Source: a virus. Taken from it: DNA of 64,000 nucleotides. The stretch lies in IMG/VR virus record IMGVR_UViG_3300045988_010396, positions 1-64,000 of that record; one strand, written 5' to 3'. How positions within the stretch are numbered: position 1 is the first letter of the stretch; every line of letters begins with the position of its first letter. The notes beneath the pieces are model-generated. The model worked only from the letters and a program-made list of their open reading frames with translations. It had not been told where the DNA came from and ran no database searches. The position numbers and the translations under genes are program-made. Of the stretch, positions 1 to 64,000 are shown piece by piece.

Positions 1-3000
1 GGAGTATCTCCATTATATCCTGTAATTAATGATATTGGTTTTCCTGCTGGTATCCATATATTACTGTCTATTGCAGATTCTGGACTACCCCCGAATCTAT
101 TTGATACATTGTCCCTATATAATTCTGCTATCCATGAATATCCAAAATAGGGCTTCTGTATTTCATAAGTACCATCACCAAATTCAATATATCCCTGTTG
201 TATTCTCTTACAATCTTTATCCCAAGGTACTATTCCAGTATTTGTCAAGTCTCCGCCAACATAATTGAATATATGTTCTGGAGAATAGGCACTACCTATT
301 TTCTTTAATGTAGGGAGGATTATCTGATTGTGTTTACTGCTATCATTTTCATTCACCTTATAATTAAAGGCTATCACTACATGTGGTGAGGACTTGTATT
401 TAATATTTACAGGGTCAACACCATAAGTATATTTTATATTCTTTTCTGCAACTATAAGATACTTATTACTTTGAAGGCATCTTAAAGGTACAGGAGGACT
501 TACAAAATAATTATGTAGTTTTATCTTGCTAGCATCAGTAGCATCACTCAAATTATTAAAATCAAGGCCCACAATAATGGGATACCCATATTTCTTATTA
601 AGCTTTATATTCTTGACTATGTTTACAAACTCAGCTTCAAATCCTTCTCCTACAGGAGGAGTATACTCATACTCTACAGAGTCTCTTGTAGGTACTATTA
701 TTCTGTCAACATTACCATAATAGTTTATATCATCCAATCCTGAATTTGCTGGTGCTTTTATCTTTATCATTGTCTTTTCATCAGAATCAAACAATGCTGC
801 ACCAGAAATACCTTCAGGGGGATACCATATCTTATTATTAGGCAAGTAATCTGTGAAGCCAGCAAATTTAAGATTTGACATCTTTTTCTTATTTAGAACA
901 GCTGACCTTGTATTACCTTGTGTTGCCGATATGTCATTATTCAATGAGCCTTCCCTATGCCAAGGATAAACTAAAAAGGACATATCCTTTATTTTTGCTG
1001 TCTCATCATAACTACATACTTCATCATAATAATACATACCAGATATAAGACTCTTAGTACCATTCTGGGATATGTTCTTTACTCCTACATTCTCTTTATA
1101 TACCCCAGGCATATCAGGACTGTTCTGTGGAGTAGTAGTCTGTATATCTATATCTGAAGCATTTGCAGTATATACAGCTCTTCCTACAATCCTAAACTTT
1201 ACATCAGATAAATCAAGGTTTGATATAGAAGTATCAAATTCTATATCTGGAGAATGAAAGGTGACTATAGATTGGTCTATGAAGAAGTACTCTTTGTTCT
1301 TACTAATCCACCCAGGTAATACATTATCAGATACATCTGATGTATAAGGATTACTAGGTACATTAGCCAAGCATTGTATTTCTGCATTTCTACTCCAATT
1401 ATCTGGTATAGGATAATTATGTCTGAACTCTGCCCAAGCTCCCATATTGACTATATCATAATACTTACCCTCTATAGTATGATTATAGTTATACCAAGTA
1501 GTATTCCAATCATCTATAAGATTCTTAGCCATAGTATCATCTACACCAAGATTAGGTCTTGTAAACCAAGATGCCTGTGCAAATGGTGAATTACTGCACC
1601 TGTCCTCCATATTATATACAGTAGGGCATACAATACCTTGAGCTATTACTTCCCTGTCATTTATAGTAGGAGGGACCATTATACCTCTTACTTTGACAAA
1701 GCCTTCTTCAATAGCTATATCAATCAAATCCTTTTCTAAGGTCAACTTGGCTTGTACCACCTCTATAGGAGTTGGGGTAACAGACTCATTCTGTATATCT
1801 TTTACAAAGAATGCTTCAGACCATTTACCATCCCTTCTCTGAAACTGTAAACCAAACCTATACCAATCAAGATGCTTGAATCCTCTTATATCAGGATTTG
1901 ATAAGTGATTATTATAAGAATAATACCCAGTAAGGCTATTATCATATTCAATCTTTCTTTTATTGAATATTATGTCTTTACCTTTTAATTTTTTTGCAAA
2001 TTCCTTTGAAGGAGAGTTCTTCAAAGTTATATTACCTAGAAACAATGTACTGTCTTTACTTGTCATTGTCTTAGGTATTATCTCTTCTCCTCCTATATAA
2101 AGTAACTCTGTAGGGTCTATAGTAACTCCTGTAGTGCCTGTATCAGTATATTCTATTGTAGTATTGTTTATAGTTATATCTGCAACATTGGTTACTGTAG
2201 GGACAGCATCTATTGAAGTTCTATGTATTGAGTATATTCTTAAAAAGTCAAAAGAATCATCTACTCCTGTTAACTTTATCTTGAAGCTATTACTTATCTT
2301 GTCTTCTGGACTTGCACCTCTGTCTTTATAAGATATATAGTTTATAGGAGTAGTATAGAATATATTACTCTCCTGACCATATAGATTATAATAAGAAAAA
2401 GCATATTGTATTATTCCTGCTGCAAAAGTACCTCCAAACCCAAGTCTTTGTACTGAAACCTCTTCCTGTAATTTAAGTTTCTGTATAAAGTCAAAAGAAT
2501 TGTCATCCCATTTATCTCTTACTTCTTTCTTTGAAGTAATATTTATTACTCTTGCTTGATTCTCCCCATCAATCCAATATACTTTTTGAATATCATTATT
2601 TTCAAATACACCCAGACTTTCAATAGGATTAGATACATCAAACTTAAGATTACCTTTATATAGGACAATGCATTCAAAGTATTTCCCTTCAGTATCCTCT
2701 TTCTTAGTAAGTCTATATATTGTATCTTCCTGTTTGTTTTCTTTAATGTCAGTAGTAAATAGTGTAACATATTCATTAAGTACATTATACCCTATTACAG
2801 TACCATTGATACCTGTAACATCTTTATTAGCATCCTTTAAGATAATCTCCTTGTTACCTTTCTCATTAGTTATAGACAAGAGGGTATTATGGTCTCTTGC
2901 AGTTATTCTTATGTTCTGGGCATCAAAGGCAAACTCAGAGCTGAACTTACTTACTGTAAGGTCTCTTTGTATGCCCTTGATAGTATGTGTAGAAGACTTT

Positions 3001-3005
3001 ATCAT
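1..3005 (-). CDS. large virion/tail-associated structural protein, 5'-complete, runs off window start (>1000 aa)
   Basis: Hand translation of the minus strand from ATG at 3005..3003 (MIKSSTHTIKGIQRDLTVSKFSSEFAFDAQN...) stays open to at least 2520. No other frame has a >=60-aa ORF across 1-3000. Missing from the ORF track presumably because there is no stop inside the window. It is the distal gene of the structural operon. Confidence 0.45.
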   Translation of the reverse strand, partial: MIKSSTHTIKGIQRDLTVSKFSSEFAFDAQNIRITARDHNTLLSITNEKGNKEIILKDANKDVTGINGTVIGYNVLNEYVTLFTTDIKENKQEDTIYRLTKKEDTEGKYFECIVLYKGNLKFDVSNPIESLGVFENNDIQKVYWIDGENQARVINITSKKEVRDKWDDNSFDFIQKLKLQEEVSVQRLGFGGTFAAGIIQYAFSYYNLYGQESNIFYTTPINYISYKDRGASPEDKISNSFKIKLTGVDDSFDFLRIYSIHRTSIDAVPTVTNVADITINNTTIEYTDTGTTGVTIDPTELLYIGGEEIIPKTMTSKDSTLFLGNITLKNSPSKEFAKKLKGKDIIFNKRKIEYDNSLTGYYSYNNHLSNPDIRGFKHLDWYRFGLQFQRRDGKWSEAFFVKDIQNESVTPTPIEVVQAKLTLEKDLIDIAIEEGFVKVRGIMVPPTINDREVIAQGIVCPTVYNMEDRCSNSPFAQASWFTRPNLGVDDTMAKNLIDDWNTTWYNYNHTIEGKYYDIVNMGAWAEFRHNYPIPDNWSRNAEIQCLANVPSNPYTSDVSDNVLPGWISKNKEYFFIDQSIVTFHSPDIEFDTSISNLDLSDVKFRIVGRAVYTANASDIDIQTTTPQNSPDMPGVYKENVGVKNISQNGTKSLISGMYYYDEVCSYDETAKIKDMSFLVYPWHREGSLNNDISATQGNTRSAVLNKKKMSNLKFAGFTDYLPNNKIWYPPEGISGAALFDSDEKTMIKIKAPANSGLDDINYYGNVDRIIVPTRDSVEYEYTPPVGEGFEAEFVNIVKNIKLNKKYGYPIIVGLDFNNLSDATDASKIKLHNYFVSPPVPLRCLQSNKYLIVAEKNIKYTYGVDPVNIKYKSSPHVVIAFNYKVNENDSSKHNQIILPTLKKIGSAYSPEHIFNYVGGDLTNTGIVPWDKDCKRIQQGYIEFGDGTYEIQKPYFGYSWIAELYRDNVSNRFGGSPESAIDSNIWIPAGKPISLITGYNGDT

Positions 3006-3682
3006 ATCATTGCATCTTTATATATCCATTTATATCCAGCTCTAGATTTTCTTTCCCCTCTACAGCACCTAATAATATCTCTATCAGATTTTATATTAAG
3101 ACTTCTTGCAGCTTCTTTTATAGAGGGAAACTCCCTTATAAACTCCCCTTCTAAACTAAGCTGAATAACTGGTTTAGCTAGAAGAATTTTTACTATAGCC
3201 ACTCCTTTGTCATATATTTCTTTTTTCATGGGTCTACCTTTCAAAGCAGAAGAAATCTTATTTTTATGACTCTCTGAGAGCACTCTACCCTTCCTTTGGT
3301 TAGACCACTTAACTCTAGTATTTTCAGTAGGAGTCCAACTACACCCTAAATGACCATCTCCTCCATTAGTTATGTTATAGGATATTCCTAGACCTTTATA
3401 ATGTCTAATTAACTCTATTTCTAATTTTTTAGCCTTATCCCCGTCTAAATTGGTGAATAATATTTCATGTTTTATATTATCCCATCCATATTTATTTATA
3501 GCTCTTTGAAAAAGAATACAGTTAGAATATCCAGTGCCATATCTCCATCTTCTATTTATTTCCTTTGAGGTAATACCTATATATACTTTACCAGATGGAG
3601 ATATATGTCTATAAACAGTCCATTTAGTGTTTTCTAATATATTCTTTGCTTCCAAGATGTTTGAATCCATATCTAAATTCAT
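3002..3682 (-). CDS. GIY-YIG homing endonuclease (I-TevI-like, with NUMOD3-type repeats)
   Basis: N-terminal VYRHISPSGKVYIGITS...NRRW (GIY-YIG core); C-terminal SESHKNKISSALKGR repeats; free-standing between structural genes. Confidence 0.75.
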   Translation of the reverse strand: MNLDMDSNILEAKNILENTKWTVYRHISPSGKVYIGITSKEINRRWRYGTGYSNCILFQRAINKYGWDNIKHEILFTNLDGDKAKKLEIELIRHYKGLGISYNITNGGDGHLGCSWTPTENTRVKWSNQRKGRVLSESHKNKISSALKGRPMKKEIYDKGVAIVKILLAKPVIQLSLEGEFIREFPSIKEAARSLNIKSDRDIIRCCRGERKSRAGYKWIYKDAMI

Positions 3683-4310
3683 TAGTTCTTGATAATAATT
3701 GATTCCAAGAGTTTGTTAATGCTTCCATTTCACTAACTGATGGAATTAAGAACTCGTTATTGCATTGTCCAGCAGCAAAAGCGTAAGATTGTTGAGTGTT
3801 CTGTAGCACAGCAGGACTAATCTTTCCCATATCAAACAGGATGGTAAACCATTCCTTCTTTATGTATAGCTCCAGAGTTTTTAGGAACACTGGATTATCT
3901 GGAAGCAAAGGTAATCCGCCATCATCAGTAGGGATAGCCTTGTAACTAAGCTCTATGTCTCCTGTCTTGAAGGAGGTAAATATTACAGAGCCTTGGATTT
4001 TGAAAGACAACTCACCCTTATCTTCTGAGTGAGTACCATTGAAGTTATCAGTCATAGCTCTCAAACATACACCATTCCTGGCTAATCTTACCTGGTTTAT
4101 AGCAATCAGGTCACAAGGTAAGATACCTCTAAAGTTATCTATACATATTGTAGTTACCTTATCTGCATAGATATTAGGTAATCCCATAGCAGCAAAGAAA
4201 TCTAAAGTATATTGTATAGCTGCTTCTGTTGACAAATCCTGTAGTAGTGGATGCCTTAGAAGTCTTGATAAAACCTCTTTTATAGATATATAATTAAATT
4301 CACTTACCAT
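3624..4310 (-). CDS. hypothetical virion protein
   Basis: 228-aa ORF in co-directional, tightly packed structural block; start overlaps neighbour. Confidence 0.5.
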   Translation of the reverse strand: MVSEFNYISIKEVLSRLLRHPLLQDLSTEAAIQYTLDFFAAMGLPNIYADKVTTICIDNFRGILPCDLIAINQVRLARNGVCLRAMTDNFNGTHSEDKGELSFKIQGSVIFTSFKTGDIELSYKAIPTDDGGLPLLPDNPVFLKTLELYIKKEWFTILFDMGKISPAVLQNTQQSYAFAAGQCNNEFLIPSVSEMEALTNSWNQLLSRTNEFRYGFKHLGSKEYIRKH

Positions 4311-4860
4311 ACCTATCTCTCCTTCCTATAAGAAGAGCATCTATGATGCCCTGTTTAATGTTATGCTTAAGTCTTAGTCTTAAGTCCTTATTGAAGACCA
4401 ACTCATAGAAAGACCTATTGTTGAAGTTAACATCTTCTTTGTTATAGAGCACCTTATATATCTCCTGTTCATCAAGTCTTAACAGAGTCTTGTCTTTATA
4501 TGCTTCCTCATCTTCATACCATAGCTTAAGAGTATTGTCCCAGTCTATAGGAAGGTTAGTCTTGACCTTACCATTCTCATCTATTCTGACTGACTTCTCA
4601 TACTTCCTTACTTCTATAGTACCCATTCTATGGGGTAGCTTAACCTCATTACCTGTCACTATATCATCAACAAGCAAGTTATTTATTTGCCTAATAATAG
4701 CAAAGTACTGTGACTCTGACAGTACATACTTCTTATCATCAGGCTTGTTCTTTCTATAGTATTTATAGCCAGAATATACACCAAGACTATTCCTTATCTT
4801 ATGCTCTCTAGGCATACTGGCTCTTCTTACTCTTTTCTTAAACTCTATAAGACTTTCCAT
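4300..4860 (-). CDS. hypothetical protein (basic, K/R-rich)
   Basis: 186-aa ORF, overlapping stop/start with neighbours. Confidence 0.5.
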   Translation of the reverse strand: MESLIEFKKRVRRASMPREHKIRNSLGVYSGYKYYRKNKPDDKKYVLSESQYFAIIRQINNLLVDDIVTGNEVKLPHRMGTIEVRKYEKSVRIDENGKVKTNLPIDWDNTLKLWYEDEEAYKDKTLLRLDEQEIYKVLYNKEDVNFNNRSFYELVFNKDLRLRLKHNIKQGIIDALLIGRRDRYGK

Positions 4861-5624
4861 TACTCAAGTTGTTTAGCAAGGTTTGACTTAGAGTTTCTCC
4901 TCACAAAGTCTGCCAATGTAGCAAATTCATCCTTAGCATTATTCTCATCATCTTCAGGAGTATAAGAAGCACTCCTTAATTCCTTCACTACCATTTGAAT
5001 TAACTCTGGAATTAAAGGCTCTTCTATAGGAAACTCCTTATCAAGTAAATCACAGGTATCATCACTATTATCACATGACAGCTCAGACATCTTTTCAGCA
5101 TCCTCAAAAATAGCAGAGAATCTTACCTTTTCTAAATATAGGTATTGAGGATTCCATGACTTGAAGTACAGATAACCATCAGGTGCTATAGAACAGTAGA
5201 TGATATTCTTCATCCACTTATTATAGCCTACATATCTCATCCTGTCTCTGCTTATATATGTTATCTCACCTTGATAGTAATCTATAGGATATACCCTAGG
5301 ATTGCCTACCATTAGAGTAACAGGTATTTTATCTTTACTCCTCAAGTATGAGCCTCCTTCACATACTTCACCACTAATAGCTGGAACCTCTATAAGGTCT
5401 AAGCATATAGTCTGATAGTTACTCTCTGGTATCTGTCTTCTTATATCTGAATATCTTTGCTTTAATAATAGTGCTCTATATTTGCCTAATAGAAAAGCAA
5501 TGTGCTCCTCTGTATAAGTGAAATCATCTGATGAGCCTTTTATCTCATCAAGAACCATGTATATAGCTTCTCTCCACTTCATTATATCTGTATATAAATA
5601 ATTAAACCTATTGCAAAGATACAA
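4860..5624 (-). CDS. hypothetical virion protein
   Basis: 254-aa ORF in structural block. Confidence 0.5.
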   Translation of the reverse strand: MYLCNRFNYLYTDIMKWREAIYMVLDEIKGSSDDFTYTEEHIAFLLGKYRALLLKQRYSDIRRQIPESNYQTICLDLIEVPAISGEVCEGGSYLRSKDKIPVTLMVGNPRVYPIDYYQGEITYISRDRMRYVGYNKWMKNIIYCSIAPDGYLYFKSWNPQYLYLEKVRFSAIFEDAEKMSELSCDNSDDTCDLLDKEFPIEEPLIPELIQMVVKELRSASYTPEDDENNAKDEFATLADFVRRNSKSNLAKQLE

Positions 5625-5660
5625 ATTATATTATATCCCCGCAATAGGTTAAATAGTTTA

Positions 5661-6005
5661 TTATTCATTTACTAACCTAAGTAGTTCATCCTCACTGAAT
5701 CTTAGTATATCATCCTCAGTTATTCTAGGAGTGACATCATTCAGTGCCTGAACTAATGAGGTATTTACTATAAATTCTGGATAAGGTATAAGACAAGTAG
5801 AGCCAAATAGACAGTATAGTATATTAGTTATTGCCTTATAATCTTCCTCACTAATGTATATACTTAAGGAACTTCTTAGTAATTCCTCTATGAACAATAG
5901 GACCAGCAGTTTGTTTACCTCTTTATACTCTTTGTACCCGAAGGTTGACAAAGCCTTAAAATAATTGCTGACCCCAGTATAAGCCATATTATCAAGTCCA
6001 TCCAT
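5661..6005 (-). CDS. hypothetical protein
   Basis: 114-aa ORF co-directional. Confidence 0.45.
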   Translation of the reverse strand: MDGLDNMAYTGVSNYFKALSTFGYKEYKEVNKLLVLLFIEELLRSSLSIYISEEDYKAITNILYCLFGSTCLIPYPEFIVNTSLVQALNDVTPRITEDDILRFSEDELLRLVNE

Positions 6006-6591
6006 GACATCTGCATCCAGTATTTATATTTTTACTTTTAACTCCCCTAAAGAACTTATCCCAATACTTGGTAGCTTGTGCATAGTGGCCTGTCCTTATG
6101 CTTAACTCAAGTGCCTTGAATCTGAGTAAGGCATCTATGAAGTTCTTTGGTATCTCACATTCATTATTTACCTCCTTTATATATCCAATCATAGACTGAT
6201 ATATAGGATATAAGTTACATACTACTCCAAGAGTAGTAGTATTATCCATACCACAAGGAGTATCAGGAGAAGGAGTACCCTTAACTATAACATATACAAA
6301 GAACAAAGTATCATTTATGACTACTCCCAAATCCTTACTATCCAGCTCAAGTCTTATTCTCTTAGGCTTAACATTATTGTCTATAGTCACCAGGGACTCT
6401 ACAGATGGAGTATCTACCTCATACTTATATATAGGCTTTGTACTTACACCATTCTCTATATAAGTATCTTGGGAATCTATAGCTACAGCATCAATATAGA
6501 CATCCTTATAATAATCTAAATTCTTAACAGAAGCATCTATTACAAGTTTACTACCCTCAAGAGAAACCCTTAGTTCATTAAAATCTACCAT
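5992..6591 (-). CDS. hypothetical virion protein
   Basis: 199-aa ORF co-directional. Confidence 0.5.
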   Translation of the reverse strand: MVDFNELRVSLEGSKLVIDASVKNLDYYKDVYIDAVAIDSQDTYIENGVSTKPIYKYEVDTPSVESLVTIDNNVKPKRIRLELDSKDLGVVINDTLFFVYVIVKGTPSPDTPCGMDNTTTLGVVCNLYPIYQSMIGYIKEVNNECEIPKNFIDALLRFKALELSIRTGHYAQATKYWDKFFRGVKSKNINTGCRCHGWT

Positions 6592-6609
6592 ACTTAAAAC
6601 ATTAAAGGG

Positions 6610-6641
6610 TTAATAAAAAAGGGAGTATTGAATATACTCCC
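6610..6641 (-). terminator. rho-independent terminator candidate downstream of the 333-aa gene
   Basis: Perfect 8-bp hairpin gggagtat-tgaat-atactccc (6621..6641), followed in the minus sense by TTTTTT (6620..6615). Confidence 0.5.
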
Positions 6642-6657
6642 TATACTTAAGTTCCCT

Positions 6658-7659
6658 TTAAGCCCAAGCAGCTATTTGCTTGTCTGTAGGCAACTTTGCA
6701 TTTACAGCAGTGATAAGAGCCTTCATTGCAGTATGACTGTCATCATCAACACAAACTAGTGTAATATCCTTCTCAGACTTCTGTACACTCTCATTACTGT
6801 CAGTGAAAGCATAATGAATGTCAAGAGTATCATACTTAGCTGTTGGGTCTACTAGATAAGTAGTCTTGATAATATTAGGATAGCCCATCATTCTATAGTG
6901 GTCTCCTCTAGCACCCATACAGAAGTACTCAAGGTCAGCAATATTATGACCATTATCTACATAATGTGCAGGAGTGGCCTTTTCTACCTTACCCCAGATG
7001 TAATCATCTCCATTGTAAGTAATCTCCATAGGCTGCACATCAAACTTAATGTACTCTTGGGGCATAGTACCAAGTTCCCAACTCTGGATAGCCTCCTCAA
7101 GGATAACCCCAGTGTATGTGCCTGTCAAGTCAGCAGCCTTAGTAGCCTTCTTGACCTCTGTCTCTGAGCTTTTATCCTTTAGATATACAGTAAGTAGAGG
7201 TGTAGTATCTCTAGATACACTGGCTACTATAGACAATGCCATAGCCTTGTAGAAATCAGATGCTGACATATTGGCACCTGCCTTCACATAGCCATACTTC
7301 TGGTTTGTGTCCTCCTCACCAAGACCTATATACTGACTGAATACTATTCTTGTAATATACTCCTCTCCAGCCACAGGAGCATCTGATACACCACCATCAA
7401 GAGTAAGAAGTACTCTCTTCAAAGGATGTCTCAGTGCATCAGACTTAGTAGCACTGACACTTATAATCTTATCAGTGTCAATAATGTCACTTCTAACTAT
7501 ACCTCCAGGTGACATGTATTGGAAATACAAATGAGTCTTTGCTGTATCTCCCTTGGGTAGGATAGAGCCTGCTGCATCTGTAGCAAGAAGATTAGCTCCA
7601 GTCTTCAAGGTCTTTGCTACATACAGATGTCTTACTTGATTGATACTAAAATTAGCCAT
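6658..7659 (-). CDS. abundant structural protein candidate (major tail/capsid-like), function unassigned
   Basis: 333-aa ORF followed by a strong terminator hairpin, typical of a highly expressed virion gene. Confidence 0.45.
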   Translation of the reverse strand: MANFSINQVRHLYVAKTLKTGANLLATDAAGSILPKGDTAKTHLYFQYMSPGGIVRSDIIDTDKIISVSATKSDALRHPLKRVLLTLDGGVSDAPVAGEEYITRIVFSQYIGLGEEDTNQKYGYVKAGANMSASDFYKAMALSIVASVSRDTTPLLTVYLKDKSSETEVKKATKAADLTGTYTGVILEEAIQSWELGTMPQEYIKFDVQPMEITYNGDDYIWGKVEKATPAHYVDNGHNIADLEYFCMGARGDHYRMMGYPNIIKTTYLVDPTAKYDTLDIHYAFTDSNESVQKSEKDITLVCVDDDSHTAMKALITAVNAKLPTDKQIAAWA

Positions 7660-7681
7660 TTCTTAAATAGTTTAATTAAAC

Positions 7682-8380
7682 TTATTGTTTTATATTCTGC
7701 ATTCTACTTGTAAGAGCGTTCTGCACAGCTCTTACTAAAATCATATCTTGTAATGCTGAGTGCATCTTGCATGGATTCTCATTATACTTACCATTTATAT
7801 TCAATCCATCTGGTAAGTCTACAAGTATTATAGGCTCTGGTTCCGATAGGTATCTAACCAGATAATCCTTAATATTGTACTTTGATACCAATTCTACAAT
7901 ACCTTCTGATATATCCAGCCTCAGCACTCTTCTCTCATTAGAGCTTCTAAAGGGATTATCCTTCACTCTGTGATATTCATCCTGGGTTACTGGGACTACC
8001 TGTATATTTTCCCCAGACTTACAACCCAAGGAGGAATCATCAAGATTAACTGACTCATAAGTTATAAACCACAAGTCTGAGGGTAACTTGAAAAACACAG
8101 AGTTACTGGATAATCCTGTATGGTTCTCTTTTTCTGGTGTCTTATAGGTTTTGACTAATGCCTCCAAGTATCTCCTGGCTTCTTCTGTTTTTTCAAAAGA
8201 CAGCCCTGTATTGCTTCTCCCATTATATACTTCCAAGATGATGTCCTTTTGAGCATTTGTCAAGAATATAGATTTCTCATACTCATCAAATTCTAATAGC
8301 TCAGTTGGAACATTCTTATATATGGAAGAGTAAGAAGATACAAGAGTGTCAAATTTTTCTGAAAGTTCTCTTGTACTCAT
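7682..8380 (-). CDS. hypothetical virion protein, paralog of the 8377..9621 product
   Basis: N-termini align (MSTRELSEKFDTL...EYEKSIFLTNAQKDI vs MTTQEFSNEFDVL...EYEKSVLLTKAQREI) and the C-terminal LQ..RAV motif is shared. Confidence 0.5.
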   Translation of the reverse strand: MSTRELSEKFDTLVSSYSSIYKNVPTELLEFDEYEKSIFLTNAQKDIILEVYNGRSNTGLSFEKTEEARRYLEALVKTYKTPEKENHTGLSSNSVFFKLPSDLWFITYESVNLDDSSLGCKSGENIQVVPVTQDEYHRVKDNPFRSSNERRVLRLDISEGIVELVSKYNIKDYLVRYLSEPEPIILVDLPDGLNINGKYNENPCKMHSALQDMILVRAVQNALTSRMQNIKQ

Positions 8381-9621
8381 CCTTTATTATTTGAAGGGAT
8401 TATGCCTATGTTTGTAGCACTGGCATTACCTATAGCAAGAGTAGTATTCAAGTCTCCAGAATATGCTGATTTAGCCAATTCCACTGCTCTCTGTAGTATT
8501 TCACTATGCAATTCCTCAGCTAACTCACACTCTGTTATTTTGTCTATACCATCTATAGTTACTCCCATATCACTAATATCATCAAGTATTATAGGCTTTG
8601 GTTTCTTCACATACCTCATTTGATATTGTAAATTACTGCCAAATTTACCTATTACTTCTGCCAATGGAAGATTAATTACTTTACCTACCAATGGATATTT
8701 TAACTCTGATACAAGTACTTTTTTAGGTGCGTCACAGTTAATAAGACCATCAGTATGTGTATAAGCTTTTTCTATATCTCCATCAGGCTGCTCTATAGGA
8801 AAGACAGTGCCAGATGTCTTGAAGTAGGTATCAAATGCTTTTTTGAGTATGTCAACATAAGTTTCCAAGTCAACTTTTTCAGCACTGGCATTTGTCTTTA
8901 CAGTAAATGTGACATCATAGTAAGTACCTGAATCACCCCACCCACTATCCATAATAACTGTTACATACCCCTTCAAATCTGGATAGGGTATTGTAAGTAT
9001 TCTATTATTATAAATAGTACTGTCTTCTGTTATAGGAGTACTTATATTTGCTTCTAACTTAAAATTAATATGTAATTCCCTCTTTTTGTCAGCCCAACTA
9101 CTAACTAACTTAAAATCAGTAGCACTTCCATCTATATACTCTTGAATGTAATTGCAATTCTTCTTATCAGTTATTAGTCTCCATGCTACTCTCCTAGGAG
9201 GATATGGATAAGGCTTAGTCATCATCCTCTGGTATTCAACATAGGTAATAGGCTGTACAGAGTAGAACTGATTGTTATCACACAAGAGTTCATTCACACT
9301 CAGAAAATAATCAGATGGGAATAAATACACCTTACTCCTTTTATCTATTTTCTCTTCAAGAGAGACTCTCTCCTTTATAGAGTTAATATCAAAAAGTTTA
9401 GCTACTCTTACCAGAACTGAGAAATCATATTGTCTCTTTTCATCACTATCAAATCCTGCTCTGGATTTGTTTGAAGTAGGATTAAAGTAAGCCTTTACTA
9501 TTTCACGCTGTGCCTTAGTAAGCAGTACAGACTTCTCATACTCATTTACTCCAGGAGCAGCATTTGATGCAAGATTATTATAGAGTACATCAAACTCATT
9601 TGAGAACTCTTGAGTAGTCAT
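8377..9621 (-). CDS. hypothetical virion protein, longer paralog of the 7682..8380 product
   Basis: 414 aa; shared N- and C-terminal segments with the downstream neighbour. Confidence 0.5.
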   Translation of the reverse strand: MTTQEFSNEFDVLYNNLASNAAPGVNEYEKSVLLTKAQREIVKAYFNPTSNKSRAGFDSDEKRQYDFSVLVRVAKLFDINSIKERVSLEEKIDKRSKVYLFPSDYFLSVNELLCDNNQFYSVQPITYVEYQRMMTKPYPYPPRRVAWRLITDKKNCNYIQEYIDGSATDFKLVSSWADKKRELHINFKLEANISTPITEDSTIYNNRILTIPYPDLKGYVTVIMDSGWGDSGTYYDVTFTVKTNASAEKVDLETYVDILKKAFDTYFKTSGTVFPIEQPDGDIEKAYTHTDGLINCDAPKKVLVSELKYPLVGKVINLPLAEVIGKFGSNLQYQMRYVKKPKPIILDDISDMGVTIDGIDKITECELAEELHSEILQRAVELAKSAYSGDLNTTLAIGNASATNIGIIPSNNKG

Positions 9622-9625
9622 ATTA

Positions 9626-10609
9626 TTACTTCTTTAATTTAGCCTCTATAGCAAATTTCAACTCCTGATGCTTAGGCATATTCAGATACTTTGCTGCAAT
9701 GTTAAGAGTAGGCTCTTCATTATCCTCACATAGAGGAGTACCATCAGCCTTTAAGTATAGCATGCCACCTCTGTTACTGATAAGACCACCTTCAATAGCC
9801 TTCTTGATAAGAACCTTAGTACTTAACAGAGGGTCAGTTGCTACTCTTACAAAGAGCCTAGCATCAGCTTGAATAAGCTTACCAACCTTCTCTTGCAGGA
9901 ACTCAATCTTAGAGTTCTTAGATGTAGGTCTACCATCAATAGTCTCAATGATAGTTCTAAGTATATCTGCATTCTCCTGTATCTTACCAAACTCCATATA
10001 AGCCTGCATAGTTGCATTCATCTTCTTCTTAGAAGCCTGTGACTCCTCATTCTCGTGGATGATTACAAACTGGTATGTAGCTTTAGGGTGGTCTTCAAGG
10101 TCTTGAAGAGATGGTGCTATCAGGTCTTTGTTTGCTAAAAGCACCTTATATTTGATATAATCATCTGGGTCAGCTAGGTTAAGGAAGTTGTCTTGCTTAG
10201 TCAGCCTCACCTGATAATTATCCCAGAAATTATCTACCTTATTATATATTGACAGTGCATTGTACTCAAGTCCCATCACTTCCTCTAGACAAGCCTTCTC
10301 AGCATTAGTAAGTACATTTACATACATGCCAGATGTAAGTCTAGGAACAGTAAGCCATCTTACTGCACCCTCTGCCATACCTCCATATAGGATATGCTTA
10401 GGGTCTCTTACTATACCTGTCTCTTTAGGTACATGCTTTACAATGACTCTCTCATTTCTCAAGCAGTTGACTATAGGCTCATCTACAGCAGCAGATTGCT
10501 CAGCCTGTCTTCTCCTTGGTTGTTTAACTGGTGCCTCAACTACCTCCTGCATTGGAGTCTCATCCATTATAGTATCAACATCCAGTATTACTTCTCCTTC
10601 TTTACCCAT
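9626..10609 (-). CDS. hypothetical virion protein
   Basis: 327-aa ORF immediately downstream of the putative capsid gene. Confidence 0.5.
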   Translation of the reverse strand: MGKEGEVILDVDTIMDETPMQEVVEAPVKQPRRRQAEQSAAVDEPIVNCLRNERVIVKHVPKETGIVRDPKHILYGGMAEGAVRWLTVPRLTSGMYVNVLTNAEKACLEEVMGLEYNALSIYNKVDNFWDNYQVRLTKQDNFLNLADPDDYIKYKVLLANKDLIAPSLQDLEDHPKATYQFVIIHENEESQASKKKMNATMQAYMEFGKIQENADILRTIIETIDGRPTSKNSKIEFLQEKVGKLIQADARLFVRVATDPLLSTKVLIKKAIEGGLISNRGGMLYLKADGTPLCEDNEEPTLNIAAKYLNMPKHQELKFAIEAKLKK

Positions 10610-10681
10610 TTTTGTTCTTCTCCTTAATAGTTAGTTTATAGAAATAAGGGGGACAAGGGATTACCTCATCCCCCTAATACC

Positions 10682-12193
10682 TTATCCTTGCAGTATTGCA
10701 GGAATCAATGACAATGTTCTAGTTGGGTCAAGCACACAGACACCAAGTGTTGCCATCTTGTGTATAGTAGCACTATCCTCATCATAAGACATATGTGGGT
10801 TACCCATCTGCCCTGTGAATGGATTTCTTAGACCCCATTGATAACTTCTCAGTTCATTATCACCCTTAATCTTACACTTGAAGATATTGGGTTGGTCCAT
10901 AGAACCAATGTACCAGATGTCAAATCTGTATGACATTGCCACACCACCCATTGGGTGAAGAACCTTGTTTCTTACTGGGTCATCATAGAATGGGTCTACA
11001 TCAAGTCTTACCCTTACTCCATTAGGAGCCTTATACTCTACAAATTGGAAACCAGCAGATAGAGCATTACTGTGAAGCTTAGATTGAGTCTTCTCAACTA
11101 CCTTAGTTGAGTTGTTATCCATAACAAATGTAGTCCAACCACTAACTGTCTGGAGAACTGCCTTGTGGAATAGGATAGCACCTCTCTCACCTGTCTTGAT
11201 GACAAATAGTCTGTCATTCATACCAAGCTTAGCTGCACTCAGCTCATATAGGGCATCTTCAAGAAGCTTCAATGAGAAGTTGTTGTAATACATTACATTA
11301 GCTACCTCAGTCTGCTCAAAGATACCAGCACCTGTCTTGATAACATTACCAGACTTACCAAAGTTCATGTACTCACCATTGGCATTTCTGTTAGAAGTAC
11401 CAAAAGCCATTACATTGTTCTTGTATTCAGAGAATTGGCACTCAAGCTCCCAGTCTACATAGTGCATCCACATGTTAGCTGTGTCCTTAACCTGCTTACC
11501 ATCTACATTCCTTACCATAGGAATACCAAAGGCAAGCTTTTTACCCAGCTTATTACCCCATACCTTATGGTGGATTCTAATAGTAGACCACTCATTTCTC
11601 ATAGATACAGGAGTACTGAATCTGATGTCACCAACCTTTCTTGAACCCTCTCTTTCTACAGGAGCATACTCAATAGAGAATCTCTCTCCAGCTAGCAGTC
11701 TCTCAGCAGGAATACCCTGAGTAAGACCACCCATAGTCTCACACTTGTAGACTGCATTTGTACCCTCCATTCTAGCATCACCAAGGATTCTAATAGGATA
11801 TACTTGGTTCAGATTACCTACGATAACCTCGCCATCAGCAAACCAATCCTCTGGGAATACCAGATAGAAAGGTGATGTACCAATACCTACATTACCACTC
11901 TCCTCAGTAACTACTGTACCATTCTCATCTCTTGCCTCAACAAGAGGTATATTCCTTCTTGATGAGCCAATAACATCCCAGTAGTACTCGTCATCAGTCT
12001 CAAACTCTCTTACAGGGAACTGATTAAGGAATGTGTCCAGAGTCTTACCTCTATAGAAAGCCAGCAACTGAACCATAAGGTTAGTTGCCTTCTGAGGTTG
12101 CAACTGGAAGATTGAGCCAAGGTGGTTGTCACTTGTCAGACCCTTCCAATGCTGGAAGCCTAACATTTGAAATTTACCTAATTTACCAGCCAT
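10682..12193 (-). CDS. putative major capsid protein
   Basis: 503-aa ORF directly downstream of an acidic coiled-coil scaffold-like gene; positional inference only. Confidence 0.4.
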   Translation of the reverse strand: MAGKLGKFQMLGFQHWKGLTSDNHLGSIFQLQPQKATNLMVQLLAFYRGKTLDTFLNQFPVREFETDDEYYWDVIGSSRRNIPLVEARDENGTVVTEESGNVGIGTSPFYLVFPEDWFADGEVIVGNLNQVYPIRILGDARMEGTNAVYKCETMGGLTQGIPAERLLAGERFSIEYAPVEREGSRKVGDIRFSTPVSMRNEWSTIRIHHKVWGNKLGKKLAFGIPMVRNVDGKQVKDTANMWMHYVDWELECQFSEYKNNVMAFGTSNRNANGEYMNFGKSGNVIKTGAGIFEQTEVANVMYYNNFSLKLLEDALYELSAAKLGMNDRLFVIKTGERGAILFHKAVLQTVSGWTTFVMDNNSTKVVEKTQSKLHSNALSAGFQFVEYKAPNGVRVRLDVDPFYDDPVRNKVLHPMGGVAMSYRFDIWYIGSMDQPNIFKCKIKGDNELRSYQWGLRNPFTGQMGNPHMSYDEDSATIHKMATLGVCVLDPTRTLSLIPAILQG

Positions 12194-12229
12194 TTTGTTA
12201 AAACTTAATTTATTAGTTAATCATTTATA

Positions 12230-13441
12230 TCATACATCAAGTGACCAGCCTTGTCCTACATAAGACTCTGGGTCCTCTTGAACACCACCTACAAATTGTG
12301 GATTACCTTTAGGTCTATTGGTATTCCTTAGTGTATGTTCCAACTCTCTGAGACTGTTCTTGATTTCTTTCTTTACTTTGCCTTTGACAAGCATATCAAG
12401 GTTCTTGAAACCATCAGTAAGAGTAAAGATAACCCCCAGCTTCTTTCTGAACTCAACTGGGTTCTCTGTCTCATACTTCTGGATAGCTGTCAGATACTCA
12501 CCATCCTCAGTCTTATAGACTGGTTTGGCAATGTTATCATAAGCTTTTTGCCTTGTTGCCTTATCCATAGCGATACCCTCAAATATCTCCTTATCTTCAA
12601 GCATCTGCTTCTTGAGGTCTTGAGCTTCTTTCTTAACTCTTTTCTTCTCACTCTCAGCCTCTTCCTGACCTTCTTTAATAAGGTCATCATATTGCTTCTT
12701 GAAGTAGGACTTGTTACTCTCTAGGGCATCCTTAGCATCCTCTATGTCTGAGCCACTATCAAATGATTTCTTCACTTCTCTAGTTGCTCTCTCCTTTGAG
12801 AAGCCTCTGTTGATAAGGTCTTGGTATATCAGCTGCTTTCTAAGATTCTCACCTTTATCTGACTCATCCTTGATGGCATCCTCAGTAATCTTCTCAAGAT
12901 TACCTAAGACAGCTTCATACTGTCTTATCTCATCAGGTTCTAGTTCAGCATTAAGTGCAGCACTAATCCTCTTTTGTGTCTCATCAAGTCTGGCATTAAC
13001 CTGCTTGTCTATGGCTTCTGCCAAGTCCTCTGGAGACTTAATACCTTTAACAAACTCTTCATCAAGGTCAGGGAGGACACCATCTTCTACTAAGGCACTG
13101 GCAATGGAATAGTAGAAGTTAGAACTGGGAGAAGAACCATTATCCTTATTAGAGTCAGGTGTTCCTCCTTCCTTGTCTTTCTTATCTTCTTTATCCTCAC
13201 TACCTACGCTCTCTGGTCCAAATAAATCATCAGGATTTACTTCATCCTCAGTAGTTGGTTTATCTTTGTCTTCTCCAGCCTCCTCTTCACCTGGCTTATC
13301 TTCTCCAGCAGCAGGAGGTGTCTCTTGTGTTTCATCACTACCTTCAAAGAGGTCAAGTGTATCAATCTCTTCTCCAGATAGTATAAAGCTATCATTCAAA
13401 CCTTCCATATTTCTTCTCCTATTGGTTATTAAACTATGCAA
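12230..13441 (-). CDS. acidic coiled-coil protein, scaffolding-like
   Basis: 403 aa, extremely D/E/K-rich (EDKPGEEEAGEDKDKP..., KKQMLEDKEIFE...) and sits directly upstream of the capsid candidate. Confidence 0.4.
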   Translation of the reverse strand: MHSLITNRRRNMEGLNDSFILSGEEIDTLDLFEGSDETQETPPAAGEDKPGEEEAGEDKDKPTTEDEVNPDDLFGPESVGSEDKEDKKDKEGGTPDSNKDNGSSPSSNFYYSIASALVEDGVLPDLDEEFVKGIKSPEDLAEAIDKQVNARLDETQKRISAALNAELEPDEIRQYEAVLGNLEKITEDAIKDESDKGENLRKQLIYQDLINRGFSKERATREVKKSFDSGSDIEDAKDALESNKSYFKKQYDDLIKEGQEEAESEKKRVKKEAQDLKKQMLEDKEIFEGIAMDKATRQKAYDNIAKPVYKTEDGEYLTAIQKYETENPVEFRKKLGVIFTLTDGFKNLDMLVKGKVKKEIKNSLRELEHTLRNTNRPKGNPQFVGGVQEDPESYVGQGWSLDV

Positions 13442-13553
13442 AGTTATTAACTATTCCACAAGTAGGCAAGTACCTAATATAGATAGTTGGTAAACTATAA
13501 ATGAAATCCTTATTTACTGATACAAAAAGAGAGGTGTAATATCACTACTATAA

Positions 13554-13865
13554 TCAAGGGGTATTTGCCTTTTTGATACAATCATCTAAAGTCTTCTCCT
13601 CCCAGAATAACTCCTTAAAGCCTACAACCTTTTCTCCTCTAGGTATAATACCCTCTCTAACTAAATTATCAAAGGTAGCTCTGCTTACATTGAGCTTCTG
13701 ACATGCTTGATATTTACTTAGTCTTTTTGTCTTGTCTGTATATGATTTTATTACTTTGACTATTTCAATAGCCTCATCCTCTTTTATATTACTGTTACCA
13801 GCATCTATATCATCAATGATTTTCTTCAATAAATCTCTTATAATCTTTAGCATGTTTATTGACAA
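13554..13865 (-). CDS. small HTH DNA-binding protein (excisionase/MerR-like)
   Basis: C-terminal QACQKLNVSRATFDNLVREGIIP resembles a helix-turn-helix. Confidence 0.35.
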   Translation of the reverse strand: MSINMLKIIRDLLKKIIDDIDAGNSNIKEDEAIEIVKVIKSYTDKTKRLSKYQACQKLNVSRATFDNLVREGIIPRGEKVVGFKELFWEEKTLDDCIKKANTP

Positions 13866-14193
13866 GAATTAAAAGTATAATAAAACCAAAATATAAAGCA
13901 CTCACTCTGATTTGTTCCAAATGATTACCAAACCCTACATATCTCTGAATATAACTACACCATAATATACCAACAGTATGGAGACTTGAAATAATATGTA
14001 TTAAACAGAACTTAAATACTTTAGACCATACTAATATCATAATACTTACCATTGTAAGTACAGCCAGTTCGGCAAAGCAATAATGAAACCCACACTCAAG
14101 AAAAACTACATGTAGAAACATCAGAAATGCACATATTACAGGTATGTATTTAAGTAATAAAATACGCATCTTTTCAGCTCTACTTCTTTTCAT
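13813..14193 (-). CDS. small membrane protein
   Basis: 126 aa with several hydrophobic helices. Confidence 0.35.
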   Translation of the reverse strand: MKRSRAEKMRILLLKYIPVICAFLMFLHVVFLECGFHYCFAELAVLTMVSIMILVWSKVFKFCLIHIISSLHTVGILWCSYIQRYVGFGNHLEQIRVSALYFGFIILLILVNKHAKDYKRFIEENH

Positions 14194-14199
14194 AATATA

Positions 14200-14817
14200 T
14201 TATTTTATAGAATTATATAATTCAGTTAACTTAGCTATTTCTGGTGAATCTTTTGTATATCTAGTATAAGACAAGGCAGGCTTTCCTGTAGGAGTCTCAT
14301 AATTATTCAATGCTGCATTCTTAGCAGAAAAAGGCAGCATCATTATAGTACCTTTACCATAACTACCATCGAGCACCTTAGTTAAATCATCAAAAGTTTT
14401 TATTGTTTTGGAAGAAGTAGTTTTACCTAATTCTTTATTATTTCTATCTACTATAAAAACAAATGTATAAAGAACGTTAAGCCTACCACTTGCAAGGGCT
14501 ACATAATTTATAGCATCAAGATTAACTAATCTTATATGAGTAGTTCCTTTTATGCCTAATAATTCAATGAATCTTTTACGATTTTGTACAAAAGTAACGT
14601 TACTTAGACCTATTCCTCCTATATCTTCATTTAAGGATATATTATCACTTAAGTATGAAGCAATAGATATTGGGTAAAAAATAAAGGTACAATCTATATT
14701 ACTACCATAATTATTACTAATAGTAAAATAATGAAACCCAGAAATAAAGAAAGATAATGATTCTCTTACATTTGTTTTAGTGTTTGTTGCGTCTGAAAAA
14801 AAAAAATTGTAGCCCAT
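14200..14817 (-). CDS. hypothetical protein
   Basis: 205-aa ORF. Confidence 0.4.
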   Translation of the reverse strand: MGYNFFFSDATNTKTNVRESLSFFISGFHYFTISNNYGSNIDCTFIFYPISIASYLSDNISLNEDIGGIGLSNVTFVQNRKRFIELLGIKGTTHIRLVNLDAINYVALASGRLNVLYTFVFIVDRNNKELGKTTSSKTIKTFDDLTKVLDGSYGKGTIMMLPFSAKNAALNNYETPTGKPALSYTRYTKDSPEIAKLTELYNSIK

Positions 14818-15167
14818 GCACTATCCCCAATATCAAAATTATCATTACTCTTTTCAAACTCAGCAGAATTCAATATAGTACAATAAGTCATTGTAGTTCC
14901 ATTAGGATTGAAATTGTTTACTATGCATTTACATTTACAAGGAAAAGGATTAAAAAAGCAGAAATTACACTGTTTATCCCCCTCCCTCTTTATATTAACA
15001 GAATAGCCATTAATATCATATTTGATAACTTCTACACCTAACACATCATCTCCTAACCAAGTTGTTGCATCTGACTCCTGTGATACAGAGCTAACTCTCT
15101 TTTTCTGTATATTAGTAAGCTTACTTGTATCTCCTGTATAAGTAAGTTCTCTCTTAAATTTGCCCAT
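14766..15167 (-). CDS. hypothetical protein (Cys-rich C-terminus)
   Basis: 133-aa ORF with a CNFCFFNPFPCKCKC cluster. Confidence 0.35.
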   Translation of the reverse strand: MGKFKRELTYTGDTSKLTNIQKKRVSSVSQESDATTWLGDDVLGVEVIKYDINGYSVNIKREGDKQCNFCFFNPFPCKCKCIVNNFNPNGTTMTYCTILNSAEFEKSNDNFDIGDSAWATIFFFQTQQTLKQM

Positions 15168-15234
15168 AATTTTAAGTTTTATATATTAAACAATAATTAT
15201 CAAGTGATTAAGGTCTCCTTCTACTACTCTAAAG

Positions 15235-15597
15235 TTAAGTACCCTTTTCATTCTGTGCTTTTAATAAATTCTGTGATTTTAATAAATCAATATTAGTCTG
15301 TCTTAGTCTACAAGTAAGGTCTTTACAGGTCAATAACATAAGTTCAGATACCTGTTTTCTCAATTCCTTTATCTCACTTTCCAACTCATCATTTCTTTTC
15401 AGAAGACTATTAAGCCTCTCTTTATTGTCATCAGAAAGCTGCTTGTAGAATTCTAAAGACTCCTTCATATTATGTATGACATTCTCATCTACTTCACTAT
15501 TATATTTCTTTCTAGTGAATAAATAAGACAGCCAACCACTAGTTATGGAAGTGACTAATCCTATCACTCCTGTAATTATAACCCCTAAATCAATCAT
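15235..15597 (-). CDS. membrane-anchored coiled-coil protein
   Basis: N-terminal TM helix followed by a charged coiled coil. Confidence 0.4.
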   Translation of the reverse strand: MIDLGVIITGVIGLVTSITSGWLSYLFTRKKYNSEVDENVIHNMKESLEFYKQLSDDNKERLNSLLKRNDELESEIKELRKQVSELMLLTCKDLTCRLRQTNIDLLKSQNLLKAQNEKGT

Positions 15598-16232
15598 TTG
15601 TAAAACTCAATAAATCTGTTATTACTCTCTTTTATATAAGGGTTCTTCTCCACCACATTAACTTCCATTACCCAATGTTTCCTTTGAAACCACCTACTGA
15701 TAAAGAACTTCTTAGGAGGATTTATTGTTTCTTTCTTTCTACTTACAACTATATATTTCTCACTAATGAATGAAGGCTCTGTAATAATTCTGTTTGGGTA
15801 TTCCAAGTCTAGCTTCATAGAATACCATCTATCTTCTATAACAGTATCTATTTTTATATTCTCTATAAATATAGTATCATTGAAGATTATAGTATCTCTC
15901 TTTTCTATTACAGAATTTATATAACTTAGTGATTTCAGCTTACTATCCTTTATCTTCAACTCCTTCCTGACTTTATTCATCTCATTAAGGATAGAATCAT
16001 TGAAATAATTAAGCTGGTCTATTGTAAGCTTTAAGACTCTATTTGATGTATTCAAAGAGTCTCTCATACCAAGAAGTATCTTTTGATTATTAGCTGTTAT
16101 AGATATTTCTTCATTAAGTTTTATACATTTCCTGCTTAATCCTATAGAACATATAATACCTAATAAAGCAATAATCCCTAGTATCTGTGTGCTTAGTTTC
16201 ATTGTTTTGCAAAGATATATAAAATAAATCAC
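15594..16232 (-). CDS. membrane-anchored hypothetical protein
   Basis: 212 aa with an N-terminal TM segment (ILGIIALLGIICSIGL). Confidence 0.4.
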   Translation of the reverse strand: MIYFIYLCKTMKLSTQILGIIALLGIICSIGLSRKCIKLNEEISITANNQKILLGMRDSLNTSNRVLKLTIDQLNYFNDSILNEMNKVRKELKIKDSKLKSLSYINSVIEKRDTIIFNDTIFIENIKIDTVIEDRWYSMKLDLEYPNRIITEPSFISEKYIVVSRKKETINPPKKFFISRWFQRKHWVMEVNVVEKNPYIKESNNRFIEFYK

Positions 16233-16268
16233 TCATGCAATAGCATAAGTTGTTTAATTATGATGTGC

Positions 16269-16865
16269 TTATAAGAAATCCACAAATGTAAATTCCTCAT
16301 CATTGAACTTATGTGGCCTCTTATATAACCTGTCCCACAGCCATGGGATAGGAAGATAGGTATGCCAGCTTCTACCGTCAAGAGGAAGAAAACCTTGAAT
16401 ACCTCCACTATATTCTTTATCTGCATATTGTATTTTGATATAATCTACTTTAGTACTTACTTTAGTGGCATATTTTGTGCATATACTACCATATATAATA
16501 TTATCAAAATGCAATCTCCAAGAAGTTACTTTAGCACTGAATTTTTCTACATCCTTACATACTCCTTCATATGTTATGCATACCTCACACCTATCCTTAA
16601 ATTCATTTATTTGATTAAGTATTGATGCAGCACTTCTTTTTGATTTCCATAACCCATGAGCACAGACATACAGATGCCTTCTTTTATCCCATCTTATTCT
16701 AATATCAAAAGACCTGCAACCAGCATCATACTGCTGTTTTATAGTTTTACTTTGTGTCTTGGCAAAAGGTATTACCAACAAAGAAATCAAGCCGTGAGAG
16801 GCTTCTCCTGTGGCACTATCATGTGTCGCAATTTTTAACTTACTCATACAAGAAGAACATAACAA
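16269..16865 (-). CDS. hypothetical protein
   Basis: 198-aa ORF. Confidence 0.4.
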   Translation of the reverse strand: MLCSSCMSKLKIATHDSATGEASHGLISLLVIPFAKTQSKTIKQQYDAGCRSFDIRIRWDKRRHLYVCAHGLWKSKRSAASILNQINEFKDRCEVCITYEGVCKDVEKFSAKVTSWRLHFDNIIYGSICTKYATKVSTKVDYIKIQYADKEYSGGIQGFLPLDGRSWHTYLPIPWLWDRLYKRPHKFNDEEFTFVDFL

Positions 16866-17149
16866 ATATAACCAATAGTATTAACTATTGCAGGTACAAA
16901 CCCACCTAAAGTTGTAGCAATAACATCATCCCAATCAACAACTTCATCAATATTCTCTTTAACTACTCCACTAATGAATGCAACTACAGCACCTACAGCA
17001 GACATAATAACAAACATCAATATAGCTCCACCAGCAGTCATTGCAAAAATATTAGTAACTGCAAATGAAATATTAGTACCTACATTAAAATGAACAAGTA
17101 GGTTACTTCTTTTCATAAGTCTATTGAAGAAATCTCTAATCTTTTTCAT
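16844..17149 (-). CDS. small membrane protein (2-3 TM), holin-like topology
   Basis: 101 aa, hydrophobic helices AVTNIFAMTAGGAILMFVIMSAVGAVVAFI. Confidence 0.35.
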   Translation of the reverse strand: MKKIRDFFNRLMKRSNLLVHFNVGTNISFAVTNIFAMTAGGAILMFVIMSAVGAVVAFISGVVKENIDEVVDWDDVIATTLGGFVPAIVNTIGYICYVLLV

Positions 17150-17157
17150 AACTTCAT

Positions 17158-19038
17158 TTATTTAGTTACAACTTTCTCAGTATCATTAATGAATATTCTC
17201 CATCCTTTGGCATTAGCAGCAGTAACTTGAGCATCTGTAATAGAAGTCCATGTAGAAGGACAATGCAATTCAGCAGTTCTAACCTCGCTAATAGCATGTT
17301 CATCATCACTGCTTGTTACAGTCAAGTCACTAAGGTTGTCTATAAGGTACTTTACACTATCTACATCTAAAGCAGAAAGATTGCCATGAACAACACCATT
17401 AATTGCTTTCTCATCAAACCTCCAAGAGCCATGATTAAGATTCTTTAATCTTAAATCAGTAAGAGCAGTACAACCTCCAAAGATAAGACTAGCATTAGCA
17501 GGCTCTAAATATCTAAAGTCAAGTATTGGACCAATCTTAGTAAGAGCCTTACATTGATTGAATGTTTGAGGAGAATAATTAGTAAATGTCAAATGATTAG
17601 TTGCAGCATCTCTTGTAGCACCATACTGAGGAAGTTCAGGAAGCCTGTAACAATACTCAAAAGCAAAACCAGCATTTGAACATGGAACTTTATATGTTAC
17701 AACAGTGACGACTCCACTCGCATCAGTACTATTAAAACTAGTATTACCGTCTCTCCAATTGATAACAGGGAGTTTAAGAAGATTATAACAAGACTCAAAA
17801 GCACCACTAATGTCTTGTGACCTTGCAACATTCTCAAATTCAACTTCTCTAAGATTAGTTGCTCTATAAAATATCTCATGCAGGGAAGTAACAAAACCAG
17901 TATTTATAATAACTTTCTCAATGTTACTATCAGCAAATTCAGCAACACCAGCTATGTTTAATTCATCATAATTAATAGTTACTGTACCATCAATATCAGA
18001 ACCATTGAATAAACCTTTAGTTCTATTAGATGTTTGATTAAATACACCATCGACTGTATGAGCAGCATACCATTTCTTTACTTTAGCAGCAACTTCTTTA
18101 TTATTAAGAATGCCATTAAATCTTTGAAAAGTAACAGTACCATCAGCAGCCTTACTATAGAAGTCAGCATCTTTATATACATCAAGTGTAGGAACTTTCT
18201 TTGTTCCATCAAGACCTTTGAAAGACTTGACTACTTGTTTAGACTTAGGATAACTGACAGGAGCATCAATAAGACCATAAGCATCCCAAGCATTCTCTTT
18301 AGTTTTGTTCTCATGGTAAAGAACATCACTTCCATGATATACAGTCCAACATCTTATAGTAGAAGGGTCAACAGGTTTGTCAACTTCCTTTGTATGAATA
18401 CTAAGACCGTGTACATTTGCATATACATTGGTAAGAAGCTTTCTAATACCCTCAATGGTTCTTTGAGCAGCAAGAGGAGTAATTACACATGCTGTATGAT
18501 ATTTGCTTACTTTATGTATAACAATAGTTCTTTTATCATCACTAATATCACATCCACCAGTAACAGCTGGTTCAAATGTAGCATTATCAAATCTATCATC
18601 TAAGAATGTAATTGTGATAGGATTATCTCCTAAATCAATTTCTTGTGAAGTATTACTATATATAGCTACTCCAATTTTCCATTCATCAGTTGTCCAACCA
18701 TTAGCAGGAAACTTAGTATTCATACCTTTGGTTATGTTCTTGTTATAACCGTCTTGAACATAACCCCAATATCTTGCTCCATCATTTACATCTTTAAGAG
18801 CACCACCAGTAACACCTAAATCCCAAGGCCACAAATATCTATTATTACTATGTTGAGGAGCAAGCCAAAGACCATGAACATAATAGCCTCCAGCATCAGC
18901 AGCATACTTAAGATAACTCCATAAAGCATCTCCATGCTTCCCCGTAATAGGAGAAGCAAAGAGAAGCTTATTAACAGAATTATCACCAATATGTATTTTA
19001 TTCACATTATCCATTGATATAGTATATTGTGTTAGCAT
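17158..19038 (-). CDS. tail protein with BspA-like leucine-rich repeat domain
   Basis: 626 aa; C-terminal repeats match the F..C..L..I.LP / I...AF..C..L pattern (FESCYNLLKLPV, FEYCYRLPELP, FNQCKALTKIGP, FGGCTALTDLRL). Confidence 0.5.
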   Translation of the reverse strand: MLTQYTISMDNVNKIHIGDNSVNKLLFASPITGKHGDALWSYLKYAADAGGYYVHGLWLAPQHSNNRYLWPWDLGVTGGALKDVNDGARYWGYVQDGYNKNITKGMNTKFPANGWTTDEWKIGVAIYSNTSQEIDLGDNPITITFLDDRFDNATFEPAVTGGCDISDDKRTIVIHKVSKYHTACVITPLAAQRTIEGIRKLLTNVYANVHGLSIHTKEVDKPVDPSTIRCWTVYHGSDVLYHENKTKENAWDAYGLIDAPVSYPKSKQVVKSFKGLDGTKKVPTLDVYKDADFYSKAADGTVTFQRFNGILNNKEVAAKVKKWYAAHTVDGVFNQTSNRTKGLFNGSDIDGTVTINYDELNIAGVAEFADSNIEKVIINTGFVTSLHEIFYRATNLREVEFENVARSQDISGAFESCYNLLKLPVINWRDGNTSFNSTDASGVVTVVTYKVPCSNAGFAFEYCYRLPELPQYGATRDAATNHLTFTNYSPQTFNQCKALTKIGPILDFRYLEPANASLIFGGCTALTDLRLKNLNHGSWRFDEKAINGVVHGNLSALDVDSVKYLIDNLSDLTVTSSDDEHAISEVRTAELHCPSTWTSITDAQVTAANAKGWRIFINDTEKVVTK

Positions 19039-20392
19039 CTTTAGTTGTCAAAGCATTATAAGCAGCCTGTGTAATAAAAACAGTCTTAGGCATTGCATTG
19101 ACTTTACCTCTTAAATTAACAAAATCAATCTGAGTAGATTCAAGAGAACTATGTAAATCAGCAATATTATTATCGATAATAGTAACTTTACCATAAACAT
19201 ATTTAGTAATGGCTTGGTTCTCTACACCATTGGTAGAAGTAGTACTTACTGCATCATCTAAAACAACTTTAGGAATTTTAGTTGTAATGTCTTGAAGAGT
19301 ACCATCTGTAGCATAGTACCAATTAGGACCCATTTGCCCACCAACAGCTTGGTCAATTTCAGCAATTAAATATCCAGAGCCAGTGTCACCTGTATTACCA
19401 TGTTTAACAATAAGTCCAGCTACTTTAGCTTTTTCTTGATAACCATTACTATCTAATTTCTGATACTCACTCTTTAAGTCAGGAATATCACTAGCATAAA
19501 TTTTTCTAAGATGAAGATTACCTTGAGTTGTAGCAGGACCAGCAACAAATTGACCTGGAACGGTACTAGCAATATCAATAGTAAATGCTCTTTCTTTAGT
19601 AGCATATTTACTACTTAAATCGGGAAGGTCAGTAATATCAATAGCTCTAAAAGTAGGGTCTCCAGCAGCATATTTAGGAGTTGCATAGAAAAGATTTTTA
19701 TTACCATAGTTTATATTACGAATTTGAATAGCATCTCCAGGAAGAGCATCAATAATAGTTCCATCAAAAGTATATGTTAGTGGAAGACTATCTATAATAT
19801 TTGTTATTTTTGTATAAGTATAATCCCAACCTAATGGAGCAGGATAATATAAAACAAGTTTATGTGTAGTTTCATCAATAGTATAATATATACTACTTTG
19901 TCCATTATATGTATTATCTCTGACTACTGTTGTTATTTCATGTGTACTACCAACACTAATTTCTATTGTTATATTAAAAGTTTTATGATACCTGTTAATA
20001 ATTGTACAATCTACCCTCCCTGTACAATAAATTTTATCAGGAATATCTATTATTAGTATTTTAATTACTTTATTATCTTCTTGTGTTGTAGCACTCTTTG
20101 CTCCCCTAATATCAATCTTTTTATTCAAACCAATATTAACAGTATCTACAGTAGCATAAGCAGATAAATCAGCATCAGCCTTGAATACTCTCCATTTACC
20201 AGTAACAGTATCAACACTATTAGAAGACTTAAACTGATATGTGTTTCCATCCTCTGCACAGTAAGACAAATGTCCATCGTCAATACTTGTCTCTGGAAAA
20301 GCCTTCATAGCAGCTTTTGTAGCAAATCTATCTCTTTCAAAGTTTGGCTGTTCTCCTTGAAAGGTAAAATTTGAACCTATTTTTATAGCCAT
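19007..20392 (-). CDS. tail fibre / receptor-binding protein, paralog 1
   Basis: N-terminal 75 aa nearly identical to the 20405..21676 product (MAIKIG.N..F.G..PNFERD.F.TKAAMKAF...DDGHLSYC.EDGN.YQ.KS.N.VDT.TG.WR.FK.D). Confidence 0.55.
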   Translation of the reverse strand: MAIKIGSNFTFQGEQPNFERDRFATKAAMKAFPETSIDDGHLSYCAEDGNTYQFKSSNSVDTVTGKWRVFKADADLSAYATVDTVNIGLNKKIDIRGAKSATTQEDNKVIKILIIDIPDKIYCTGRVDCTIINRYHKTFNITIEISVGSTHEITTVVRDNTYNGQSSIYYTIDETTHKLVLYYPAPLGWDYTYTKITNIIDSLPLTYTFDGTIIDALPGDAIQIRNINYGNKNLFYATPKYAAGDPTFRAIDITDLPDLSSKYATKERAFTIDIASTVPGQFVAGPATTQGNLHLRKIYASDIPDLKSEYQKLDSNGYQEKAKVAGLIVKHGNTGDTGSGYLIAEIDQAVGGQMGPNWYYATDGTLQDITTKIPKVVLDDAVSTTSTNGVENQAITKYVYGKVTIIDNNIADLHSSLESTQIDFVNLRGKVNAMPKTVFITQAAYNALTTKDANTIYYING

Positions 20393-20404
20393 AGCTTATT
20401 CAAT

Positions 20405-21676
20405 TTAAGAAATCGTTTGTTTCATATCAGTAATAGTTGCAGCATTTGTTAAAAGATATACATAATACAATTCACCATTTACATTAAGTTCACTTCTAGT
20501 ATAAGAAGCAAGATAGTCAAATCCATTAGCATCCTTAATGCCTGTAGCAGCACCGAAAGCCTTAGGATATGCAATACATGCTTTTTGGTTATTAAGGTTG
20601 AATGTTCTTGTACCACCCTTTCCACTTCTTAATGTCTCTGTGAGAGCCTTTATGTTAGCTTCTGTAACAGTAAAGTTTGCTGCAACTGCACCATCATAAG
20701 ATGGATTAACAAAAGTAATAGTAGCTGAACCTTGAGCAGTTCTATCTTCTTTACTAACTCTAACATTATATGTTGTAGTAGCTGTTGCTGTGTCTGAATA
20801 AACATATGGTGTTGTACCATGACGCTCAGCCCCATTAATCATAATCTCATCAGCATCTACATTATCATCTCCTATCTTTGGAGTAATTGTAACTTTGACA
20901 GGCTGTGATGTTCCTTTCTTAGCCAGTGTCTTGTCAAGACTAACTTTAACAGTAAATGGGAATGCCTTGTCCATCAACTTCTTCACATCAGCACTTATAG
21001 CATCAGTTGTGGTTGTAGTAGCATAAGCAGACAAATCAGTAACACCGCTCAGATTATCCCAAGCAGTACCATTCCAAGCAACATTATCTCCAGCCTTAAT
21101 ACCATGCTCTGCATTAGCATTAGTTATATTCCAAACATCACCTGTAACAACACCAGTAGTAGGAAGGTCAGCATAATTAGTCTTAGTACCCTTAAACTTA
21201 TATATGTTAGTTATATCAGTCTTTTTAGCATAAGTAGTATTAGCATCATCTTTCCTTAAATAAGTACTAGCAGCAACGGTATCATCAAGTTTAAGATTTA
21301 TTTCTTCAACAAGTAGATAAACATCATTATTATAAGAATCCATAGTAACAAAGTCCTTTAACCGAGTTTTATCTGCTTTAAGTTGAAGAGCATCAAATAC
21401 AGCCTTATTCTGAATAGGATTTTTAGAAGTACCATTAAGTGCAGCATCTACAACAATATCAGTCTTGAATATTCTCCATCTGCCAGTAGTAGTATCAACA
21501 GTATTAGCAGACTTATATTGATAAATATTACCATCTTCCTTACAATAAGAAAGGTGACCATCATCAATACTATTTTCATCAAAGGCTTTCATAGCAGCCT
21601 TAGTCTCGAAACTGTCTCTCTCAAAGTTAGGTAACTTACCGTTATAGGCAAGGTTTGCGCCAATTTTTATAGCCAT
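20405..21676 (-). CDS. tail fibre / receptor-binding protein, paralog 2
   Basis: N-terminus shared with paralog 1; C-terminal Ig-like segment and tail shared with 21698..23209 (TFNLNNQK.CIAYPK.FGAA..IKD.N.FDYLASY). Confidence 0.55.
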   Translation of the reverse strand: MAIKIGANLAYNGKLPNFERDSFETKAAMKAFDENSIDDGHLSYCKEDGNIYQYKSANTVDTTTGRWRIFKTDIVVDAALNGTSKNPIQNKAVFDALQLKADKTRLKDFVTMDSYNNDVYLLVEEINLKLDDTVAASTYLRKDDANTTYAKKTDITNIYKFKGTKTNYADLPTTGVVTGDVWNITNANAEHGIKAGDNVAWNGTAWDNLSGVTDLSAYATTTTTDAISADVKKLMDKAFPFTVKVSLDKTLAKKGTSQPVKVTITPKIGDDNVDADEIMINGAERHGTTPYVYSDTATATTTYNVRVSKEDRTAQGSATITFVNPSYDGAVAANFTVTEANIKALTETLRSGKGGTRTFNLNNQKACIAYPKAFGAATGIKDANGFDYLASYTRSELNVNGELYYVYLLTNAATITDMKQTIS

Positions 21677-21697
21677 AATGTTATAATTATTTAGTTG

Positions 21698-23209
21698 TTA
21701 ATTAATGATTTGTTTGAAGTCAGTAATAGTAGTAGGACTACTAAGAAGATATACATAATAAGCTTCACCATCTATAGTTACTTCAGTTCTTATATAAGAA
21801 GCAAGATAATCGAAGTTATTATTATCCTTGATAGATGCAGCAGCACCAAACTCTTTAGGATAAGCAATACAGGTTTTCTGATTATTAAGATTAAATGTCA
21901 ATGTTCTATTTCTACCACCCTGCAAAGAAGATGTAAGTGCTTTCACATTAGCAGCATTGACTACAAAATTAGAAGCAACAACGCCACTATAAGAAAGAGC
22001 AACAAATCTGATAGAAACAGAACCACTAGCACTTTTATTTTCTTTTTCAACTCTAACATTGTATGTTGTATTAGTTGTGGCTGTAACTTGAGTAGTATAA
22101 GGTATATTACCATGGTGTTCATTACCATTAATTATAATAGTATCAACTTGTGTAATATCATCACCTTGATATGCTTTTACTGTAATATTAGCAGTAGCAG
22201 TAGTTCCTTTCTGAGCTAATGCTTTATCAATATTAACTGCAACTCTAAAAGGAAATACTTTGTCCATAAGAGTAGTAACATCCCTTTTAATATTAGTATT
22301 GTCTGTCTTTAAGTCAGTAACAGTACTGCCTATTACTCCTATGCTACTGTTAACATCTTTAATGGCATTGAACACAGCTTTATTTTGTATAGCATTAGCT
22401 GAAGTGTTATTAAGCTCTGCATCAAAGGAAGTCTCCACCTCACTGTTCAATATGCTCCAATGTCCTGAATATGTTGCATCCTTATAGTGCAAAACACTAT
22501 TATAGCCCTCAACATTATCAACAGTTGTTAAATTCGTAATATCAACATCACAATTTATAAAAGCTATTGGTAGGCTTGGCGATATATTGACAGAATCCCC
22601 TGCTGTAACATATCCATTGGCAATAGTAAGGTCATTACTTACAGCAGGTGTATCTTCTATAATCAAAAGATAGCCATTCAAGTCCAAAGTTCCTCTTGTA
22701 ATAGGAATACTATTCAAGTCTCCTGTGGCAATATAGTCCGCAGCAAATTTAGGTTGCTTCTTATTTAACTCTCCTGTTACAACCTTATTTTGTACAGGGT
22801 TTATACTTGTATCACTCAGACTATCATCTATAGCTATTCCTTCTACAGAACCTATAACCTCATATTTATTAAGGTCTTGCACCCACAAATATTCAGTATA
22901 TATGTTACCACTAGAGGGAGAGGTACTTGGAATTAAGTATATAATAGCAGGATTACCAATATCAGGCAAGCTATTTACTATCCTCACTTTAAGTAATCCC
23001 TCTTCCAAATTCTCAATTAGTTTATCTATATACTTAATACTGATTGTGTTAAGTAGTTTGTCTATAGATATACTCTTATTTGAGCCATCCTGCAATATTA
23101 CTATAGAATCATTTGAATAACACTTGTCAACTTTAGGGAAAGAAGAATCCTTCTTTCCAAAAAGTTGCAGTTTGTTCTTAATCTCATTTATTTGATTACT
23201 TGTAAACAT
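21698..23209 (-). CDS. tail fibre / receptor-binding protein, paralog 3
   Basis: C-terminal ~150 aa collinear with paralog 2; distinct N-terminal half. Confidence 0.55.
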   Translation of the reverse strand: MFTSNQINEIKNKLQLFGKKDSSFPKVDKCYSNDSIVILQDGSNKSISIDKLLNTISIKYIDKLIENLEEGLLKVRIVNSLPDIGNPAIIYLIPSTSPSSGNIYTEYLWVQDLNKYEVIGSVEGIAIDDSLSDTSINPVQNKVVTGELNKKQPKFAADYIATGDLNSIPITRGTLDLNGYLLIIEDTPAVSNDLTIANGYVTAGDSVNISPSLPIAFINCDVDITNLTTVDNVEGYNSVLHYKDATYSGHWSILNSEVETSFDAELNNTSANAIQNKAVFNAIKDVNSSIGVIGSTVTDLKTDNTNIKRDVTTLMDKVFPFRVAVNIDKALAQKGTTATANITVKAYQGDDITQVDTIIINGNEHHGNIPYTTQVTATTNTTYNVRVEKENKSASGSVSIRFVALSYSGVVASNFVVNAANVKALTSSLQGGRNRTLTFNLNNQKTCIAYPKEFGAAASIKDNNNFDYLASYIRTEVTIDGEAYYVYLLSSPTTITDFKQIIN

Positions 23210-25635
23210 CAGCTCTTACTATTAGGTTTATTTATTTGTTTTCTCTTGAGTTCAGCATCTGAGGCATTCTTTGATTGAGTCTCCTTATGCTTAGCCCATT
23301 CAAGCTCCATTTTCTTATCAAATTCTCTTATCTGTTCGGCTAGCTTATCCTTAGCTTCTTGACTATACTCATCAGGTGCTACACCATCCTCTTCAACATC
23401 TGTTGCTCTTGAGTTTGCACTAATAAGAGCTACCTGTATCTTAGTCTGGTTATCTCTCTGATTCTGTATATCCTTTTGTTGTAATTCAGCTTGCTTCTGC
23501 TCATTCTGCATTTGAGCTATCTGTTGCTGACTCTCAAGTTGCTGTTGCTGTGCCTGAGCCTGCCTCTCCCTAATATCCTTCTCATCCTTCTCTATCAATC
23601 TCTGCTTTTCAGCTAATGAGCTTGATGTGTAGAGCTTGGTTATAGTAGAGAATGACAATGTTTGAGTCTGTAATGCTGCCTGTGCTAGAGTGTCTAGCTT
23701 AGATTGAAGTTCCTGAGTACCATTGCTATTATCTACTACCAGACCATAATCAGCCTCAGCAAACTCATCACCATCAATATCCATTACTCTTGTTGATGTG
23801 TCAGATAAGATGTACTGGAACTTCTTGCTTCTACCCCTAAGTGCTATCTTAGCTGTTTCCAAGAAGCATTCCAATGCCCTCTTCTTAACATCATCATGTA
23901 CTACAAACAACCACTCTGTTATATGTGATGACTGTAATGTAGCTCTCTCCACTCCACCTACAGTCTCTCTATTGCTTATCTGACCTTCTCTTTGTTTGGT
24001 AATACCTGCAACCTCAGCCATCTCCATCTTAATAAACTCCAGAAGGTTGATTTGCTGCTGAATATAGTTACCTATATTAGTTTCAAGCATTCCCTTGCCT
24101 GCATTATTCAATGCACCTGCAAGTTTACCAGTTGAGGCTCCTATAGTACCCTCCTTAAAGCTATCAATAACAGCTATATGGTTAATCTTGGCATAGTACA
24201 TCCACTTGTCAATAGTCCAACCCTTAGGCACTTTACTCAAGTCAAGCTCTAGAATAGAACCCCAGTTTGCAGCCAGTGCCTTATTAAGCCTGTCATGTAT
24301 AGCATCATACAGATAGTTATAAGGCTTCATCATATCCACTAATGAGAAAGGTCTGCTATCATTGAGGTTATAGATTGAACCTACTATACCAAAGTGACAT
24401 CTTGATGGGTTACTTAACCTATTGTATTGTACTAGTCTAGGTCTCATATTGACAAAGATACCATCCTTGCTATCACCTATCATAGTACCCTCCCAAGCCT
24501 CATTTATCCAGAATCTCTGAGCCTCTTCACCCCTGTCTTTGTCTATTACATAGTTCTCAGGATAGAAGTTGTATACTTCCTCACCTGTCTCTGGGTCATA
24601 AGATTTAACTTTAAGTATAGCCCTCTTTGACTTCCAGTACATTCTAAGAACTCTAAGATTTCCTGCCAAGTCATAAGGTAGCAATGAAGATGTAACTCCC
24701 TCACTGAACAGGTTAGCTGGGTCAAAGTAGTATGAGCCATTGGATGCTGTAACCTCATCACCTATCATACTTGTATTGATGAAGCCATATCTCTCATCAA
24801 GATTATCCATAGAGTCAGTAGCTGCCTGACCAACATGGTCAGGAAGGTTCTCTATATACTCAATGTCTCTCTTAGTAAGTACATCATAGTATGTGTCAAT
24901 GACACGTCCAGGACTCCAATAATCTTCTAACAGTATGATGTCAGCATCTTCAATCCTATTTGAATAACCCGACTTAAATACTCTAATCTTTAGAGGATTT
25001 ATTCTCTCAATCACTGGTTCACCTCCTACAATGTCACATTGGTAAATCTCCTCACCAACTGCCATTGCATCCATGAAACCTTGATTGAATATGAGAGGCA
25101 TATTAAGCTCCTTGATATAATGGTTCAATAGAGCATTAGCTCTTATCTCTCTTATATCCTGCCATTCATATGTGTAGTAGTCATTCAGCTTCTCAAGCTT
25201 CTGGTTGAACTCATCTTCACTTGCTGATGTATCTGATATAAGCTCTTGCAATCTTTGGAATAGCTCAGACCTCTTGTTCTCTTCTATCTCAGATATTGCA
25301 TTAGGGTTTGTTACAACAACCTTGAAATCAAAGACTCTCTTACTCTCCTCACCCCTTAAAACATTGAGCTTAGAATTCATGATTGGATAGTGCTGTAACT
25401 TATCAGGTATATAACCAGCCTCTATATGGTCTGGATTAAGTACCATCTGCAAGTCTGACATATGCAACCTACCATTGAGCAAGTCATAGTTAATCTTCTT
25501 ATGAACTACTGACTTCCTAACTAAATTATAATTGAAGAAAGTCTTCTGGTTAGCCCATAAAAGGTGGTTTTTTCTCCACTCTTTAGTTTTCTTACTAAAG
25601 GAGAGCATTTGTCTTGGAAAATTTATATTATCCAT
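23209..25635 (-). CDS. putative portal protein
   Basis: 808-aa ORF immediately downstream of the large terminase (ATGA start/stop overlap with the next gene); Q/E-rich coiled-coil C-terminus; positional inference only. Confidence 0.4.
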   Translation of the reverse strand: MDNINFPRQMLSFSKKTKEWRKNHLLWANQKTFFNYNLVRKSVVHKKINYDLLNGRLHMSDLQMVLNPDHIEAGYIPDKLQHYPIMNSKLNVLRGEESKRVFDFKVVVTNPNAISEIEENKRSELFQRLQELISDTSASEDEFNQKLEKLNDYYTYEWQDIREIRANALLNHYIKELNMPLIFNQGFMDAMAVGEEIYQCDIVGGEPVIERINPLKIRVFKSGYSNRIEDADIILLEDYWSPGRVIDTYYDVLTKRDIEYIENLPDHVGQAATDSMDNLDERYGFINTSMIGDEVTASNGSYYFDPANLFSEGVTSSLLPYDLAGNLRVLRMYWKSKRAILKVKSYDPETGEEVYNFYPENYVIDKDRGEEAQRFWINEAWEGTMIGDSKDGIFVNMRPRLVQYNRLSNPSRCHFGIVGSIYNLNDSRPFSLVDMMKPYNYLYDAIHDRLNKALAANWGSILELDLSKVPKGWTIDKWMYYAKINHIAVIDSFKEGTIGASTGKLAGALNNAGKGMLETNIGNYIQQQINLLEFIKMEMAEVAGITKQREGQISNRETVGGVERATLQSSHITEWLFVVHDDVKKRALECFLETAKIALRGRSKKFQYILSDTSTRVMDIDGDEFAEADYGLVVDNSNGTQELQSKLDTLAQAALQTQTLSFSTITKLYTSSSLAEKQRLIEKDEKDIRERQAQAQQQQLESQQQIAQMQNEQKQAELQQKDIQNQRDNQTKIQVALISANSRATDVEEDGVAPDEYSQEAKDKLAEQIREFDKKMELEWAKHKETQSKNASDAELKRKQINKPNSKS

Positions 25636-25637
25636 AT

Positions 25638-26342
25638 TTATTCCTCATTATATTTCCATATATAGCCATATGCTGTTTTTCTTTTACCATTACAACAGCA
25701 GCTAATATGGTGACCTTTAACATCTAAGTACTGCTCTGCTTTCGTAGTAGAACTAAATTCTCTTATAATCTCTCCCGTAATCTTATCTATCATCAATACC
25801 TTCTTAGATAGAGCTTTTCTTAGCTTCTCCTTTGTAGTATCTGATAAGTGCTTACCATAGTTAGGATGTTCTGCTCCAGACTTAAATCCATACCTCAGAA
25901 GCTCCTTAAGCCTATGGTCTCTTTGTAGTTTCCAGCATTTTTTAGCAATTTCTCTTTGTTGCTCAATTCTTTCTCTAGAATGCTTTCTACCATATTGAGA
26001 TGCTTTTACCCCTCTATATTCTCTAAGTTTAGCTTTAGTTTCTTCTGAAACTGCTTTAGCTCCTTCTCCTCCATTAGCTATGTTGTAGCTTCTATTGGAT
26101 TTCCTATATCTAGCTATTAACAATCTCTCTATCCTGCAAGCGGCATCTTTGGGTAGTCTTCTAAATAGTATTATATGCTTAAAGTTTTCCCACCCATACT
26201 TTATTATAGCAGAGTTCAGATATGGATTATGTTTATATCCATAACTCCATCTTTTACTAGGATTATGATACTTAGTTATACCTACATAGACCTTAGAGTT
26301 AATTATATTTATGTGCAAATATACTATGTATTCATTTTCCAT
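25638..26342 (-). CDS. GIY-YIG homing endonuclease
   Basis: YIVYLHINIINSKVYVGITKY...SKRW core; free-standing between the terminase and portal genes. Confidence 0.75.
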   Translation of the reverse strand: MENEYIVYLHINIINSKVYVGITKYHNPSKRWSYGYKHNPYLNSAIIKYGWENFKHIILFRRLPKDAACRIERLLIARYRKSNRSYNIANGGEGAKAVSEETKAKLREYRGVKASQYGRKHSRERIEQQREIAKKCWKLQRDHRLKELLRYGFKSGAEHPNYGKHLSDTTKEKLRKALSKKVLMIDKITGEIIREFSSTTKAEQYLDVKGHHISCCCNGKRKTAYGYIWKYNEE

Positions 26343-26405
26343 GCTCTATAACTTTATGCAAAGTTAGTCAATCTTACTCATATCTGCAAGTAAATAAATG
26401 AAATA

Positions 26406-29400
26406 CTAACTAGTTGCCATATCTTTTACTAAATTTACTGTTTTCTTGAACTTCTTGTCATAGTTATTGGTGAAGAATGGGTCATTGCCTATATAATCCT
26501 TTGGAGTGGCATCTTTGTCCCTACTAGGATTACCTTGATATAGTACCATCTTCTCCTCTCTATATAACATAACCATACCTAATGCCCTGATTCTATCCAC
26601 ATTTATCTCAGGGTTGAATGCTATAAGTTCTTCTATCAAGGCTCTGTTCCTCAAGAAGAACAGGTTCTGGGTAGCTACTTCCCTCTCTACTCCATCTATA
26701 GTAGTAATCATAGTTACAGGTTTCATCAACCAATCCCTTATAAGACCATTGGCATAGTTGTTTATAGCTGCTGTAGCATTGACACCCTTCTGGTTACTAC
26801 CAAAGGAGCTGTACTTAATCATTTGCTTATCTCTCAGGTATTCAGGAGTATCAGCCAATAAGTGAGTACAAGTCATCTTGGCAAAGTAAGCATAGATTCC
26901 CTTCTTATTAGACTCATAGAGACACTTGGCATTATAGAATAGGCATAACAATCTCACTATCTCAAAGTTGTCCTCTGCAAATGATTGTCTACCTGTATAT
27001 TCAGCTACTATCTTGTCAGTCCATAAGTCCAATACAAATGTGGATGACAGTGATGATGACTCAGCCTGGTCATTGTCTACAGGGTCATGTCCTATTATAT
27101 ATCTAGTGTCAGGTACTTTACCACTCCTGTCTTTCTCAGGCAACTCAAATATCTCTATAGCTCCTGGTGTATCATTCTCTACTCCATACTTCCTGATAGG
27201 CTCATCACTTGTAGGTTTGAACTCTACTTCCCCACTCTTATTCATAACCAGCTTACCTATATATACATCATCAAATGAGTGCACATCAGTGTCAAGCTGC
27301 TGTAGTCTTTCAGTCAAAGCTGTAACTGGGAAGAATGCTGACTTTACCTTAATAATAGCCTCAGCAGGTGTAATAGGGTCTTCTGCTATAACTCTAAGAA
27401 CTGACTTAGGGTCAGCACTATACTTAGCCTTATACCTTTGCATAAGTATTTCTATCAGTGCTTTTACTACATCAGATACCCCATCCTTGTTATAGCACCC
27501 TGCTCTATTTATATATGATGGGAAGAAATAACCAAATGTAGGCTTACCTTGCTTAGGTTTGTCATATACATTCTCTACTGAGAGTATATTATAGGCTTCA
27601 GGATAATATAGCAAGGTCTTAGCTGAGCTAAAGTCTGATTCATCCTCGGCAGCAGTACCTACCAGATACATGGTGGCAAATGTATAGTCACCATCCTCCA
27701 CTGACTTTCTAGTAATGTCATACAAGGAAAGTAGTCCTTTGAATGAACCCATTTCCTCGAATAGAATCCAACCTCTCTTACCTCTCAGCTTCTCGCTGTC
27801 ATCCTTAGCTGATACTGCCAATACCTGATTTAGTGAACCTCTCTCAATACCATATTCATCCTTATAACCCATTTGCCATGACATCTCATTAGGAGAGTTC
27901 TTCAACATAAGGTGAGGGAAAGGAGTATGGGAGAAGCTAAAGTTAATTGCAGGCTTAAACTTAGATAGTGTACCATCCTTATTATCAGATAGATATTCTT
28001 TCTGATAAGCAGTCAACACTGTAATAACCCTTCTTTTGGATTCTTCTGACTCCCCCAAGATAAGATTATGTCCCATAATTGATGAGAGTGAATATGACTT
28101 GGCACAATTATGAGTAGCTACAAAATCTCCTATAAGGTAACAATTGTCTTTAGAGTCTACTGTGACACATTTAGCTTGTTGTTTACCTATATACTTTATA
28201 TCTATTATCTTGGTTCTTATTTCCTTATTTATAGTATATTCATTAGTTATTTTCTTAGCTCTCTTTTGCTTTCTTGGAAGATTAGAAATTATATCTCTAG
28301 TAAAGATAGTTAAAGAATAGCTTGATAAACATTCTTTATAGACACCATTAACTTTATATCTAGCCTTTTTTATAGTATAAGAGCAATTGTATCCAAGACT
28401 TCTACATATAAAGGCTATGTCTTCAATTAACTTTTTAGAACTTAATGATATTACATATCTATCACTTTTATCTAAAGTTCCATCACTATCCATTAAGCCT
28501 TTTAATAAGTTTAATCTTACTTCTCTTGAGTTATATTTGTATTCATCAGGTATAAACTTATCTTCAGACTTTTTCCAATATAGCCCATATTCTTTAAGAA
28601 TACTAGACCACCCAGGAATATCTATATGATAAGCATATTTACTATTCCATTTAATTAAGTTATAAGGTATATACTGCTTTTCAATATTTACATCTTCTTC
28701 TATTTGGGTATAATAACAGCATCTATGAACAAAGCATCCATCCCCTAATAGTAGTCCAAATGTATAAGGGTCTACTTTAGTTTCTTTATAAGGCATTTCT
28801 ATTCCTTCGTTTTTATGAATAGCGCACACGTACTCTATTCCTGAAGGATTTCTTTCAGATACTTTTTTGCCTCTCTTATACTCTTTTAGCAATTCCAAAG
28901 TAGTCATTATTTGACTGCCCATTCTATTATGAAAATCTATCTTCCATAGATGTTCATCAGATGCTAATATCTTTCTACCATCCCTAAGTGTAATTTCATA
29001 TACATCACATTCTTTATCATAAGGAATGTCTATAACCTTAGTTATATTACCATAAGTCCCATATAATTCATCACCTATTTGTATTTCTCCCCAAGTTCTC
29101 CATCCTTTAGGAGTAAATACCTTTTGACTATAAGGATGGGCGCCTCTCTTAGCCAGCTCAATGGCATGATGACCTTGCTCTCTGGCATTAAATAGATAAT
29201 AATATCTCCAGACATTACCCTCCTGTATGAAAGGGAATGATTCTACTCTGACAGCTTTCTTCTTGCCCTCAGTAATCTTATTGACCATCATAGGCTGATA
29301 GTTCAAGAACCAGTAGTTAAAACCTGAAATCCATGCACCATCTGAGGGCCTAATAAGACCCTCCCAACACCTTCTTCTCTCCTCATCCCAGAACTTCCTG

Positions 29401-29720
29401 AACTCTGAGTTAGGGTTACTATTGGGTTTTAGAAATGTGTAGCATCCATGCTTCTGATAATGCAATGCAGCTTGTCTAAAATAGTCAGCATCTTCAAGTA
29501 TAGGAGGATTAGTTATATCCACTATTGCAGCACCTCTTTCATCCCTAGGTAAATCCTTATAGCAAAGTCTATCTGGAGATATGAGATTCTTAATGAACTG
29601 TATATTAGTCAGACAATCCATAAGCTGCTCTGCTACCTCACTTGGCAAACTATCAAGCAACTCCTGTGTGACAGGAGTCTGATACCTGTTAGTCTGTATC
29701 AGCACCTTTATATTTTCCAT
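26406..29720 (-). CDS. terL: terminase large subunit interrupted by an intein (precursor 1104 aa)
   Basis: Largest ORF at the head of the structural operon. The internal ~340-aa segment has intein hallmarks. C-terminal nuclease-like region follows. Confidence 0.55.
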   Translation of the reverse strand: MENIKVLIQTNRYQTPVTQELLDSLPSEVAEQLMDCLTNIQFIKNLISPDRLCYKDLPRDERGAAIVDITNPPILEDADYFRQAALHYQKHGCYTFLKPNSNPNSEFRKFWDEERRRCWEGLIRPSDGAWISGFNYWFLNYQPMMVNKITEGKKKAVRVESFPFIQEGNVWRYYYLFNAREQGHHAIELAKRGAHPYSQKVFTPKGWRTWGEIQIGDELYGTYGNITKVIDIPYDKECDVYEITLRDGRKILASDEHLWKIDFHNRMGSQIMTTLELLKEYKRGKKVSERNPSGIEYVCAIHKNEGIEMPYKETKVDPYTFGLLLGDGCFVHRCCYYTQIEEDVNIEKQYIPYNLIKWNSKYAYHIDIPGWSSILKEYGLYWKKSEDKFIPDEYKYNSREVRLNLLKGLMDSDGTLDKSDRYVISLSSKKLIEDIAFICRSLGYNCSYTIKKARYKVNGVYKECLSSYSLTIFTRDIISNLPRKQKRAKKITNEYTINKEIRTKIIDIKYIGKQQAKCVTVDSKDNCYLIGDFVATHNCAKSYSLSSIMGHNLILGESEESKRRVITVLTAYQKEYLSDNKDGTLSKFKPAINFSFSHTPFPHLMLKNSPNEMSWQMGYKDEYGIERGSLNQVLAVSAKDDSEKLRGKRGWILFEEMGSFKGLLSLYDITRKSVEDGDYTFATMYLVGTAAEDESDFSSAKTLLYYPEAYNILSVENVYDKPKQGKPTFGYFFPSYINRAGCYNKDGVSDVVKALIEILMQRYKAKYSADPKSVLRVIAEDPITPAEAIIKVKSAFFPVTALTERLQQLDTDVHSFDDVYIGKLVMNKSGEVEFKPTSDEPIRKYGVENDTPGAIEIFELPEKDRSGKVPDTRYIIGHDPVDNDQAESSSLSSTFVLDLWTDKIVAEYTGRQSFAEDNFEIVRLLCLFYNAKCLYESNKKGIYAYFAKMTCTHLLADTPEYLRDKQMIKYSSFGSNQKGVNATAAINNYANGLIRDWLMKPVTMITTIDGVEREVATQNLFFLRNRALIEELIAFNPEINVDRIRALGMVMLYREEKMVLYQGNPSRDKDATPKDYIGNDPFFTNNYDKKFKKTVNLVKDMATS
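28107..29129 (-). mobile_element. intein with LAGLIDADG homing-endonuclease domain inside the terminase gene (approx. residues 198-538)
   Basis: Block B-like TLRDGRKILASDEHLW; two LAGLIDADG motifs (TFGLLLGDGCF, LLKGLMDSDGTL); C-terminal splice junction VATHN|C; AT-rich composition island 28100-28700. Confidence 0.5.
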
Positions 29721-30027
29721 CTAACATCAAAGTTAAGTTATCATAGTCCAGAAGGAGATTAAAGATAAGGATAAGCAGAGATTCTTCCATGAGCTTAGTC
29801 ATTTCGGACTCTTCCTTTTCAGTAACTATCCTACTGGTATGAGATAGTGTAGTTACTTTGAACTTCTCTCCGTTATTTATATACCATAGAGTCCACTTAT
29901 ACTCTTTGTAAGCCTTACTAAAGCTGTTACACTCTATTTCTTTGTGTAGTATGAAATGTACTCCTTTCTTACATTTCATCCTTTCAAACTTGGTATTCAA
30001 TACTTCTACTATTCCTACTGCATCCAT
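29689..30027 (-). CDS. hypothetical protein (possible small terminase subunit by position)
   Basis: 112-aa ORF overlapping the terL start; position only. Confidence 0.3.
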   Translation of the reverse strand: MDAVGIVEVLNTKFERMKCKKGVHFILHKEIECNSFSKAYKEYKWTLWYINNGEKFKVTTLSHTSRIVTEKEESEMTKLMEESLLILIFNLLLDYDNLTLMLDGKYKGADTD

Positions 30028-30045
30028 ATATCTTTAATATTAAAG

Positions 30046-31056
30046 TTATCTTTCTTTATGAGTACCAGATAACCAATCTTTTACTACTTTAGTATTCAAC
30101 ATTTGTCTACCCCTAGCTTTTGCTTTTTTAGAATGATAAGGGTCTCCTGTATTATATAATCCTTTCTTGTATAATCTGTATCCATGCTCCAGTGGGCTTG
30201 CTATATCTTTAAGGTCTTTGGCTTTAGAGGCTTCCCACCCTCTTTTATACCACTCATGGTTATTTATAAGAAATTGTGGATATATACCCCCAAAGTTTCT
30301 AGCATAAGACATATTATATAATCTTCTTTCATACTGTCTTTGCTCCTCTTTAGGCATAGGTTTATTATGTTTCTTTCTATAGGCTTTCTTCTTTGCATCA
30401 AGACTTACAGTAGGACTGGCTCCTAATAAAGTTTCTTCTGCTGCAAGCCCTAGTGCCTCATCTAAAGGAATGCCTGCTCTTTTAGCATTTACATATATAC
30501 TATCTAACATGTTAGTAGTTGTCCTGCCTACCCCTGGAATATCAATCTCCTTATCATAAATATAAGGAATAAAATAATCGTTAGAAGGATGGCCTAAAGA
30601 ATCTGCCGTATATACTTGTTTCTTATGTATATTAGCTATAGCATCTTCAAAGATACCACTTTCTCTGCCTGTCTTTGATGTATTATCCATAACTCTTTGA
30701 AATCTCCTTCCTTTATATTCAGCAGTATCCTGGTTATTTAATATGGCTTTATAGGCTCTACCATTATAGAGAATATTACTACCATTGATACCATCGTCAT
30801 AAGCTTTAGTAATAGCCTCTTTAAGAGAAGAAGCTTCATAAGAAGGAGTAAACCAATACTTAGGCTTTATCCAATCATATCCTTTATCTTCTTTTATTCC
30901 TCCTTCCTCAAATTTATTATAACTGTCAGCTATAATAGAGGTATCGTAGATACCGCTTTCTATACCTAATTTAAGATAAGGAACTCTCTCAGCCATTGAT
31001 AATTCATCCCATTTCTTCATATCACATATCCTCGTAAATACTCTTCTCTTGTGCAC
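30046..31056 (-). CDS. hypothetical protein
   Basis: 336-aa ORF. Confidence 0.45.
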   Translation of the reverse strand: MHKRRVFTRICDMKKWDELSMAERVPYLKLGIESGIYDTSIIADSYNKFEEGGIKEDKGYDWIKPKYWFTPSYEASSLKEAITKAYDDGINGSNILYNGRAYKAILNNQDTAEYKGRRFQRVMDNTSKTGRESGIFEDAIANIHKKQVYTADSLGHPSNDYFIPYIYDKEIDIPGVGRTTTNMLDSIYVNAKRAGIPLDEALGLAAEETLLGASPTVSLDAKKKAYRKKHNKPMPKEEQRQYERRLYNMSYARNFGGIYPQFLINNHEWYKRGWEASKAKDLKDIASPLEHGYRLYKKGLYNTGDPYHSKKAKARGRQMLNTKVVKDWLSGTHKER

Positions 31057-31579
31057 CTCTTACCTTATCACTCTGTGCTATCTCCTTAGCCAATGCTCTC
31101 TCAGCCTCATCTAGGTCTTTAACCATTGATGGCACTTGTTTAATAATAGCACCTAACTCCTTAACATCCTTTACATCAAGCTCTGACATATCAGATGTAA
31201 GGTCTCTCAATTTATTCCTATAACCATCAACCAAAGCTCTAGTATCTTCCAGTAATAGAGCTGATGTAGTCTTGAATGAGGCATATAGCTTCATGGCTTC
31301 CTTTACAGTTCCATCAGGTTGCCATGTAGACTTAAGACCTTCACCTTCTTTAATAGCCTTGCTTCTTTCATCCCTATCTATGATGTACTGGTAATCACTT
31401 CTGGGGTCTTCCATGAAATAGCAATATCCCAACTCCATTATAGCCCTTTCCTTAGAGGCTGACTTATCTCTTATCCATATAGCTCTAAAAGGCTTAAGAG
31501 CTAAAGCTTCCTCAGATATGCTGAGGTTATATCCTTCATATTTGAATAGTCTCATATACCTATTAAAATAAAAGCCCAA
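31022..31579 (-). CDS. hypothetical protein
   Basis: 185-aa ORF. Confidence 0.4.
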   Translation of the reverse strand: MGFYFNRYMRLFKYEGYNLSISEEALALKPFRAIWIRDKSASKERAIMELGYCYFMEDPRSDYQYIIDRDERSKAIKEGEGLKSTWQPDGTVKEAMKLYASFKTTSALLLEDTRALVDGYRNKLRDLTSDMSELDVKDVKELGAIIKQVPSMVKDLDEAERALAKEIAQSDKVRGAQEKSIYEDM

Positions 31580-31606
31580 TCTTGCTTTAAGACTGGGCTT
31601 ATAGTG

Positions 31607-32023
31607 TTAAACTAGAATCTTTGGCTGTTCAGTGTATATTGCAGGGCTTTCATCAAACTCCTCAACCTCAGCTACAAACTTAATATCAGAGCTTTGTAAG
31701 TACAGGTGTTCAACACCATCTATCTCTACTATATCAAAGTTGTAACCTATAACTGGATTGTCCTTGATTACCCCATCTTGCAGAGACCCAGGCTTATGTT
31801 TCATTACTGCATATCTCTTAGGATTGATAAACACTGTATCTCCTACTTCTATGCCTCTTACCATAGGTCCAATTGCAACTACAGTTTGGTATTCCTTAAC
31901 TGTATTAGCCTTGCTAGCATCAATCAGATTACTACCTCTGGCTTTAACTTCACTGCCATATCTGTTCATGGTAGTGATTAGCCCATCAAACATGGGCTTG
32001 ACTTTCTTTATTATTGTTACCAT
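31607..32023 (-). CDS. GroES/gp31-like co-chaperonin candidate
   Basis: 138 aa; pattern ...GSEVKARGSNLIDASKANTVKEYQTVVAIGPMVRGIEVGDTVFINPKRYAV... resembles the GroES beta-barrel with mobile loop; weak. Confidence 0.3.
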   Translation of the reverse strand: MVTIIKKVKPMFDGLITTMNRYGSEVKARGSNLIDASKANTVKEYQTVVAIGPMVRGIEVGDTVFINPKRYAVMKHKPGSLQDGVIKDNPVIGYNFDIVEIDGVEHLYLQSSDIKFVAEVEEFDESPAIYTEQPKILV

Positions 32024-32282
32024 CTCTTAGTTTCTTTACATGCTTATACCCATCCTTAATGGCTTTATACCTAGGGTATGTACATGATAGTTTTCCGATG
32101 CTAGGTATATTGAAGTTAGTCCTCAACTTGTTGAACTCCTCCTCACTAAGGTCATCTTTAAGTGGTAGTTCTGATATTGTGCATCTTATATACTCCCAAT
32201 AAGACTCATATGCCTCCTTGACTACTTCTCCGGGTAGTTCAAGCTTATTAGCCACATGGTCTATAGCATCTTGATAGTTCAT
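31986..32282 (-). CDS. hypothetical protein
   Basis: 98-aa ORF. Confidence 0.35.
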   Translation of the reverse strand: MNYQDAIDHVANKLELPGEVVKEAYESYWEYIRCTISELPLKDDLSEEEFNKLRTNFNIPSIGKLSCTYPRYKAIKDGYKHVKKLRDGNNNKESQAHV

Positions 32283-32665
32283 TGAAAATCAAATAATAAC
32301 ATCAACTTGAATGAGCCATTTTCCTCAATAACTCTAGGTATATATCTTGGATTGAGCTTACCATCTATTATAATGTTATTCTTTCTCAATTTACCCATTA
32401 TGACCTGGAAGTGAGGAAGAGTTATATTGCACTCTTCTCTAACTTTCCTCTTAGTATCTTCACTCATAACGAGTCTGTCAAGAATATCATTATCAGAGAC
32501 CACCTTACTTAGTTCATATCTCTGCTTGACAAAGGAAGTGGCTACTTCCATTTCCCTTTCAGTAAGATGGTGAAATGGCTGTAAGAACATAAACCACATC
32601 TTAAAGAAAGAGTAGTCAAGCTTACATGGTATTCTCACCACATTGTCCACTCCCTTCTTGACCAT
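32279..32665 (-). CDS. hypothetical protein
   Basis: 128-aa ORF. Confidence 0.4.
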   Translation of the reverse strand: MVKKGVDNVVRIPCKLDYSFFKMWFMFLQPFHHLTEREMEVATSFVKQRYELSKVVSDNDILDRLVMSEDTKRKVREECNITLPHFQVIMGKLRKNNIIIDGKLNPRYIPRVIEENGSFKLMLLFDFQ

Positions 32666-32667
32666 AG

Positions 32668-32973
32668 TTACTCTCCTTTATCAGTGTTTTCTTCTGCTTG
32701 TTCTGGAGTAGCCATCAGATTTTCTATCTCAATAGCACACTGTACCTTAAAATTATGAGACAAGTAAGCATTATCCTTATCAATAACAGCAAACAGATAA
32801 TCAAGTCTCTTATATAGGTTAGCCAGATTAGCTTCATTCAGTGCCATCCTTAACTGCTGGTTCTGTGTATTAAGCTGCTGAGCCTGTGCACTAAGCTGGT
32901 GACATACATTCTCCAACTCCTCATAACTAAGTTTATTCTTAGCTTCTCCCATTTCTCTAACTTCTTTTCCCAT
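32668..32973 (-). CDS. small coiled-coil protein
   Basis: 101 aa, Q/L-rich heptads. Confidence 0.35.
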   Translation of the reverse strand: MGKEVREMGEAKNKLSYEELENVCHQLSAQAQQLNTQNQQLRMALNEANLANLYKRLDYLFAVIDKDNAYLSHNFKVQCAIEIENLMATPEQAEENTDKGE

Positions 32974-32974
32974 A

Positions 32975-33187
32975 TTATTTATTTAAGAATTTATCTCCAT
33001 ATTTTGCAATATATAACTTCTCCCACTCCTCTATAGTATTTTCCTCAATATCAGTGTCTCCACAGTGGTCACAATAGTCCATACCATCAAGGGACATTAT
33101 TCTAAGAGATAAACAACTTTTACAGTATTTAACTGGGACAGAGTTATAATCAAGTGCCTTGGACTCATCTCTAAGTAAGTGTTCCAT
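32975..33187 (-). CDS. small zinc-ribbon protein
   Basis: CKSC...CDHC cysteine pairs. Confidence 0.35.
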   Translation of the reverse strand: MEHLLRDESKALDYNSVPVKYCKSCLSLRIMSLDGMDYCDHCGDTDIEENTIEEWEKLYIAKYGDKFLNK

Positions 33188-33363
33188 ATAACTATGATTT
33201 ATAATAAACTAAATATATCTGTCCACCAAGAGTAAACATATTTACTATAGCCTCTCTTGGTATACCAAGTTCATTTGCCTGGCTTATTATACCCCTAATT
33301 GTCTGACCTACTATACAAGTCATTACTTTATTCTTCTCACCCATGTTCTAACTATTTTATAGT

Positions 33364-33434
33364 TTCGGGAGTAGGACTCGAACCTACAACCTCCAGCTTA
33401 TGAGGCTGGTTAGCTACCATTGCTAGCATCCCGA
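33364..33434 (-). tRNA. tRNA-Met(CAT)
   Basis: Reverse complement shows T-arm gtagg-TTCGAGT-cctac and anticodon stem ccagc/gctgg with loop cTCATaa. Confidence 0.75.
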
Positions 33435-33612
33435 GATATTGCCAAGATTTGGTATGGTACTTGGCATTGTAAGGTTAACCTTATACTTACACCCCCAATC
33501 ACCTACACCTATTAAGCTGTTGTTTATACAGGTCAGCTCCTGTTGAGGTTTACCTAGTAGCATTGGGTGTTACTCTATCACTGTAGGTAAGACAGTTTTT
33601 AGTAACTTGTAG

Positions 33613-33686
33613 AGCCTCCCCTCAGAATCGAACTGAGACTCCCTGTTTACAAGGCAGGTTTGCTAAACCATTAACACTAAGGAGGC
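33613..33686 (-). tRNA. tRNA-Thr(TGT)
   Basis: Acceptor gcctcct/gggaggc, T-loop TTCGATT, anticodon loop cTTGTaa. Confidence 0.7.
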
Positions 33687-33690
33687 ATAG

Positions 33691-33772
33691 TACCCCTGAC
33701 AGGAGTTGAACCTGCAATCCCCAAGGGCGTTGGTGTTTAAGACCAATGTGTATTCCATTCCACCACAGGGGC
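33691..33772 (-). tRNA. tRNA-Leu(TAA)
   Basis: Type II with long variable arm, acceptor gcccctg/caggggt, anticodon loop cTTAAac. Confidence 0.7.
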
Positions 33773-33779
33773 ATTATAC

Positions 33780-34232
33780 TTAGTAAGGTCTCAAATCACA
33801 TAACTCAAAGAGGTACTTGTATTTCAGTATATTATGTATGAATGTCTCACACTCAGACCTAATTCCTGCATATAGAGTTCCTTCTGGAATATTCTCATAG
33901 AACTTAGTAGTTCCTGCTTTGACCTCATTGATGAAGTCAATAGCATTAAGAGCATCACTAGGAGCACCTTTAATCACATTAGGTTGCATATGTCCAAGCA
34001 ATCCCTGATATTCCTCTGCCAATCCATCCTGATAGTCTGAGATAATACCTAGGAACTCATCTAGGTAAACATGAATATTCTTCTTAGGAGCTGCCCAATG
34101 CAGATTCTTACACTTAGTCTTCCAACCCTCCAGAAGGTTAATGAAGCTAATGAAGAATTGACTAGGGTTCTCATCTTGAGAAGGCTTGAACATCTCATCC
34201 ATTAGCTGATTATCTAGAAAAACACTATCCAT
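33780..34232 (-). CDS. hypothetical protein
   Basis: 150-aa ORF embedded in the tRNA array. Confidence 0.45.
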   Translation of the reverse strand: MDSVFLDNQLMDEMFKPSQDENPSQFFISFINLLEGWKTKCKNLHWAAPKKNIHVYLDEFLGIISDYQDGLAEEYQGLLGHMQPNVIKGAPSDALNAIDFINEVKAGTTKFYENIPEGTLYAGIRSECETFIHNILKYKYLFELCDLRPY

Positions 34233-34309
34233 TTCTCTAATTCTTTATTTGATACTGCAAAGTTAAGCTAAATATTTAACCTATGCAAGTAAATTACATT
34301 ATTTAACTA

Positions 34310-34392
34310 AATTATCTGTACCCTCCAAGGGACTTGAACCCTTATGTACTTAGTACACTAGTTTCTAAGACTAGCCTGTATACCCATTCCAG
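34310..34392 (-). tRNA. tRNA-Leu(TAG)
   Basis: Type II, acceptor accctcc/ggagggt, T-arm aaggg-TTCAAGT-ccctt, loop cTTAGaa. Confidence 0.7.
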
Positions 34393-34411
34393 CAGGAGGG
34401 TGTAAGCTCTC

Positions 34412-34858
34412 TTATAGAGAGCTATATTCTTTTGTAGCATCAAAGCTAGGGCAAGCTTTTGAGCTAAAGTCTCTGTGCCCATGTATAGATGCTTGAGGGT
34501 ACTTAGTCTTTAACTCCTTAAGTAACTTAACTAATGACTGCTTCTGCTGAGCAGTCCTAGTATCTTTAGGTGTCTTGCCATCAGAAGCACATCCTCCTAT
34601 ATAGCATACTCCAATAGAGTTAGCATTATGGCCAGCACAGTGTGCACCTATAATAGACTCATCTCTACCTGTATGTATAGAACCATCTCTATATATTACA
34701 TAATGATAGCCTATATCAGAGAAGCCCCTTTGAAGGTGCCACTGTCTTATAGTATCTACACTATAGTCTTTACCTTCTGGTGTGGCACTACAATGTACTA
34801 TTATTTCATTTATTTTTCTTGCCATACATATATTATAAAACTTATCATGTTCCCCCAC
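34412..34858 (-). CDS. N-acetylmuramoyl-L-alanine amidase (T7 lysozyme/PGRP family) endolysin
   Basis: IVHCSAT...GYHYVI...HGHRDFSSKACP zinc-ligand pattern of the amidase_2 fold. Confidence 0.7.
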   Translation of the reverse strand: MGEHDKFYNICMARKINEIIVHCSATPEGKDYSVDTIRQWHLQRGFSDIGYHYVIYRDGSIHTGRDESIIGAHCAGHNANSIGVCYIGGCASDGKTPKDTRTAQQKQSLVKLLKELKTKYPQASIHGHRDFSSKACPSFDATKEYSSL

Positions 34859-34922
34859 TAGGAGTCGAACCTAGCTCTCAGGATTAAAAGTCCAGAGTAT
34901 CCACCATCAATGCTTTGGGGGA
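34850..34922 (-). tRNA. tRNA-Lys(TTT)
   Basis: Acceptor tccccca/tggggga, T-arm ctagg-TTCGACT-cctag, loop cTTTTaa; one U-U mismatch in the anticodon stem. Confidence 0.7.
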
Positions 34923-34994
34923 GTGAAGCAGGGTCTTTTTAAGAGGTTTCATCTTATTCCTAGGAAAGATTTTTACCCTGCACACCCTCTAGTG

Positions 34995-35068
34995 CGCCTC
35001 CACAAGGACTTGAACCTTGAGTCCCCTGCTTAAGGGGCAGGTGCTTTAACCAATTCAGCTATAGAGGC
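34995..35068 (-). tRNA. tRNA, anticodon tentatively CTT (Lys); C at position 33 is atypical
   Basis: Acceptor gcctcta/tggaggc, T-arm caagg-TTCAAGT-ccttg, anticodon stem cctgc/gcagg with loop ccCTTaa. Confidence 0.55.
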
Positions 35069-35074
35069 TTATAG

Positions 35075-35149
35075 ACTTGTAGGTGGGATTTGAACCCACG
35101 AATCACCAGTTTTGCAGACTGTGCCCTTAGACCACTCAGGTACTCCAAG
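35075..35149 (-). tRNA. tRNA-Cys(GCA)
   Basis: T-arm gtggg-TTCAAAT-cccac, loop cTGCAaa, discriminator U; one mismatch in the acceptor. Confidence 0.6.
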
Positions 35150-35153
35150 ATAG

Positions 35154-35230
35154 TACTGGCAGAGGGACTTGAACCCCCATGTGACCAATTACCCTTTCTA
35201 GACTGTATAAGAGTCAGGGGATATGCCAGT
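35154..35230 (-). tRNA. tRNA-like element with aberrant core (no canonical D-arm); possible anticodon TAT
   Basis: Perfect 7-bp acceptor actggca/tgccagt plus T-arm ggggg-TTCAAGT-ccctc. The only internal arm found is tgact-cTTATAc-agtct, which leaves no room for a D-arm. Confidence 0.4.
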
Positions 35231-35237
35231 ATGTTGG

Positions 35238-35311
35238 GGTGTCTGATGGGAGTTGAACCCACACTACTTGGAGCCACAATCCAAGGCTCTGACCAATTAA
35301 GCTACAGACAC
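35238..35311 (-). tRNA. tRNA-His(GTG)
   Basis: Acceptor gtgtctg/cagacac, anticodon stem ttgga/tccaa with loop tTGTGgc, T-loop TTCAACT. Confidence 0.7.
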
Positions 35312-35313
35312 AG

Positions 35314-35385
35314 TTCTGATGAGTGGACTCGAACCACTAGCTACTGCCTTATGAGAGCAGCTTTCTACCATTGAAATACATCAGA
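35314..35385 (-). tRNA. tRNA-Met/fMet/Ile2(CAT), second CAT gene
   Basis: Acceptor tctgatg/catcaga, T-arm agtgg-TTCGAGT-ccact, loop cTCATaa. Confidence 0.7.
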
Positions 35386-35390
35386 ATATG

Positions 35391-35464
35391 TAGGTACAAT
35401 AGGACTTGAACCTATAACCTCTTGAATATCAGTCAAGTACTCTAACCAATTGAGTTATGTACCT
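35391..35464 (-). tRNA. tRNA-Ile(GAT)
   Basis: Acceptor aggtaca/tgtacct, anticodon stem cttga/tcaag with loop cTGATat. Confidence 0.7.
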
Positions 35465-35469
35465 ATATG

Positions 35470-35542
35470 TGGGAAAGATAAGAATCGAACTTATATCCAA
35501 GGATTTTCAGTCCTCTGCATAGACCATCTTTGCTACTTTCCC
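35470..35542 (-). tRNA. tRNA-Phe(GAA)
   Basis: Acceptor gggaaag/ctttccc, loop cTGAAaa, T-loop TTCGATT. Confidence 0.7.
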
Positions 35543-35547
35543 ATTGC

Positions 35548-35618
35548 AGATAGAGTAAGACTCGAACTTACATCTAAGGGTTAACAGCCCCTTGTTCTAA
35601 CCTTTGAACTAAAGACCC
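35548..35618 (-). tRNA. tRNA-Asn(GTT)-like, possibly a pseudo-tRNA
   Basis: Good D-arm, anticodon arm agggg-cTGTTaa-ccctt and T-arm gtaag-TTCGAGT-cttac, but acceptor strands gggtctt/tctatct pair poorly. Confidence 0.4.
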
Positions 35619-35626
35619 ATTATTTG

Positions 35627-35700
35627 TTGCTCCTACAAGACTCGAACTTGTGACCTTTGGTATGTAAAACCACTGTTCTTAACCACTGAACTAAGGAGCA
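35627..35700 (-). tRNA. tRNA-Val(TAC)
   Basis: Acceptor tgctcct/aggagca, loop tTTACat, T-arm acaag-TTCGAGT-cttgt. Confidence 0.7.
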
Positions 35701-35783
35701 TTGATAGGGTAGTTTCTTTAACCTCTAACTACCAAAAGAGGGTTCTAGCAAAAGCTCAACATTATGAAACACGGAAACTAATG

Positions 35784-35856
35784 TGGAGAATGAGAGACTC
35801 GAACCCTCTAATATAGCTTGCAAAGCTATCAGTTTAGCCAGTTAGCTTAATTCCCC
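35784..35856 (-). tRNA. tRNA-Ala(TGC)
   Basis: Acceptor ggggaat/attctcc (one G-U), anticodon stem atagc/gctat with loop tTTGCaa. Confidence 0.65.
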
Positions 35857-35861
35857 ATTAG

Positions 35862-35934
35862 TATGGGTACTTGGACTCGAACCAAGGACAACTACATCCC
35901 AAATGTAGCATTCTACCTACTGAATTACACCCAT
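35862..35934 (-). tRNA. tRNA-Pro(TGG)
   Basis: T-arm cttgg-TTCGAGT-ccaag, anticodon stem ctaca/tgtag with loop tTTGGga. Confidence 0.7.
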
Positions 35935-35940
35935 ATATTG

Positions 35941-36023
35941 CGGAGAGATGAGGTCCCGACCCCCAAGCATTACTGCCCCCATTGTTTTCAAGACAAGTCC
36001 CAGTCCCACTGAGTTATCTCTCC
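35941..36023 (-). tRNA. tRNA-Ser(TGA)-like, type II
   Basis: Acceptor ggagaga/tctctcc, long variable arm, anticodon loop cTTGAaa; T-loop non-canonical (gtcggga). Confidence 0.5.
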
Positions 36024-36075
36024 ATTTGCCTACCTACCACTGTAGGATAGGACTTTGGTTTTGTTATAAGTGTGC

Positions 36076-36147
36076 AGACTATGAGGGAATTGAACCCTAA
36101 CCTTCACATTGACAGTGTGATATGCAAACCACTACACTACATAGTCT
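36076..36147 (-). tRNA. tRNA-Asp(GTC)
   Basis: Anticodon stem tcaca/tgtga with loop cTGTCaa, T-loop TTCAATT. Confidence 0.6.
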
Positions 36148-36158
36148 ATATAATTTAG

Positions 36159-36230
36159 TACCCCCTGATAGAATCGAACTATCATTCTAAGTTTAGAAGA
36201 CTCATGTATTATCCATTATACTAAGAGGGC
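36159..36230 (-). tRNA. tRNA-Arg(TCT)
   Basis: D-stem gtat/atac, loop cTTCTaa, T-arm gatag-TTCGATT-ctatc. Confidence 0.65.
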
Positions 36231-36238
36231 ATCTCTAG

Positions 36239-36310
36239 TTGGGACTAGAGGTCTCGAACCTCTGCTATAAGAGCCAAAATCTCATGTGACTGCCACTACA
36301 CCAAGTCCCA
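36239..36310 (-). tRNA. tRNA-Gln(TTG)
   Basis: Acceptor tgggact/agtccca, loop tTTTGgc, T-arm agagg-TTCGAGA-cctct. Confidence 0.65.
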
Positions 36311-37062
36311 CTCTGAATTACTCTGCAAAGGTAAGCAAATTTTTTGAATCTACCAAATTTTACTGTAAGAAATTTAATTATTAGAGTCCAGAAAGGTATT
36401 AAGATTACTCTTTTCTATATAATACCTTGTTACCTCTTTGTATTTTAATTAATAATGTGTTCTCAGTATCTACCTCATTAAATCCACCATCAAATATAGG
36501 GTCATAAGCCCAAGATACCATTACTCCATTAAAATACCTATATGTAAGAATATCGCCTCTCTGCAAAGTTATTTTCATAGCCCCATTAATTTATTAGCCC
36601 AACTTTCTGTATAGAAATGATAGTACCCTTCCTTATGATTGTCACAACAATGGATATAACCATTTAACCAAGCATAAAGTATTGAAGGAATACCTAAATT
36701 ATTAGGTATAATATATCCCTAGCCTGTGTTGCCAAGCTTGTTTCATATTAGTTCTGCACTTCGTTGGACCCGTTCTTGGTTATACCCCTAAAGCATATTT
36801 ACCTGTACCTTTTCTCAGTAGTATTGGTTATGCTAATCCAACTTATAACAAAACACTTTGTACCAGTATCGGGGACACCTCATTCCTATATATTGGAACT
36901 ACTACCCAACTTCTGCTCCATTACTTGATTACCTCATGGAGGATAGAGACATACTACCTATCTCTCTGGCAGGTGCAAAGGTAAGTATAAAATCTGATAT
37001 AACCAAATATTTTAAGAAAGTTTAACTATACACTATGGTCTAGGTTAAAAAATTTTAATTTT

Positions 37063-37076
37063 TTTTTTTTTTTTAA
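37063..37076. repeat. T14 homopolymer tract inside the strand-switch region
   Basis: 14 consecutive T at 37063..37076, followed about 30 nt later by ggTATAATat. Confidence 0.9.
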
Positions 37077-37210
37077 TTTTTGTGGTACTTTATTGGTATG
37101 AGGGGGGTATAATATACTCACACCTCCCCTGCCTCTGGCTTGTTGGGGCTTGTCCCCGTGGGTTGAAATGATACATACTAACACTAGCCAAGATATTGTT
37201 AACTTATATT

Positions 37211-37360
37211 TATAACAAAAATGAGAGAAGAATTAGACATGCTCTTTCTGTTGGAGCATTTCAGTCTTGAAGATTTAGTAAAGGCTGAAGAAGAGTGTAT
37301 TGCTGCTATTAAAGCTTATCTCAAAAATGTGAAACATCACATGGATTATATAGCTATGCA
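37211..37360 (+). CDS. small ORF (49 aa), first candidate gene of the plus-strand block
   Basis: ATG..TAA hand-translated as MREELDMLFLLEHFSLEDLVKAEEECIAAIKAYLKNVKHHMDYIAMHL; below the track threshold. Confidence 0.25.
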
Positions 37361-37387
37361 TCTATAATAAGATAAATAAAAGATTAG

Positions 37388-37410
37388 GGTGAGGGGGACT
37401 AACTCTCACC
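37388..37410 (+). promoter_or_regulatory. hairpin element copy 1 (stem ggtgag/ctcacc, loop containing gACTAACT) about 28 nt upstream of a small-gene ATG
   Basis: One of three hairpins with a conserved CACTAACT-type loop and different, compensating stems. Confidence 0.4.
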
Positions 37411-37620
37411 TTGCCTTTGATAACATTCCTATATGATATGAAGAAGAACATTCTCATTGCGGTATTGGCACTAGTGGTGCTAGTACTTACAGGTGTTACT
37501 CTCTACCAAAGTGAGAGACTGAGTGCTGCCAAGGCTTATATCAATGACCTTGAGGCAGACTATCCTGACTACATTGATACCACTTCTGGAGGTGATGCAT
37601 ACTCAGAGTGGTATAACTAA
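37411..37620 (+). CDS. small membrane protein A (real start probably ATG at 37438)
   Basis: N-terminal TM helix plus conserved ..AKAYINDLE.D.P.YIDTTSGGDAYS.WY; paralog of 39276..39467. Confidence 0.45.
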   Translation: MPLITFLYDMKKNILIAVLALVVLVLTGVTLYQSERLSAAKAYINDLEADYPDYIDTTSGGDAYSEWYN

Positions 37621-37687
37621 CTCCTTCCTTACTTTTGACATTATTAACTTTGAACCTTATGGTGCTTAGGTCAACCATTATTCAGTT

Positions 37688-37969
37688 ATGAATCTGTTTT
37701 CTAATCTTAGGGTGTATGGTGGTAAGTGGTCTGAGAAGTCATCCAGACACTTCACTCAGGAAGAGCGGGCTCTTGTAGAGAAGGCTCAGGTAGTTGAGAG
37801 TCAGTATGGCTCATCATGCTGCTTCTTTATGAAGAACGGCACTACCATGTATGTTCCTATGTCTCAGGATGCTAAGTCTGAGGTAGGTGACATGGTAGAC
37901 CTGTCTTCTGCTGAGATTGTCACTCTGGAGAAGCAGGGTGAGCATGACATTCAGCGCATCAGAGGATAA
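37688..37969 (+). CDS. hypothetical protein B (93 aa)
   Basis: About 75% identical over its full length to 38347..38628 (MNLFS.LRVYGGKW.EK.SR.FTQEE.ALV.KAQVV.SQYG.SCCFFM.NGTTMYVPMS.DAKS.VGD...L..AEIVTLEKQGE.DIQRIRG). Confidence 0.5.
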   Translation: MNLFSNLRVYGGKWSEKSSRHFTQEERALVEKAQVVESQYGSSCCFFMKNGTTMYVPMSQDAKSEVGDMVDLSSAEIVTLEKQGEHDIQRIRG

Positions 37970-38125
37970 TAGTCCTCATAGTCATCAGACCTCATAGGAG
38001 AGTGGGAGTAATCCTGCTCTCCTTTATTTTTGAATGAATAATAAACAACAACATATGATTAACAAGCTATTATATCATCCAGACAGTGACTAACTAGGAA
38101 ACAACAACATATGATTATATAGCAG

Positions 38126-38141
38126 AGGCACTAACTCCTCC
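38126..38141 (+). promoter_or_regulatory. hairpin element copy 2 (stem gagg/cctc, loop CACTAACT)
   Basis: Conserved loop with a different stem than copy 1; preceded by an 18-nt direct repeat aacaacaacatatgatta (38044..38061 and 38101..38118). Confidence 0.4.
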
Positions 38142-38236
38142 CTTGATACTGGCTATACTATTTATTAGCTGACAGTAGAAGTAATAGTAGTAACTAACAA
38201 CAGCAAGATATGATATATTCAAGTATATCTTTAGAG

Positions 38237-38260
38237 CAAGGTCACTAACTCCCCCCTTGC
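38237..38260 (+). promoter_or_regulatory. hairpin element copy 3 (stem gcaagg/ccttgc, loop tCACTAACTccc)
   Basis: Third copy, about 90 nt upstream of the B' gene. Confidence 0.4.
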
Positions 38261-38346
38261 CCTTGCCTTGCATAGCTAATGCTAATAGTAGTAGCTGTGC
38301 ATGTGCACAAATAACATTTATCACATAACATTTAACATTTAGCACT

Positions 38347-38628
38347 ATGAACTTGTTTTCTAGTCTGAGAGTGTATGGAGGCAAATGGGCTGAAAAGGCT
38401 TCCAGAAAGTTCACACAAGAAGAGCTGGCTCTTGTAACTAAGGCCCAGGTGGTGGATTCCCAGTATGGTAACTCTTGCTGTTTCTTCATGGCAAATGGTA
38501 CAACTATGTATGTACCAATGAGCACTGATGCAAAGAGTGGGGTGGGTGACATCATCAACCTCAATGAGGCAGAGATAGTTACCTTAGAGAAGCAGGGTGA
38601 AAATGACATCCAGAGAATCCGAGGATAA
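38347..38628 (+). CDS. hypothetical protein B' (93 aa), tandem paralog of B
   Basis: See 37688..37969. Confidence 0.5.
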   Translation: MNLFSSLRVYGGKWAEKASRKFTQEELALVTKAQVVDSQYGNSCCFFMANGTTMYVPMSTDAKSGVGDIINLNEAEIVTLEKQGENDIQRIRG

Positions 38629-38896
38629 TCTGTAGTAAAGAGTGTGTACCACACATAGTGGTGCATAACTCTTTTTACTGTCTTTGCAGCAACAACAAAG
38701 TGGAGTGACTTATATAGTTACTCTACTTTGCTTGTCATTTTTCAAGTCAGTTATTCATTAAAAAGAGTTAAAAATGACACTAGGAGAATGGGTAGGAGTA
38801 ATCCTATGTATTGCACTTGTAATAGGTGCAATATGGGATATATGTACAGGATATAGCTCCAAAAATTAACACACAATACACACAAAATTTAAGAAA

Positions 38897-39283
38897 ATGA
38901 AAAAATATGCTGTACAAAGAATTGATAATGGTCAAGTAATTGATTATGTTGATTCGCCAGAACAAGCTTCATACTGGCTACAAATGAGTAATCCAAAGTT
39001 TGAATTGGTAGCTACTAATACCTCTAGTATCATAGTTACTTATACAGAACTTGAAGGACCTAACGGATATGGACACCAAGAAGAATCTTTTGCTACTTAC
39101 GGAGGAATTGTAAGATGTATCATTAATCTATATAAATGGGCAAACCAAGAAGCTTCTGTGTGGGGGCCTAATCCAATGGATATTAAAGGCTACCTTAAAA
39201 AATGCAATGTTATAGTAAATGGGCGAGACAAGACTGAGTGGTTTTTAGCTCAAGTAGATAAATTAAAGATAATGTATGTGTAA
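38897..39283 (+). CDS. hypothetical protein
   Basis: 128-aa ORF; its stop overlaps the start of A'. Confidence 0.4.
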   Translation: MKKYAVQRIDNGQVIDYVDSPEQASYWLQMSNPKFELVATNTSSIIVTYTELEGPNGYGHQEESFATYGGIVRCIINLYKWANQEASVWGPNPMDIKGYLKKCNVIVNGRDKTEWFLAQVDKLKIMYV

Positions 39284-39467
39284 GAATATAACCATTGTAG
39301 TACTCCTACTAATAGTAGGAGTACTTATAGGTATTTGTATCTACCAAAATGATACTATCAGTAGAGCTAAGGCATATATCAATGACTTGGAGAATGACTT
39401 CCCTGAGTATATTGATACTACCTCAGGTGGTGATGCTTATAGTGACTGGTATGAAAGAGTGAACTAA
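39276..39467 (+). CDS. small membrane protein A' (paralog of 37411..37620)
   Basis: TM helix plus ISRAKAYINDLENDFPEYIDTTSGGDAYSDWY. Confidence 0.45.
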   Translation: MCKNITIVVLLLIVGVLIGICIYQNDTISRAKAYINDLENDFPEYIDTTSGGDAYSDWYERVN

Positions 39468-39874
39468 AGCACTAATATTAAGAGTAATATACCTCAAGAT
39501 AGATAGGGACAAATAGGACTCACCTAAACGAAAATCCGCTGTTGAGTGAAAGATTGATGTGAAGGTCAGACAAGTAAACTCATGGAGTTGAAAGCAGCAC
39601 CGAGGGACTGGGAATCGAGTAGACAAGACACAGTGCATTAGTAGAAAGGGGACTTGACAGTAAAGGTACTAAAACCTGGTAAGTGTAACGAGTTGAGGTT
39701 TCTATTAGGAGATGATACCAATGGGTGTTGAATAGCATATATTTAGTATCCCTAATAATATTATAATGTATCTATTAAACTCCGTATATCTTAAAAAGTA
39801 CTGGAGGTTACTGACTTTAATAATAACAGTGCTTAAGGGGATTAGCATATATTGGTTAATGCAATAGTTATTCT

Positions 39875-40111
39875 ATGCAAATAGGCTCAAATCCTATATC
39901 ACCTACTAATAAAATAACCACAAAATATACAACAATGAAAAGAAAGAGATTAAAAGGGGCATTTGTATGTTCCGTGACAGATTCTAGGCTCACTATAAGA
40001 GTCTGTAAAACTAAGAGGTACTTCATCATGTTCTGGGGTGAGCTTTATGAGATTAAATTCTCTGAAGTCAAGATGTATGAGGCACACAACATTAAGGTAA
40101 TAGTGAGATGA
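39875..40111 (+). CDS. hypothetical protein
   Basis: 78-aa ORF. Confidence 0.3.
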   Translation: MQIGSNPISPTNKITTKYTTMKRKRLKGAFVCSVTDSRLTIRVCKTKRYFIMFWGELYEIKFSEVKMYEAHNIKVIVR

Positions 40112-40434
40112 GAAAATATGTTGTCTATGACACCACAGGCAATCCTGTTGGTGTGTCATTCAAAACTATTAGAGAGGCTGAAGAGTATAAAGCCATCAAC
40201 AGGAGATTTGATTGGGTTGTGAAGCTGGTAGACATAAACATATGGAGGGAGAGCACTCCTAAACAAAGGAATGCTCTTACCTTCTGTGAGAAGGTCTTGG
40301 ATATTCAATTTGAAGGCAACAGGCATGATTTCTATGAAGTGTCTGACTTCTTGTCTGAGTATCTGGAAGAGGCTAAACAAACAGCAATAGAATTATCATG
40401 TATGTATTCATCTTATATGTGGAACAATGATTAA
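40108..40434 (+). CDS. hypothetical protein
   Basis: 108-aa ORF, ATGA overlap with upstream gene. Confidence 0.4.
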   Translation: MRKYVVYDTTGNPVGVSFKTIREAEEYKAINRRFDWVVKLVDINIWRESTPKQRNALTFCEKVLDIQFEGNRHDFYEVSDFLSEYLEEAKQTAIELSCMYSSYMWNND

Positions 40435-40639
40435 AGTAAGTAAATGCGTGTTACTGTACGCAACAATCATATGCAGCATTCTGTTTATAACAGGTGGTGA
40501 CGCAATAATGTCAGTAGGTATTAAATACTTTCTGATATTTGGGTTAGTTTGTGTTGCTCTAATTTATCTATCTTATAAATTAATATCCAAGAAGGAGTTT
40601 GATTCCTTCACGGGATTTAACATTATAGATAAATTGTAG
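40427..40639 (+). CDS. small membrane protein (2 TM)
   Basis: 70 aa, two hydrophobic helices. Confidence 0.35.
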   Translation: MIKVSKCVLLYATIICSILFITGGDAIMSVGIKYFLIFGLVCVALIYLSYKLISKKEFDSFTGFNIIDKL

Positions 40640-40713
40640 TTGTAGATTGGGCTTTTCTGGTTCGTGAGAATAGGAAAAGACTTTTATAGTAAACAATTAA
40701 AAACAGATTAAAT

Positions 40714-41007
40714 ATGAGAATTATAGTAGTTTTTATATTTGCTTGCATTAGTCTTATAGCCAGTGCACAGCAATTCAAGCGTGAGGGTAATACCTTTGTG
40801 CAGGATACCACAAAAACTTTCAGAAAGTCTGAGGGTAAGGAGACCAAATACACCTACAAGGATAAGAATAATAAGGTATATCCTATATTCATTACCTCTT
40901 CTGGAGCTGTGTATATAAACAAAATATCAGCAAAGACAGGTAAGGAATACAGAATGTACCTTCCCAAGGGTATCAAGGAAGCTATTGCCAAGGAGATAAA
41001 GCAATGA
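40714..41007 (+). CDS. small secreted protein
   Basis: Signal peptide MRIIVVFIFACISLIASAQQ; basic mature part. Confidence 0.4.
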   Translation: MRIIVVFIFACISLIASAQQFKREGNTFVQDTTKTFRKSEGKETKYTYKDKNNKVYPIFITSSGAVYINKISAKTGKEYRMYLPKGIKEAIAKEIKQ

Positions 41008-41099
41008 TTATAACAATATTTGCTTGGCTATTTGTAATAGTTTGGGTATTAAAAATGAAAGACCAATGATAATACTTGGAATTTTAGAGATGATATTCT

Positions 41100-41396
41100 A
41101 TGGTTTTGGTACATTCTTGTTTTGTATCTTGCTATGGCATGTCTTTTTTAACGATAAATAAGATGTCTGAGCTTCTTGTTACAATCCTTAACAAACTAGG
41201 TTTGGGTAAAGGATGTAGAGTATACAACATATCTAACATGAAAAGATACATGTATGATGTGTTTGGAGACTCTATAAAGGTAGATATAATATCTCCTATA
41301 TCTGTCAGTCTTGAAGCAGGTAGTAATAAAATCATTATCACTTATGAGATAGTGAACAGTACGATAAAGAGTCTGACTATTAAAGAGGTGTTATAA
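41100..41396 (+). CDS. hypothetical protein
   Basis: 98-aa ORF. Confidence 0.35.
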   Translation: MVLVHSCFVSCYGMSFLTINKMSELLVTILNKLGLGKGCRVYNISNMKRYMYDVFGDSIKVDIISPISVSLEAGSNKIIITYEIVNSTIKSLTIKEVL

Positions 41397-41403
41397 ATGG
41401 CTC

Positions 41404-41489
41404 ACTCCCTTAGCTCAGTTGGTTCCGCAAGGCTTGAGAGCATCGGACTTTTAATCCGAGGGTCATGGGTTCGAGTCCCATAGGGAGTA
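41404..41489 (+). tRNA. tRNA-Lys(TTT) with an 11-nt insertion in the D-loop (86 nt)
   Basis: Acceptor actccct/agggagt, anticodon arm tcgga-cTTTTaa-tccga, T-arm atggg-TTCGAGT-cccat; D-region gctcagttggtt-CCGCAAGGctt-gagagc carries an extra cc-GCAA-gg mini-hairpin. Confidence 0.55.
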
Positions 41490-41506
41490 CTATTCATTTC
41501 ATTCAA

Positions 41507-41826
41507 GGGGCTGTATTTGGTCTTGACTGGTGGCTACTTGGTATGAGGACATGCAGAGACTGATGGAGAGACATCAAAACTTTAGGTGGCAACAGAATTT
41601 CTGCACCTGTAGCTCTTGCTGCTTAAGCAATCTACTGAGTTAGTCACTGACTTGGAAACAGAATAGTGACAAGACAAGATTTCTTGCATAGATAAATGCA
41701 AGTGGTGGACTATGTTGACAATCCAGTCAACCCCAGCAGAGAACCAACTGCATAATAAAGTGGTAAGCATGTGTAATCCTTATATTGAGAGCTATTAGGA
41801 CAGGGGTTCGACTCCCCTCAGCTCCA
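41507..41826 (+). ncRNA. ssrA: tmRNA (ssrA-like), tag reading frame ending ...SAPVALAA-stop
   Basis: 5' end GGGGCUGUAUUUGGUCUUGAC matches the E. coli tmRNA 5' end GGGGCUGAUUCUGGAUUCGAC. 3' end ..GGUAAGCAUGUGUAAUCC..GGACAGGGGUUCGACUCCCCUCAGCUCCA matches ..CUAAGCAUGUAGUACC..GGACGCGGGUUCAACUCCCGCCAGCUCCA. Internal ORF ggt ggc aac aga att tct gca cct gta gct ctt gct gct taa (stop 41624..41626). Confidence 0.8.
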
Positions 41827-41902
41827 GAGGCACGTTGTTAGATACTTCCACGTAGTGTGCCTTGGGTTAAAAGCTAGATTCTAACAAAAAAAAAAAGATT
41901 AT

Positions 41903-42205
41903 ATGTTAATAACAGAAAGAGCAAAAAGGAAAATAAATACTTTATTAGATAGTACTAATGATTGTATAAACTATCCTAAAACTAATAAAGATGGTTATGG
42001 GGATATTCAAGAGATTGTGGAGGGTAAAAAGCTCCACATGTTAGCTCATAGAGTATCTTATCAGTTATATACAGGAGAAGACATATCACCTGATGATATA
42101 ATATGTCATAGATGTGATAATCCTGCTTGTATTAATCCTAGACATTTGTTCAGAGGCACTCACTCAGATAATATTAAAGATAAGGTTTGTACCCATTATT
42201 CATAA
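41903..42205 (+). CDS. HNH homing endonuclease (HNH_3 type)
   Basis: KDGYGDIQ...[11 protein letters not shown]...[24 protein letters not shown]. Confidence 0.6.
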
Positions 42206-42501
42206 GCGGTCGTAGCATAATTAGCGGTGACGCGGTAGTGGAATCCAATTACGACTATATTGTTTTCAAGAACTGGTGGTCATCAGGAAGATACTTTACA
42301 TGGACTAGAAGCAATGATATGTGGTGTGTTGGATGCTTCTACGGCACGGGCAAGGAGCTAATCGCTAAAGCCTACAAGGACAGCAAGGTGAGTGGTAGAG
42401 AGTATGAGAGAATAGTCAAATATGTAGAGCGGATTAAGAGAGACAGCAAGCCATCTTTGTGGCGGAGAATACTGTTTAATCTTAGCAAGCTCTGCAAATA
42501 G
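42187..42501 (+). CDS. hypothetical protein
   Basis: 104-aa ORF. Confidence 0.35.
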
Positions 42502-42523
42502 TATAAAATTAAACTACATCAGA

Positions 42524-42805
42524 ATGGCAAAGATTGTAAACAATGACAAGGGGTTCAAGGTAATCAGCTTGTCAACAGAGGATGCAGCATCTCTGGGCTT
42601 TGGTATAGATGGCTCAGGTACATGTATATGTATGCATTGTAATAAGGGGTGCCGTAGTGGAGACATCTATTACATTGCAGTGCTTCATGACACTATGTGC
42701 AAGAAGTGCTATGAGAGGTGGATTAAGTCTGCTACAAGGTATGCAGAAGATATACCCATTGAAAATAGGAACTTCAACCACTATAAGGAGTGGCTGTGTC
42801 TGTGA
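42524..42805 (+). CDS. Cys-rich zinc-binding protein
   Basis: CICMHCNKGC...CKKC. Confidence 0.35.
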   Translation: MAKIVNNDKGFKVISLSTEDAASLGFGIDGSGTCICMHCNKGCRSGDIYYIAVLHDTMCKKCYERWIKSATRYAEDIPIENRNFNHYKEWLCL

Positions 42806-43005
42806 TTATTCTTATATTGTAGTGTACTATGTATTTCAAAGAAGATGAACCAATAAGAGTGCTTATGACAACACCTCTTCCTGACCCCTACTTATAAGGG
42901 CAGTTATTGGTACTAAAGTTAAATTTATGTTAAAGGTAGGTCATTTGTTTGGTAATATCAAACTTTTGACTTACCTTTGCGGTGTTCAATTAAACAACAG
43001 AGATT

Positions 43006-44429
43006 ATGTGTTCAAAAGTTAATCCTAACCTAAAGCCTGTACCTAAGTTTGAAAACACTCAACTGGCAGGTGGTTATGGTGCATTAGCTGCCAGGCAGTC
43101 CAATGTAGCATTGCTTAGAAGAGCAGTGCTGGCTAATCTCCTTTGAGAGGATGTAGCATATATGGATGGTGAGAGAGTAGCCAATGAAATACAGAGGTTA
43201 ATACCTCTGTGCCCTGCTGAGGATGTATATAATATAGCTCTTGAAGCTAGGTTAATGCAGAAACTGAGGCATACTCCATTGTTTATAGCAGTGGAAATGT
43301 GCAAGTATCCTGAACATAAGTTATTTGTTAAGGACTTGCTACCAAAGATAGTTACAAGAGCTGATATGCTCACTGACTTCTTGGCTATATATATATATAT
43401 TGGAAGGATGGCAAGCATCCTATCTGTAACCAAGCTAAGAAGGGTCTTGCTCTAGCCTTCCACAACTTCAATGAGTATAAGTTGGCTAAGTATGACAGAG
43501 ATGCTGCTATCAAGCTCAGGGATGTGATGTTCTTGGTACATGCAAAGCCTAGAAACCAGTATGAGCAGGAGTTGTTCAATAAGGTAGCTGAGAGAACTCT
43601 CACACCACCTGAGACATGGGAAGTCATGTTAAGTAGAGGTGATGACAAGAAGGCTACTTGGACTAAGCTCATTACAGAGGGTAAGATTGGAGGTCTGGCT
43701 ATGTTGAGAAACATAGCTAATATGCAGAAGGCCAATGTGGATAGAAGGACTATCCAAGATGGCCTTAAGACACTGAGAAGCTCAATGCTATTACCTCTTG
43801 ACTTCTGGAAGGCTGCTAGAATGAACCCAGCATTTGAGAGAGACATTGAGGATGCTATGATAGAGGCATATAAGAACTTACCTAAACTTCCTGGCAAGAC
43901 ACTATTTATAGTGGATGTATCAGGTTCTATGGGTTTTTTAACCTCTGGTAGCTCTCAGTTCAACAGGATGGACCAAGCTTGTGCTATGGCTATCTTGGCA
44001 GCTAATCAGTGTGAGGACTATGAGCTTGTAGCTACAGCAGGTAATGATGATTCTAAAATAAGTGCCTCAGAGTGGATTGAATATCCAAAGAGAGGTTTTG
44101 CTCTTGCTCCACAGATAATGGATACCAGGCATAGGATTAGTGGTGGAGGTATATTCACCAGGCAGTGCCTAGAGTGGTGTAAGGATAAGTTCAAAGACAA
44201 GAAGTTTGATAGAATTATCATATTCTCAGACTCTCAAGACTGTGACTATCCTGAGAAGAGAGTACCTAAACCATTTGGTACATATAACTATATTGTAGAT
44301 GTATCTGCTCATACAAGAGGAGTGAACTACAAGGGTGTATGGACTGCTGAGGTTTCAGGCTGGTCAGAACATTTCTTGACTTATATTGCAGCTCTTGAGG
44401 GATTGCAGAATAAGTTTGAGGAGCAATAA
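43006..44429 (+). pseudogene. rsr: Ro60/Rsr-like protein (TROVE + vWA/MIDAS), interrupted by an in-frame TGA (43144..43146) and a frame change at (TA)7 (43386..43399)
   Basis: Frame 1 from ATG 43006 reads MCSKVNPNLKPVPKFENTQLAGGYGALAARQSNVALLRRAVLANLL-TGA-EDVAYMDGERVANEIQRLI..., resembling the Ro60 N-terminus (RLHRFL.FGSEGGTYY...ALIRLI). After the TA tract the open frame becomes frame 0 (..GKHPICNQAKKGLALAFHNF..), continuing through GLAMLRNIANM to the MIDAS motif LFIVDVSGSMG and stop at 44429. Track ORFs 43162..43455 and 43482..44429 are fragments of this gene. Confidence 0.6.
43386..43399. repeat. (TA)7 dinucleotide repeat at the frame junction of the Ro60-like gene
   Basis: tatatatatatata read directly; loss of one TA unit would fuse the two reading frames. 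Confidence 0.9.
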
Positions 44430-44581
44430 ATAAAAAGAGCCTATAAGTGAAAGTCAGAGTTACTTCAATATTGGGATATTTTGACACTCTGACAAAGTGT
44501 TCTATAGGCTTTTAAGCTCTTCTATAGTTAGAAAGAGTTTCGAGACCCGATTGCCTTTGATGCATCTCGGGTCTTGCGATG

Positions 44582-44715
44582 GAGGAGTTAGCTCAGAGGT
44601 TAGAGCAGTTAAACAAGACACTCTACATACTGTTCTCTAGTAATAGTAGTGATTTGTAGAGATACTTCAAGCACTTTCATTGCACAGGTCATAGGTTCGA
44701 GTCCTATACTCCTCC
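44582..44715 (+). ncRNA. tRNA-like RNA 1 with ~60-nt internal insertion; candidate Y-RNA-like tRNA mimic
   Basis: Perfect acceptor gaggagt/actcctc, canonical D-arm gctc-agaggtta-gagc and T-arm atagg-TTCGAGT-cctat, but no consistent anticodon arm. Insertion carries a 7-bp hairpin ctctaca/tgtagag and motifs agtagtg and tacttcaag. Confidence 0.5.
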
Positions 44716-44779
44716 CAACTTTGTTGGATTTTGTGTGTTTTACCTCACTGGTATGTGAATATAGGTGAGGTTTTTACAA

Positions 44780-44918
44780 GGCGGAGTAGCTAAATGGTTA
44801 AAGCAACACCCTTACAGAATTTATCTGGTAAAGCAGTAGTGGGTTGTCAGGGTTACTTCAAGGTTATAGCATTAGTTTTGGGTGCTAAAGAATGTAAGTT
44901 CGAGTCTTACCTCCGCCA
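44780..44918 (+). ncRNA. tRNA-like RNA 2 with ~65-nt internal insertion; candidate Y-RNA-like tRNA mimic
   Basis: Acceptor ggcggag/ctccgcc, D-arm gcta-aatggtta-aagc, T-arm gtaag-TTCGAGT-cttac; internal motifs tctggtaaagcagtagtg and ttacttcaag shared with RNA 3. Confidence 0.5.
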
Positions 44919-45127
44919 CTTATTTACCTACCTCACCTAGCATAGTTATACAGGATAAGACCCATTATGATGGAGCACCGATGAAACTATCCTAGCCACG
45001 CTGGTATTGCTATTCAGTGAGTGAGAAAATGAATAGCCTCGAAGCATAGTGGAGATAACGTCAAGGAGTACCATCCTTAGCAGCTATGTAAAATTGGTTG
45101 ACAATCTGGAAAGACAGATAATAAAAT

Positions 45128-45255
45128 GGGGGAGTAGCTAAATTGGTTACTATACTCTTGCTGTTATTCTCTGGAAGCAGTAGTGTTAGCAAAGAGTTAC
45201 TTCAAGCATTCATCTGGTAAATGAAAGTATATTGGTTCGAGTCCAATCTCCCCCG
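45128..45255 (+). ncRNA. tRNA-like RNA 3 with ~55-nt internal insertion; candidate Y-RNA-like tRNA mimic
   Basis: Acceptor gggggag/ctccccc, T-arm attgg-TTCGAGT-ccaat; motifs tctggaagcagtagtg and ttacttcaag; possible anticodon-like arm ttcat-cTGGTaa-atgaa near the 3' side. Confidence 0.5.
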
Positions 45256-45457
45256 CAAAATAGAGGTTAGTGAATGTTACAGTTACTTCAATTATGATTA
45301 GTATATTGGTTTAACATTCAATCAAGAAAGGAGTAGATTTATTCACAACTTTTTTAACTCAACCCAACTGTGGCAGAGTTGTTCTACCTCTATTAAGAGG
45401 GCTATGGTAGTAATACTATAGTCCTCTTTCTTTTTGAAATTGTGTTAGCTACATATA

Positions 45458-45874
45458 TTGTATTACTTAAAAAAAAAAAGTATGGCAAAAACAAATGAAA
45501 GTGTCGGGAGAGTCGAGGACTTGAAGGCACAAGTGAAGGACCTTCTAGGCTTAGATGCCATGATGGATGAGAGTGTGACTAAGGAAATGAAGGACGAACT
45601 TATCGCTCAGGCTAAGAACAAAGGTGATAAGCACATCGAAGAGGTGATGGACACCATTGAGAAGGCACTTGAGAAGGTTAAGGACCCTGAGTTCAAGGCT
45701 ATCATCGCCTCTATCATATGGACTAAGTGTCCTATAGGTATGCAGAAGTCCTGCATTGAGTTTCACAACAAGCTGTTGTGTGTTGCGATGGCTGCTCATA
45801 TGGATAAGCAGACTAAGGGTAATTCCCTTGCAGGTCTTGCACTGCTGTCAACTGTACTTGGAGATAAGAGATAA
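45458..45874 (+). CDS. hypothetical protein (real start probably ATG 45482, after an A11 tract)
   Basis: 138-aa ORF; ttaaaaaaaaaaag precedes MAKTNES. Confidence 0.4.
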   Translation: MYYLKKKSMAKTNESVGRVEDLKAQVKDLLGLDAMMDESVTKEMKDELIAQAKNKGDKHIEEVMDTIEKALEKVKDPEFKAIIASIIWTKCPIGMQKSCIEFHNKLLCVAMAAHMDKQTKGNSLAGLALLSTVLGDKR

Positions 45875-45880
45875 ACTGAA

Positions 45881-46252
45881 ATGAGTGAAATCAAGGTGAG
45901 TGTCAGTATTACACTACAAGGTGGTGTAATGCTGACCCAAGCTGAGGCTGAACAGCTTGAGAAGAACAAAGTAGGCACTGGTTATGACCTGACTAGAGTC
46001 AAGGTTAAGGACAAGGAGGGTAATGCTGATGTCCTCAACGTGAGAACTAGGAAGTCCAGAACTGCCACACAGACCATAAGCATGTACAAAGAGGCTTATG
46101 AGTACATGACAAGTAAGGATAGCTGTCCTACCAGTATCAAGCAGTATGTATGGGCTAAGATGAAGCCAGTACAGAGATTGGAGGTACATCTTAACTTGGT
46201 ATGTAAGCACCTCGGGGGCATCTCCTACACCTATAAGGTATTTGATGATTGA
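45881..46252 (+). CDS. hypothetical protein
   Basis: 123-aa ORF. Confidence 0.4.
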   Translation: MSEIKVSVSITLQGGVMLTQAEAEQLEKNKVGTGYDLTRVKVKDKEGNADVLNVRTRKSRTATQTISMYKEAYEYMTSKDSCPTSIKQYVWAKMKPVQRLEVHLNLVCKHLGGISYTYKVFDD

Positions 46253-46408
46253 GTAATAACAACATCACTTATACTGTAGAAGTATGAGGTTTCTTGTGGT
46301 ATTAGTGTCCTTATTGGGAGTCATACTCCTGATAAGGACATTTAATAGGTATGGCCCTAATCTTGACTTGGCACAGTCAGGCAGGAAGTACGTTAAACTA
46401 TTTGAGAT

Positions 46409-47128
46409 ATGATAGAATTTGGACTTAAGAGAGTTACAAATGGTAAGAAATCAAGGTTTCTTAAGAAGTTTCCTCGTAAGAGAATACTCCATAGGGGGGA
46501 TGAGAAAGCTGCCTCTTGGTTTAGAAACAACTGGATAGATGATAACTACATATACTTTAAGGGTAACTTGGATAGATTCCTTAAGTCCAATGTAGGAAGA
46601 CCAGTTGATAAGGTATTTTCAGAATTCCTTGACAGGTGTAATAAATCTGCCAGTGTATATAATCTGAGGAAGTGGTTCTATGACATGTTTAAGGAAAAGT
46701 CAGAGATTGGCTGGTCAGGTGGTTTCTATATCACCAATGGCATATTGAACTACAAGAAGAGAACCAAGAAACCTAAGTACAAGTCTTACATCAGCATGTG
46801 TGACTATAACAGGCAGTTAATACCTGATATAGGTGCTCTGTGCAGACAATGTGAGTCAAGTCATCTCAAGCAACCTGTTGGAGAGTTCAGGCTTGCCTAT
46901 AAGGGCCAGAAGAGGGTTTACTTAGTGGAGAGGGAGATATGGTTATCAGACCTAAAGCTACAGTCTCACTATAGGTTATGCTCTATTTATGGAGTGGGCA
47001 AGGGAGTATCCAAGAGTATATTGGATTATCAAGACAAGATGTACAAGGCTACCTATGTATTATGTGACAATCTGGGTTGGTCTGAACTACCTGAGTTTGT
47101 ATTTATTACCAAGATTGAAGAGAAATGA
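46409..47128 (+). CDS. hypothetical protein
   Basis: 239-aa ORF. Confidence 0.45.
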   Translation: MIEFGLKRVTNGKKSRFLKKFPRKRILHRGDEKAASWFRNNWIDDNYIYFKGNLDRFLKSNVGRPVDKVFSEFLDRCNKSASVYNLRKWFYDMFKEKSEIGWSGGFYITNGILNYKKRTKKPKYKSYISMCDYNRQLIPDIGALCRQCESSHLKQPVGEFRLAYKGQKRVYLVEREIWLSDLKLQSHYRLCSIYGVGKGVSKSILDYQDKMYKATYVLCDNLGWSELPEFVFITKIEEK

Positions 47129-47307
47129 AGAAAGGTCTTATACTAGTAGCATTAGTATTATTGTTCATAGTGTTTATGGCTATACTGACAGGTTGTCTTA
47201 GCCTAATATCAGCACCTAACACTATAGAGAACATATTGGGAGTGGTGATACTAGCTGCCACTATGATAACAACGATAAATCTAATCAAGAGTCAAATTCA
47301 AAAATAA
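47125..47307 (+). CDS. small membrane protein
   Basis: 60 aa, two hydrophobic helices. Confidence 0.3.
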   Translation: MKKGLILVALVLLFIVFMAILTGCLSLISAPNTIENILGVVILAATMITTINLIKSQIQK

Positions 47308-47345
47308 GCTGTAAGTGTTTAACAAATTTAATAATTGAAAGAAAA

Positions 47346-48131
47346 GTGAAAAGTAAATTGATTTTGGGACTTCTGTTCTCGTTTATGATGTTCTCCATGA
47401 CATCCTGTATGGAGAAGGTAGATGCTGGTTGTGAGGGCATCAAGGTGAATCTGTATGGTAGCGATAAGGGAGTAGATGATGCTTCCCTAGTAACTGGTAT
47501 TGTATGGTACAACCCCTGGACCACTACAGTATATGAGTACCCCACCTATGTACAGACCATTGACTATGAGCCATTCACTATCAATGCTAAGGATGGTTCT
47601 GAGTTCACTGTAGACCCTACTGTGTCATTGAAGATTATTGATGGCAAATCACCTGCTGTCTTCAAGAAGTACAGAAAAGAATTGAATGAGGTAATCAAGG
47701 GTACTCTGTATAACTATGTGAAGGATGCCTTTAGAATCCAGTTGAACAAGTTCACCACTGATGACATTGTGAGCAAGAGGGATAGCATTGAGAGTGCTAT
47801 TGAGAGATATTTGACTCAAGCACTTGCCAAAGAGAACTTCCAATTGGAACAGCTCACTTCTGGATTGAAGTACCCCCAAACCATTGTAGAGTCTGTGAAT
47901 GCTAAGAATAAGGCTATACAGCAGGCCATGCAGGTAGAGAATGAGGTCAAGGTAGCAGAGGCCCAAGCCAAGAAGCTCATTGTAGCTGCTGAGGCAGAGA
48001 AGAAAGCCAATGAATTAAGACAACAGGCTCTTACTCCAGCTATTCTTGAGAAGATGTGGATTGAGAAATGGGATGGTAAGCTTCCTGTGTATGGTCAAGT
48101 GCCTACTATATTCAAGGATATTAGTAAGTAA
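47346..48131 (+). CDS. SPFH/band-7 (prohibitin/HflC-like) lipoprotein
   Basis: Lipoprotein signal LLFSFMMFSMTSC followed by an SPFH-like core and an Ala/Lys/Glu-rich helix (VKVAEAQAKKLIVAAEAEKKANELRQQA). Confidence 0.45.
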   Translation: MKSKLILGLLFSFMMFSMTSCMEKVDAGCEGIKVNLYGSDKGVDDASLVTGIVWYNPWTTTVYEYPTYVQTIDYEPFTINAKDGSEFTVDPTVSLKIIDGKSPAVFKKYRKELNEVIKGTLYNYVKDAFRIQLNKFTTDDIVSKRDSIESAIERYLTQALAKENFQLEQLTSGLKYPQTIVESVNAKNKAIQQAMQVENEVKVAEAQAKKLIVAAEAEKKANELRQQALTPAILEKMWIEKWDGKLPVYGQVPTIFKDISK

Positions 48132-48134
48132 GCT

Positions 48135-48455
48135 ATGGGATGGATTATATTAGGTATTATGTTCCTTGCAGTGACTGTATGGTCACTCAAGGGCACTACC
48201 ATTGTTGAGTACTGCTATAAGGACAAAGTGGATGAACACCATGTTCCTGTGTGGGCACTGCTTATAGCTTTTGTACTTTACTGTGTTCCTTTTATAGGCA
48301 TATTGGTATTCATAGCATATCATGTATGGTTCATTGTATTTGCCTGTACAAAACCACATAATGGGTATGAGTACTATATTATGGAACTGTCAAACAAGAA
48401 CATACTGCATAGGATTCTTGGTGCAATAGTACGTGTGCTTAATAAAACAATCTAG
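48135..48455 (+). CDS. membrane protein
   Basis: 106 aa, 2-3 TM helices. Confidence 0.4.
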   Translation: MGWIILGIMFLAVTVWSLKGTTIVEYCYKDKVDEHHVPVWALLIAFVLYCVPFIGILVFIAYHVWFIVFACTKPHNGYEYYIMELSNKNILHRILGAIVRVLNKTI

Positions 48456-48927
48456 TATGAAACAAAAGATATTTAACTATATACTACTGTCTTGGATGGT
48501 AATCCTTACAGGATATATTGCCTTAGAGAGTGGGAAAGCCCCTCCTGATGCTGAGTTTGAGCTAAAACTCAATGATAGGGAGATTATGAAAGACTTGGAA
48601 GCTAATGTTACCAATATGCTTGCGGTGTGTGAATACTATGGAGTAAAACATCCTAGGGTAGTCACAGCTCAAGCTATATTGGAGTCAGGTAACTTTGAGT
48701 CCAAATTATTTAAGGAGTATAATAATCCCTTTGGTCTTTACAATAGTAAGAAGAAGGATTACTTCAAGTTCAAGCATTGGACAGATGCTGTAGCAGCCTA
48801 TATCTCTATGGTGGAGTATAGGTATGTTGGAGGTGATTATTATAGATTCCTTGAGGAGCTTCCCTATGCCCAAGACAATAGATATATAGATAAAGTTAGA
48901 ATAATAGAAAGTAATTTGCCCCCGTAG
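48433..48927 (+). CDS. membrane-anchored glucosaminidase (FlgJ/GH73-like) peptidoglycan hydrolase
   Basis: N-terminal TM, then VVTAQAILESGNFESKLFKEYNNPFGLY matching the glucosaminidase family signature. Confidence 0.55.
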   Translation: MCLIKQSSMKQKIFNYILLSWMVILTGYIALESGKAPPDAEFELKLNDREIMKDLEANVTNMLAVCEYYGVKHPRVVTAQAILESGNFESKLFKEYNNPFGLYNSKKKDYFKFKHWTDAVAAYISMVEYRYVGGDYYRFLEELPYAQDNRYIDKVRIIESNLPP

Positions 48928-48929
48928 AT

Positions 48930-50114
48930 ATGAATAGAGAAGATGCAAGAGAAGAGATATTAAGATTGACCAATAAGGCAATACTCTTGGAACTCCCAAC
49001 TGGCTATGGTAAGTCATTGATGGGTATGGACTTATGCTTGAGAGATAATCCTCAAAGAATTCTTATAGTAGTACCTAGAGTTGTTCTTATACAGAACTGG
49101 AAGAATGAGTTCAAGAAGTGGGGAAATGATGAATATCTGGATAGGGTTACATTCAGTACCTATGCTGGATTACATAAAGTTCCTAATATCCGAAGGCACT
49201 TTAACTGTGTCATACTGGATGAGGCTCATCATGTGACCCCTAGAGTCCAAGACTTGCTCACCTATATAACATATGACAAGATAATCATGTTGTCAGCTAC
49301 AGTCAAGAGAGACCTCAAGTATGACTTGAAGGATATGTTTCCTGACTTGTATTGTTATAAGGTGAACATGAAGGAAGCCATAGAGAATGAAGTCCTTCCT
49401 GACCCTATGGTCTATCTGTTACCTCTTACTCTTGATAGCAGATATAATTCAGAAAAGATAGTAAAGCATAGTAGTGGCAGAACCTCAGTAACTTGCTCCT
49501 ATAAGGATAGATGGAACTATATAAGGGACAAGAATATCAAATTGACTATTGAGTGTACTCAGCTCCAGAAGAGTATTGAATTAGACAATGAGATAAGTTT
49601 CTGGAAAGATAAGTACATGAGAACTAGGAATGAGATATTCAAGAACAAGTGGTTACATCTTGCAGGTCAGAGGTTGAAATGGTTATCAAACCTAAAGAAC
49701 CCCATTATGCTTAATCTGTTAGCTCTATTCAAGAATGAAAGAGTATTGACTTTCTGTAACTCCATAGACCAGACTATTGAACTGGGAAGGAACTGTATCA
49801 ACAGTAAGAACAAGGATGCTGTCAAGGTGCTTGAATCCTTTAATAAGGGAGAAATAAGGCACATCACCGCTTGTAATATGCTCAATGAGGGCATGAACTT
49901 GTCTAACTGTAGGATAGGTATATATGCCAATCTCAACAGTTCTGAGATAATCATCAAACAGAGACTAGGTAGAATACTTAGACATGAGAAACCAGTGATA
50001 GTGATACCTTTCTATAAGGGTACTAGGGAAGAGGAGTTAGTTGCTAAGATGCTTGAGGATTATAATCCTCAGTTAATTCATACAATAGAAAACATAACTG
50101 ATATAAAGATATGA
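48930..50114 (+). CDS. SF2 DExH-box helicase
   Basis: Walker A LELPTGYGKSLM, motif II VILDEAHHVT, later helicase C-terminal motifs (MLSAT, QRLGRILR). Confidence 0.65.
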   Translation: MNREDAREEILRLTNKAILLELPTGYGKSLMGMDLCLRDNPQRILIVVPRVVLIQNWKNEFKKWGNDEYLDRVTFSTYAGLHKVPNIRRHFNCVILDEAHHVTPRVQDLLTYITYDKIIMLSATVKRDLKYDLKDMFPDLYCYKVNMKEAIENEVLPDPMVYLLPLTLDSRYNSEKIVKHSSGRTSVTCSYKDRWNYIRDKNIKLTIECTQLQKSIELDNEISFWKDKYMRTRNEIFKNKWLHLAGQRLKWLSNLKNPIMLNLLALFKNERVLTFCNSIDQTIELGRNCINSKNKDAVKVLESFNKGEIRHITACNMLNEGMNLSNCRIGIYANLNSSEIIIKQRLGRILRHEKPVIVIPFYKGTREEELVAKMLEDYNPQLIHTIENITDIKI

Positions 50115-50512
50115 GAAATAAAGTTTTGATTCAGAAGTCCAGCTTCCATGTGGATGAGGCAAACAAGGTGGTTGTATGCACACTTGAGTGTGATATGCAG
50201 CTTGATAAGCATCCTGCTTGGAATTCTATTGATTGTAGAATGTTCAAGAATATCCCCTACGCAAACTGGTATGGCAAGTTCACTGTCAAAGCTAAAGCAA
50301 GGTGCAATGCCACAGACACATTCAGTGTTGAGACTGGCAAGAGAATTGCTGAGAGCAGGGCTAAAGCCAAGATGTTCAACGTCTCCAGCAGAATATATAA
50401 GCTTTGTTCAGATGCTCTGACAAAGTTGGCAAAGGAATGTAGTAACTCATCTGTAGCTTGTGAGCAGGCCATGATGATTGAGAATGACCATGTTCTTGAG
50501 TTAACTAGATAA
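50111..50512 (+). CDS. hypothetical protein
   Basis: 133-aa ORF, ATGA overlap. Confidence 0.4.
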   Translation: MRNKVLIQKSSFHVDEANKVVVCTLECDMQLDKHPAWNSIDCRMFKNIPYANWYGKFTVKAKARCNATDTFSVETGKRIAESRAKAKMFNVSSRIYKLCSDALTKLAKECSNSSVACEQAMMIENDHVLELTR

Positions 50513-50515
50513 GGT

Positions 50516-51112
50516 ATGACAATAAGCATAAATGAGTCTGTTTGTAAGAAGAATAAGTTGAGCTTGGCAGAGCTTCTATCTATTCTCCTTATTAAGACTG
50601 GTGCTGACATACCTAAGTTATTCAAAAGTCTTGAAGAGAAGGAAATCATAGTCAAGGATGTATTTGGTGGTTATATGATAACTCAGAGATGGGATGATGT
50701 AGCCTCCACTATACTCCTTGATTCTGACAAGGACAGTCAGCCATCAGAGAGACTTGAGAACTTAGCTGTACAACTGGCTGAAATATTCCCCAAAGGGAAA
50801 AAGGCAGGCACTTGCCATTATTTCAGAGGTAATAAGAAAGATACTATACTCCGATTGAAGAAGTTTTTCAAGAGGTATGGTAATAAGTTCACAGATGAAC
50901 AGATACTAGAGGCTGCTAGAAGCTATGTAGCTTCCTTCAATGGTAACTATCACTATATGAGAGTATTGAAGTACTTTATATGGAAAGATGCCAAGAAGGA
51001 GGATGCAGATGGTAATCTGTATGTGGATGAAACATCTGACTTAGCGACCCTGATTGAAAATGCAGGTGCTATTGATTCCATTAAAGAGGATTGGACTACT
51101 AGCTTGAATTGA
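50516..51112 (+). CDS. hypothetical protein
   Basis: 198-aa ORF. Confidence 0.4.
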   Translation: MTISINESVCKKNKLSLAELLSILLIKTGADIPKLFKSLEEKEIIVKDVFGGYMITQRWDDVASTILLDSDKDSQPSERLENLAVQLAEIFPKGKKAGTCHYFRGNKKDTILRLKKFFKRYGNKFTDEQILEAARSYVASFNGNYHYMRVLKYFIWKDAKKEDADGNLYVDETSDLATLIENAGAIDSIKEDWTTSLN

Positions 51113-51113
51113 T

Positions 51114-52337
51114 ATGGATGTATTTGACAGGTCAATAGAGAAGCTCAAAGTCAGGAGACAAAGGATATTGGATGGGCAGATTAACTGTATTCCATTGCCT
51201 TTCCCTAGATTGAGAACCTGGTTGCCAGGTATTGAGAAAAGAAGATATACTATAGTTACTGCAAACCAGAAGATAGGTAAGTCAAAGCTAAGTGACTATC
51301 TGTATGTCTATGAGCCTTTCTTCTATATGATAGAACATCCTGACCAATTAAGGTTCAAGGTGCTTTACTTCACTCTTGAAATGGGAAAGGAAGAGAAGTT
51401 CTATGAGTTTCTCTGCCACCTGTTATATAGGTTGGATAACATAAGGATAAGTCCTACCAACCTTAAGAGTACAAATGCTGACAATCCTTGTCCTGAGCAT
51501 ATACTTGAACTCATTGAGAGTGAGAGGTATCAGGAGTATATAAGGAAGTTCAAGGAGACTGTCATCTATATAGATGATATAAGGAATCCTACTGGTATCT
51601 ATAAGAGAATCAGGGGGTTTATGCTTGAGAGAGGTCAGTTCCACTACAAGAAAGGTACTATTAAGGATGAGAATGGCCTTCCTATGGAGGTAGATGTCAT
51701 TGATTACTTTGAGCACACTGATGAAGATGAGTATATAGAGGTAATCCTTGATAACTATTCCAATCTTATGCAAGAGCAAGGTATGGATAAGAGAGCTACC
51801 ATTGAGAAGATGAGTAAGTATGCCATTGAACTCAGGGATAAGTTTGATATTCATTTCTGTGCTATCCAGCATCAGGCTCAAGCTCAGGAAGGTATTGAGA
51901 ATCAAAAGCTCAATAAGCTATATCCATCATCAGATGGTTTGGCTGACTGTAAGACCACCACTAGAGATGCCAATCTGGTATTAGGTCTGTTCAGTCCGTT
52001 CAAGTATGGACTTACAGAATATGAGAAGTACGACATAACCAGATTCAAGAACAACATCAGGTTCTTGATAGTCATTGAAGATAGGGACAATGGTGCTGGT
52101 GGCCAGGTATGCCCACTACTCTTTGATGGTGAGGTAAGTAACTTCTGTGAATTACCTCTTCCTGACAATAAGAGGGAGATTGAGTCAGCACTACAGTATG
52201 TAGAGCAAGTCATAAGAAAGAGGGCTACTCTAGTATTTATGATGTTCACAAGAGAGTTCTCAAGAGAAAAAAGAAAAGTAGTTAAAGGCTTGCACAGATG
52301 GTTCAATAGAAGTATCTTTGCAAGCAGAAACAAGTAA
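51114..52337 (+). CDS. P-loop NTPase, DnaB/RepA-like replicative helicase candidate
   Basis: Walker A TANQKIGKSKL, Walker B-like VIYIDDI; located in the replication block. Confidence 0.4.
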   Translation: MDVFDRSIEKLKVRRQRILDGQINCIPLPFPRLRTWLPGIEKRRYTIVTANQKIGKSKLSDYLYVYEPFFYMIEHPDQLRFKVLYFTLEMGKEEKFYEFLCHLLYRLDNIRISPTNLKSTNADNPCPEHILELIESERYQEYIRKFKETVIYIDDIRNPTGIYKRIRGFMLERGQFHYKKGTIKDENGLPMEVDVIDYFEHTDEDEYIEVILDNYSNLMQEQGMDKRATIEKMSKYAIELRDKFDIHFCAIQHQAQAQEGIENQKLNKLYPSSDGLADCKTTTRDANLVLGLFSPFKYGLTEYEKYDITRFKNNIRFLIVIEDRDNGAGGQVCPLLFDGEVSNFCELPLPDNKREIESALQYVEQVIRKRATLVFMMFTREFSREKRKVVKGLHRWFNRSIFASRNK

Positions 52338-52343
52338 AAGCAA

Positions 52344-52874
52344 ATGGCAAAAGCATTGATTTTAGCTAAGACTGGGTTTGGTAAATCCAGTTCACTGGTT
52401 GGTGTACCCTCTGCTGGTATATTAGGCTTGGACCCTAAGGAGACTTATCTCCTTAGCTGTGTTAATAAGCCTCTGCCTATCAAGGGTGCATCTAAGATTT
52501 ATGTGCCTATACCTATGCAGGGTATTACTCCTGCTAACTTAGGTTCAGTCATAGGTAAGGGCAACAGGATTATCACCAAGGATGCCAAGATTGTAGCTGC
52601 TGCTATAGAGTTGCTAATCAATTCACCCTTCAAGAACATAGTAGTTGATGATATGAACTATCTATCGCAGGACTACTATATGAAGAATGCCATGAAAGGT
52701 GGTTGGGACACTCCTAAGCAGATAGGTTACAATATGGGTCTTATCTTTGACCAGATTGACAATGTGCCTGAGGATAAGAACATTATCTGTATGGCTCACT
52801 TTGAGACCTACAAGGATAAGAATGGTGACTCCATCTCTTACAAGTACAAATCAACTGGTAACATGGTAGCATAA
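52344..52874 (+). CDS. small P-loop ATPase (Sak4/RecA-like candidate)
   Basis: N-terminal Walker A LAKTGFGKSS. Confidence 0.4.
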   Translation: MAKALILAKTGFGKSSSLVGVPSAGILGLDPKETYLLSCVNKPLPIKGASKIYVPIPMQGITPANLGSVIGKGNRIITKDAKIVAAAIELLINSPFKNIVVDDMNYLSQDYYMKNAMKGGWDTPKQIGYNMGLIFDQIDNVPEDKNIICMAHFETYKDKNGDSISYKYKSTGNMVA

Positions 52875-53084
52875 CATCTGCCATTATCTATCTAATTGCT
52901 GGAACACCCTAAAGACAACTGAACTACAAAGTAATTGGTAACAATAAGCTTGAATGTTTGAAAATCAGTTGTATTCTTAGTGATGGAGAAATGGGCAATC
53001 AGCAGCCAAGGGACTCTACGAGTTCAAGGTTCATCGACTATCCCCTGTTGTGGGGGAGTACATTTATAAAGTAATCAATTATAT

Positions 53085-53699
53085 TTGGAAATGGTAGACA
53101 ATAGAGAAGTACACATTTATGCATTAAGACATCCTGATACCTTAGAAATAAGGTATGTCGGTAAAACAGTGAGAAAATTAAGTAGAAGGTTAGGGAATCA
53201 TATTGCAAATGCTAAAGGTAACCAGCACAATAAGCATTTAAGTAATTGGATTCTTAATATCTTGAAGGAAAATAAGAAACCTGTAATAGAACTCTTGGAA
53301 ACTTGTCAAAGTAATAACTGGCAAGAAAGAGAGCAATATTGGATTTCTCAATTTCCTAATCTGATAAATCTCACTGCTGGAGGAGATGGATGTGTAGGTT
53401 TTATTCATGATTCTAAAGCTATAGAAAAGATTAGACAATCTAAATTTGGTACTAAACATTCTGTAGAATTTAAGGAAGCTATGAGTAAAAGGCTTAAAGG
53501 TGTGCCTCTTAGTGAAGAACATAAAAGTAAAATAGGTTTAGCTAATAAGGGAAGGAAGGCTTCGGAAACTGCAAGAAAGAGGCTATCAGAATCCCACAAA
53601 GGTATTACTCAGAGTGAGGAATCCAAAAGAAAAAGAAGTGAATCTATTAAACTTTGGTGGACTAAGAGAAAGTCTATTGAAGATATAGTCAAATCTTAA
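53085..53699 (+). CDS. GIY-YIG homing endonuclease with NUMOD3 repeats
   Basis: HIYALRHPDTLEIRYVGKT...R core; repeats LSEEHKSKIGLANKG, LSESHKGITQSEESKRKRSE. Confidence 0.7.
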   Translation: MEMVDNREVHIYALRHPDTLEIRYVGKTVRKLSRRLGNHIANAKGNQHNKHLSNWILNILKENKKPVIELLETCQSNNWQEREQYWISQFPNLINLTAGGDGCVGFIHDSKAIEKIRQSKFGTKHSVEFKEAMSKRLKGVPLSEEHKSKIGLANKGRKASETARKRLSESHKGITQSEESKRKRSESIKLWWTKRKSIEDIVKS

Positions 53700-53972
53700 T
53701 GGAAACATTAAGGAGGTATAGTAGAGTGATTAACTATAATAGTTATACCTCATTAAATGGGATGAATACATCACACCTGAAGGTAAGTTTGAGACTGTAC
53801 TCTTTGGAAAGATGTCATGGGATGATACAGCTAAGGTAGCTGTAAGGCAGTTTGTAACCAATAATGATGGTGAATATCCTGCCAAAAGTCCTGTTGGTAT
53901 GTTTGAATCCCTGTATATTCCTAATGACTTGGGTATAGTAGCTCAGAAGATGCAGGAGTATTATGAGGGAGA

Positions 53973-54263
53973 ATGACCAGAGAGGAAGTAATCAGGTTAA
54001 GCTATGCATATGCAGCTAGCAATGGCAACCTGAATAGTAATGATACAAGTGTATTGCTACTATCATATTGCTTGGAAAATGGGAAACCTTATACAGAAAG
54101 TGCAAGGTTTGTGATGTGCTTGAGCAGAAGACCTGTGCTTCTTGCTTATTGTATATCCTATGCTCTTATGTGGTATGAGAAAAAATATGCCATATGTAAG
54201 CTGTATTCAGCACCCGACACTAGGGCATTTGGTAATGGGAGAAGAATAATCTTAATATATTAA
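53973..54263 (+). CDS. hypothetical protein
   Basis: 96-aa ORF. Confidence 0.3.
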   Translation: MTREEVIRLSYAYAASNGNLNSNDTSVLLLSYCLENGKPYTESARFVMCLSRRPVLLAYCISYALMWYEKKYAICKLYSAPDTRAFGNGRRIILIY

Positions 54264-54268
54264 GTAAA

Positions 54269-54739
54269 ATGAAAGAGTTAAGCAAATTTGAGATTGCAGC
54301 CATCAGAAGGACTGCACAGAATGTGAATGCAATGGTCACTAAGAAGACCAAGTTGAAAGAGAAGATTGATGCACTTCAAGCTGAATATGACCAGCTTGAA
54401 GAGGCACAGGAGCAGTTTGAAGTGCCCATCAGAAAGATGACTGGTGGTTATGGTACTGAGGACCTCATAGTGAAGGTGATTGAGGACACTGGTAAGCTGG
54501 ATAAGGATGGTAAGCCTGTCAAGCTGGCTAAGTATGTCTTGAAGTACCCCGACACTATCCTTCCTCCTGCTATGGATGGTGGTGATGGTGTAGTGGATGA
54601 CACTGAGAAGGCTCCTGAGGTTGAAGTGCCTGCAGAGGATGCAGTAGCTATTGCTGCCTCAGTAGAATCTCCTCTTGCTCCTGCTATGGAGGACAAAGAG
54701 CAGGGTACAGGCCCCAGTGACCTTCCCTTTATGAACTAA
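54269..54739 (+). CDS. acidic hypothetical protein
   Basis: 156 aa with a D/E-rich C-terminal half. Confidence 0.4.
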   Translation: MKELSKFEIAAIRRTAQNVNAMVTKKTKLKEKIDALQAEYDQLEEAQEQFEVPIRKMTGGYGTEDLIVKVIEDTGKLDKDGKPVKLAKYVLKYPDTILPPAMDGGDGVVDDTEKAPEVEVPAEDAVAIAASVESPLAPAMEDKEQGTGPSDLPFMN

Positions 54740-54760
54740 TCAAACAAGAAGTAAGCAAGT

Positions 54761-55705
54761 ATGAAAGAACATAATGCAGTATTTATGGCATTTGCACAGG
54801 GCAGTGAGTCTAGGGAAGTTGTAAGAAAGCTGTACGTTGGTATAGCTCCTGTCTTTGTGTTGGCTGTCAACCCTAGTAAGGAAGAGACAGAGAAGCTCTA
54901 TAACACAGAGCTTGATGAAGCTCCTAACTATCTGAGTGAGGCTGAGATTGGCCCAGAAGGTAATAAGTCTAAAGTGCCTCAGGCAAGAATAGACTTTGTA
55001 GTTAAGTCAGACCCTAAAAATTGTAATGGAATTGAGATGCTCACCAGAGTAACTTTCTTCCTCAACAAGGCTTATAGGTATAACAAGGATAACACCAAGG
55101 TTGAGGTAATCAATAAGTATGGTGAGACTACTTGGTTGCCTATCAATGCTGCTAAAGGTACTGAACCTATTCCTGACAACATGAAGTGGTATGACACTTC
55201 CGATATGAGACCTGCCTATATCGGTGAGTCAGAACTTACTGACTTCATCAAGAAGTACCTGAACATTCCAAACAAGTCATTTACTAACCCTAAGACCAAG
55301 GAGGTTAAGTTTATTCCTAACTTAGCTGATGCTGAGGCTAGACTTGACAAGATTGAGAACTACTTCAAGGGTGACTTCACTGAGTTGAAGAACATCATCA
55401 AGTTGCAGCCCAACAACAGGGTTAAGGGCATGTTTGGTGTAAGAACTACTGATGATAATAAGCAGTACCAGGCTGTTTATACTCAGAAGTTCCTGAAACT
55501 CAATGTCACAGACTACAGTAAACTTGATGAGGAGATGCAGAACAGAAAGGCTGCTGGAGCATATCCTACAACTGAGTTCAGCATTGAACCTCTGCATGAG
55601 TACAATGTAGCTGCAACTGATTTCAATTCACCTGAGAATGACCCATTGGGTGCAGGTTCAGCACCTACAAGTACTCCTTGGGATGCTTGGGGTGGTAACA
55701 AATAA
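54761..55705 (+). CDS. hypothetical protein
   Basis: 314-aa ORF. Confidence 0.45.
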   Translation: MKEHNAVFMAFAQGSESREVVRKLYVGIAPVFVLAVNPSKEETEKLYNTELDEAPNYLSEAEIGPEGNKSKVPQARIDFVVKSDPKNCNGIEMLTRVTFFLNKAYRYNKDNTKVEVINKYGETTWLPINAAKGTEPIPDNMKWYDTSDMRPAYIGESELTDFIKKYLNIPNKSFTNPKTKEVKFIPNLADAEARLDKIENYFKGDFTELKNIIKLQPNNRVKGMFGVRTTDDNKQYQAVYTQKFLKLNVTDYSKLDEEMQNRKAAGAYPTTEFSIEPLHEYNVAATDFNSPENDPLGAGSAPTSTPWDAWGGNK

Positions 55706-55737
55706 TGACTGATTAACTCTATAAAACTATTAGACTG

Positions 55738-56739
55738 ATGGCATTTGGTAACGGAGAGCATAGCATTACCCTAGAAGATGTCCTAGCAAGAACTACGGAA
55801 TTTGGCATACTATACCATTATTTCAATGTAAGTGAGCTGCCCACTGTAATACATTCACCTTTAAGGCATGACAGCAGACCTTCATTTGGTCTATATACAT
55901 TGGATGGTAAGAGGGTACATTACACTGACTTAGCCACTAAGGATAGAGGTGGATTGTTTGATTTGCTTATGAAGTATTGGGGGGAGAGCTACAAAGATAT
56001 GCTTAATCATCTTTGGAAGGATTTACCCAGTTTCTCCAATGCCAATGTCCAGTTTAATAGTATGAAGAGTGAGAGGTCTTACCAGTACCAGTCTCTCAAG
56101 TCAAGGAGCATAGACCTTCAATGTAAGGTCAGAGAGTGGAGGGATTATGATATAGAATACTGGGCTTCTTATGGTATATCACTAGAGTGGCTCAAGTATG
56201 CTGACATATATCCCATATCACATAAGATTGTAATTAGGGAGGGCCAAAGATATGTGTTTGGAGCTGATAAATATGCCTATGCCTATATAGAAAGGAAAGA
56301 GGGTAAAGTGACCCTCAAGATATACCAACCTTACAATAAAGGTGGGTACAAGTGGAGCAACAGACATGACAGGAGTGTCATATCACTTTGGACTAAAGTA
56401 CCTGAGTATGGAGATAGAATCTGCATATGTTCATCCATGAAGGATGCCTTGTGCTTATGGGCTAACACAGGAATACCTGCGTTAGCTATTCAAGGGGAGG
56501 GCTATGGTATGAGTGATACTGCTATTGGTGAACTCAAAAGGAGATATAGTCATATCTATATACTACTGGACAATGATGAAGCTGGACTGCAAGATGCGGT
56601 AAAACTGTCAGAGTCTACTGGATTCACCAATATAGTATTACCAAAAGTGAATGATGCTAAAGACATCAGTGATTTATACAAATCCCTTCAAGACCCTAAT
56701 AGGTTTAGAGGTATTATTATGCCCTTATTTAAGAATTAA
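55738..56739 (+). CDS. DNA primase (TOPRIM domain)
   Basis: C-terminal ICICSSMKDALCLW...IYILLDNDEAGLQDAVKL matches the TOPRIM E...DxD pattern. Confidence 0.55.
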   Translation: MAFGNGEHSITLEDVLARTTEFGILYHYFNVSELPTVIHSPLRHDSRPSFGLYTLDGKRVHYTDLATKDRGGLFDLLMKYWGESYKDMLNHLWKDLPSFSNANVQFNSMKSERSYQYQSLKSRSIDLQCKVREWRDYDIEYWASYGISLEWLKYADIYPISHKIVIREGQRYVFGADKYAYAYIERKEGKVTLKIYQPYNKGGYKWSNRHDRSVISLWTKVPEYGDRICICSSMKDALCLWANTGIPALAIQGEGYGMSDTAIGELKRRYSHIYILLDNDEAGLQDAVKLSESTGFTNIVLPKVNDAKDISDLYKSLQDPNRFRGIIMPLFKN

Positions 56740-56790
56740 GGTTTTTCAAGATAACATTAACAAAAGTTTTAACATTTAACATTTCAAATT

Positions 56791-57468
56791 ATGGAGACAC
56801 GTAAAGTAACCATCATCAATTCAAAGACCCAGAGCCAGAAAGTAATTCAGGACTCTAAGGCTACAACTCTCGGTGAACTCAAGCAGGAAATGAGGGAGAG
56901 AGGTATTGACTACACAGGTATGACTTTCTTTGAAGGTCACATGAGAGCTGAACTCAAGGATGATGCAGCTCCCCTGCCTGCTAACATACCCTATAAGGGT
57001 CAGGTAGTCAATGACTTGACATTCATGTTGACTGCACCTGAGAAGAAGGTTAAGTCAGGTGCTATGTCAAGAGCAGAAGCCTATGCAGAAATCAAGAAGA
57101 AGGGCTTGCAGGGTGCTTGTGTTAGTATGTTCGGTAAGAATTTCACACAGTGTTCCACTGCTGACCTTATCTCTTTGATTGAGAAGAACTCTGCTAAGGC
57201 AGCTCCTGCACCCAAAGCTGAGAAGCCTATAGAGGCAGCAGCTCCTGCAAAGAAGGAGGAAGCTTCTATAGCACCTGAAACTCCTGCTACTGGCTGTAAC
57301 TGTTCAAAGGCTATTGCCATTCTCGCAGAAGCACTATATGATAATGATACCATTGAGGGGGAGACCTATGACGCAATCATGGCTACTCTCAAGGGTGGTT
57401 CTTACAGTGCACCTGAGAAGATGAGCAAGAAGGAGATTGATACTATGTTTGACTTTGTGGAAAGATAA
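56791..57468 (+). CDS. ubiquitin-like (beta-grasp) domain protein; candidate Ubl of the conjugation module
   Basis: N-terminal 85 aa KVTIINSKTQSQKVIQDSKATTLGELKQEMRERGIDYTGMTFFEGHMRAELKDDAAPL...YKGQVVNDLTFML follow the ubiquitin strand-helix-strand pattern; Ala/Pro/Lys linker; C-terminal ..IMATLKGG plus a 22-aa tail. Confidence 0.35.
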   Translation: METRKVTIINSKTQSQKVIQDSKATTLGELKQEMRERGIDYTGMTFFEGHMRAELKDDAAPLPANIPYKGQVVNDLTFMLTAPEKKVKSGAMSRAEAYAEIKKKGLQGACVSMFGKNFTQCSTADLISLIEKNSAKAAPAPKAEKPIEAAAPAKKEEASIAPETPATGCNCSKAIAILAEALYDNDTIEGETYDAIMATLKGGSYSAPEKMSKKEIDTMFDFVER

Positions 57469-57494
57469 GGTCAGATTGGATAACACAGTGAAGG

Positions 57495-58853
57495 GTGAGT
57501 AGTATACTTGCCTTTCACTTTTTTTTTTATACAAGTATGAATGAAGAAATGACTAACAAGGCAAGGGAGTTATATGATAATATCATGTACTTTCCTAATA
57601 AGGTTCTTAGTATATTCAATGACTTCTTTGGAGAGCAGAGAATAGATATGCAGGGGTTCTGGAGCTTTGAAGAGTTCCTATATTCAATATCTGAGAACAG
57701 GCTCAGTTTTTTCTTCTCTAACAGAGGTGCTGTACTTAGTAGCCCAGAGTTCCAAAGTACCAGTAAAGAGAATAAAGCTATTATAGAAGATATGCTTGAT
57801 AATGGTGCTTTGGATAATACTGTACTCAGTGATGAGGCACTTGCCACATATTTCCTGCCTATAATGACTACTGCTGTATTGCAGCATGTTCCACGAGGGT
57901 TCATTCTTGTGCATTTCCCTCATGTAAGGGTTACTAATGAGCATGATAAATTTGTGGATATAAGTCACCTATGGGTTAAAGTACATATAAAGGCAAATGG
58001 CGCAGGCACAGGTTACTTTGGTGTGAATAGGAGTGAGTATGAACTCTCTCATATGAAAGCAGACTATATGCATAGTCATGTTCCTGGTATTCCATTCGGT
58101 GGGTTTACTAGTTTTATGTCTCCTTGTTTAGGCAGTGGACCCATCAGAAATACAGTAGCTACTCTTGCAATGGGATATGATGAAGCTATGTGGCAGTTGT
58201 TCTGTCTTGAACTGGACAAGTATGTTAGAGTTGAGAGTCTCTCTGGAGTACCTCATAGGTATCTGGAGAGGATAGGCAATGGTAGGGGCATGACTAATGG
58301 AGAAACCCATTTCTCCATGAAATCTAATACATTCAATGACTATAGTAACATATTCTCTAAGGAGGATATGAAAGACTTTGTAGAGCACCTGATAAGAGGC
58401 AAGAAGCTTAAATTTAACTTTATAAGAGGAAGCTATGGTTTTGCAATGTCCTATCTTGACTATAGAATACTCATCAGTAATGAGTTCATCGAGTGGTATA
58501 ATCTGAGATATAACTTAGGAAAATCTACTTCAAGTTATGATAACTTTATCAGTAAAGGAATACTGAAAGAATGTATCATCAACAATGGTAAGATACAATA
58601 TTTTAGGAACAATACTGATAATGGTAGAAACTATTATAGATATGAAGGAGCTAATGTATGTACATTCAAGGGTAAACCCATCAATATACATATAGTAGAC
58701 AGTTCCTGTGATACTCTTAACAAGACAGTGTTGGTCAATGCAGGTATTGCTGAGGAAATAGCAAAGGCAGTACTTACAATAGTAAATTACAAGTATGGAA
58801 GAGAAGAAAGAGGAGAAGAAGCTGGAATTGGTACACCAGCAATCTATCTATAA
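57495..58853 (+). CDS. hypothetical protein, possible E2-like component (start probably MNEEM at about 57537)
   Basis: Central YMHSHVPGIPFGGFTSFMSPCLGSG loosely resembles the UBC HPN...C active-site region; its position between the Ubl and JAB genes is the main support. Confidence 0.3.
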   Translation: MSSILAFHFFFYTSMNEEMTNKARELYDNIMYFPNKVLSIFNDFFGEQRIDMQGFWSFEEFLYSISENRLSFFFSNRGAVLSSPEFQSTSKENKAIIEDMLDNGALDNTVLSDEALATYFLPIMTTAVLQHVPRGFILVHFPHVRVTNEHDKFVDISHLWVKVHIKANGAGTGYFGVNRSEYELSHMKADYMHSHVPGIPFGGFTSFMSPCLGSGPIRNTVATLAMGYDEAMWQLFCLELDKYVRVESLSGVPHRYLERIGNGRGMTNGETHFSMKSNTFNDYSNIFSKEDMKDFVEHLIRGKKLKFNFIRGSYGFAMSYLDYRILISNEFIEWYNLRYNLGKSTSSYDNFISKGILKECIINNGKIQYFRNNTDNGRNYYRYEGANVCTFKGKPINIHIVDSSCDTLNKTVLVNAGIAEEIAKAVLTIVNYKYGREERGEEAGIGTPAIYL

Positions 58854-59985
58854 GATGATAATCCCTCAGGAAGTTGAGAAGAAGATAAGACTTCTGTGCA
58901 GGGAGATACATAGTGTGGAATGGTCTGGAGTGCTATTCTACAAGGTAAGTGGTTCATTTGAGGATAAGTCACTGACAATTACTTGTGTAGACTTATTTCA
59001 GATGGATGAAGGTACTGGAGGATATACTGAATATGATATGTCTCCAGATGTCTCAGGTTATATGGTAGACCATCCTGAGCTGCTTGATGCTGATATATAT
59101 CAAGGACTTATCCATAGTCATAACAACATGGCGACGTTTTTCAGTGGTACTGATACAGCCACTCTACAGTCAGAGGGTAGTGACATGAACCACTTTGTGT
59201 CACTGATTGTAAACAATGCTGGTAAATATACAGCAGGGGTGACTAGAAAGGCTAAGCTCAAACAGACAGTCAATGAGGAGTTCACATATCCCACATGGAG
59301 GGATGAGAGTGTATCTGGCAATAGAACCTTTATAGTAGAAAAGGAGTACATCCAATGGTTCAATCTTGACATTGAAATTGAAGGAGTCTGCAATGACTTT
59401 GAAACTGAGATGCTTGAAAGGATTAAGGAGATTAGGACTAATAAAGCCAGCTCTAGGAAAAGTGCTATCAATGTTAGAAGCCCTTATATTAGCTCAAATT
59501 ATGGAGGACCAATAGGTTCCTATGGTAGCCCCAGAGGATATACAATACCTGCTGATCCAGCCAACACTACTCCTATCAAGAAAGAGGTTAAGCAATCTAC
59601 ACTCTTTGGTGATAGTGATGAGGAGTTTATGGACTATGAGAAGTTCAAGCTCAGTGATGAGATAGTGGACTGGGTGGTCAAGCAGACCATCACTTGTAGT
59701 GTAATCATTCCTAACTCTAGTAATATTGACATAGAGAAGTGGGCTAGGTCTATGGATTCTCTGTATAAAAAGAGATTCACAGACAAGAAGGAGTTTGAAG
59801 CCTTTGCATCAAACTTTGTGGACTTTGTGGTTACCTATACAGAAGACCCAGAGGCTGCTGCCTTCTTGGATTCTACAGAGATGGCTGCTGTATTGGCTTA
59901 TCAAGTAAAAGAGAGACTAAGCTCCCTGCCTAAGAATGAGTGGCTGGATGCTTGGATTAAATTGTATGATGATTATATACTATAA
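58795..59985 (+). CDS. JAB/MPN (JAMM) metalloprotease, deubiquitinase-like (start probably MIIPQEV at about 58852)
   Basis: Complete JAMM signature: E in HSVEWSGVLF, then GLIHSHNNMATFFSGTD = HxH-x7-S-xx-D. Confidence 0.65.
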   Translation: MEEKKEEKKLELVHQQSIYKMIIPQEVEKKIRLLCREIHSVEWSGVLFYKVSGSFEDKSLTITCVDLFQMDEGTGGYTEYDMSPDVSGYMVDHPELLDADIYQGLIHSHNNMATFFSGTDTATLQSEGSDMNHFVSLIVNNAGKYTAGVTRKAKLKQTVNEEFTYPTWRDESVSGNRTFIVEKEYIQWFNLDIEIEGVCNDFETEMLERIKEIRTNKASSRKSAINVRSPYISSNYGGPIGSYGSPRGYTIPADPANTTPIKKEVKQSTLFGDSDEEFMDYEKFKLSDEIVDWVVKQTITCSVIIPNSSNIDIEKWARSMDSLYKKRFTDKKEFEAFASNFVDFVVTYTEDPEAAAFLDSTEMAAVLAYQVKERLSSLPKNEWLDAWIKLYDDYIL

Positions 59986-59987
59986 GT

Positions 59988-60899
59988 ATGGAAGATATGG
60001 TAAGTGAAGCAAGTGCTCAAGCTCTTAACCAATTAGAGCAGGCTCGTCAAGAGCTTGAAAGAGCTATTACGGATTATGAGATACCTGAGGAAGCTCAATT
60101 GAGTCCAGAAGAGGAAGCAATGTTGTCAGTAGCAATGGATAGTACACATCGTGAAATACCAGTAAACTCACAGACAATCACTATAGATGAGACTACAAGC
60201 AGGTTCAGTGGAGCTATATGGTATGAGGAGATACAGAAACAGACTGTCACTTTGGCAGGTGTTGGAGGTATTGGCAGCTATGTAGGCTTTTTGTTAAGTA
60301 GATTGAAGCCAAATAGACTTATCATATATGACCCTGACAGAGTTGAGACTGTCAATATGTCAGGTCAGTTGTATGGTCAGACAGATGTAGGTCGTTATAA
60401 GTGTGCAGCTCTTGCCGATATGGTCATGAACTACGCTAACTATTGCAATATAGTGGCATTGGGCCAAAGGTTTGAGGATAACTCTGAGGCTACTGACATT
60501 ATGATATGTGGCTTTGATAATATGGCAGCAAGAAGGACATTCTATGAGAAGTGGAAGCAGAGAGTATTGTCCTATCCTGCTGGTAGTGATAATAGAAAGA
60601 AGTGTCTATTCATAGATGGAAGATTGGCAGCAGAAGAGTTCCAAGTATTGTCTATTCAAGGGGATGATGAGAGGGCTATGGCAGCATATGAAGACAAGTG
60701 GCTGTTCAGTGATGTAGAAGCTGAGGAGACTATATGCTCCTATAAGCAGACTACATTTATGGCTAACATGATTGCATCAGTAATGGTCAATGTCTTTGTA
60801 AACTTCATAGCTAACCAATGTGGTCCTATCATAGATAGGGATGTGCCTTTCTTCATATCCTATGATGCAAGTACAATGTTTACTAAAGTTGAAATGTAA
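59988..60899 (+). CDS. ThiF/MoeB/E1-like adenylyltransferase
   Basis: Rossmann TLAGVGGIGSYVG followed by IIYDPDRVETVNMSGQLY (the E1 D.D.VE.SNL.RQ motif). Confidence 0.7.
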   Translation: MEDMVSEASAQALNQLEQARQELERAITDYEIPEEAQLSPEEEAMLSVAMDSTHREIPVNSQTITIDETTSRFSGAIWYEEIQKQTVTLAGVGGIGSYVGFLLSRLKPNRLIIYDPDRVETVNMSGQLYGQTDVGRYKCAALADMVMNYANYCNIVALGQRFEDNSEATDIMICGFDNMAARRTFYEKWKQRVLSYPAGSDNRKKCLFIDGRLAAEEFQVLSIQGDDERAMAAYEDKWLFSDVEAEETICSYKQTTFMANMIASVMVNVFVNFIANQCGPIIDRDVPFFISYDASTMFTKVEM

Positions 60900-61696
60900 T
60901 GCAAAGAGTAAGTGATAGAATGGGTCATACTATTGAATATATGTATAACTCAACAGGAGCTGTAAGTGGCAGCGGAGTTTCAGCTGCATATGTTAATTAC
61001 TCCTCGCACACAGTGTTTCCACTATTCTTTAGGGTTTCTTTACAAGGGGATAAGATTGAGCTTCCCATACTTGCCAAGGAGTGCGTGCAAGGTGACCTTC
61101 TTGCAAGATTAGAGGCTAGGTCAAACCCTCTCAGAAGAAGGGACATCATTATGCCCCTCTCTACTCTAGAGTTTAACCATGCTCCTTATAGAACAGCAGA
61201 TGCCTTAATCAGGAATCTGGTGGAGTTCAACTCCAGTAGGGGGGACATGTATCTGAGGGCCAAGACCAACAAAGGAGAGACATACTATGGATGTAATGGT
61301 ACTATATTCAACAAGGATATGGTTCCACTTATCTTCAATGTCATAGAATGTGAGATTGTGGGTAATACTCTTGCCTATAAGAGAGTCAAGAGTTATATAC
61401 ATCCATCAGTATTCTATTCTGATGGTATTGTGGAGAAGTGTATAGCCAACAAGATTATCCCATTTGTCATGCAGAATGGTGTAGATGTGAGACCCTATGA
61501 CTCAAGGATAGTCAATGACATCAGCTATGTAAATATAGGAGGAGTAAGGAAGACTATACCTGAGCTGTCAGTTGCCAATGTAGCTGACAGGTTCTTCTGT
61601 AAGCCCATTCTTCCTAGTGTGGCATATAGTGATGACAACATCAATGATATGCTTAACAGAAACATTGATGATATATTCAATATCATTGGGGTATGA
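60899..61696 (+). CDS. hypothetical protein
   Basis: 265-aa ORF overlapping the E1 stop by ATGTAA. Confidence 0.4.
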   Translation: MQRVSDRMGHTIEYMYNSTGAVSGSGVSAAYVNYSSHTVFPLFFRVSLQGDKIELPILAKECVQGDLLARLEARSNPLRRRDIIMPLSTLEFNHAPYRTADALIRNLVEFNSSRGDMYLRAKTNKGETYYGCNGTIFNKDMVPLIFNVIECEIVGNTLAYKRVKSYIHPSVFYSDGIVEKCIANKIIPFVMQNGVDVRPYDSRIVNDISYVNIGGVRKTIPELSVANVADRFFCKPILPSVAYSDDNINDMLNRNIDDIFNIIGV

Positions 61697-62397
61697 CACT
61701 TGAGGAATACTTTGGTGATTGGCTTAGAGTGATTGACAGAGCAGAGTTAGATAAGGTATTGATACTCCTTAACAGGATGTATAAGGTAAAACCTATATGT
61801 CCTGCACAGGAGAATGTATTCAAGGCATTCAACTTGTGTAAGTACCATGACTGTAAGGTGGTATTCATAGGTCAAGACCCATATCCTCAGAAGGGTGTGG
61901 CTACTGGCATATTGTTTGGAAATGATGCAAGTACTAGAGAAGATGACTGGTCTCCATCGTTAAAAATTGTTAGAGATTCAGTTATAGACTTGCGTAGACC
62001 ACATAATTTGATTACCTTTGACCCCACTTTAGAATCATGGGCTAAACAAGGAATCCTTATGATTAACTCTGCTTTGACAGTAGAGATGAATAAGGTAGGC
62101 TCACACACTATGTTGTGGAGGACCTTCATCTCAAAGCTACTAAAGAAGATGTCTGAGTATGATGCTGGTATGATATATGTGCTGTTTGGTGGCACTGCCC
62201 GTACCTTCAAGCCATATATAGGAAAGTATAATGATGCGATAGAGATAGAGCATCCTGCATACTTTGCAAGAATCAACCAAGACATGCCCTCAGATATATT
62301 CTATAAGATTAACAGACTATTAAAAGATAGGTGTAACTACCAGATTAACTGGTATAAAGAAGAAAAATATGAACAAATTGAAACTGAAAAAGAGTAG
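61693..62397 (+). CDS. uracil-DNA glycosylase-like (family 1 type)
   Basis: KVVFIGQDPYPQKGVATGILFG (GQDPY motif), ILMINSALTV, EHPAYFAR. Confidence 0.5.
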   Translation: MTLEEYFGDWLRVIDRAELDKVLILLNRMYKVKPICPAQENVFKAFNLCKYHDCKVVFIGQDPYPQKGVATGILFGNDASTREDDWSPSLKIVRDSVIDLRRPHNLITFDPTLESWAKQGILMINSALTVEMNKVGSHTMLWRTFISKLLKKMSEYDAGMIYVLFGGTARTFKPYIGKYNDAIEIEHPAYFARINQDMPSDIFYKINRLLKDRCNYQINWYKEEKYEQIETEKE

Positions 62398-62902
62398 TAA
62401 AGAGGTCAAGATGGGTGAGCAACTCATCAAAGTTGTGAATTTATGTGGTATTCCTATACCTATAGCACAGGTTGAGATTAACAAAACTACTCTTCCTGAC
62501 CTTATCAAACATGGTATAATAGTGGCAGGAGGCTCTGATAGTGACATTGACATCACTATTGAAGGTGCAATACAGCATCTGGCTAATAGGATTGGATGGA
62601 ACAAAGAGAACCTTGAGAAGTACCTCAGCAACCTCTATAAGATTAGCCCTGCTGCTGCCTTTGAGATTGTACTGAAGGAGGTGGCTATCCTGCTTGATGA
62701 GAAGTATCCTGACCACATCAACAACAGCAATGAGATTTGGGTAATCAATAAGGTCAGCGGAGGAGTTCAGAAACTCAAGGACCTGAGTAAAATCAAGAGT
62801 TTCCAGCACTTTGCAGCTTTCAGAAGTCTTGAGGATGCTCTTGTAGCCAGGAGAGTAATGGCCCCTGTATTGAAGAATTTGTATGGAAAACAAAAGAATT
62901 AA
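62369..62902 (+). CDS. hypothetical protein
   Basis: 177-aa ORF. Confidence 0.4.
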   Translation: MNKLKLKKSSKEVKMGEQLIKVVNLCGIPIPIAQVEINKTTLPDLIKHGIIVAGGSDSDIDITIEGAIQHLANRIGWNKENLEKYLSNLYKISPAAAFEIVLKEVAILLDEKYPDHINNSNEIWVINKVSGGVQKLKDLSKIKSFQHFAAFRSLEDALVARRVMAPVLKNLYGKQKN

Positions 62903-63335
62903 AGGTGCTACACCTTTAGTTGTTGAAGACATTAAGTTCAAATCCAAAATTGAAGCAAGTGTGTATAAGCACTTGCTTCAAGCTGGATTTGACCCAGTGT
63001 ATGAGGGTATGAAGTTCACTATATGGAGTGGCTTCAAGCCTACAGTCCCATTCTATACAAGTATAGGGCGGAGCAATGGACTTAATATGAAGAAAACTAT
63101 AGACATCACTTATACCCCAGACTTCACATTCATGTATAATGGTAAGCTGATTATCATAGAGGTTAAGGGGCTTCAGAATGATGTCTTTCCATATAAGTTC
63201 AAGATGTTCAGAGGTATGCTTGAGAGAGAACCTTATGTAGGCAATACCCTACTATTTGAAATATTCAACATCAAGCAACTAAAGGAGTGTATAGAAATCA
63301 TAAAATCTTATGACTCCAATACAGAGACTAAATAG
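62883..63335 (+). CDS. PD-(D/E)xK family nuclease
   Basis: ITYTPDF ... LIIIEVKG gives a D...E.K catalytic pattern. Confidence 0.4.
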   Translation: MENKRIKGATPLVVEDIKFKSKIEASVYKHLLQAGFDPVYEGMKFTIWSGFKPTVPFYTSIGRSNGLNMKKTIDITYTPDFTFMYNGKLIIIEVKGLQNDVFPYKFKMFRGMLEREPYVGNTLLFEIFNIKQLKECIEIIKSYDSNTETK

Positions 63336-63579
63336 CTTGGTAAAATCATTCCCAGAGAGAGATAGGGGATTGGCGCAGAAGATGTTGGATGAAAGGAAGT
63401 TTGAAGACTTATGGGAACTTGTAAAGTCCTCTATCTATATGGTGAGGAAGTACAAGGACAAGTATGAAGCTGACCTTACTGATATGACTGTGTTCAAGTC
63501 TGAACTATCCTCCTATATGGACCAGTTAGGTCTGGAGGATGATGAGGAAGAATTGATTGACACTTATGAAGAGTATTAG
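63310..63579 (+). CDS. hypothetical protein
   Basis: 89-aa ORF. Confidence 0.35.
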   Translation: MTPIQRLNSLVKSFPERDRGLAQKMLDERKFEDLWELVKSSIYMVRKYKDKYEADLTDMTVFKSELSSYMDQLGLEDDEEELIDTYEEY

Positions 63580-63660
63580 AGAACTAGCATGGAGTGTAGT
63601 ATTTGGATTTATCAAAAATTCTTAGTATCTTTGCACTTTGCAACTAAAGTTTTTGAAGAT

Positions 63661-64000
63661 ATGGAAGAAATTTGGAAAGACATTCCTGGATATGAGGGAT
63701 TGTACCAAGTTAGTAGTCTTGGAAGGTTCAAAGCTCTGAGTAGAGTAAGAAAGGGAATTTATGGAAATAGAATCTACAAGGAAAAGTTATTATCTCCTAA
63801 AGTGAATTTTGATAGGTACTACTATGTAACCTTAACTAAGGAAGGTAAGAAAACTAGTTATAGAGCACATAGACTAGTAGCTTTAGCTTTTCTTGGAGAT
63901 AGCAATCTAGTCATAGACCACATTGACGGTAATCCCTTGAATAATGAGGTTACTAATCTAAGATATGTATCTCAAGCTGAGAATGTTTCTAATCCTAATA
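63661..64000 (+). CDS. HNH homing endonuclease (NUMOD4 + HNH), 3'-partial at window end
   Basis: Hand translation MEEIWKDIPGYEGLYQVSSLGRFKAL...YYYVTL...SYRAHRLVALAFLGD...VIDHIDGNPLNNEVTNLRYVSQAEN; not in the ORF track because there is no stop in the window. Confidence 0.65.
   Translation, partial: MEEIWKDIPGYEGLYQVSSLGRFKALSRVRKGIYGNRIYKEKLLSPKVNFDRYYYVTLTKEGKKTSYRAHRLVALAFLGDSNLVIDHIDGNPLNNEVTNLRYVSQAENVSNPN

Follow-up and report, generated by a model that had tools for sequence, protein, structure and literature searches.

The stretch of 64,000 nucleotides analyzed here, referred to below as the window, carries a genuine full-length tmRNA (ssrA) gene, and comparison with its relatives makes it probable that this locus is a functional tmRNA acting in trans-translation, belonging to a lineage that is specific to crAss-like (Asinivirinae-type) phages of Bacteroidales.

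Identification of the gene and its genomic setting

ARAGORN calls a tmRNA on the plus strand at exactly 41507-41826, and the Rfam tmRNA model RF00023 aligns over its whole length (model positions 1-374) with 41507-41829, scoring 83.1 bits where the gathering cut-off is 47; the associated E-value of 9.6e-31 rules out chance as the source of the match. An unconstrained minimum free energy (MFE) fold regained the same architecture at -106.8 kcal/mol (z = -3.84), and none of 100 shuffled sequences folded equally well. The preliminary description of this DNA, made from the sequence alone, had proposed a phage-encoded tmRNA here and had named the Rfam model or ARAGORN as the means of checking it; both place a tmRNA at 41507, and the phage setting and the covariation among homologs described below concur with them. 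The tRNA-Ala-like acceptor and T-arm and the conserved UAAGCAUGU box, to which it had also pointed, can all be read in the sequence. The tmRNA architecture expected on folding is borne out by the MFE fold and by covariation, with the exception of the first stem of pseudoknot PK1, which is absent, and of the second stem of PK2, which is tentative.

The source genome is assigned from its DNA to the gut crAss-like phages (Crassvirales), as a relative of the Steigviridae/Asinivirinae. The top DNA matches to the tmRNA region are cr106_1 (Mahstovirus), Kehishuvirus sp. 'tikkala', whose host is Bacteroides cellulosilyticus, and cr128_1 (Mahlunavirus), all of them Crassvirales of the Steigviridae/Asinivirinae, and the remainder of the right arm was matched by other Bacteroides crAss-like phages in patches only. 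The window displays the two-arm layout typical of crAss-like phages, with a sign change of the GC skew near 37-38 kb. An array of 17 tRNA genes lies on the minus strand at 33.3-36.3 kb (ARAGORN), and the plus-strand arm encodes an SPFH protein, a glucosaminidase, a SNF2-type helicase, a primase and a DnaB-like helicase; the gene of this last is split by a group I intron that carries a GIY-YIG gene. The tmRNA gene is situated ~4 kb into this arm, co-oriented with closely packed small ORFs. With a GC content of about 0.29-0.42 the window is AT-rich; for PhiCrAss001 a GC content of 34.7% has been reported, as against 42.5% in its host (PMC6235969). A scan for promoters and terminators was uninformative, as it returned fewer sigma-70-like sites than shuffled sequences did and its model lies outside Bacteroides and phage promoters.

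Table 1. Features of the tmRNA gene and its immediate flanks, in window coordinates
Feature	Positions	Strand	Basis
tRNA-Lys(UUU)-type gene with a 14-nt D-loop insertion	41404..41490	+	Rfam tRNA 66.3 bits; ARAGORN 'tRNA-???'
tmRNA (ssrA) gene, 320 nt, G1 to discriminator A	41507..41826	+	ARAGORN; Rfam RF00023; MFE fold
Acceptor stem 5' strand GGGGCUG, partner CAGCUCC at 41819-41825, including G3:U70	41507..41513	+	Covariation
Helix 2 5' strand (CUGGUGGCU, UUGGUAUGAGGA, CAUGC), pairing with 41767-41798	41527..41554	+	Covariation
PK1 site, hairpin GAUG/CAUC with loop GAGAGA	41561..41576	+	One compensatory pair (AU to UA); comparison with Bacteroides PK1
U-5 A-4 before the resume codon	41583..41584	+	T77 and A78 invariant in the alignment
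Tag ORF GGC AAC AGA AUU UCU GCA CCU GUA GCU CUU GCU GCU UAA = GNRISAPVALAA*	41588..41626	+	Same aligned position in 69 homologs
Helix 5 hairpin around tag end and stop (GUAG...CUAC, UUGC/GCAA)	41608..41635	+	MFE fold, inspection
PK2, stem GUCACU/AGUGAC and tentative second stem CUUG/CAAG	41643..41678	+	Covariation analysis
Hairpin CUUGCAU/AUGCAAG at the PK3 position	41683..41702	+	Helix 8, 5 of 7 pairs compensatory
PK4-type H pseudoknot UGGA/UCCA and GUUGAC/GUCAAC	41706..41731	+	Helix 9 98% paired; helix 10 5 of 6 compensatory
Terminal hairpin GCAG/CUGC ahead of the helix 2 closing strand	41736..41751	+	Helix 11, 100% paired, 2 compensatory
Conserved UAAGCAUGU box, helix 2d 3' strand	41764..41772	+	Rfam match, alignment
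T-arm AGGGG-UUCGACU-CCCCU	41802..41818	+	Helix 12, 100% paired, 4 of 5 pairs compensatory
680-nt cassette just after the discriminator base, HNH gene inside	41827..42506	+	Insertion boundaries against relatives

Conservation of the RNA scaffold

Covariation was assessed in an alignment of 38 distinct full-length sequences over 73 base pairs in 12 helices of a structure drawn from the window sequence. Overall, 94.6% of the cells are paired, as against 38.5-46.9% when the partners are slid by 1-3 columns, a comparison in which taking the structure from one of the aligned sequences favors the unslid register. Compensatory changes on both sides of a pair, a kind of count that rarely arises without structure, occur in 26 of the 73 pairs (171 cells), and none of 500 shuffles reached the observed values. 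The acceptor and T stems are 98.8-100% paired among the 38 homologs with compensatory changes in both; acceptor pairs 6 and 7 vary on both sides (AU/UA, UA/GC), G3:U70 is present in every one of the 38 sequences and the discriminator A320 is invariant. Helices 2-3, closed by CAUGC/GCAUG, comprise 26 pairs that are 98.6-100% paired, six of them with compensatory change. The many compensatory substitutions together with the invariant G3:U70 indicate that the tmRNA scaffold is under purifying selection as an RNA. The terminal CCA is unencoded, the discriminator of CUCCA being followed by GAG; as the ssrA genes of Bacteroides also lack an encoded CCA (CUCCA followed by CGA or CAA), its post-transcriptional addition is to be expected.

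The pseudoknot ring departs from the full form at PK1, where a Watson-Crick partner for the first stem was sought in the tmRNA sequence and not found, the site being filled by AGAGAC purine repeats. PK1 is the pseudoknot of greatest importance in E. coli, where a hairpin can nevertheless stand in for it, and since it is not universal among tmRNAs, we read its reduction in the phage gene as a variant feature that does not exclude the gene from the tmRNAs. The first stem of PK2 is 100% paired, and the second is to be regarded as tentative with just 62-64% pairing in the global alignment. A pseudoknot module of 65-145 nt, found between PK2 and PK3 in close relatives, is missing from the window gene.

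The tag reading frame

The internal ORF ending in VALAA-TAA that the preliminary description had noticed is present, and the aligned homologs, by which the resume codon was to be established, identify it as GGC at 41588-41590, with the TAA stop at 41624-41626 and a tag of 12 residues. The Rfam alignment puts the tag region straight after PK1, where the sequence reads UUUAGGU GGC AAC AGA; its U-5 A-4 element corresponds to one that helps to set the frame in E. coli tmRNA. The tag ORF occurs in the same frame at one aligned position in 69 homologous loci. Length differences among the tags amount to 3 or 12 nt and are all in frame, synonymous AAC/AAT and GCU/GCA variants are seen, and in two loci (L047 and L068) the stop is preserved through a change of TAA to TGA. 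ARAGORN proposes another tag, ASGGLC* (41698-41718), which we rejected, since its ORF falls within the paired sequence of PK3 and PK4 and the codon aligned with its first codon is TAG in most homologs, the L005-type sequences among them. We therefore regard the VALAA tag as correct and ASGGLC* as a miscall, because the upstream ORF is conserved in the 69 loci and that of ARAGORN is not.

Twelve tag variants are carried on the conserved scaffold, and the tag is its most variable functional part. The commonest are DNTYRVAA (29), GNTSYRVAA (17) and GNTYRAAA (11), followed by GNRISAPVALAA with five carriers (the window and loci L007, L021, L030 and L045), and those found singly include AKSYRMTPALMAA and AEVDETPVRMAA. 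All of them end in a small hydrophobic residue followed by AA or VA, as in ...RVAA, ...RAAA, ...ALAA, ...LMAA and ...RMAA, and no variant coincides with the host tags GETNYALAA or GENNYALAA. A phage tag given a protease-resistant ...ALDD end would finish AGNRISAPVALDD.

Phyletic distribution and relationship to host ssrA

Two pattern scans of IMG/VR retrieved 47 and then 67 contigs, mostly of 90-103 kb, and homologs are thus on record from at least 67 IMG/VR crAss-like contigs and three GenBank Crassvirales; all 10 variants tested score above the Rfam cut-off (57-96 bits). Searches with the tmRNA region by blastn recovered none in PhiCrAss001, DAC15 or the PhiCrAssBcn phages, and the distribution is accordingly patchy. 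By pairwise alignment, from which all our phage-host comparisons derive, the window tmRNA is 97.5-99.4% identical to its closest relatives, 77-79% to those of other crAss clades and 65-70% to the ssrA of Bacteroides. The Bacteroidota ssrA genes were collected with a pattern over the pre-resume box and the tag end and include those of B. faecis, B. xylanisolvens and B. reticulotermitis. We rejected a recent capture from the host, given 65-70% identity to Bacteroides ssrA as against 77-99% to other phage copies, and the same values point to an old, vertically maintained phage lineage of the Bacteroidota type.

The tmRNA of cr106_1 (Mahstovirus faecalis, MT774378 / NC_055871), which is annotated in GenBank as 'transfer-messenger RNA, SsrA', is orthologous to the window gene, occupying the same position in the genome arm with tRNA genes before it and a TROVE gene after it. 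It shares the scaffold of the window gene (Rfam 74.3 bits, above the cut-off) at ~77% identity. It differs in its length of 302 nt as against 320 nt, in helix 5, in its tag DNTYRVAA and Asp resume codon GAC where the window gene has GNRISAPVALAA and Gly GGC, and in that its 3' end lacks an HNH cassette. With Bacteroides ssrA the phage gene has in common the Gly GGC resume codon, the AUCAAAACUUUAnnUGGC and AUCAAAACUUUA boxes, a D-loop analog of the UUUGAC type and the ending GCU CUU GCU GCU UAA (ALAA). The Bacteroides genes are 395 nt long, encode GETNYALAA or GENNYALAA, possess a proper PK1 and larger PK2-PK4 and score 141-143 bits with Rfam; the phage gene, by contrast, is 75 nt shorter, has a hairpin for PK1, scores 83 bits and encodes a 12-residue tag.

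Among the relatives the gene is disrupted or interrupted toward its 3' end in two cases. In Kehishuvirus tikkala, the only cultured carrier found, the terminal 14 nt have been replaced, with loss of T-stem and acceptor pairing and G3:C in place of G3:U70; neither ARAGORN nor Rfam calls this copy, and the record has two hypothetical CDS there. The broken tikkala copy and the patchy distribution imply that the tmRNA is dispensable in at least some relatives. In the cr128_1-type relatives a group I intron of ~870 nt, with a minus-strand ORF inside, interrupts the T-loop after GGGUU, the 3' exon CGAAUCCCUCAUGCUCCA lying 880 nt downstream; its site resembles that of the group I intron reportedly present in the T-loop of the tmRNA gene of Clostridium botulinum. 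The window gene is intron-less, and intron-less alleles exist. Since the exons on either side of the intron join to give a perfect T-arm, the mature RNA evidently matters.

Gene neighborhood

The tRNA-Lys that the preliminary description had placed directly before the tmRNA is there, as a (UUU)-type gene (Rfam tRNA 66.3 bits) 16 nt upstream, an arrangement repeated in two further loci (L007 and L045); a second, normal tRNA-Lys(UUU) is encoded at 34849-34922 (ARAGORN). The upstream gene is likely to be co-transcribed and processed with the tmRNA. On the other side, the cassette following the discriminator base contains an HNH endonuclease gene that is apparently split (41903-42205 and 42187-42501) and matches Pfam HNH_3 (4.8e-7) as well as phrog_1872 and, in its C-terminal part, phrog_7964. 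The cassette is absent from L021, L030 and L045, in which a homolog of the ORF at 42524-42805 comes 14 nt after the tmRNA. Evidently mobile DNA favors the tmRNA locus. No integrase was encountered among the neighboring ORFs examined, and we rejected the possibility of an att-site fragment of ssrA, given that the gene is full length, shows 65-70% identity to Bacteroides ssrA and has no integrase among the neighboring ORFs.

It had further been suggested that the tmRNA lies about 1.2 kb before a Ro60/Y-RNA-like locus as part of an RNA-centric island. The TROVE frame indeed opens at 43006, 1.18 kb beyond the tmRNA, and no Y-RNA family was found near it by Rfam, even at E<=1. In the TROVE/Ro60 gene (43006-44429) the TGG codon at 43144-43146 has become TGA and a (TA)n expansion of 8 nt at 43386-43399 shifts the frame, and intact TROVE ORFs of 471-479 codons are found in L021, L030, L075 and cr106_1; in the window genome it is classified as a pseudogene. 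Because of the nonsense codon and the frameshift, the island is weaker here than had been claimed. Given the apparently decayed TROVE and HNH genes there may be decay or assembly error around the tmRNA, which itself carries no lesion.

Functional implications

The gene is predicted to be transcribed as a tRNA-tmRNA precursor with the neighboring plus-strand early/replication-arm genes. Host RNase P and enzymes of 3' processing would then excise the tmRNA, to which the host nucleotidyltransferase would add CCA. The invariant G3:U70 is the determinant through which host AlaRS would alanylate the RNA. A tblastn search with E. coli SmpB returned nothing in the 64-kb window, the best E-value being 1.4, and the SmpB matches inspected in the phage database fall in prophage-edge and Prevotella-hosted phage records, five further ones belonging to 'uncultured' records. 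Since no SmpB gene was found in the window, the function of the tmRNA would rest wholly on compatibility with host SmpB, and we infer that host SmpB and EF-Tu deliver it to stalled ribosomes. Translation would resume at GGC 41588 in the frame established by comparison and set by U-5 A-4, appending A-GNRISAPVALAA, and the host-like ALAA end would route the tagged product to host proteases.

The likely benefit to the phage would be an added capacity for ribosome rescue during infection. An AT-rich phage with at least 17 tRNAs of its own may overload or mismatch host translation, and cleavage of mRNA or tRNA by phage or host nucleases may generate non-stop complexes; the authors describing huge phages have argued similarly (PMC7162821). 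The roles put forward in the preliminary description, a tuning of trans-translation or compensation for a host state, are conjectural. Stop-codon reassignment as the reason for carrying a tmRNA received no support, as reading TGA, TAG or TAA as sense brings no specific gain of long ORFs; the in-frame TGA of TROVE is a TGG-to-TGA mutation relative to the intact relatives.

The tmRNA and the tRNA-Lys(UUU) with its D-loop insertion could together constitute an anti-defense or takeover cassette, perhaps with a phage-specific fate code on the products. If so, the variant tRNA-Lys would escape the anticodon nucleases of the host, while ribosomes stalled through cleavage of tRNA or mRNA would be freed by the phage tmRNA. 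The only specific pointers to this proposal, which we consider rather unlikely, are the adjacency of the two genes and the diversity of the tags. The same diversity, with twelve variants on a conserved scaffold and none of them the host tag, could also mean that a working tmRNA is valued for the tag and not for rescue, the tag serving as the phage's own degradation or fate code or being recognized by a phage-encoded factor. We hold this to be improbable: every tag has the generic hydrophobic-Ala-Ala end that host proteases expect, the window tag ends in the ALAA of the host with identical codons, helix 5 also constrains the tag, and no phage protease or adaptor was identified among the neighboring genes examined.

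The lack of a phage SmpB in the window, the reduced PK1 and the shortened pseudoknot ring would suit an RNA that acts as a decoy, titrating host SmpB, EF-Tu or AlaRS and so damping host trans-translation instead of performing rescue; RNA consisting of the tRNA-like domain (TLD) only strongly inhibits tmRNA, and mycobacteriophage DS6A has a TLD-only molecule to which such a role has been attributed as a suggestion (PMC4131195). A decoy needs no ORF, yet the tag is kept in 69 loci with in-frame indels and a conserved stop and U-5 A-4, and helix 5 and PK2-PK4 covary as well, all of which makes titration as the main role quite improbable. Finally, that the gene is a non-functional relic, namely a captured host ssrA, an att remnant or a landing pad for homing endonucleases and introns, would fit the patchy distribution, the mobile DNA at the locus (the HNH cassette here, the intron of the cr128_1 type and the 3' replacement in tikkala) and the fact that the 3' ends of bacterial ssrA genes are classic integration sites, but is very improbable for a gene that is full length and no 3' fragment, is closer to phage copies (77-99%) than to Bacteroides ssrA (65-70%) and retains plentiful compensatory substitutions and an invariant G3:U70. 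A tmRNA probably working in ribosome rescue is the reading that we adopt.

Relationship to known phage tmRNAs

Phage tmRNAs had been characterized as rare; they are indeed uncommon, but are known from mycobacteriophages (Bxz1, Catera, Cali and others) and Bacillus phage G (PMC4131195; PMC1475703) and from huge phages (Al-Shayeb et al. 2020, PMC7162821), besides the annotation in cr106_1. Those of mycobacteriophages and phage G resemble the present case in coming from lytic or large phages that combine many tRNA genes with a full tmRNA; they belong to unrelated phages and host phyla and would represent independent acquisitions. In the huge phages, as here, a ribosome-rescue component forms part of a wider set of translation genes. 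Those phages exceed 200 kb and sometimes carry SmpB, whereas the phage represented by the window is of ~100 kb, with none found in the window. In full-text literature of incomplete coverage we found no paper on a crAss-like phage tmRNA beyond mentions in software and methods, and the family-level picture given here appears to be new.

The mechanism of tmRNA as presently understood is not altered by these findings. In the human gut the crAss-like phages count among the most abundant viruses, and the manner in which they handle host translation is poorly understood; a whole subgroup of them with a conserved, structurally intact tmRNA and a tag set of its own would mark ribosome rescue as a pressure point in the infection of Bacteroides. 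At a practical level, annotation stands to be corrected, as ARAGORN misreads the tag in this lineage and misses the longer and the intron-containing variants.

Variability and damage of the phage tmRNA scaffold

Comparison of the phage tmRNA homologs (alignment A2) showed variation in the scaffold. The position of the first stem of pseudoknot PK1 is occupied by two purine repeats, AGAGAC and GAGAGAC (window 41555-41572; A2 columns 49-67), which co-vary across the family, with AGAGAC changing to AAAGAC in both copies. As no Watson-Crick complementarity exists between these two repeats, their joint change may stem from common descent, or else from a non-canonical or protein-mediated contact. Between PK2 and the hairpin at the PK3 position, relatives carry insert modules of 65-145 nt (A2 columns 177-330), of which there are several mutually unrelated kinds, one per gene (e.g. 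loci L005, L008, L009, L021 and L030, among others); in A2 no such module is present in the genes of the window or of the type found in the crAss-like relative cr106_1. The tmRNA core of L021 and L030 is 97.5% identical to that of the window, and both possess a module that also occurs in genes of the type seen in another crAss-like phage, cr128_1. This combination of a window-like core with a cr128_1-type module suggests recombination or repeated loss, judging from the aligned sequences.

A damaged version of the gene is found in Kehishuvirus tikkala, the only cultured phage in which we found this tmRNA. Here the last 14 nt are replaced, with …GUCC being followed by AACCAUCCCCACAA, which breaks both the T-stem and the acceptor stem, and the alanine identity pair G3:U70 becomes G:C. 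This copy is called by neither ARAGORN nor Rfam; in the GenBank record two hypothetical CDSs are annotated across it.

Intervening and inserted elements

In cr128_1-type phages a group I intron (Rfam RF00028, 86.1 bits), about 870 nt long, interrupts the tmRNA gene behind the GGGUU of its T-loop; L008, L011, L019, L027, L036 and L049 possess intron-less alleles. An ORF lies on the minus strand inside this intron, and the tmRNA is unannotated in the GenBank record of cr128_1. The window has a group I intron elsewhere, just 3' of a DnaB-like helicase ORF (51114-52337).

At the 3' end of the window tmRNA lies a cassette whose start is common to the window, L007 and L024, and which is absent in L021, L030 and L045. 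The similarity of its second ORF to phrog_7964 is confined to the C-terminal part of the latter, so that the two ORFs of the cassette probably represent a single gene split by a frameshift.

Features in and around the phage tmRNA locus
Feature	Location	Strand	Remarks
Tandem paralogous small ORFs near strand switch	window 37411-39467	+	
tRNA-Lys(UUU)-type gene	window 41404-41490	+	Rfam tRNA, 66.3 bits
Inserted cassette, 680 nt	window 41827-42506	+	begins exactly after tmRNA discriminator base
HNH endonuclease ORF in cassette	window 41903-42205	+	Pfam HNH_3
ORF overlapping HNH ORF	window 42187-42501	+	phrog_7964, C-terminal part only
TROVE/Ro60-like gene	window 43006-44429	+	pseudogene in window genome
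tRNA-like gene, 134 nt	window 44582-44715	+	directly 3' of TROVE; Rfam tRNA, 43.4 bits
tRNA-Pro, then partial tRNA-like match	window 44846-44919, 45187-45247		3' of 134-nt gene
Group I intron	window 52774-53699	+	RF00028, 51 bits
GIY-YIG/NUMOD3 homing endonuclease ORF	window 53085-53699	+	in window group I intron
Long tRNA-like gene before tmRNA	L001 3904-3991		
Long tRNA-like gene before tmRNA	L030 3299-3384		
Long tRNA-like gene before tmRNA	L066 4766-4851		
tmRNA with T-loop group I intron	L003 (cr128_1) about 4430-5310		also L010, L031, L034, L044, L082
tmRNA copy of Kehishuvirus tikkala	L002 3995-4300; OQ198717 87750-88044		

Neighboring genes

The tRNA-Lys(UUU)-type gene preceding the tmRNA is the second Lys-UUU gene of the window (the other being at 34849-34922); its D-loop is enlarged by a 14-nt insertion and contains CCGCAAGG, and ARAGORN could assign it no type. 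In other lineages this slot is taken by a different, unusually long tRNA-like gene of 86-88 nt.

Downstream, the TROVE gene of the window bears two lesions, namely a TGG to TGA change (43144-43146) and a frameshift through an 8-nt (TA)n expansion (43386-43399), while the ORF is intact, with 471-479 codons, in L021, L030, L075 and cr106_1. These lesions could alternatively be assembly errors rather than marks of a true pseudogene. The 134-nt tRNA-like gene carries a 74-nt insertion in its anticodon arm, with similar elements of 131-139 nt in L021, L030 and L024. It might be a tRNA interrupted by an intron, or it might serve TROVE as a Y-RNA-like partner; the Rfam Y-RNA families gave no match.

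Among the small ORFs near the strand switch, 37688-37969 and 38347-38628 encode clearly similar products of 93 aa each, and those of 37411-37620 and 39276-39467 are membrane-anchored, both ending in ...DTTSGGDAYS.WY.

What the first reader, a model, noticed from the sequence alone, without database searches (positions are those of the whole stretch)
43006..45300. Ro60/Rsr-like gene followed by three tandem tRNA-like RNAs with conserved internal insertions (candidate Y-RNA-like tRNA mimics)
The protein has TROVE-like N-terminal and central segments and a vWA/MIDAS C-terminus (DVSGSM), the architecture of Ro60/Rsr. Bacterial and phage Ro60 orthologs are typically encoded next to Y RNAs, and the best-studied bacterial Y RNAs (YrlA) mimic tRNA. 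Immediately downstream lie three 128-139-nt RNAs. Each has a perfect 7-bp acceptor stem, canonical D- and T-arms, and a 55-65-nt insertion where the anticodon arm should be. The insertions share motifs (tctgg(ta)aagcagtagtg, ttacttcaag) in rearranged order. No consistent anticodon helix could be derived, which argues against simple intron-containing tRNAs.
Basis: partly seen in the sequence, partly recalled or inferred. Interest (0 to 1): 0.85.

Follow-up and report, generated by a model that had tools for sequence, protein, structure and literature searches.

The report
Phage tRNAs carrying a Y-RNA stem
Downstream of a broken Ro60-like gene, this crAss-like gut phage encodes three complete tRNAs that each carry, at a different position, the stem that Y RNAs are thought to use to bind Ro60, plus two ordinary Y-like RNAs; this is a new way of joining a tRNA to a Y RNA.

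Summary
The gene at 43006-44429 is a TROVE/vWA (Ro60-like) gene. In this genome it is inactivated by a TGG>TGA nonsense codon and a +8-nt (TA)n expansion; close relatives have it intact.

The three RNAs (44582-44715, 44780-44918, 45128-45255) do not lack an anticodon arm. Removing 61, 66 and 53 nt gives perfect cloverleaf tRNAs: Glu(UUC), Pro(UGG) and Thr(GGU). The inserts sit at three different sites: anticodon stem, D-loop and D-stem.

The insert is a two-helix element with strong covariation. A covariance model built only from in-silico circular permutations of Y-like RNAs that flank TROVE genes in unrelated phages picks out exactly these three inserts in the 64-kb window (E 2e-10 to 3e-4).

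That RNA family occurs in 76 of 80 TROVE loci, always on the TROVE strand.

Orthologous chimeras keep the tRNA body but change the anticodon loop. My reading is tRNA-shaped Y RNAs of a new topology. Removal of the insert as an intron cannot be excluded.

The parts
43006..44429 (+). TROVE + vWA (Ro60-like) gene, inactivated in this genome: nonsense TGA at 43144-43146 (Trp47 in relatives) and a (TA)7 run at 43386-43399 (+8 nt, frameshift)
44436..44513 (+). Free-standing Y-like RNA 1: outer helix AGCCTATA/TATAGGCT, internal loop AGTG.. / ..TGTTCT, inner helix GTCAGAG/CTCTGAC, loop starting GTTACTTC
   Evidence: Model R2 44.7 bits, E 3e-10; minimum-free-energy fold reproduces the helices, z = -2.8
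44582..44715 (+). tRNA-Glu(UUC) body (exons 44582-44609 and 44671-44715, with a G-1:C73 extra pair) carrying the Y-stem insert
   Evidence: ARAGORN on the spliced sequence; Rfam tRNA 43.4 bits with a 74-nt insertion
44610..44670 (+). 61-nt Y-stem module inserted between nt 28 and 29 of the anticodon stem
   Evidence: R1 66.8 bits; R3 (permuted Y RNA model from unrelated phages) 48.7 bits, E 2e-10
44742..44775 (+). Hairpin ACCTCAC...GTGAGGT followed by TTTTT, between RNA1 and RNA2 (terminator-like; read directly from the sequence)
   Evidence: sequence; not reported by the scan because the loop exceeds 8 nt
44780..44918 (+). tRNA-Pro(UGG) body (exons 44780-44795 and 44862-44918) carrying the Y-stem insert. 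The junction is ambiguous by 5 nt (GGTTA repeated). A 10-nt imperfect direct repeat GGTTAAAGCA/GGTTATAGCA flanks the insert
44796..44861 (+). 66-nt Y-stem module inserted in the D-loop (about nt 16/17)
   Evidence: R1 53.9 bits; R3 25.2 bits, E 3.4e-4
45098..45127 (+). Sigma-70-like promoter match (TTGACA-18-TAAAAT) abutting RNA3; a consensus match only
45128..45255 (+). tRNA-Thr(GGU) body (exons 45128-45152 and 45206-45255) carrying the Y-stem insert
   Evidence: partial Rfam tRNA match of 27.9 bits over the anticodon and T arms
45153..45205 (+). 53-nt Y-stem module inserted in the 3' strand of the D-stem (TA|GC)
   Evidence: R1 71.2 bits; R3 34.1 bits, E 1.4e-6; fold z = -3.25
45259..45395 (+). 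Free-standing Y-like RNA 2: outer helix ATAGAGGT/ACCTCTAT, inner helix TGTTACAG/CTGTGGCA, about 78-nt loop starting GTTACTTC
   Evidence: R2 38.4 bits, E 1.9e-8; fold z = -2.9
45395..45428 (+). Intrinsic-terminator-like hairpin (15 bp) plus T run that closes the RNA array
47346..48131 (+). SPFH/Band-7 protein gene, about 2 kb downstream (context; same position as crAss001 gp91)
   Evidence: Pfam Band_7 1.1e-22

Best explanation
The locus is a Ro60 (TROVE) / Y-RNA cassette of a crAss-like phage (Kehishuvirus relatives). It holds five RNA genes on the TROVE strand: two ordinary stem-loop Y-like RNAs and, between them, three chimeras. Each chimera is a full, canonical tRNA into which the Y-RNA stem has been grafted as an extra arm.

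The stem module reads, 5' to 3': an A-rich linker; helix P1; UGUUC(U/C); a 2-bp CU/AG or CC/GG step with a 1-nt bulge; helix P2; GUG-UAG; P1'; GUUACUUC. In the chimeras the module is circularly permuted relative to free Y RNAs. P2 is capped by a small loop, and P1 opens into the tRNA.

INFERRED MECHANISM. The module is the docking site for the phage Ro60 homologue. The chimeras therefore act like YrlA-type Y RNAs, tethering a tRNA-shaped domain to Ro60 or presenting it to tRNA-binding partners early in infection. The anticodon loop is not used for ordinary decoding in all lineages.

SHOWN: the anatomy, the homology of the insert to TROVE-linked Y stems, the covariation, the linkage to TROVE, and the variability of the anticodon among orthologues.

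INFERRED, NOT SHOWN: Ro60 binding, retention of the insert in the mature RNA, and the biological role.

In this particular genome the Ro60 gene is dead while all five RNAs are intact.
For: (1) Removing the inserts gives perfect cloverleaves.
(2) The insert has two helices with compensatory changes: 89.7% of cells paired against 70.5% in shuffles (0/500), and covariation score 0.554 against 0.211. The P2 helix shows 8 different pair combinations. The CU/AG step covaries with CC/GG.
(3) Model R3 was built only from in-silico permuted Y-like RNAs of non-crAss TROVE loci. Its top three hits in the 64-kb window are the three inserts: 48.7, 34.1 and 25.2 bits, with the next hit at 14 bits.
(4) Model R2 (unpermuted) finds exactly two further RNAs, and they flank the chimeras.
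(5) R2 finds 165 hits in 76 of 80 diverse TROVE loci. All are on the TROVE strand, clustered within a few hundred nt of the gene. RNAalifold finds 16 of 17 pairs with compensatory changes.
(6) Every topology linking this stem to a tRNA shape exists. YrlA-like: L098. Stem in place of the anticodon arm: L222. Stem enclosing a whole tRNA: L039, L130, L145. Stem inside D-loop, D-stem, anticodon stem or anticodon loop.
(7) Orthologues keep the tRNA body and the module but change the anticodon loop. Examples are GGU/GAU/CAU/UUU in one body and UUC/UUU/GCU/GUG in another, and three swapped anticodon-arm cassettes in crAss001 relatives. By my reading, about one third of distinct module-bearing tRNAs have loops lacking U33 or 8-9 nt long.
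(8) G-U pairs occur in the helices on this strand, which argues for an RNA-level structure.
(9) Published precedent: Y RNAs lie next to Ro60 in bacteria and phages, YrlA mimics tRNA (PMC4201824; 10.1101/312249), and a phage Ro60 binds neighbouring Y-like RNAs (PMC12135203).
Against: No Rfam Y_RNA or YrlA hit exists in the window even at E<=10. Related free-standing RNAs do not reach the YrlA gathering score.

The inserts interrupt helices (D-stem, anticodon stem), and the exons are perfectly canonical. All three loops in this window have U33 and R37. That is what one expects if the insert is removed to make working tRNAs.

The insertion position varies. A fixed ribonucleoprotein geometry would not predict that.

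The TROVE gene here is a pseudogene although the RNAs are intact, so the RNAs do not strictly need a cis-encoded Ro60.

In large phage contigs the same modules sit in tRNA arrays with no TROVE gene within the 4-14 kb fetched.

No expression or binding data were available.
Confidence: 0.6

Rival explanations
1. The inserts are a new kind of small (about 50-65 nt) intervening sequence in phage tRNA genes. After transcription they are cut out and the tRNA halves are rejoined, giving functional tRNA-Glu, tRNA-Pro and tRNA-Thr. The Y-like stem, possibly with the Ro60 homologue, host RNases and a ligase, serves as the handle for processing or quality control.
For: Clean in-silico junctions give perfect cloverleaves with canonical anticodon loops. 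The inserts lie at four or more different tRNA positions, including inside helices, as expected if position does not matter because the insert is removed. No uninterrupted copy of these tRNAs exists in the fetched relatives, and tRNA-Glu is not otherwise encoded in the window. When the same stem encloses a whole tRNA, the tRNA ends coincide with the same two module boundaries. crAss001 encodes Pnkp-like end-healing enzymes gp60 and gp61. Ro60 operons are linked to RtcB ligase in bacteria (10.1101/312249).
Against: No bacterial or phage machinery is known for such introns. I saw no bulge-helix-bulge motif, and there is no group I or group II signature (size; Rfam). The distance from the conserved GUUACUUC to exon 2 varies from 0 to about 9 nt, so the module does not fix the cut site. 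The same module is a stand-alone RNA in 76 of 80 TROVE loci. About one third of orthologues have anticodon loops unfit for decoding. No RNA ligase was seen in the part of crAss001 I listed.
Confidence: 0.27
2. The module is a small self-cleaving ribozyme that occurs in permuted forms, as hammerhead and twister ribozymes do. It processes the polycistronic RNA array, cutting next to GUUACUUC.
For: It is a compact two-helix core with invariant single-stranded nucleotides. It occurs in circular permutations and in multiple copies in phage tRNA regions, a pattern typical of self-cleaving ribozymes. Exon 2 often starts 2 nt after GUUACUUC.
Against: There is no match to any Rfam ribozyme family at E<=10. 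The linkage to TROVE genes in gene order and strand is explained better by a protein partner. A single cleavage would destroy the tRNA rather than release it. The junction offset is variable.
Confidence: 0.05
3. The inserts are footprints of a DNA-level mobile element, or of illegitimate recombination between Y-RNA genes and tRNA genes. They have no function of their own, and the interrupted tRNAs are decaying pseudogenes.
For: An imperfect 10-nt direct repeat flanks the RNA2 insert. Insertion sites vary. Anticodon arms are swapped as cassettes among crAss001 relatives. Some orthologues have aberrant anticodon loops.
Against: Insert positions are conserved between phages only about 73% identical in DNA. 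Compensatory changes, including G-U pairs valid only on the transcribed strand, maintain the helices. The tRNA bodies stay perfectly paired. All copies share one strand with TROVE.
Confidence: 0.05

Closest known systems
YrlA (Rfam RF02553), the tRNA-mimicking bacterial Y RNA encoded next to Rsr/Ro60 (Chen et al. 2014, PMC4201824; Wang et al. 2018, 10.1101/312249)
   Same: Encoded beside a Ro60/TROVE gene on the same strand. Modular: a long stem with an internal loop (the presumed Ro60 site) plus a tRNA-shaped domain with D and T arms. A UGUUCC-like strand is present in the Rfam consensus stem. Relatives of the window's RNAs (L098, L229, L231 and others) have the YrlA order: stem, T arm, capped acceptor hairpin, D arm, stem.
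   Different: In the window the topology is inverted. The RNA ends are in a normal open acceptor stem, and the Y stem is capped and inserted as an extra arm. A complete anticodon arm is retained, and the insertion site differs between the three RNAs. No Rfam YrlA hit at E<=10.
YrlB and phage phiLo Yrl1/Yrl2: simple stem-bulge-stem Y-like RNAs next to Ro60 (PMC12135203)
   Same: The two free-standing RNAs (44436-44513, 45259-45395) are stem, internal loop, stem hairpins flanking a phage Ro60 homologue. The phage Ro60 of PDB 9L5Y aligns with the window protein over residues 25-466.
   Different: The conserved motifs differ: GUG-UAG / GUUACUUC / UGUUC(U/C) here, against the 'CGAA' motif described for phiLo. 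Binding is untested here.
[quoted passage not shown]
   Same: An authentic-looking tRNA encoded with RNA-repair-type genes, sometimes next to Rsr. A Band-7/SPFH gene lies about 2 kb downstream here.
   Different: No RtcB was seen in the window. The original description could not be read, and nothing is known about inserts in b7a-tRNA.
Archaeal non-canonical tRNA introns and permuted or split tRNA genes (bulge-helix-bulge dependent)
   Same: Short insertions at many positions of tRNA genes (D-loop, D-stem, anticodon stem) whose removal restores a cloverleaf. Permuted arrangements exist.
   Different: This is a bacterial virus. No BHB motif can be drawn at the junctions, no splicing endonuclease is known in the host lineage, and the insert is a conserved, protein-linked RNA module that also exists on its own.

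Membership tests
YrlA / Y RNA (Rfam RF02553, RF00019) | Encoded adjacent to, and on the strand of, a Ro60/TROVE gene | tested here: met
   All five RNAs lie 7-970 nt downstream of the TROVE gene on the + strand. The family is TROVE-linked in 76 of 80 loci, with 165 of 165 hits on the same strand.
YrlA / Y RNA (Rfam RF02553, RF00019) | Scores at or above the Rfam gathering threshold | tested here: not met
   No Y_RNA or YrlA hit at E<=10 in 40500-46000. The best relative, L098, scores 30.8 bits against a gathering score of 69. None of 20 TROVE loci passes.
YrlA / Y RNA (Rfam RF02553, RF00019) | The 5' and 3' ends pair to form the long Ro60-binding stem | tested here: not met
   For the three chimeras the ends lie in the tRNA acceptor stem and the Y stem is capped. 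The feature is met for the two free-standing RNAs.
YrlA / Y RNA (Rfam RF02553, RF00019) | tRNA-like domain in the order T arm, closed acceptor hairpin, D arm, without an anticodon loop | tested here: not met
   The window RNAs have the normal tRNA order, an open acceptor stem and a full anticodon arm.
YrlA / Y RNA (Rfam RF02553, RF00019) | Bound by Ro60 | not testable with these tools
   Needs EMSA or RIP with the TROVE protein (for example crAss001 gp96).
Canonical tRNA (RF00005) | Cloverleaf with 7-bp acceptor stem, D arm, 5-bp/7-nt anticodon arm and T arm | tested here: met
   ARAGORN on the spliced sequences calls Glu(ttc), Pro(tgg) and Thr(ggt). RNA1 reaches Rfam tRNA 43.4 bits against a gathering score of 29 even with its insert.
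Canonical tRNA (RF00005) | Contiguous gene, or an intron of a known type | tested here: not met
   53-66-nt inserts in the D-loop, D-stem and anticodon stem. No group I or group II match. ARAGORN on the raw sequence misses RNA1 and RNA3 and miscalls part of RNA2.
Canonical tRNA (RF00005) | Anticodon conserved among orthologues (decoding identity) | tested here: not met
   The same tRNA bodies carry GGU/GAU/CAU/UUU, UUC/UUU/GCU/GUG, or swapped cassettes. Some loops lack U33 or are 8-9 nt long.
Canonical tRNA (RF00005) | Aminoacylated and used in translation | not testable with these tools
   Needs acid-gel Northern blots or tRNA-seq.
Ro60/TROVE protein | TROVE (HEAT-repeat ring) domain | tested here: met
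   Pfam PF05731 43.3 bits against a cut-off of 23. phrog_850 2.9e-33. Alignment to phage Ro60 9L5Y over residues 25-466. All on the repaired translation.
Ro60/TROVE protein | C-terminal vWA domain with a MIDAS motif | tested here: inconclusive
   DVSGSM is present and aligned to 9L5Y, but Pfam vWA_Ro60 scores 19.2 bits, below its cut-off of 27.7.
Ro60/TROVE protein | Intact open reading frame | tested here: not met
   TGA at codon 47 and a +8-nt (TA)n frameshift, compared with intact relatives.
Known self-cleaving ribozymes / group I-II introns | Match to an Rfam model | tested here: not met
   No such family at E<=10 in 40500-46000.
Archaeal-type BHB tRNA intron | Bulge-helix-bulge motif at the two junctions | tested here: not met
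   By inspection of the junction sequences, no 4-bp helix between the intron 5' end and exon 2 can be drawn. No dedicated BHB search tool was run.

The most novel reading that the evidence does not exclude
The Y-RNA stem is a portable cis-acting handle that large Bacteroidota phages attach to their own tRNAs, either around them, inside them or beside them. A Ro60-type ring protein (phage or host) would then act on those tRNAs. Two forms of this reading remain open. In one, it is a protein-guided excision and ligation pathway, which would be the first non-group-I tRNA 'intron' system in bacteria or phages. In the other, the chimeras are anticodon-loop decoys or sensors in the arms race with host anticodon nucleases, which would explain why only the anticodon loop changes between close relatives.
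Probability: 0.2. Interest if true: 0.85.

Novelty: new variant of a known kind. Interest (0 to 1): 0.62.

Why it matters
Y RNAs and Ro60 are conserved from bacteria to humans, yet what the tRNA-like half of bacterial Y RNAs is for remains open. Here the same Ro60-linked stem is joined to tRNA shapes in every possible topology, including insertion into otherwise perfect tRNAs. This suggests that physical linkage of a tRNA to the Ro60 site is what is selected.

The system occurs in crAss001, a cultured member of the most abundant human gut phage group. Its TROVE gene is an early gene (PMC8375218), so the idea can be tested directly.

It also has a practical consequence. These genes are invisible to standard tRNA finders and absent from the crAss001 annotation, so phage tRNA and ncRNA inventories are incomplete. 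The same modules are scattered through tRNA arrays of 100-435-kb phage contigs.

Tried and rejected
(1) Stop-codon recoding (TGA=Trp) as an explanation for the broken TROVE gene. Rejected: the window reads densely in the standard code, 9 of 35 long ORFs end in TGA, and a frameshift is also present.

(2) Rfam Y_RNA, YrlA, ribozyme and intron families. Nothing was found in the window. YrlA appears only as a sub-threshold hit in a relative.

(3) The first pattern scans of IMG/VR gave mostly chance hits inside ORFs. They were filtered by requiring the P1 helix.

(4) IS200/IS605-like reading of TTAC...TCAA as transposon ends. Dropped: the conserved motif is really GUUACUUC, strand-linked to TROVE, and lies in a covarying RNA structure.

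(5) Pseudoknot between the P2 loop (GUAA or GAAG) and UUACUUC. This is possible but rests only on GNRA-like loops, so I did not pursue it.

(6) Search for uninterrupted orthologues of the three tRNAs to fix the junctions. None were found in the fetched loci.

(7) Whether the large phage contigs that carry modules in tRNA arrays encode TROVE elsewhere could not be tested. Only 4-14 kb per contig was available, and the protein-based scan keeps only the best 80 loci.

(8) The Burroughs and Aravind 2016 paper and the Sim/Wolin reviews are not in the library.

(9) An automatic listing of anticodon loops was noisy. The counts of aberrant loops are from my reading.
Full report
WHAT THE WINDOW IS. The 64-kb window is a phage genome segment with dense standard-code ORFs. 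It carries a 17-tRNA array on the minus strand (33.3-36.3 kb) and a tmRNA. DNA similarity places the flagged region among Kehishuvirus crAss-like phages: Bacteroides phage crAss001 and its relatives, about 73% identity. In those phages the homologous gene is annotated 'TROVE domain-containing protein'.

THE PROTEIN. Frame analysis shows the gene at 43006-44429 is broken. There is an in-frame TGA at 43144-43146, and the reading frame changes inside a (TA)7 run at 43386-43399. Four close relatives (up to 95.8% amino-acid identity) have TGG and (TA)3 at these places and an uninterrupted ORF of about 471 codons. TGA terminates 9 of 35 long ORFs in the window, so this is a nonsense mutation and not recoding. 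The repaired translation matches Pfam TROVE (3.7e-11) and PHROG 850 (2.9e-33). It aligns end to end with the Ro60 homologue of Thermus phage phiLo (PDB 9L5Y/9KOP, 4.6e-13), including DVSGSM. The Pfam Ro60-vWA model stays below its cut-off.

THE THREE RNAs. Rfam's tRNA model spans RNA1 (44582-44715) at 43.4 bits with a 74-nt insertion. It finds the anticodon-plus-T-arm halves of RNA2 and RNA3 just below threshold. That already contradicts 'no anticodon arm'.

Deleting 44610-44670, 44796-44861 and 45153-45205 gives sequences that ARAGORN folds as flawless tRNA-Glu(UUC), tRNA-Pro(UGG) and tRNA-Thr(GGU). The inserts lie between nt 28/29 of the anticodon stem, in the D-loop, and within the 3' strand of the D-stem. 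Minimum-free-energy folds of the full RNAs show the acceptor stem, the T arm, the anticodon arm (in RNA2 and RNA3) and the insert as a separate hairpin.

ANATOMY OF THE INSERT. I aligned nineteen different inserts from the window, crAss001, cr112_1 and IMG/VR contigs with few gaps. They share this layout: an A-rich 5' linker; helix P1 (8-9 bp); xUGUUC(U/C); a 2-bp step CU/AG or CC/GG followed by a 1-nt bulge; a 3-bp helix P2 closed by a GNRA-like loop; GUG plus 2-3 nt; the P1 return strand; and GUUACUUC.

On this alignment 89.7% of cells are paired, against 70.5 +/- 1.8% in shuffles (0/500) and 28-52% with slid partners. The covariation score is 0.554 against 0.211. P2 occurs in eight pair combinations, and the UA/CG alternation of the 2-bp step is perfect. 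Model R1, built from this alignment, finds nothing else in the window above 14 bits.

LINK TO Y RNAs. Hairpins outside the tRNAs carry the same strands in circularly permuted order: P2a, (U)AGUG, P1a, GUUACUUC, loop, P1b, UGUUCU, P2b.

Using a TROVE protein alignment I fetched 80 diverse TROVE-encoding viral contigs (38-100% identity to one of them). Short RNAs of this layout flank the TROVE genes there. From 18 of them, all non-crAss, RNAalifold recovers P2, the GG/CC step and P1, with compensatory changes in 16 of 17 pairs.

Model R2, built from these 18, gives exactly two significant hits in the window: 44436-44513 (44.7 bits, E 3e-10) and 45259-45395 (38.4 bits, E 1.9e-8). The next hit scores 9.9 bits. 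Across the 80 loci R2 gives 165 hits at E<=1e-3. All are on the TROVE strand, in 76 of 80 loci, clustered just upstream or downstream of the gene.

For the decisive test I permuted those same 18 RNAs in silico and kept 16 of them for the alignment and model. Each permuted sequence is the 3' half, then GAAA, then the 5' half, with P2 trimmed to 3 bp. I built model R3 from them. In the whole window, with filters off, its three best hits are the three inserts: 48.7 bits (E 2e-10), 34.1 bits (1.4e-6) and 25.2 bits (3.4e-4). The next hit scores 14 bits. The inserts are therefore permuted copies of the stem of TROVE-linked Y-like RNAs.

A FAMILY OF tRNA/Y-STEM FUSIONS.
- In many TROVE loci the loop of the stem holds an anticodon-like hairpin, a T arm, a GNRA-capped acceptor-like hairpin and a D arm. 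This is the YrlA layout. L098 4656-4768 matches Rfam YrlA over its full length at 30.8 bits, below the gathering score of 69. None of 20 loci passes the gathering score.
- In L222 the stem sits between the D and T arms of an RNA with an open acceptor stem.
- In L039/L021, L130 and L145 the stem encloses an entire tRNA.
- The inserted form occurs in the crAss-like loci. It also occurs, several copies per locus, in tRNA arrays of 39-435-kb phage contigs, where free-standing copies are interspersed too. No TROVE gene lies within those 4-14-kb pieces. Whether one exists elsewhere in those genomes is untested.

BEHAVIOUR OF THE tRNA PART. Among five close orthologues of RNA3, 68 exon positions outside the anticodon loop contain one variable site, while the 7-nt loop contains three: CUGGUAA, CUGAUAA, CUCAUAA and CGUUUAA (hypergeometric p about 0.002).

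RNA1 orthologues share one body with a G-1:C73 pair but carry UUC, UUU, GCU or GUG. RNA2 orthologues include UGG, UUG and an 8-nt loop. In crAss001 relatives, exon 1, the module and the D arm are invariant, while the anticodon arm, variable loop and T stem come in three discrete cassettes. crAss001's own 'A' RNA has a 9-nt loop. By my reading, about a third of distinct module-bearing tRNAs lack U33 or have 8-9-nt loops.

The distance from GUUACUUC to the first exon-2 nucleotide ranges from 0 to about 9 nt. No uninterrupted close homologue was found.

INTERPRETATION. The identity of the insert as a Y-RNA stem is well supported; I put it near 0.9. What happens to it in the cell is not known.

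I favour (0.6) stable chimeras that work like YrlA, that is, a tRNA-shaped domain tied to the Ro60 docking stem. Three observations lead me there. The stem also exists as an independent RNA. Every fusion topology occurs. The anticodon loop behaves as unconstrained or diversifying rather than as a decoding element.

The main rival (about 0.27) is that the stem is removed as a new type of intervening sequence. The perfect exons, the interruption of helices and the variable insertion sites fit that view. The variable offset of the junction and the lack of any known machinery argue against it.

A self-cleaving ribozyme and a functionless DNA-level insertion are each unlikely (about 0.05). For the ribozyme there is no Rfam match, and the TROVE linkage points to a protein partner. 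For the DNA-level insertion, compensatory and G-U pairs are maintained on one strand.

The dead TROVE gene next to five intact RNAs shows that the RNAs can persist, at least briefly, without the cis-encoded protein.

CONTEXT. A terminator-like hairpin closes the array at 45395-45428, and a sigma-70-like promoter match abuts RNA3. An SPFH/Band-7 gene lies at 47346-48131, as in crAss001 (gp91). According to 10.1101/312249, which cites Burroughs and Aravind 2016, Band-7 genes accompany an authentic-looking 'b7a-tRNA' and RtcB in predicted RNA-repair systems, sometimes with Rsr. crAss001 also encodes Pnkp-like gp60 and gp61, and its TROVE gene is expressed early (PMC8375218).

I found no paper describing Y RNAs or interrupted tRNAs in crAss-like phages. 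The 900-nt region is unannotated in crAss001.

VERDICT. It is a new topological variant of the known Ro60/Y-RNA/tRNA-mimic theme, in a cultured and abundant gut phage. Interest 0.62.

Noticed in passing
window 41404-41489: A tRNA-Lys(UUU)-like gene (Rfam tRNA 66.3 bits) has a 14-nt insertion in its D-loop that forms a GNRA-capped mini-hairpin (CCGCAAGG). ARAGORN cannot assign it. crAss001 and cr112_1 carry 91-nt 'tRNA-OTHER/Ile' genes at the equivalent place.
   Followed up: partly
window 41507-41829: Phage-encoded tmRNA (Rfam 83.1 bits; ARAGORN tag peptide ASGGLC*) lies immediately after that odd tRNA. An HNH endonuclease ORF (41903-42205) lies between it and the TROVE gene.
   Followed up: no
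window 43386-43399: A (TA)7 dinucleotide run lies inside the TROVE gene where relatives have (TA)3. A slippage-prone repeat causing the frameshift could be phase variation, a fixed lesion or an assembly error.
   Followed up: partly
window 44919-45127: A roughly 208-nt spacer between RNA2 and RNA3 matches none of the three RNA models or Rfam. The sequence CTGGAAAGACAG just upstream of RNA3 recurs before module-bearing tRNAs in relatives (L009, L254).
   Followed up: no
window 47346-48131: An SPFH/Band-7 gene lies 2 kb downstream of the RNA array (Pfam 1.1e-22). The position is conserved in Kehishuvirus relatives, and one unrelated TROVE locus (L246) also has one. This recalls the predicted Band-7/b7a-tRNA/RtcB repair systems.
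   Followed up: partly
L058 (crAss001) 5050-5190; L059, L068, L112: In crAss001 relatives the D-loop-interrupted tRNA keeps an identical 5' part and module, but its anticodon arm, variable loop and T stem occur as three discrete cassettes. This looks like recombinational swapping rather than point mutation.
   Followed up: partly
L222 2690-2815: An RNA with an open 7-bp acceptor stem, D arm and T arm in which the Y stem occupies the anticodon-arm position. It is an exact circular permutation of YrlA, upstream of a TROVE gene in a non-crAss contig.
   Followed up: partly
L130 1293-1441; L145 7934-8077; L039 1683-1825: Y-like stems formed by the 5' leader and 3' trailer of complete tRNA genes (Cys, Ser, Lys-like), within phage tRNA arrays. 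In L039 the acceptor 5' strand overlaps the GUUACUUC motif.
   Followed up: partly
L080, L167, L143, L173, L179/L130, L145, L062: tRNA arrays of 39-435-kb phage contigs contain 2-5 module-interrupted tRNAs each, plus free-standing Y-like RNAs, with no TROVE gene in the fetched 4-14 kb. Standard tRNA finders skip these genes.
   Followed up: partly
L098/L181-L185, L187: The TROVE genes of these contigs sit inside large tRNA arrays that also encode permuted tmRNA (Rfam tmRNA_permuted up to 115.6 bits).
   Followed up: no

Follow-up and report, generated by a model that had tools for sequence, protein, structure and literature searches.

A Ro60/TROVE gene with two disabling lesions, very probably a recent pseudogene, beside a conserved array of tRNA-like RNA elements in a crAss-like gut phage

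Ro60 genes accompanied by tRNA-like Y RNAs (YrlA) are known in bacteria and in phages (PMC4201824), and structures are available for the Ro60 of the Thermus phage phiLo (9KOP/9L5Y; PMC12135203). Among the crAss-like phages, the described counterpart of the locus analyzed here is gp96 of crAss001, which belongs to a block described as early, with transcription within 10 min of infection (PMC8375218). In some members of the Steigviridae, reassignment of TGA as a Trp codon or of TAG as a Gln codon has also been reported, chiefly for late genes (PMC10136315).

The DNA analyzed herein, a stretch of 64 kb referred to as the window, belongs to a crAss-like gut phage of the Steigviridae, Asinivirinae. 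When the region 42900-44500 was compared by blastn with the GenBank phages, the matches were solely to crAss-like Steigviridae/Asinivirinae (crAss001, the PhiCrAssBcn isolates, cr112_1, and cr106_1), with 71-75% identity and a query coverage of 93% or more; in every one of them the underlying feature was annotated as "TROVE domain-containing protein." Because no close relative of the window across the wider region was found in the GenBank phage collection, the window represents a new species-level relative of these phages. The gene covered by the matches is the following:

43006..44429, plus strand: disrupted TROVE/Ro60-like gene with a vWA domain, ortholog of crAss001 gp96, very probably a pseudogene, in three ORF fragments

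The first-pass annotation had called this gene Ro60-like, and the label was right, as judged from Pfam, from a profile comparison, and from structural matching. Nucleotide identity with crAss001 gp96 was ~74% and, after repair of the two lesions described below, amino acid identity was ~79%. The repaired ORF scored 41.6 bits with Pfam TROVE (PF05731; cut-off 23), a family that was also precomputed for all the listed homologs (best 120 of 1,570). A four-sequence profile gave a full-length match to the phiLo Ro60 structures (E=2.8e-16, residues 24-465). In addition, an AlphaFold model (pLDDT 76.5) was taken for an intact ortholog that shares 95% identity with the repaired window protein, and its best 13 Foldseek matches were all Ro60 proteins, from phage, Xenopus, Deinococcus, and human, with E values from 8e-17 to 8e-9 but TM-scores of merely 0.4-0.46. 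The MIDAS motif of the vWA domain (DxSxS) is present as DVSGSM and is invariant in the aligned homologs; the Pfam vWA models scored under their cut-offs (vWA_Ro60, 19.2 vs 27.7; VWA_2, 18.8 vs 27).

Read from the ATG at 43006, frame 1 meets a TGA at 43144-43146, and further downstream the frame changes at a (TA)7 tract, with the downstream frame open across the junction. Both features had been described at first pass and were found where they had been placed. The parts of the disrupted gene are:

43006..43146, plus strand: fragment 1, 46 codons to the premature TGA, from ORF reading
43040, plus strand: private substitution C>T, GCA>GTA, Ala12Val, from comparison with relatives
43144..43146, plus strand: nonsense codon TGA in place of the Trp47 codon TGG, through a G>A transition at 43146, from ortholog alignment
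43162..43455, plus strand: fragment 2, a 97-codon ORF from Met53 to a TAG, with an out-of-frame tail of 22 residues entered through the TA tract, from ORF reading
43386..43400, plus strand: (TA)7T microsatellite, an 8-nt expansion of an ancestral TATATAT that moves frame 1 to frame 3, from ortholog alignment
43377..44429, plus strand: fragment 3, the open frame-3 stretch, covering the protein's C-terminal two-thirds (remainder of the HEAT ring, and vWA with DVSGSM), from ORF reading and alignment

The residue normally found at the TGA had been given as Ser, Thr, or Gly, which was wrong: true orthologs have a Trp, invariant in 23 to 26 aligned homologs, within the block LLWEDVAY. The codon is TGG in crAss001, cr112_1, cr106_1, and seven close IMG/VR relatives, and also in the remaining aligned loci save two, L067 (TGA) and the low-coverage L063 (TGT). 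In the Ro60-fold model, Trp47 closes helix 33-46. As TGG>TGA is among the very few one-step transitions that give a stop, a TGA on a Trp codon is expected by chance and is no evidence of recoding.

Past the TGA, frame 1 runs to a TAG at 43453-43455, and frame 3, which holds the remaining homology, has its open stretch between 43377 and a TAA at 44427-44429. The junction between them reads GGC (43383-85), TATATATATATATAT (43386-43400), and TGG (43401-03). At this position the seven closest IMG/VR relatives (87-98% amino acid identity) have GCT ATA TAT TGG, and crAss001, cr112_1, and cr106_1 have GCA TTA TAT TGG (A-L-Y-W). Relative to the closest relatives, then, (TA)3T has become (TA)7T. The 8 added nt change the frame at codon 131, which in the Ro60-fold model falls where helix 120-129 ends. 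The in-frame lengths of the tract are (TA)3, (TA)6, or (TA)9. The (TA)7 is the sole dinucleotide run of at least five units in the 64-kb window, and a run as long as (TA)7 arose in only two of 300 sequences simulated with a first-order Markov model; no expanded tract at the junction site was found in pattern scans of IMG/VR or the JGI metagenomes. A group I intron at the frame junction was considered and rejected, since the insertion is merely 8 nt and the two other split genes in the window, the terminase and a gp84-like ATPase, look quite different, both being intron-split (in the ATPase, the split is where Rfam places a group I intron, 52774-53155).

Four causes of such a disruption had been listed in the first-pass annotation, with no choice made among them: pseudogenisation, programmed readthrough or frameshifting, phase-variable expression, and assembly error. 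Only the first of these was supported. Programmed recoding would require that UGA be read as Trp and that the ribosome then shift by +2 or -1 on (UA)7, giving a full-length Ro60. The resemblance to the recoded crAss-like phages is plain, as the TGA sits exactly on a Trp codon in a phage of the Steigviridae type, a group in which reassignment of TGA to Trp and of TAG to Gln has been reported (PMC10136315), and on a dinucleotide repeat a slip by 2 nt, just the shift needed, would leave the pairing perfect. However, TGA terminates 15 of the 42 window genes exactly at the C-terminus of their crAss001 orthologs, including the portal gene and a gp94-like gene at 45881-46252 (the next downstream gene with a crAss001 ortholog), in support of the earlier view that genome-wide recoding is unlikely. 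When every crAss001 ORF was compared with the window by tblastn (~14,500 aligned residues, ~43 kb of coding sequence), the codon-47 TGA was the sole in-frame stop in a genuine gene, all the others lying within antisense shadow ORFs. Frame changes in the aligned genes were confined to the Ro60-like gene and the two intron-split genes. Looked at for signs of stop reassignment, the window thus offers one in-frame TGA/TAG in ~14,500 residues, with TGA in use as a terminator.

No suppressor tRNA (anticodon UCA or CUA) was present among the ARAGORN and Rfam tRNAs within the 64-kb window. An extra Rfam tRNA at 35547-35618 was considered as a suppressor and reads as tRNA-Asn (GTT), while an odd tRNA at 41404-41490, considered as a frameshift suppressor, has an ordinary 7-nt anticodon loop (CTTTTAA), its oddity being an insert in the D loop. 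Unlike the recoded crAss-like phages, in which the reported reassignment is in late genes (PMC10136315), the window has a single site in one gene, whose crAss001 counterpart is early (PMC8375218), together with TGA as a true terminator and no suppressor tRNA in the window. Moreover, recoding would need two bespoke signals, and the orthologs, which are single-frame, have neither of them, save for the sister strain L067, which shares the TGA alone; the tract is unique to the window lineage. Programmed readthrough and frameshifting are, on these grounds, scarcely credible. Low-level natural readthrough of the UGA by tRNA-Trp may restore the wild-type residue, but the frameshift would still follow.

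Another possibility is that both lesions are artefacts of sequencing or assembly, codon 47 being TGG and the TA tract in frame in the actual phage. By exact-protein look-ups, the 46-aa, 97-aa, and 315-aa products were all found on record in ENA, Logan, and JGI/IMG. The carriers are, respectively, ERZ28596678 (LOOM17-1_SAMN06328475 scaffold_47, 103,245 nt), a 14,878-nt contig of SRR5275468, and a 101,394-nt contig. The SRA and BioSample identifiers had no match in the literature searched. The exact 97-aa product, whose out-of-frame tail requires exactly (TA)7, occurs on six contigs (ENA, Logan, and JGI). At the nucleotide level, both TGA and (TA)7 are present in L065 (100% identity with the window across 4,570 nt) and in L064 (99.96% across 5,457 nt), which differs from the window in two intergenic A11/A10 homopolymer lengths and nowhere else. 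These homopolymers do show that small length calls vary between assemblies, and low-coverage relatives hold obvious errors (for example, L063 at 2.6x). Against an artefact, the identical TGA and (TA)7 in the independently built ENA, Logan, and JGI assemblies make assembler error, as listed at first pass, unlikely. A dinucleotide gain of 8 nt plus a substitution would also be atypical of consensus error, and the TGA was seen independently in another run (SRR31227379). Furthermore, both lesions fall in one 1.4-kb gene, against none in the remaining ~43 kb of aligned coding sequence, a distribution that fits relaxed selection and not random error. The three assemblies may share one sequencing run, in which case their agreement speaks against assembler error but not against an artefact at the level of the library; such an artefact is very unlikely. 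Taken as a whole, the artefact explanation carries very little probability. Same-strain contigs were also sought in IMG/VR and the JGI metagenomes with patterns that span both lesions, exact as well as gapped, with 0 matches.

The comparison with related phages that had been suggested at first pass showed the orthologs to be overwhelmingly intact. The related loci numbered 54 from the IMG/VR search and 61 in the intactness count, and in 55 of the latter the gene is a single uninterrupted full-length ORF; likewise, nearly all of the best 120 of 1,570 homologs have 469-473 aa. Several relatives, on the other hand, carry knock-outs of other kinds:

L060 (SRR23937433; 99.8% identity with the window in the adjoining upstream stretch): Gln63 CAG>TAG
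L069-L075 (eight Logan contigs; SRR268446xx series, SRR7619049): 1,361-nt deletion corresponding to window 43122-44482, with 41 codons left
L076 (SRR31228102, 104-kb contig): ~43200-44424 replaced by ~55 nt of unrelated sequence
L044: 101-nt deletion
L029: +1 G within a run of Gs, which may be a sequencing error

Of three more truncated proteins in the databases, two were rejected as disrupted alleles, one because of a scaffold N-gap (P0095/L061) and the other because it is a 2.6x-coverage contig with clustered errors (P0064/L063), and the third, with a replaced 5' end (P0077/L062), was left out of the disrupted-allele count. In IMG/VR, where the set is biased against full deletions, the disruption rate was 2/57 for the gp96-type gene vs 0-1/50 for its neighbors, a difference that is not significant. 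Since several independent losses are found in relatives, the gp96-type gene appears to be dispensable in related phages and to have been lost recurrently and independently.

In comparison with ~50 relatives, merely two substitutions are private to the window gene, Ala12Val and Trp47stop, both non-synonymous. Their small number indicates that the inactivation is recent, and it also makes dN/dS on the window lineage uninformative. As for the order of events, the sequences suggest that the TGA probably arose before the TA expansion, because L067 (SRR31227379, Logan) has the TGA at codon 47 with a short (TA)3 tract and an otherwise open 420-codon frame from Met53, and because stepwise growth by 2 nt from (TA)3 to (TA)7 passes through out-of-frame lengths. 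At 9 and 15 nt past the TGA, the window and L067 have different local haplotypes, and the shared TGA may reflect either recombination around an inherited mutation or recurrent mutation.

These comparisons also bear on phase-variable (contingency) expression, in which slippage in the TA tract would switch the gene on and off. As in bacterial SSR contingency loci, a dinucleotide repeat lies in a coding region and its length sets the frame; the (TA)7 is long enough for elevated slippage, it has no equal in the 64 kb, and a change to (TA)6 or (TA)9 would restore the frame. Unlike such loci, this one has an irreversible lesion upstream, the TGA, which blocks any "ON" state, and it shows no length polymorphism, as all six contigs with the allele have exactly (TA)7. 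Nor is the tract shared with other relatives, none of which has it expanded ((TA)3 in the closest), and those relatives that inactivate the gene do so by other, irreversible routes. Phase variation of the gene is thus highly improbable.

A different question is whether the fragments could be functional as a split or truncated protein, either as a 315-aa vWA/MIDAS piece or, in L067, as a protein restarted at Met53. The gene-called ORF in fragment 3 begins at TTG 43482 and encodes 315 aa, and the frame-3 ORF as a whole is intact over 351 codons. Met53 (43162), for its part, lies 6 codons past the TGA and is preceded by GAGAGGA, and in L067 a 420-codon ORF is kept after the TGA. Nevertheless, Ro60 function needs a closed HEAT-repeat ring, of which the N-terminal helices form part in the model as well as in the solved homologs. 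The whole-ORF deletions in relatives argue for dispensability over neo-function, and the event is too recent for the intactness of the ORF to count. We consider a functional split protein to be very improbable.

Pseudogenisation is the reading that we favor, and it is highly likely that 43006-44429 is a recently inactivated Ro60/TROVE pseudogene, the outcome of ordinary gene decay and neither of recoding nor of switching. Two independent lesions are found in one gene, with none elsewhere in ~14,500 aligned codons, the orthologs are intact, and relatives have other knock-outs. Disabling lesions relative to intact orthologs, recurring across the ENA, Logan, and JGI assemblies, are the picture of a unitary pseudogene. 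In the course of events that we propose, a G>A transition would have turned the invariant Trp47 codon into TGA, and replication slippage would later have expanded TATATAT to (TA)7T (+8 nt), with the shift of frame at codon 131; growth of the tract through out-of-frame lengths would have been easiest once selection on the gene was gone. Ribosomes would be expected to stop after 46 codons, any restart at Met53 would end after 97 codons, and a full-length product is not expected. Both lesions lie in the N-terminal helices of the HEAT-repeat ring, and going by the structural model, the ring-shaped RNA-binding protein would be unable to form. The 315-aa C-terminal fragment from TTG 43482, being without the N-terminal third of the ring, would be unlikely to act as Ro60.

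Downstream of the pseudogene, a search for motifs and structures revealed an array of repeated hairpins, part of them within tRNA-like scaffolds:

44450..45300, plus strand: array of five hairpins with the motif G(T/A)TACTTCAA, from motif and structure search
44581-44717, plus strand: E1, tRNA-like scaffold with a motif hairpin inside
44781-44921, plus strand: E2, tRNA-like scaffold with a motif hairpin inside
45128-45266, plus strand: E3, tRNA-like scaffold with a motif hairpin inside

The motif GTTACTTCAA occurs in four copies in the ~1 kb spacer and nowhere else in the window (0.11 expected), and a fifth, variant copy, ATACTTCAA, sits in E1. Conservation of the array extends to at least 54 related loci. 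E1 has orthologs in 54 of the related loci, among them crAss001, where the gp96-gp95 spacer is unannotated, and RNAalifold on 40 distinct sequences gave 24 pairs, of which 13 show compensatory double changes. There are no broken pairs in the acceptor or T stems, and the D arm is invariant. Rfam sees the tRNA-like elements merely as tRNA with a 74-nt insert, and its Y RNA models had no match among them. The tRNA-like RNAs are retained in the alleles from which the protein gene has been deleted, one of the two deletions clipping only the first stand-alone motif hairpin. Given that YrlA RNAs lie beside Ro60 genes elsewhere, it is plausible by analogy that the downstream tRNA-like RNAs are Y-RNA-like partners of the Ro60-like protein, and we regard them as candidates for this role.

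The recurrence of the losses raises the further idea that loss of the Ro60-like protein was positively selected, for example as an escape from a Bacteroides defence sensing the protein, and that the tRNA-like RNAs would then act without Ro60, perhaps with a host factor. It is suggested by the presence of at least five independent knock-out alleles in one small clade, by the occurrence of Trp47->TGA on two different local haplotypes, and by the two independent deletions that take out most of the ORF but spare the tRNA-like RNAs. We nonetheless hold this idea to be doubtful.

For annotation, the locus is best described as a gp96-type TROVE/Ro60 pseudogene (very probably so, as argued above) and not as three hypothetical proteins, which is how it is currently called in ENA, JGI, and Logan. 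More broadly, the Ro60-like early gene of the Asinivirinae appears to be dispensable in nature and to have been lost repeatedly, while the adjacent structured RNAs persist, so that natural knock-outs are available for asking what role the phage Ro60 ribonucleoproteins play. The analysis also flags an unannotated RNA family, supported by covariation, in the well-studied crAss001. The pseudogene itself is ordinary; the recurrent loss of Ro60, together with the retention of an undescribed tRNA-like array, is the more interesting lead.

Compared with described systems, the window is closest to crAss001 gp96 (AXQ62739.1) and its Kehishuvirus and Mahstovirus orthologs, which are the same gene at the same genomic position. 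These loci share with the window the early-gene block followed by an unannotated, RNA-rich spacer of ~0.9-1 kb. The crAss001, Kehishuvirus, and Mahstovirus copies are intact, with 469-474 aa, whereas the window copy has Trp47->TGA plus the +8 nt frameshift. With the phiLo Ro60, the bacterial Rsr, and the animal Ro60 it has in common full-length homology, the HEAT-repeat ring, and a vWA domain with DxSxS, and candidate partner RNAs encoded beside the gene. It differs in that identity is only ~22% and in that the protein gene of the window is, very probably, dead. With regard to the RNAs, YrlA has a permuted arrangement, in which the ends do not lie in the acceptor stem as they do in a normal tRNA. 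Unlike YrlA, those of the window have a normal tRNA topology, in which the 5' and 3' ends close the acceptor stem and the motif hairpin is inserted.

Independent knockouts of the TROVE (Ro60-like) gene were observed in several related phages, whose alleles are as follows (coordinates are those of each related locus):

L060 (a sister-strain contig), 4710-6122: Gln63 to TAG
L069-L075, junction at ~2616/2617: near-complete deletion of the ORF, RNA array spared
L076, 3500-3760: near-complete deletion of the ORF, RNA array spared
L044, 3001-3220: 101-nt deletion
L067, 1705-3123: Trp47 to TGA as in the window, on a different local haplotype

The surroundings of the gene also vary. Upstream of it, L060 (2421-4068) has ~1.6 kb of additional DNA, including an HNH_3 endonuclease gene, relative to window positions 42184-42363. 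In L067 and the related crAss-like phage cr112_1, an additional gene is fused to the TROVE ORF, or overlaps it, at the 3' end. The TROVE locus is a hotspot at which mobile endonucleases insert and mosaic recombination occurs. The window and L064, the ENA scaffold carrying the window's allele, were compared over 5.4 kb and differed solely in two intergenic A-runs (41886 and 45469; A11 in the window, A10 in L064), which reflect either polymorphic homopolymers or noise in the assembly.

Elsewhere in the window, two other genes are interrupted. The large terminase gene (26460-29714, minus strand) contains an insert of ~1 kb at 28122-29126, presumably another intron or a homing-endonuclease element, and the gene for a gp84-like ATP/GTP-binding protein (52338-53964) is split by the following element:

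52774-53155: group I intron (RF00028, 51 bits)

A tRNA at 41404-41490, ahead of the TROVE gene, has a D-loop insert of ~15 nt; its anticodon could not be assigned by ARAGORN (anticodon loop, CTTTTAA), and its crAss001 homolog is annotated as tRNA-OTHER. Immediately downstream of this tRNA is a phage-encoded tmRNA (41507-41829; 83 bits to RF00023), for which ARAGORN predicted the tag ASGGLC*.

Downstream of the TROVE gene, positions 44450-45300 hold an array of five hairpins sharing the motif G(T/A)TACTTCAA, three of them enclosed by tRNA-like scaffolds:

near 44450-44495: stand-alone motif hairpin
44581-44717: tRNA-like element E1
44781-44921: tRNA-like element E2
45128-45266: tRNA-like element E3
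near 45270-45320: stand-alone motif hairpin

The scaffolds covary strongly, with compensatory changes in 13 of the 24 pairs, and the array is conserved at this place, after the TROVE gene, across 54 or more related phages. Its crAss001 counterparts (5794-5940 and 6076-6193 of locus L001) carry no annotation, and Rfam matched the array solely as a tRNA carrying a 74-nt insert. The array RNAs probably serve as Y-RNA-like partners, in which the tRNA topology is un-permuted.

Follow-up and report, generated by a model that had tools for sequence, protein, structure and literature searches.

From the ORF map of the window, i.e. the 64,000-nucleotide stretch of viral DNA analysed here, it is clear that four co-directional genes lie directly 3′ of a DNA primase gene, within a block of phage DNA-replication genes (Table 1). 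All four ORFs, together with the motifs that a first-pass annotation had quoted for them, were found again in the sequence on the plus strand at the same coordinates. The genome that hosts this module is that of a crAss-like gut phage, crAss001-like (Steigviridae). The primase was recognized by Pfam Toprim_2 (1.9e-5) and by the PHROG DNA primase family (5e-39). In GenBank, the genes of the module carry the labels 'thiamine biosynthesis protein', 'metalloprotease domain' or 'hypothetical'.

Table 1. Genes, domains and sequence features of the module and its flanks.
Feature	Position (nt)	Strand	Description
DNA primase, DnaG/Toprim type	55738-56739	+	upstream flank, syntenic anchor
P1, pro-Ubl	56791-57468	+	225 aa; crAss001 gp79 orthologue
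P1 beta-grasp domain	56791-57039	+	aa 1-83
P1 invariant tail	57043-57072	+	K85-K-[IV]-[KR]-S89-G90-A-M-S-R94; predicted JAB cleavage/E1 activation site, after G90
P1 remaining layout			flexible tail aa 84-92; three-helix HeH-like domain aa 93-135
P1 C-terminal part			low-complexity linker aa 136-168; helical C-terminal domain aa 169-225
Intrinsic-terminator-like hairpin	57487-57529	+	15-bp stem, 3-nt loop, then ten T; between Ubl and E2-like genes
P2, E2-like	57537-58853	+	438 aa; crAss001 gp78
P2 central domain, putatively UBC/RWD-like	57834-58229	+	aa about 100-231
P2 flanking domains			N-terminal helical domain; alpha/beta C-terminal domain
P2 H179-S-H181	58071-58079	+	numbering from ATG 57537
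P2 C197	58125-58127	+	numbering from ATG 57537
P3, JAMM/MPN+ metallopeptidase	58795-59985	+	396 aa; crAss001 gp77; JAB domain aa about 25-170
P3 E42	58918-58920	+	
P3 H107-S-H109...S117..D120	59113-59154	+	
P4, E1-like adenylating enzyme	59988-60899	+	303 aa; crAss001 gp76; one ThiF domain, aa 79-296
P4 C250	60735-60737	+	putative thioester Cys
P5	60899-61696	+	265 aa; crAss001 gp75; start-stop overlap with E1 and with UDG
Uracil-DNA glycosylase (UDG)	61693-62397	+	downstream flank, syntenic anchor; Pfam UDG 2.7e-10

About 88 Steigviridae loci (80 IMG/VR contigs plus 8 GenBank Steigviridae) share the gene order primase-Ubl-E2-like-JAB-E1-(P5)-UDG, with the primase invariably upstream of the Ubl gene. 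The four core genes also recur in Fipvunavirus (Flavobacterium phage Fpv1), in which the UDG gene precedes the module instead of following it while the four genes still adjoin. Co-occurrence and order of the four genes are strict in the 88 Steigviridae loci and in Fpv1, as established by the survey of related phages that had been recommended; the module is not peculiar to this phage but a family-wide trait of Steigviridae and of the Flavobacterium Fipvunavirus. Because the order recurs over 80 plus 8 loci and the motif residues are invariant across diverse homologues of all four proteins (316 P1, 111 P2, 13 P3 and 11 P4 sequences), the recurrence of this arrangement is far beyond chance. P5 is syntenic in 78 loci (24-43% identity) and its conservation is limited to Steigviridae; it matched nothing in Pfam, NCBIfam, PADLOC or PDB, relatedness to the Fpv1 gene at the corresponding position was not detectable, and it may possibly be an accessory or specificity factor.

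In the structure-prediction model, aa 1-82 of P1 adopt a beta-grasp fold, in agreement with the proposal made from the sequence, and the ubiquitin-like beta-beta-alpha-beta-beta(-beta) order of about 75-90 aa can be traced; sequence comparison of this domain with Ubl families gave no match. The tail K-x-x-x-S89-G90 directly follows strand beta5 and is disordered in the model (pLDDT < 50). Its residues K85, S89, G90 and R94 are invariant among 316 unique P1 sequences, and the tail of the homologue in the Flavobacterium phage Fpv1 reads KQVKSGG, thus KSGG. In P1 the residue after G90 is Ala and 135 further residues follow, so that the C-terminus is not free at G90 and P1 function would therefore depend on the predicted cleavage. 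An internal LKGG motif had been suggested as the site that a JAB peptidase might expose. It is present (residues 200-203, 22 aa from the C-terminus) but was rejected as the maturation site, since it is not conserved, whereas S89-G90, where the beta-grasp ends, is invariant.

The terminator-like hairpin and T-run found 3′ of P1 recur in 57 of 63 distinct related loci (median dG −21 kcal/mol, median T-run 9) with differing stem sequences, and none was found after six other genes of the block (0/6). The hairpin is probably an attenuator that raises Ubl expression relative to the enzymes, or it could be the mere end of a transcription unit. The gap from the T-run to the P2 ATG is about 8 nt, which leaves no room for a promoter, and P2-P4 are therefore most simply transcribed by read-through. 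These features also bear on an unlikely alternative suggested by the top structural matches of the Ubl domain, which include the DIX/SOSEKI polymerisation domains: P1 would then be a non-conjugated, polymerising replication scaffold composed of a DIX-like beta-grasp and a HeH DNA-binding module, with the JAB, ThiF and P2 proteins acting on another substrate in an MccB/PaaA-like manner and the genes being mere neighbours. However, the invariant S-G sits precisely at the Ubl C-terminal position, with GG in Fpv1, the four genes stay joined although the surrounding order differs in Fpv1, and read-through from the P1 gene is the simplest route to the others.

P2 almost certainly starts at ATG 57537 (438 aa) and not at GTG 57495 (452 aa), since its homologues are 433-445 aa long and begin with M-x-E-E, and since the hairpin and T-run occupy 57487-57529. 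The HxH...C segment, noted earlier as loosely reminiscent of E2 active sites, is indeed present as H179-S-H181 and C197, within the loop (175-201) that joins strand 4 to the helix after it. Among 111 cluster representatives, 30-46% identical to the window P2, residues S180, H181 and C197 never vary, and H179 is retained in at least 90%. As judged from the sequence, P2 would thus carry, in the loop that follows beta4, a candidate catalytic Cys with an HPN-like His motif before it, as in E2 enzymes. The UBC-like fold itself is weakly shown. P2 and its 111 relatives gave no UBC or Prok-E2 match in Pfam, NCBIfam and PADLOC, and hhalign against manually entered sequences of UbcH5B, Ubc13 and Ubc9 returned a probability of 0.1%. 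The family comprises 2315 clusters at 50% identity, found only on phage or phage-like contigs, and is thus phage-restricted; large and missing from Pfam, NCBIfam and PADLOC, it may represent a new branch of the UBC/E2 superfamily.

The 5′ end of the P3 gene overlaps the 3′ end of the P2 gene by 59 nt. The complete JAMM motif ascribed to P3 is confirmed as E42...H107-S-H109-x7-S117-G-T-D120, conforming to E...HxH-x7-S-xx-D, and E42, H107, H109, S117 and D120 are invariant in 13 diverse members. Beyond the JAB domain, P3 contains a low-complexity linker and a conserved helical C-terminal domain. The profile searches called for on all four proteins gave matches for P4 (ThiF) and for the P3 family (Prok-JAB), and none for P1 and P2. 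The window P3 scores 21.1 bits against Pfam Prok-JAB (3e-4), below the cutoff of 25, and all 13 diverse members match it (best 5.6e-6). The P3 family profile also finds JAMM1 (E 0.008) and CSN5 (E 0.04) in the PDB. The JAMM1 of P. furiosus is a Ubl (SAMP) peptidase.

P4 is E1-like as had been claimed, with a ThiF domain well recognized by Pfam (7.7e-18, 64.9 bits, cutoff 28.1). Like UBA5, ThiF and MoeB, it has a Rossmann adenylation domain with GxGxxG, DxD, Lys and Asp, here in the motifs G91VGGIGS and D115PDRVETVNMSGQ (key residues G91xGGxG, D115xD, K138 and D177). In contrast to these enzymes, the Arg of the N-x-x-R-Q nucleotide motif is replaced by Gly in the P4 family (N-M-S-G-Q) and the N-terminal extension is hypervariable. 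The closest solved relative is UBA5 (PDB, 9e-6), and C250, invariant in 11 diverse sequences, aligns with the catalytic Cys250 of UBA5 ('GVCAAS'), equivalent to ThiF Cys184, which makes it a candidate catalytic Cys. The PADLOC Cap2 E1-E2 models match P4 down to 3e-11, over the adenylation domain only. In a casual look at P4, paired CxxC motifs were not noticed.

A ThiF domain next to a JAB protein could also belong to a sulfur-carrier or cofactor-type system. The ThiF-like enzyme would then adenylate a Ubl akin to ThiS, MoaD or CysO, which, once thiocarboxylated, would serve in the thiolation of a small molecule, a tRNA or a DNA base; a Mec+-like JAB would release or process this carrier, and no protein would be conjugated. 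We consider this quite improbable. P4 scores far under the NCBIfam ThiF and MoeB cutoffs (62 versus 159 and 60 versus 152 bits), its Cys aligns with the UBA5 thioester Cys, P1 carries the 135-aa C-terminal extension, and the 438-aa P2 with its putative UBC-like core and invariant Cys always accompanies them. Moreover, neither a rhodanese nor a cysteine desulfurase was found in the eight ORFs profiled (54761-62397), nor were ThiG/ThiH, MoaE or any further sulfur acceptor. With scores below cutoff and with primase, UDG and unknowns as neighbours, the genes do not group with ThiS-ThiF or MoaD-MoeB.

Taken together, the JAMM motif, the ThiF domain, the Ubl tail and the strict four-gene co-occurrence support the Ubl-conjugation module proposed by the first-pass annotation; conjugation is what we infer from them. 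It is thus rather probable that the module serves phage Ubl activation, conjugation and deconjugation and is expressed with the replication genes. P1 would be made in excess as a pro-protein, with the terminator-like attenuator lowering transcription of the enzymes. P3 would cut the P1 tail between ...K-K-V-K-S89-G90 and A-M-S-R, freeing a beta-grasp Ubl of 90 residues that ends in Gly, along with a separate HeH-like/helical fragment, a step proposed by analogy to the processing of BubAB, of the Bil pro-Ubl and of lambda TAPI. P4, which has the expected domain, the nucleotide motifs and a Cys at the right position, may then adenylate Gly90 and load the Ubl on Cys250, from which it would pass to Cys197 in the UBC-like domain of P2. 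No E3 was identified at the module locus, so target choice would fall to the flanking domains of P2, perhaps with P5. P3 could also reverse the tagging. A host or phage protein of the replication phase is more likely as the target than a virion protein, because the module adjoins the primase, SSB-region genes and UDG. In bacteria there are precedents for conjugation by E1, E2, JAB and Ubl, and Ubl fusions matured by a JAB are known as well.

Host Ubl-type defences exist and act on phage proteins, so the module might alternatively disturb host Ubl immunity (Bil, Bub, type II CBASS or the PRTRC-like systems of Bacteroidota), for example with the JAB stripping conjugates or the Ubl and E1 titrating enzymes. 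The Cap2 matches of the P4 adenylation domain and the Bacteroides thetaiotaomicron Ubl/JAB/E1/E2 operon listed by Iyer et al. would fit such a decoy. Yet the phage Ubl and E2-like protein have no recognizable sequence similarity to bacterial counterparts, which disfavours recent capture or mimicry; every catalytic residue of a complete forward pathway is invariant, and the module is family-wide while typical anti-defence genes are sporadic, all of which makes this explanation very doubtful.

Returning to conjugation by the phage, we see about an even chance that Steigviridae (including crAss001 and DAC15) and Fipvunavirus run their own complete Ubl cascade during replication, built from a JAMM-matured pro-Ubl, a UBA5-like E1 and a phage-restricted E2-like family doubling as substrate selector. 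No earlier description of the module in these phages was found in the literature. If the cascade is real, it would be the first E1-E2-DUB-Ubl system encoded by a bacteriophage, with the virus tagging host or viral proteins and not the host tagging the virus, and phages would gain a protein tagging so far known only for eukaryotic viruses. Bil, Bub and type II CBASS are currently seen as host weapons against phages, a view that would be turned around by a complete cascade encoded throughout a family of phages. The phages carrying the module dominate the human gut virome, Steigviridae being the most abundant cultured human-gut crAss-like lineage, and the prediction is testable with existing reagents, since two of the hosts, B. 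intestinalis (for crAss001) and B. thetaiotaomicron (for DAC15), can be cultured. P1 would also illustrate how a Ubl can naturally be freed from an N-terminal fusion, and the misleading GenBank annotation of the module genes can be corrected.

Membership in the Bil, Bub, CBASS and PRTRC systems was rejected on the defining features of each. The match to Bil that had been drawn holds for gene order only, and fails for E1 architecture and HMMs. BilD is a tandem IAD-AAD-CYS E1 with an inactive and an active adenylation domain, whereas P4 has a single adenylation domain of about 220 aa (some relatives measure no more than 227-231 aa in all), its Cys sits at the UBA5/ThiF position, and its match to PADLOC BilD is partial (6.8e-6). 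No match came from PADLOC BilA, BilB or BilC: P1 and P2 hit nothing in PADLOC, and P3 was found solely by a generic JAB model (0.013). Bil is moreover a bacterial defence-island system, while the present module is encoded by a lytic phage, with its Ubl N-terminal in a pro-protein.

Type I Bub (6E.1/DUF6527) uses an E1 and E2 without catalytic Cys, forming Tyr/Ser oxyesters, in contrast to the invariant Cys of the phage P2 and P4; the phage module lacks Ubl-E2 and JAB-E1 fusions, P1 being Ubl first with an HeH-like/helical partner, and the DUF6527 serine protease (BubE) was not matched by any gene of the block. In type II CBASS, the E1 and E2 are fused in Cap2, the JAB is Cap3 and the CD-NTase C-terminus takes the place of a Ubl; the phage E1 and E2-like proteins are separate, a dedicated Ubl is present instead, and no CD-NTase match was obtained in the block.

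The class 6d/PRTRC cassettes of Iyer, Burroughs and Aravind, in which Ubl, JAB, E1, E2-like and an alpha-helical protein are found on mobile elements, including those of Bacteroides, resemble the module in their five-gene scheme, with Ubl, E2-like, JAB and E1 genes and a rapidly evolving unknown protein, and in their place on a Bacteroidota mobile element. However, class 6d E2s lack a His before the Cys, whereas in P2 the H-S-H ahead of Cys197 mirrors the classical HPN...C arrangement. Matches to NCBIfam PRTRC_ThiF (37.8 versus a cutoff of 144.75) and PRTRC_A (12 versus 101.8) are faint and far below cutoff, and no other PRTRC family and no ParB gave a hit in the block. The only phage Ubl-JAB pairing described earlier is that of lambda/T1 TAPI (Ubl) and TAPK (JAB plus NlpC). 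In TAPI, as in P1, the Ubl ends in a conserved Gly, after which come a linker and a second domain, and its release by the JAB is predicted; TAPI/TAPK, however, lies in the tail module, lacks E1 and E2 and is limited to processing, whereas the module described here belongs to replication.

The four genes P1 to P4, which encode a pro-ubiquitin-like protein (pro-Ubl), an E2-like protein, a JAMM/JAB peptidase and an E1-like protein of the ThiF type, are best explained as a phage-encoded, JAB-matured Ubl conjugation module, a reading that we regard as reasonably probable. The interpretation of the first-pass annotation is supported, with corrections to the start of P2, the maturation site, the family membership and the spread of the module. 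The four open reading frames and all the motifs quoted there were each found in the window sequence.

The window comes from a crAss-like phage, and between positions 56000 and 62000 it has ~70% DNA identity with Bacteroides phage crAss001 and the PhiCrAssBcn isolates (Steigviridae, Kehishuvirus). The coding strand switches from minus to plus near 37-38 kb, and the GC skew changes sign at ~37-38 kb. P1-P4 and the unassigned P5 sit in the plus-strand replication block, in the order SNF2-like helicase, DnaB-like helicase, Sak4-like ATPase, putative SSB-region genes, primase, P1-P5 and UDG. Packing is tight: P2 and P3 share 59 nt, at the end of the former and the start of the latter, read in two different frames that relatives both conserve (crAss001, for instance, at 6654-6721 of locus L001), the P3-P4 gap is 2 nt, and the P4/P5 and P5/UDG overlaps are 1 and 4 nt, respectively.

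Features of the window, with orthologues in crAss001 (gene, annotation) and homologues in Flavobacterium phage Fpv1 (match probability)
Feature	Position	Strand	crAss001	Fpv1
17-tRNA cluster	33362-36310	minus		
tmRNA	41404-41829			
tRNA-Pro	44846-44919	plus		
Sak4-like ATPase gene	52344-53976	plus		
Group I intron	about 52869-53760			
Intron ORF	53085-53699			
Sak4-like exon 2	53761-53976	plus	gp84	
Primase, upstream of P1	55738-56739	plus		
P1		plus	gp79, hypothetical	gp58
Hairpin and T-run	57487-57529			
P2		plus	gp78, hypothetical	gp57 (98.7%)
P2/P3 overlap	58795-58853	plus		
P3		plus	gp77, 'metalloprotease domain'	gp56 and gp54, two JAB halves (98.8% and 98.0%)
P4		plus	gp76, 'thiamine biosynthesis protein ThiF'	gp53, ThiF
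P4 aa 123-127	60354-60368	plus		
P5		plus	gp75, hypothetical	
UDG, downstream of P5	61693-62397	plus	gp74	

Several other elements were seen in the same window. The tRNA cluster lies at the border of the minus- and plus-strand gene blocks, with one further tRNA-Pro beyond it, and the phage encodes a tmRNA (Rfam RF00023, 83 bits), whose tag peptide according to ARAGORN is ASGGLC*. Before the tmRNA comes an 87-nt tRNA-like gene whose anticodon loop is irregular. A group I intron of ~890 nt (Rfam RF00028, 51 bits, E 1e-11) interrupts the Sak4-like ATPase gene after codon 167; the 204-aa ORF of this intron resembles, by eye, a GIY-YIG/NUMOD-type homing endonuclease; exon 2 then resumes the alignment to the crAss001 protein with 71% identity.

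The order primase-P1-P2-P3-P4-P5-UDG is kept in nearly every one of 80 IMG/VR contigs, of which most measure 50-103 kb; it is incomplete only where a contig ends within the locus and, in one case, for want of a UDG match. It is also kept in the eight named phages crAss001, DAC15, cr85_1, cr111_1, cr126_1, cr128_1, Dulem virus 41 and bajarodcaudo virus 1. P1 matched only 45 GenBank phage records, all of the Steigviridae lineage, and P4 matched additionally 29 Flavobacterium psychrophilum phages. In one of these, Fpv1 (Fipvunavirus), the order is primase-UDG-gp58-gp57-gp56-(endonuclease gene)-gp54-gp53. The module is not an oddity of one phage; the four-gene core recurs throughout Steigviridae and in Fpv1, and is thus older than Steigviridae and has been kept together while its neighbours move. 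The neighbourhood of a Xanthomonas jumbo-phage ThiF, which also contains a small 70-aa ORF, appears to be a different arrangement, since of the two larger ORFs compared the upstream one is unrelated to P2 and the 243-aa downstream one is unrelated to JAB.

The P3 JAMM site is complete (E42...H107-S-H109-x7-S117-x-x-D120), and its residues are invariant in 13 sequences with identities down to 27%. All 13 family members matched Pfam Prok-JAB (best 5.6e-6), the window P3 itself scoring 21.1 bits, slightly below the 25-bit gathering score, and in the PDB the family profile picked up JAMM1, an archaeal Ubl peptidase (E 0.008), and CSN5. The C-terminal part consists of a low-complexity linker followed by a conserved helical domain of ~130 aa. 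In two distant relatives (L068:7229-9509 and L089:4710-7002) the JAB gene is broken exactly at the H-S-H zinc-site codons. In L068 a group I intron (66 bits) forms the insert and bears an opposite-strand ORF that is LAGLIDADG endonuclease-like by eye, and in Fpv1 the insert is the endonuclease gene gp55, between gp56 and gp54. That homing elements sit within the JAB catalytic motif suggests that this DNA is strongly conserved.

As to where the peptidase might act, LKGG (P1 aa 200-203) had been proposed as a JAB-exposed maturation site; we reject it, since of its glycines only one is semi-conserved, and divergent Steigviridae lack the motif. In one P1 orthologue, from the uncultured phage cr126_1 (KNV42_gp031, L087:6001-6927), the variable linker that follows the Ubl contains an insertion of the C-terminal domain of ribosomal protein L7/L12 (Pfam PF00542, 5e-12), an odd echo of the eukaryotic ubiquitin-ribosomal-protein fusions.

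Between P1 and P2 there is a hairpin with a 15-bp stem and, after it, a run of ten T. The P1 stop is likewise followed by a hairpin (median dG -21 kcal/mol) and a T-run (median 9) in 57 of 63 distinct related loci, with differing stem sequences, while the same scan, which covers hairpin plus T-run and not crAss transcription signals, gave none after primase, P2, P3, P4, P5 or UDG (0 of 44-74 loci). The T-run ends only ~8 nt before the P2 start codon, too short a distance for a promoter to fit. Most simply, this hairpin can be read as an attenuator, which would keep the enzymes at a lower level than the modifier they act on.

P2 had been given 452 aa from GTG 57495. Because the homologues are 433-445 aa long and begin at the equivalent Met, and the terminator-like hairpin overlaps the extra 5′ codons, we have moved its start to ATG 57537, giving 438 aa. 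An E2 identity could not be confirmed by sequence: no E2 match was obtained for P2 and 111 relatives in Pfam, NCBIfam and PADLOC, or in PDB profile searches; hhalign against canonical E2s was negative, and Foldseek of the predicted model against the PDB gave no meaningful match. Among 185,579 species genomes of bacteria and archaea, P2 was matched only four times, each time on a MAG contig (L091-L094, 1-94 kb, binned as Bacilli, Acholeplasmatales, Spirochaetia and Clostridium); these contigs look like mis-binned crAss-like phage sequence rather than bacterial copies. So far as the evidence goes, the E2-like family is restricted to phages.

P5 is syntenic across Steigviridae (24-43% identity), has no relative in the PDB or in family libraries including Pfam, NCBIfam and PADLOC, and shows no detectable relationship to the gene following ThiF in Fpv1. 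P5 may act as an accessory protein or confer specificity.

P4 scored 64.9 bits against the Pfam ThiF domain (cutoff 28.1), and its nearest solved relatives are UBA5, MccB and NAE1/UBA3. Since its 'ETIC250SYKQTTFM' aligns to 'EGVC250AASLPTTM' of UBA5, C250 lies at the UBA5 catalytic Cys position, which is also that of ThiF Cys184. C250, GxGGxGS, DxD, Lys138 and GFDN are invariant in 11 diverse family members, the N-terminal extension ranging from about 0 to 130 aa. Throughout the phage family, N-[ML]-[SA]-G-Q replaces the N-x-x-R-Q of ThiF, MoeB and UBA5, changing the canonical nucleotide-binding Arg into Gly. The NCBIfam ThiF, MoeB and PRTRC_ThiF scores are all well under their equivalog cutoffs. 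The ThiF/MoeB equivalogs fail by score and by neighbours, and a sulfur carrier instead of conjugation is very unlikely; PRTRC membership, hinted at by faint NCBIfam matches, also fails on both counts.

No prior description of the module was found in the incompletely covered full-text literature, including the crAss001, crAss taxonomy/genomics (Yutin 2021) and persistence papers, which is absence of evidence only. A 2026 preprint mentions in passing a UBA5-resembling gut-phage protein family as a possible ubiquitination-like homologue.

Among the known systems, the gene order is that of BilABCD, as had been noticed, but the tandem IAD-AAD-CYS E1 and the Bil HMM matches that define Bil are lacking, P4 giving only a weak, partial match to PADLOC BilD. 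P4 also matched the PADLOC Cap2 E1-E2 models over the adenylation half only (to 3e-11), and neither the CD-NTase nor the fused Cap2 of type II CBASS is present; the Cys-less E1/E2 and DUF6527 protease of Bub are likewise missing. Of the further alternatives to conjugation, an unrelated scaffold accompanied by enzymes is unlikely and an anti-defence decoy very unlikely. The module belongs to none of these known families; its predicted working can be likened to a Bil-type cascade that is supplied with a Bub- or TAPI-type pro-Ubl and has a UBA5/ThiF-type E1.
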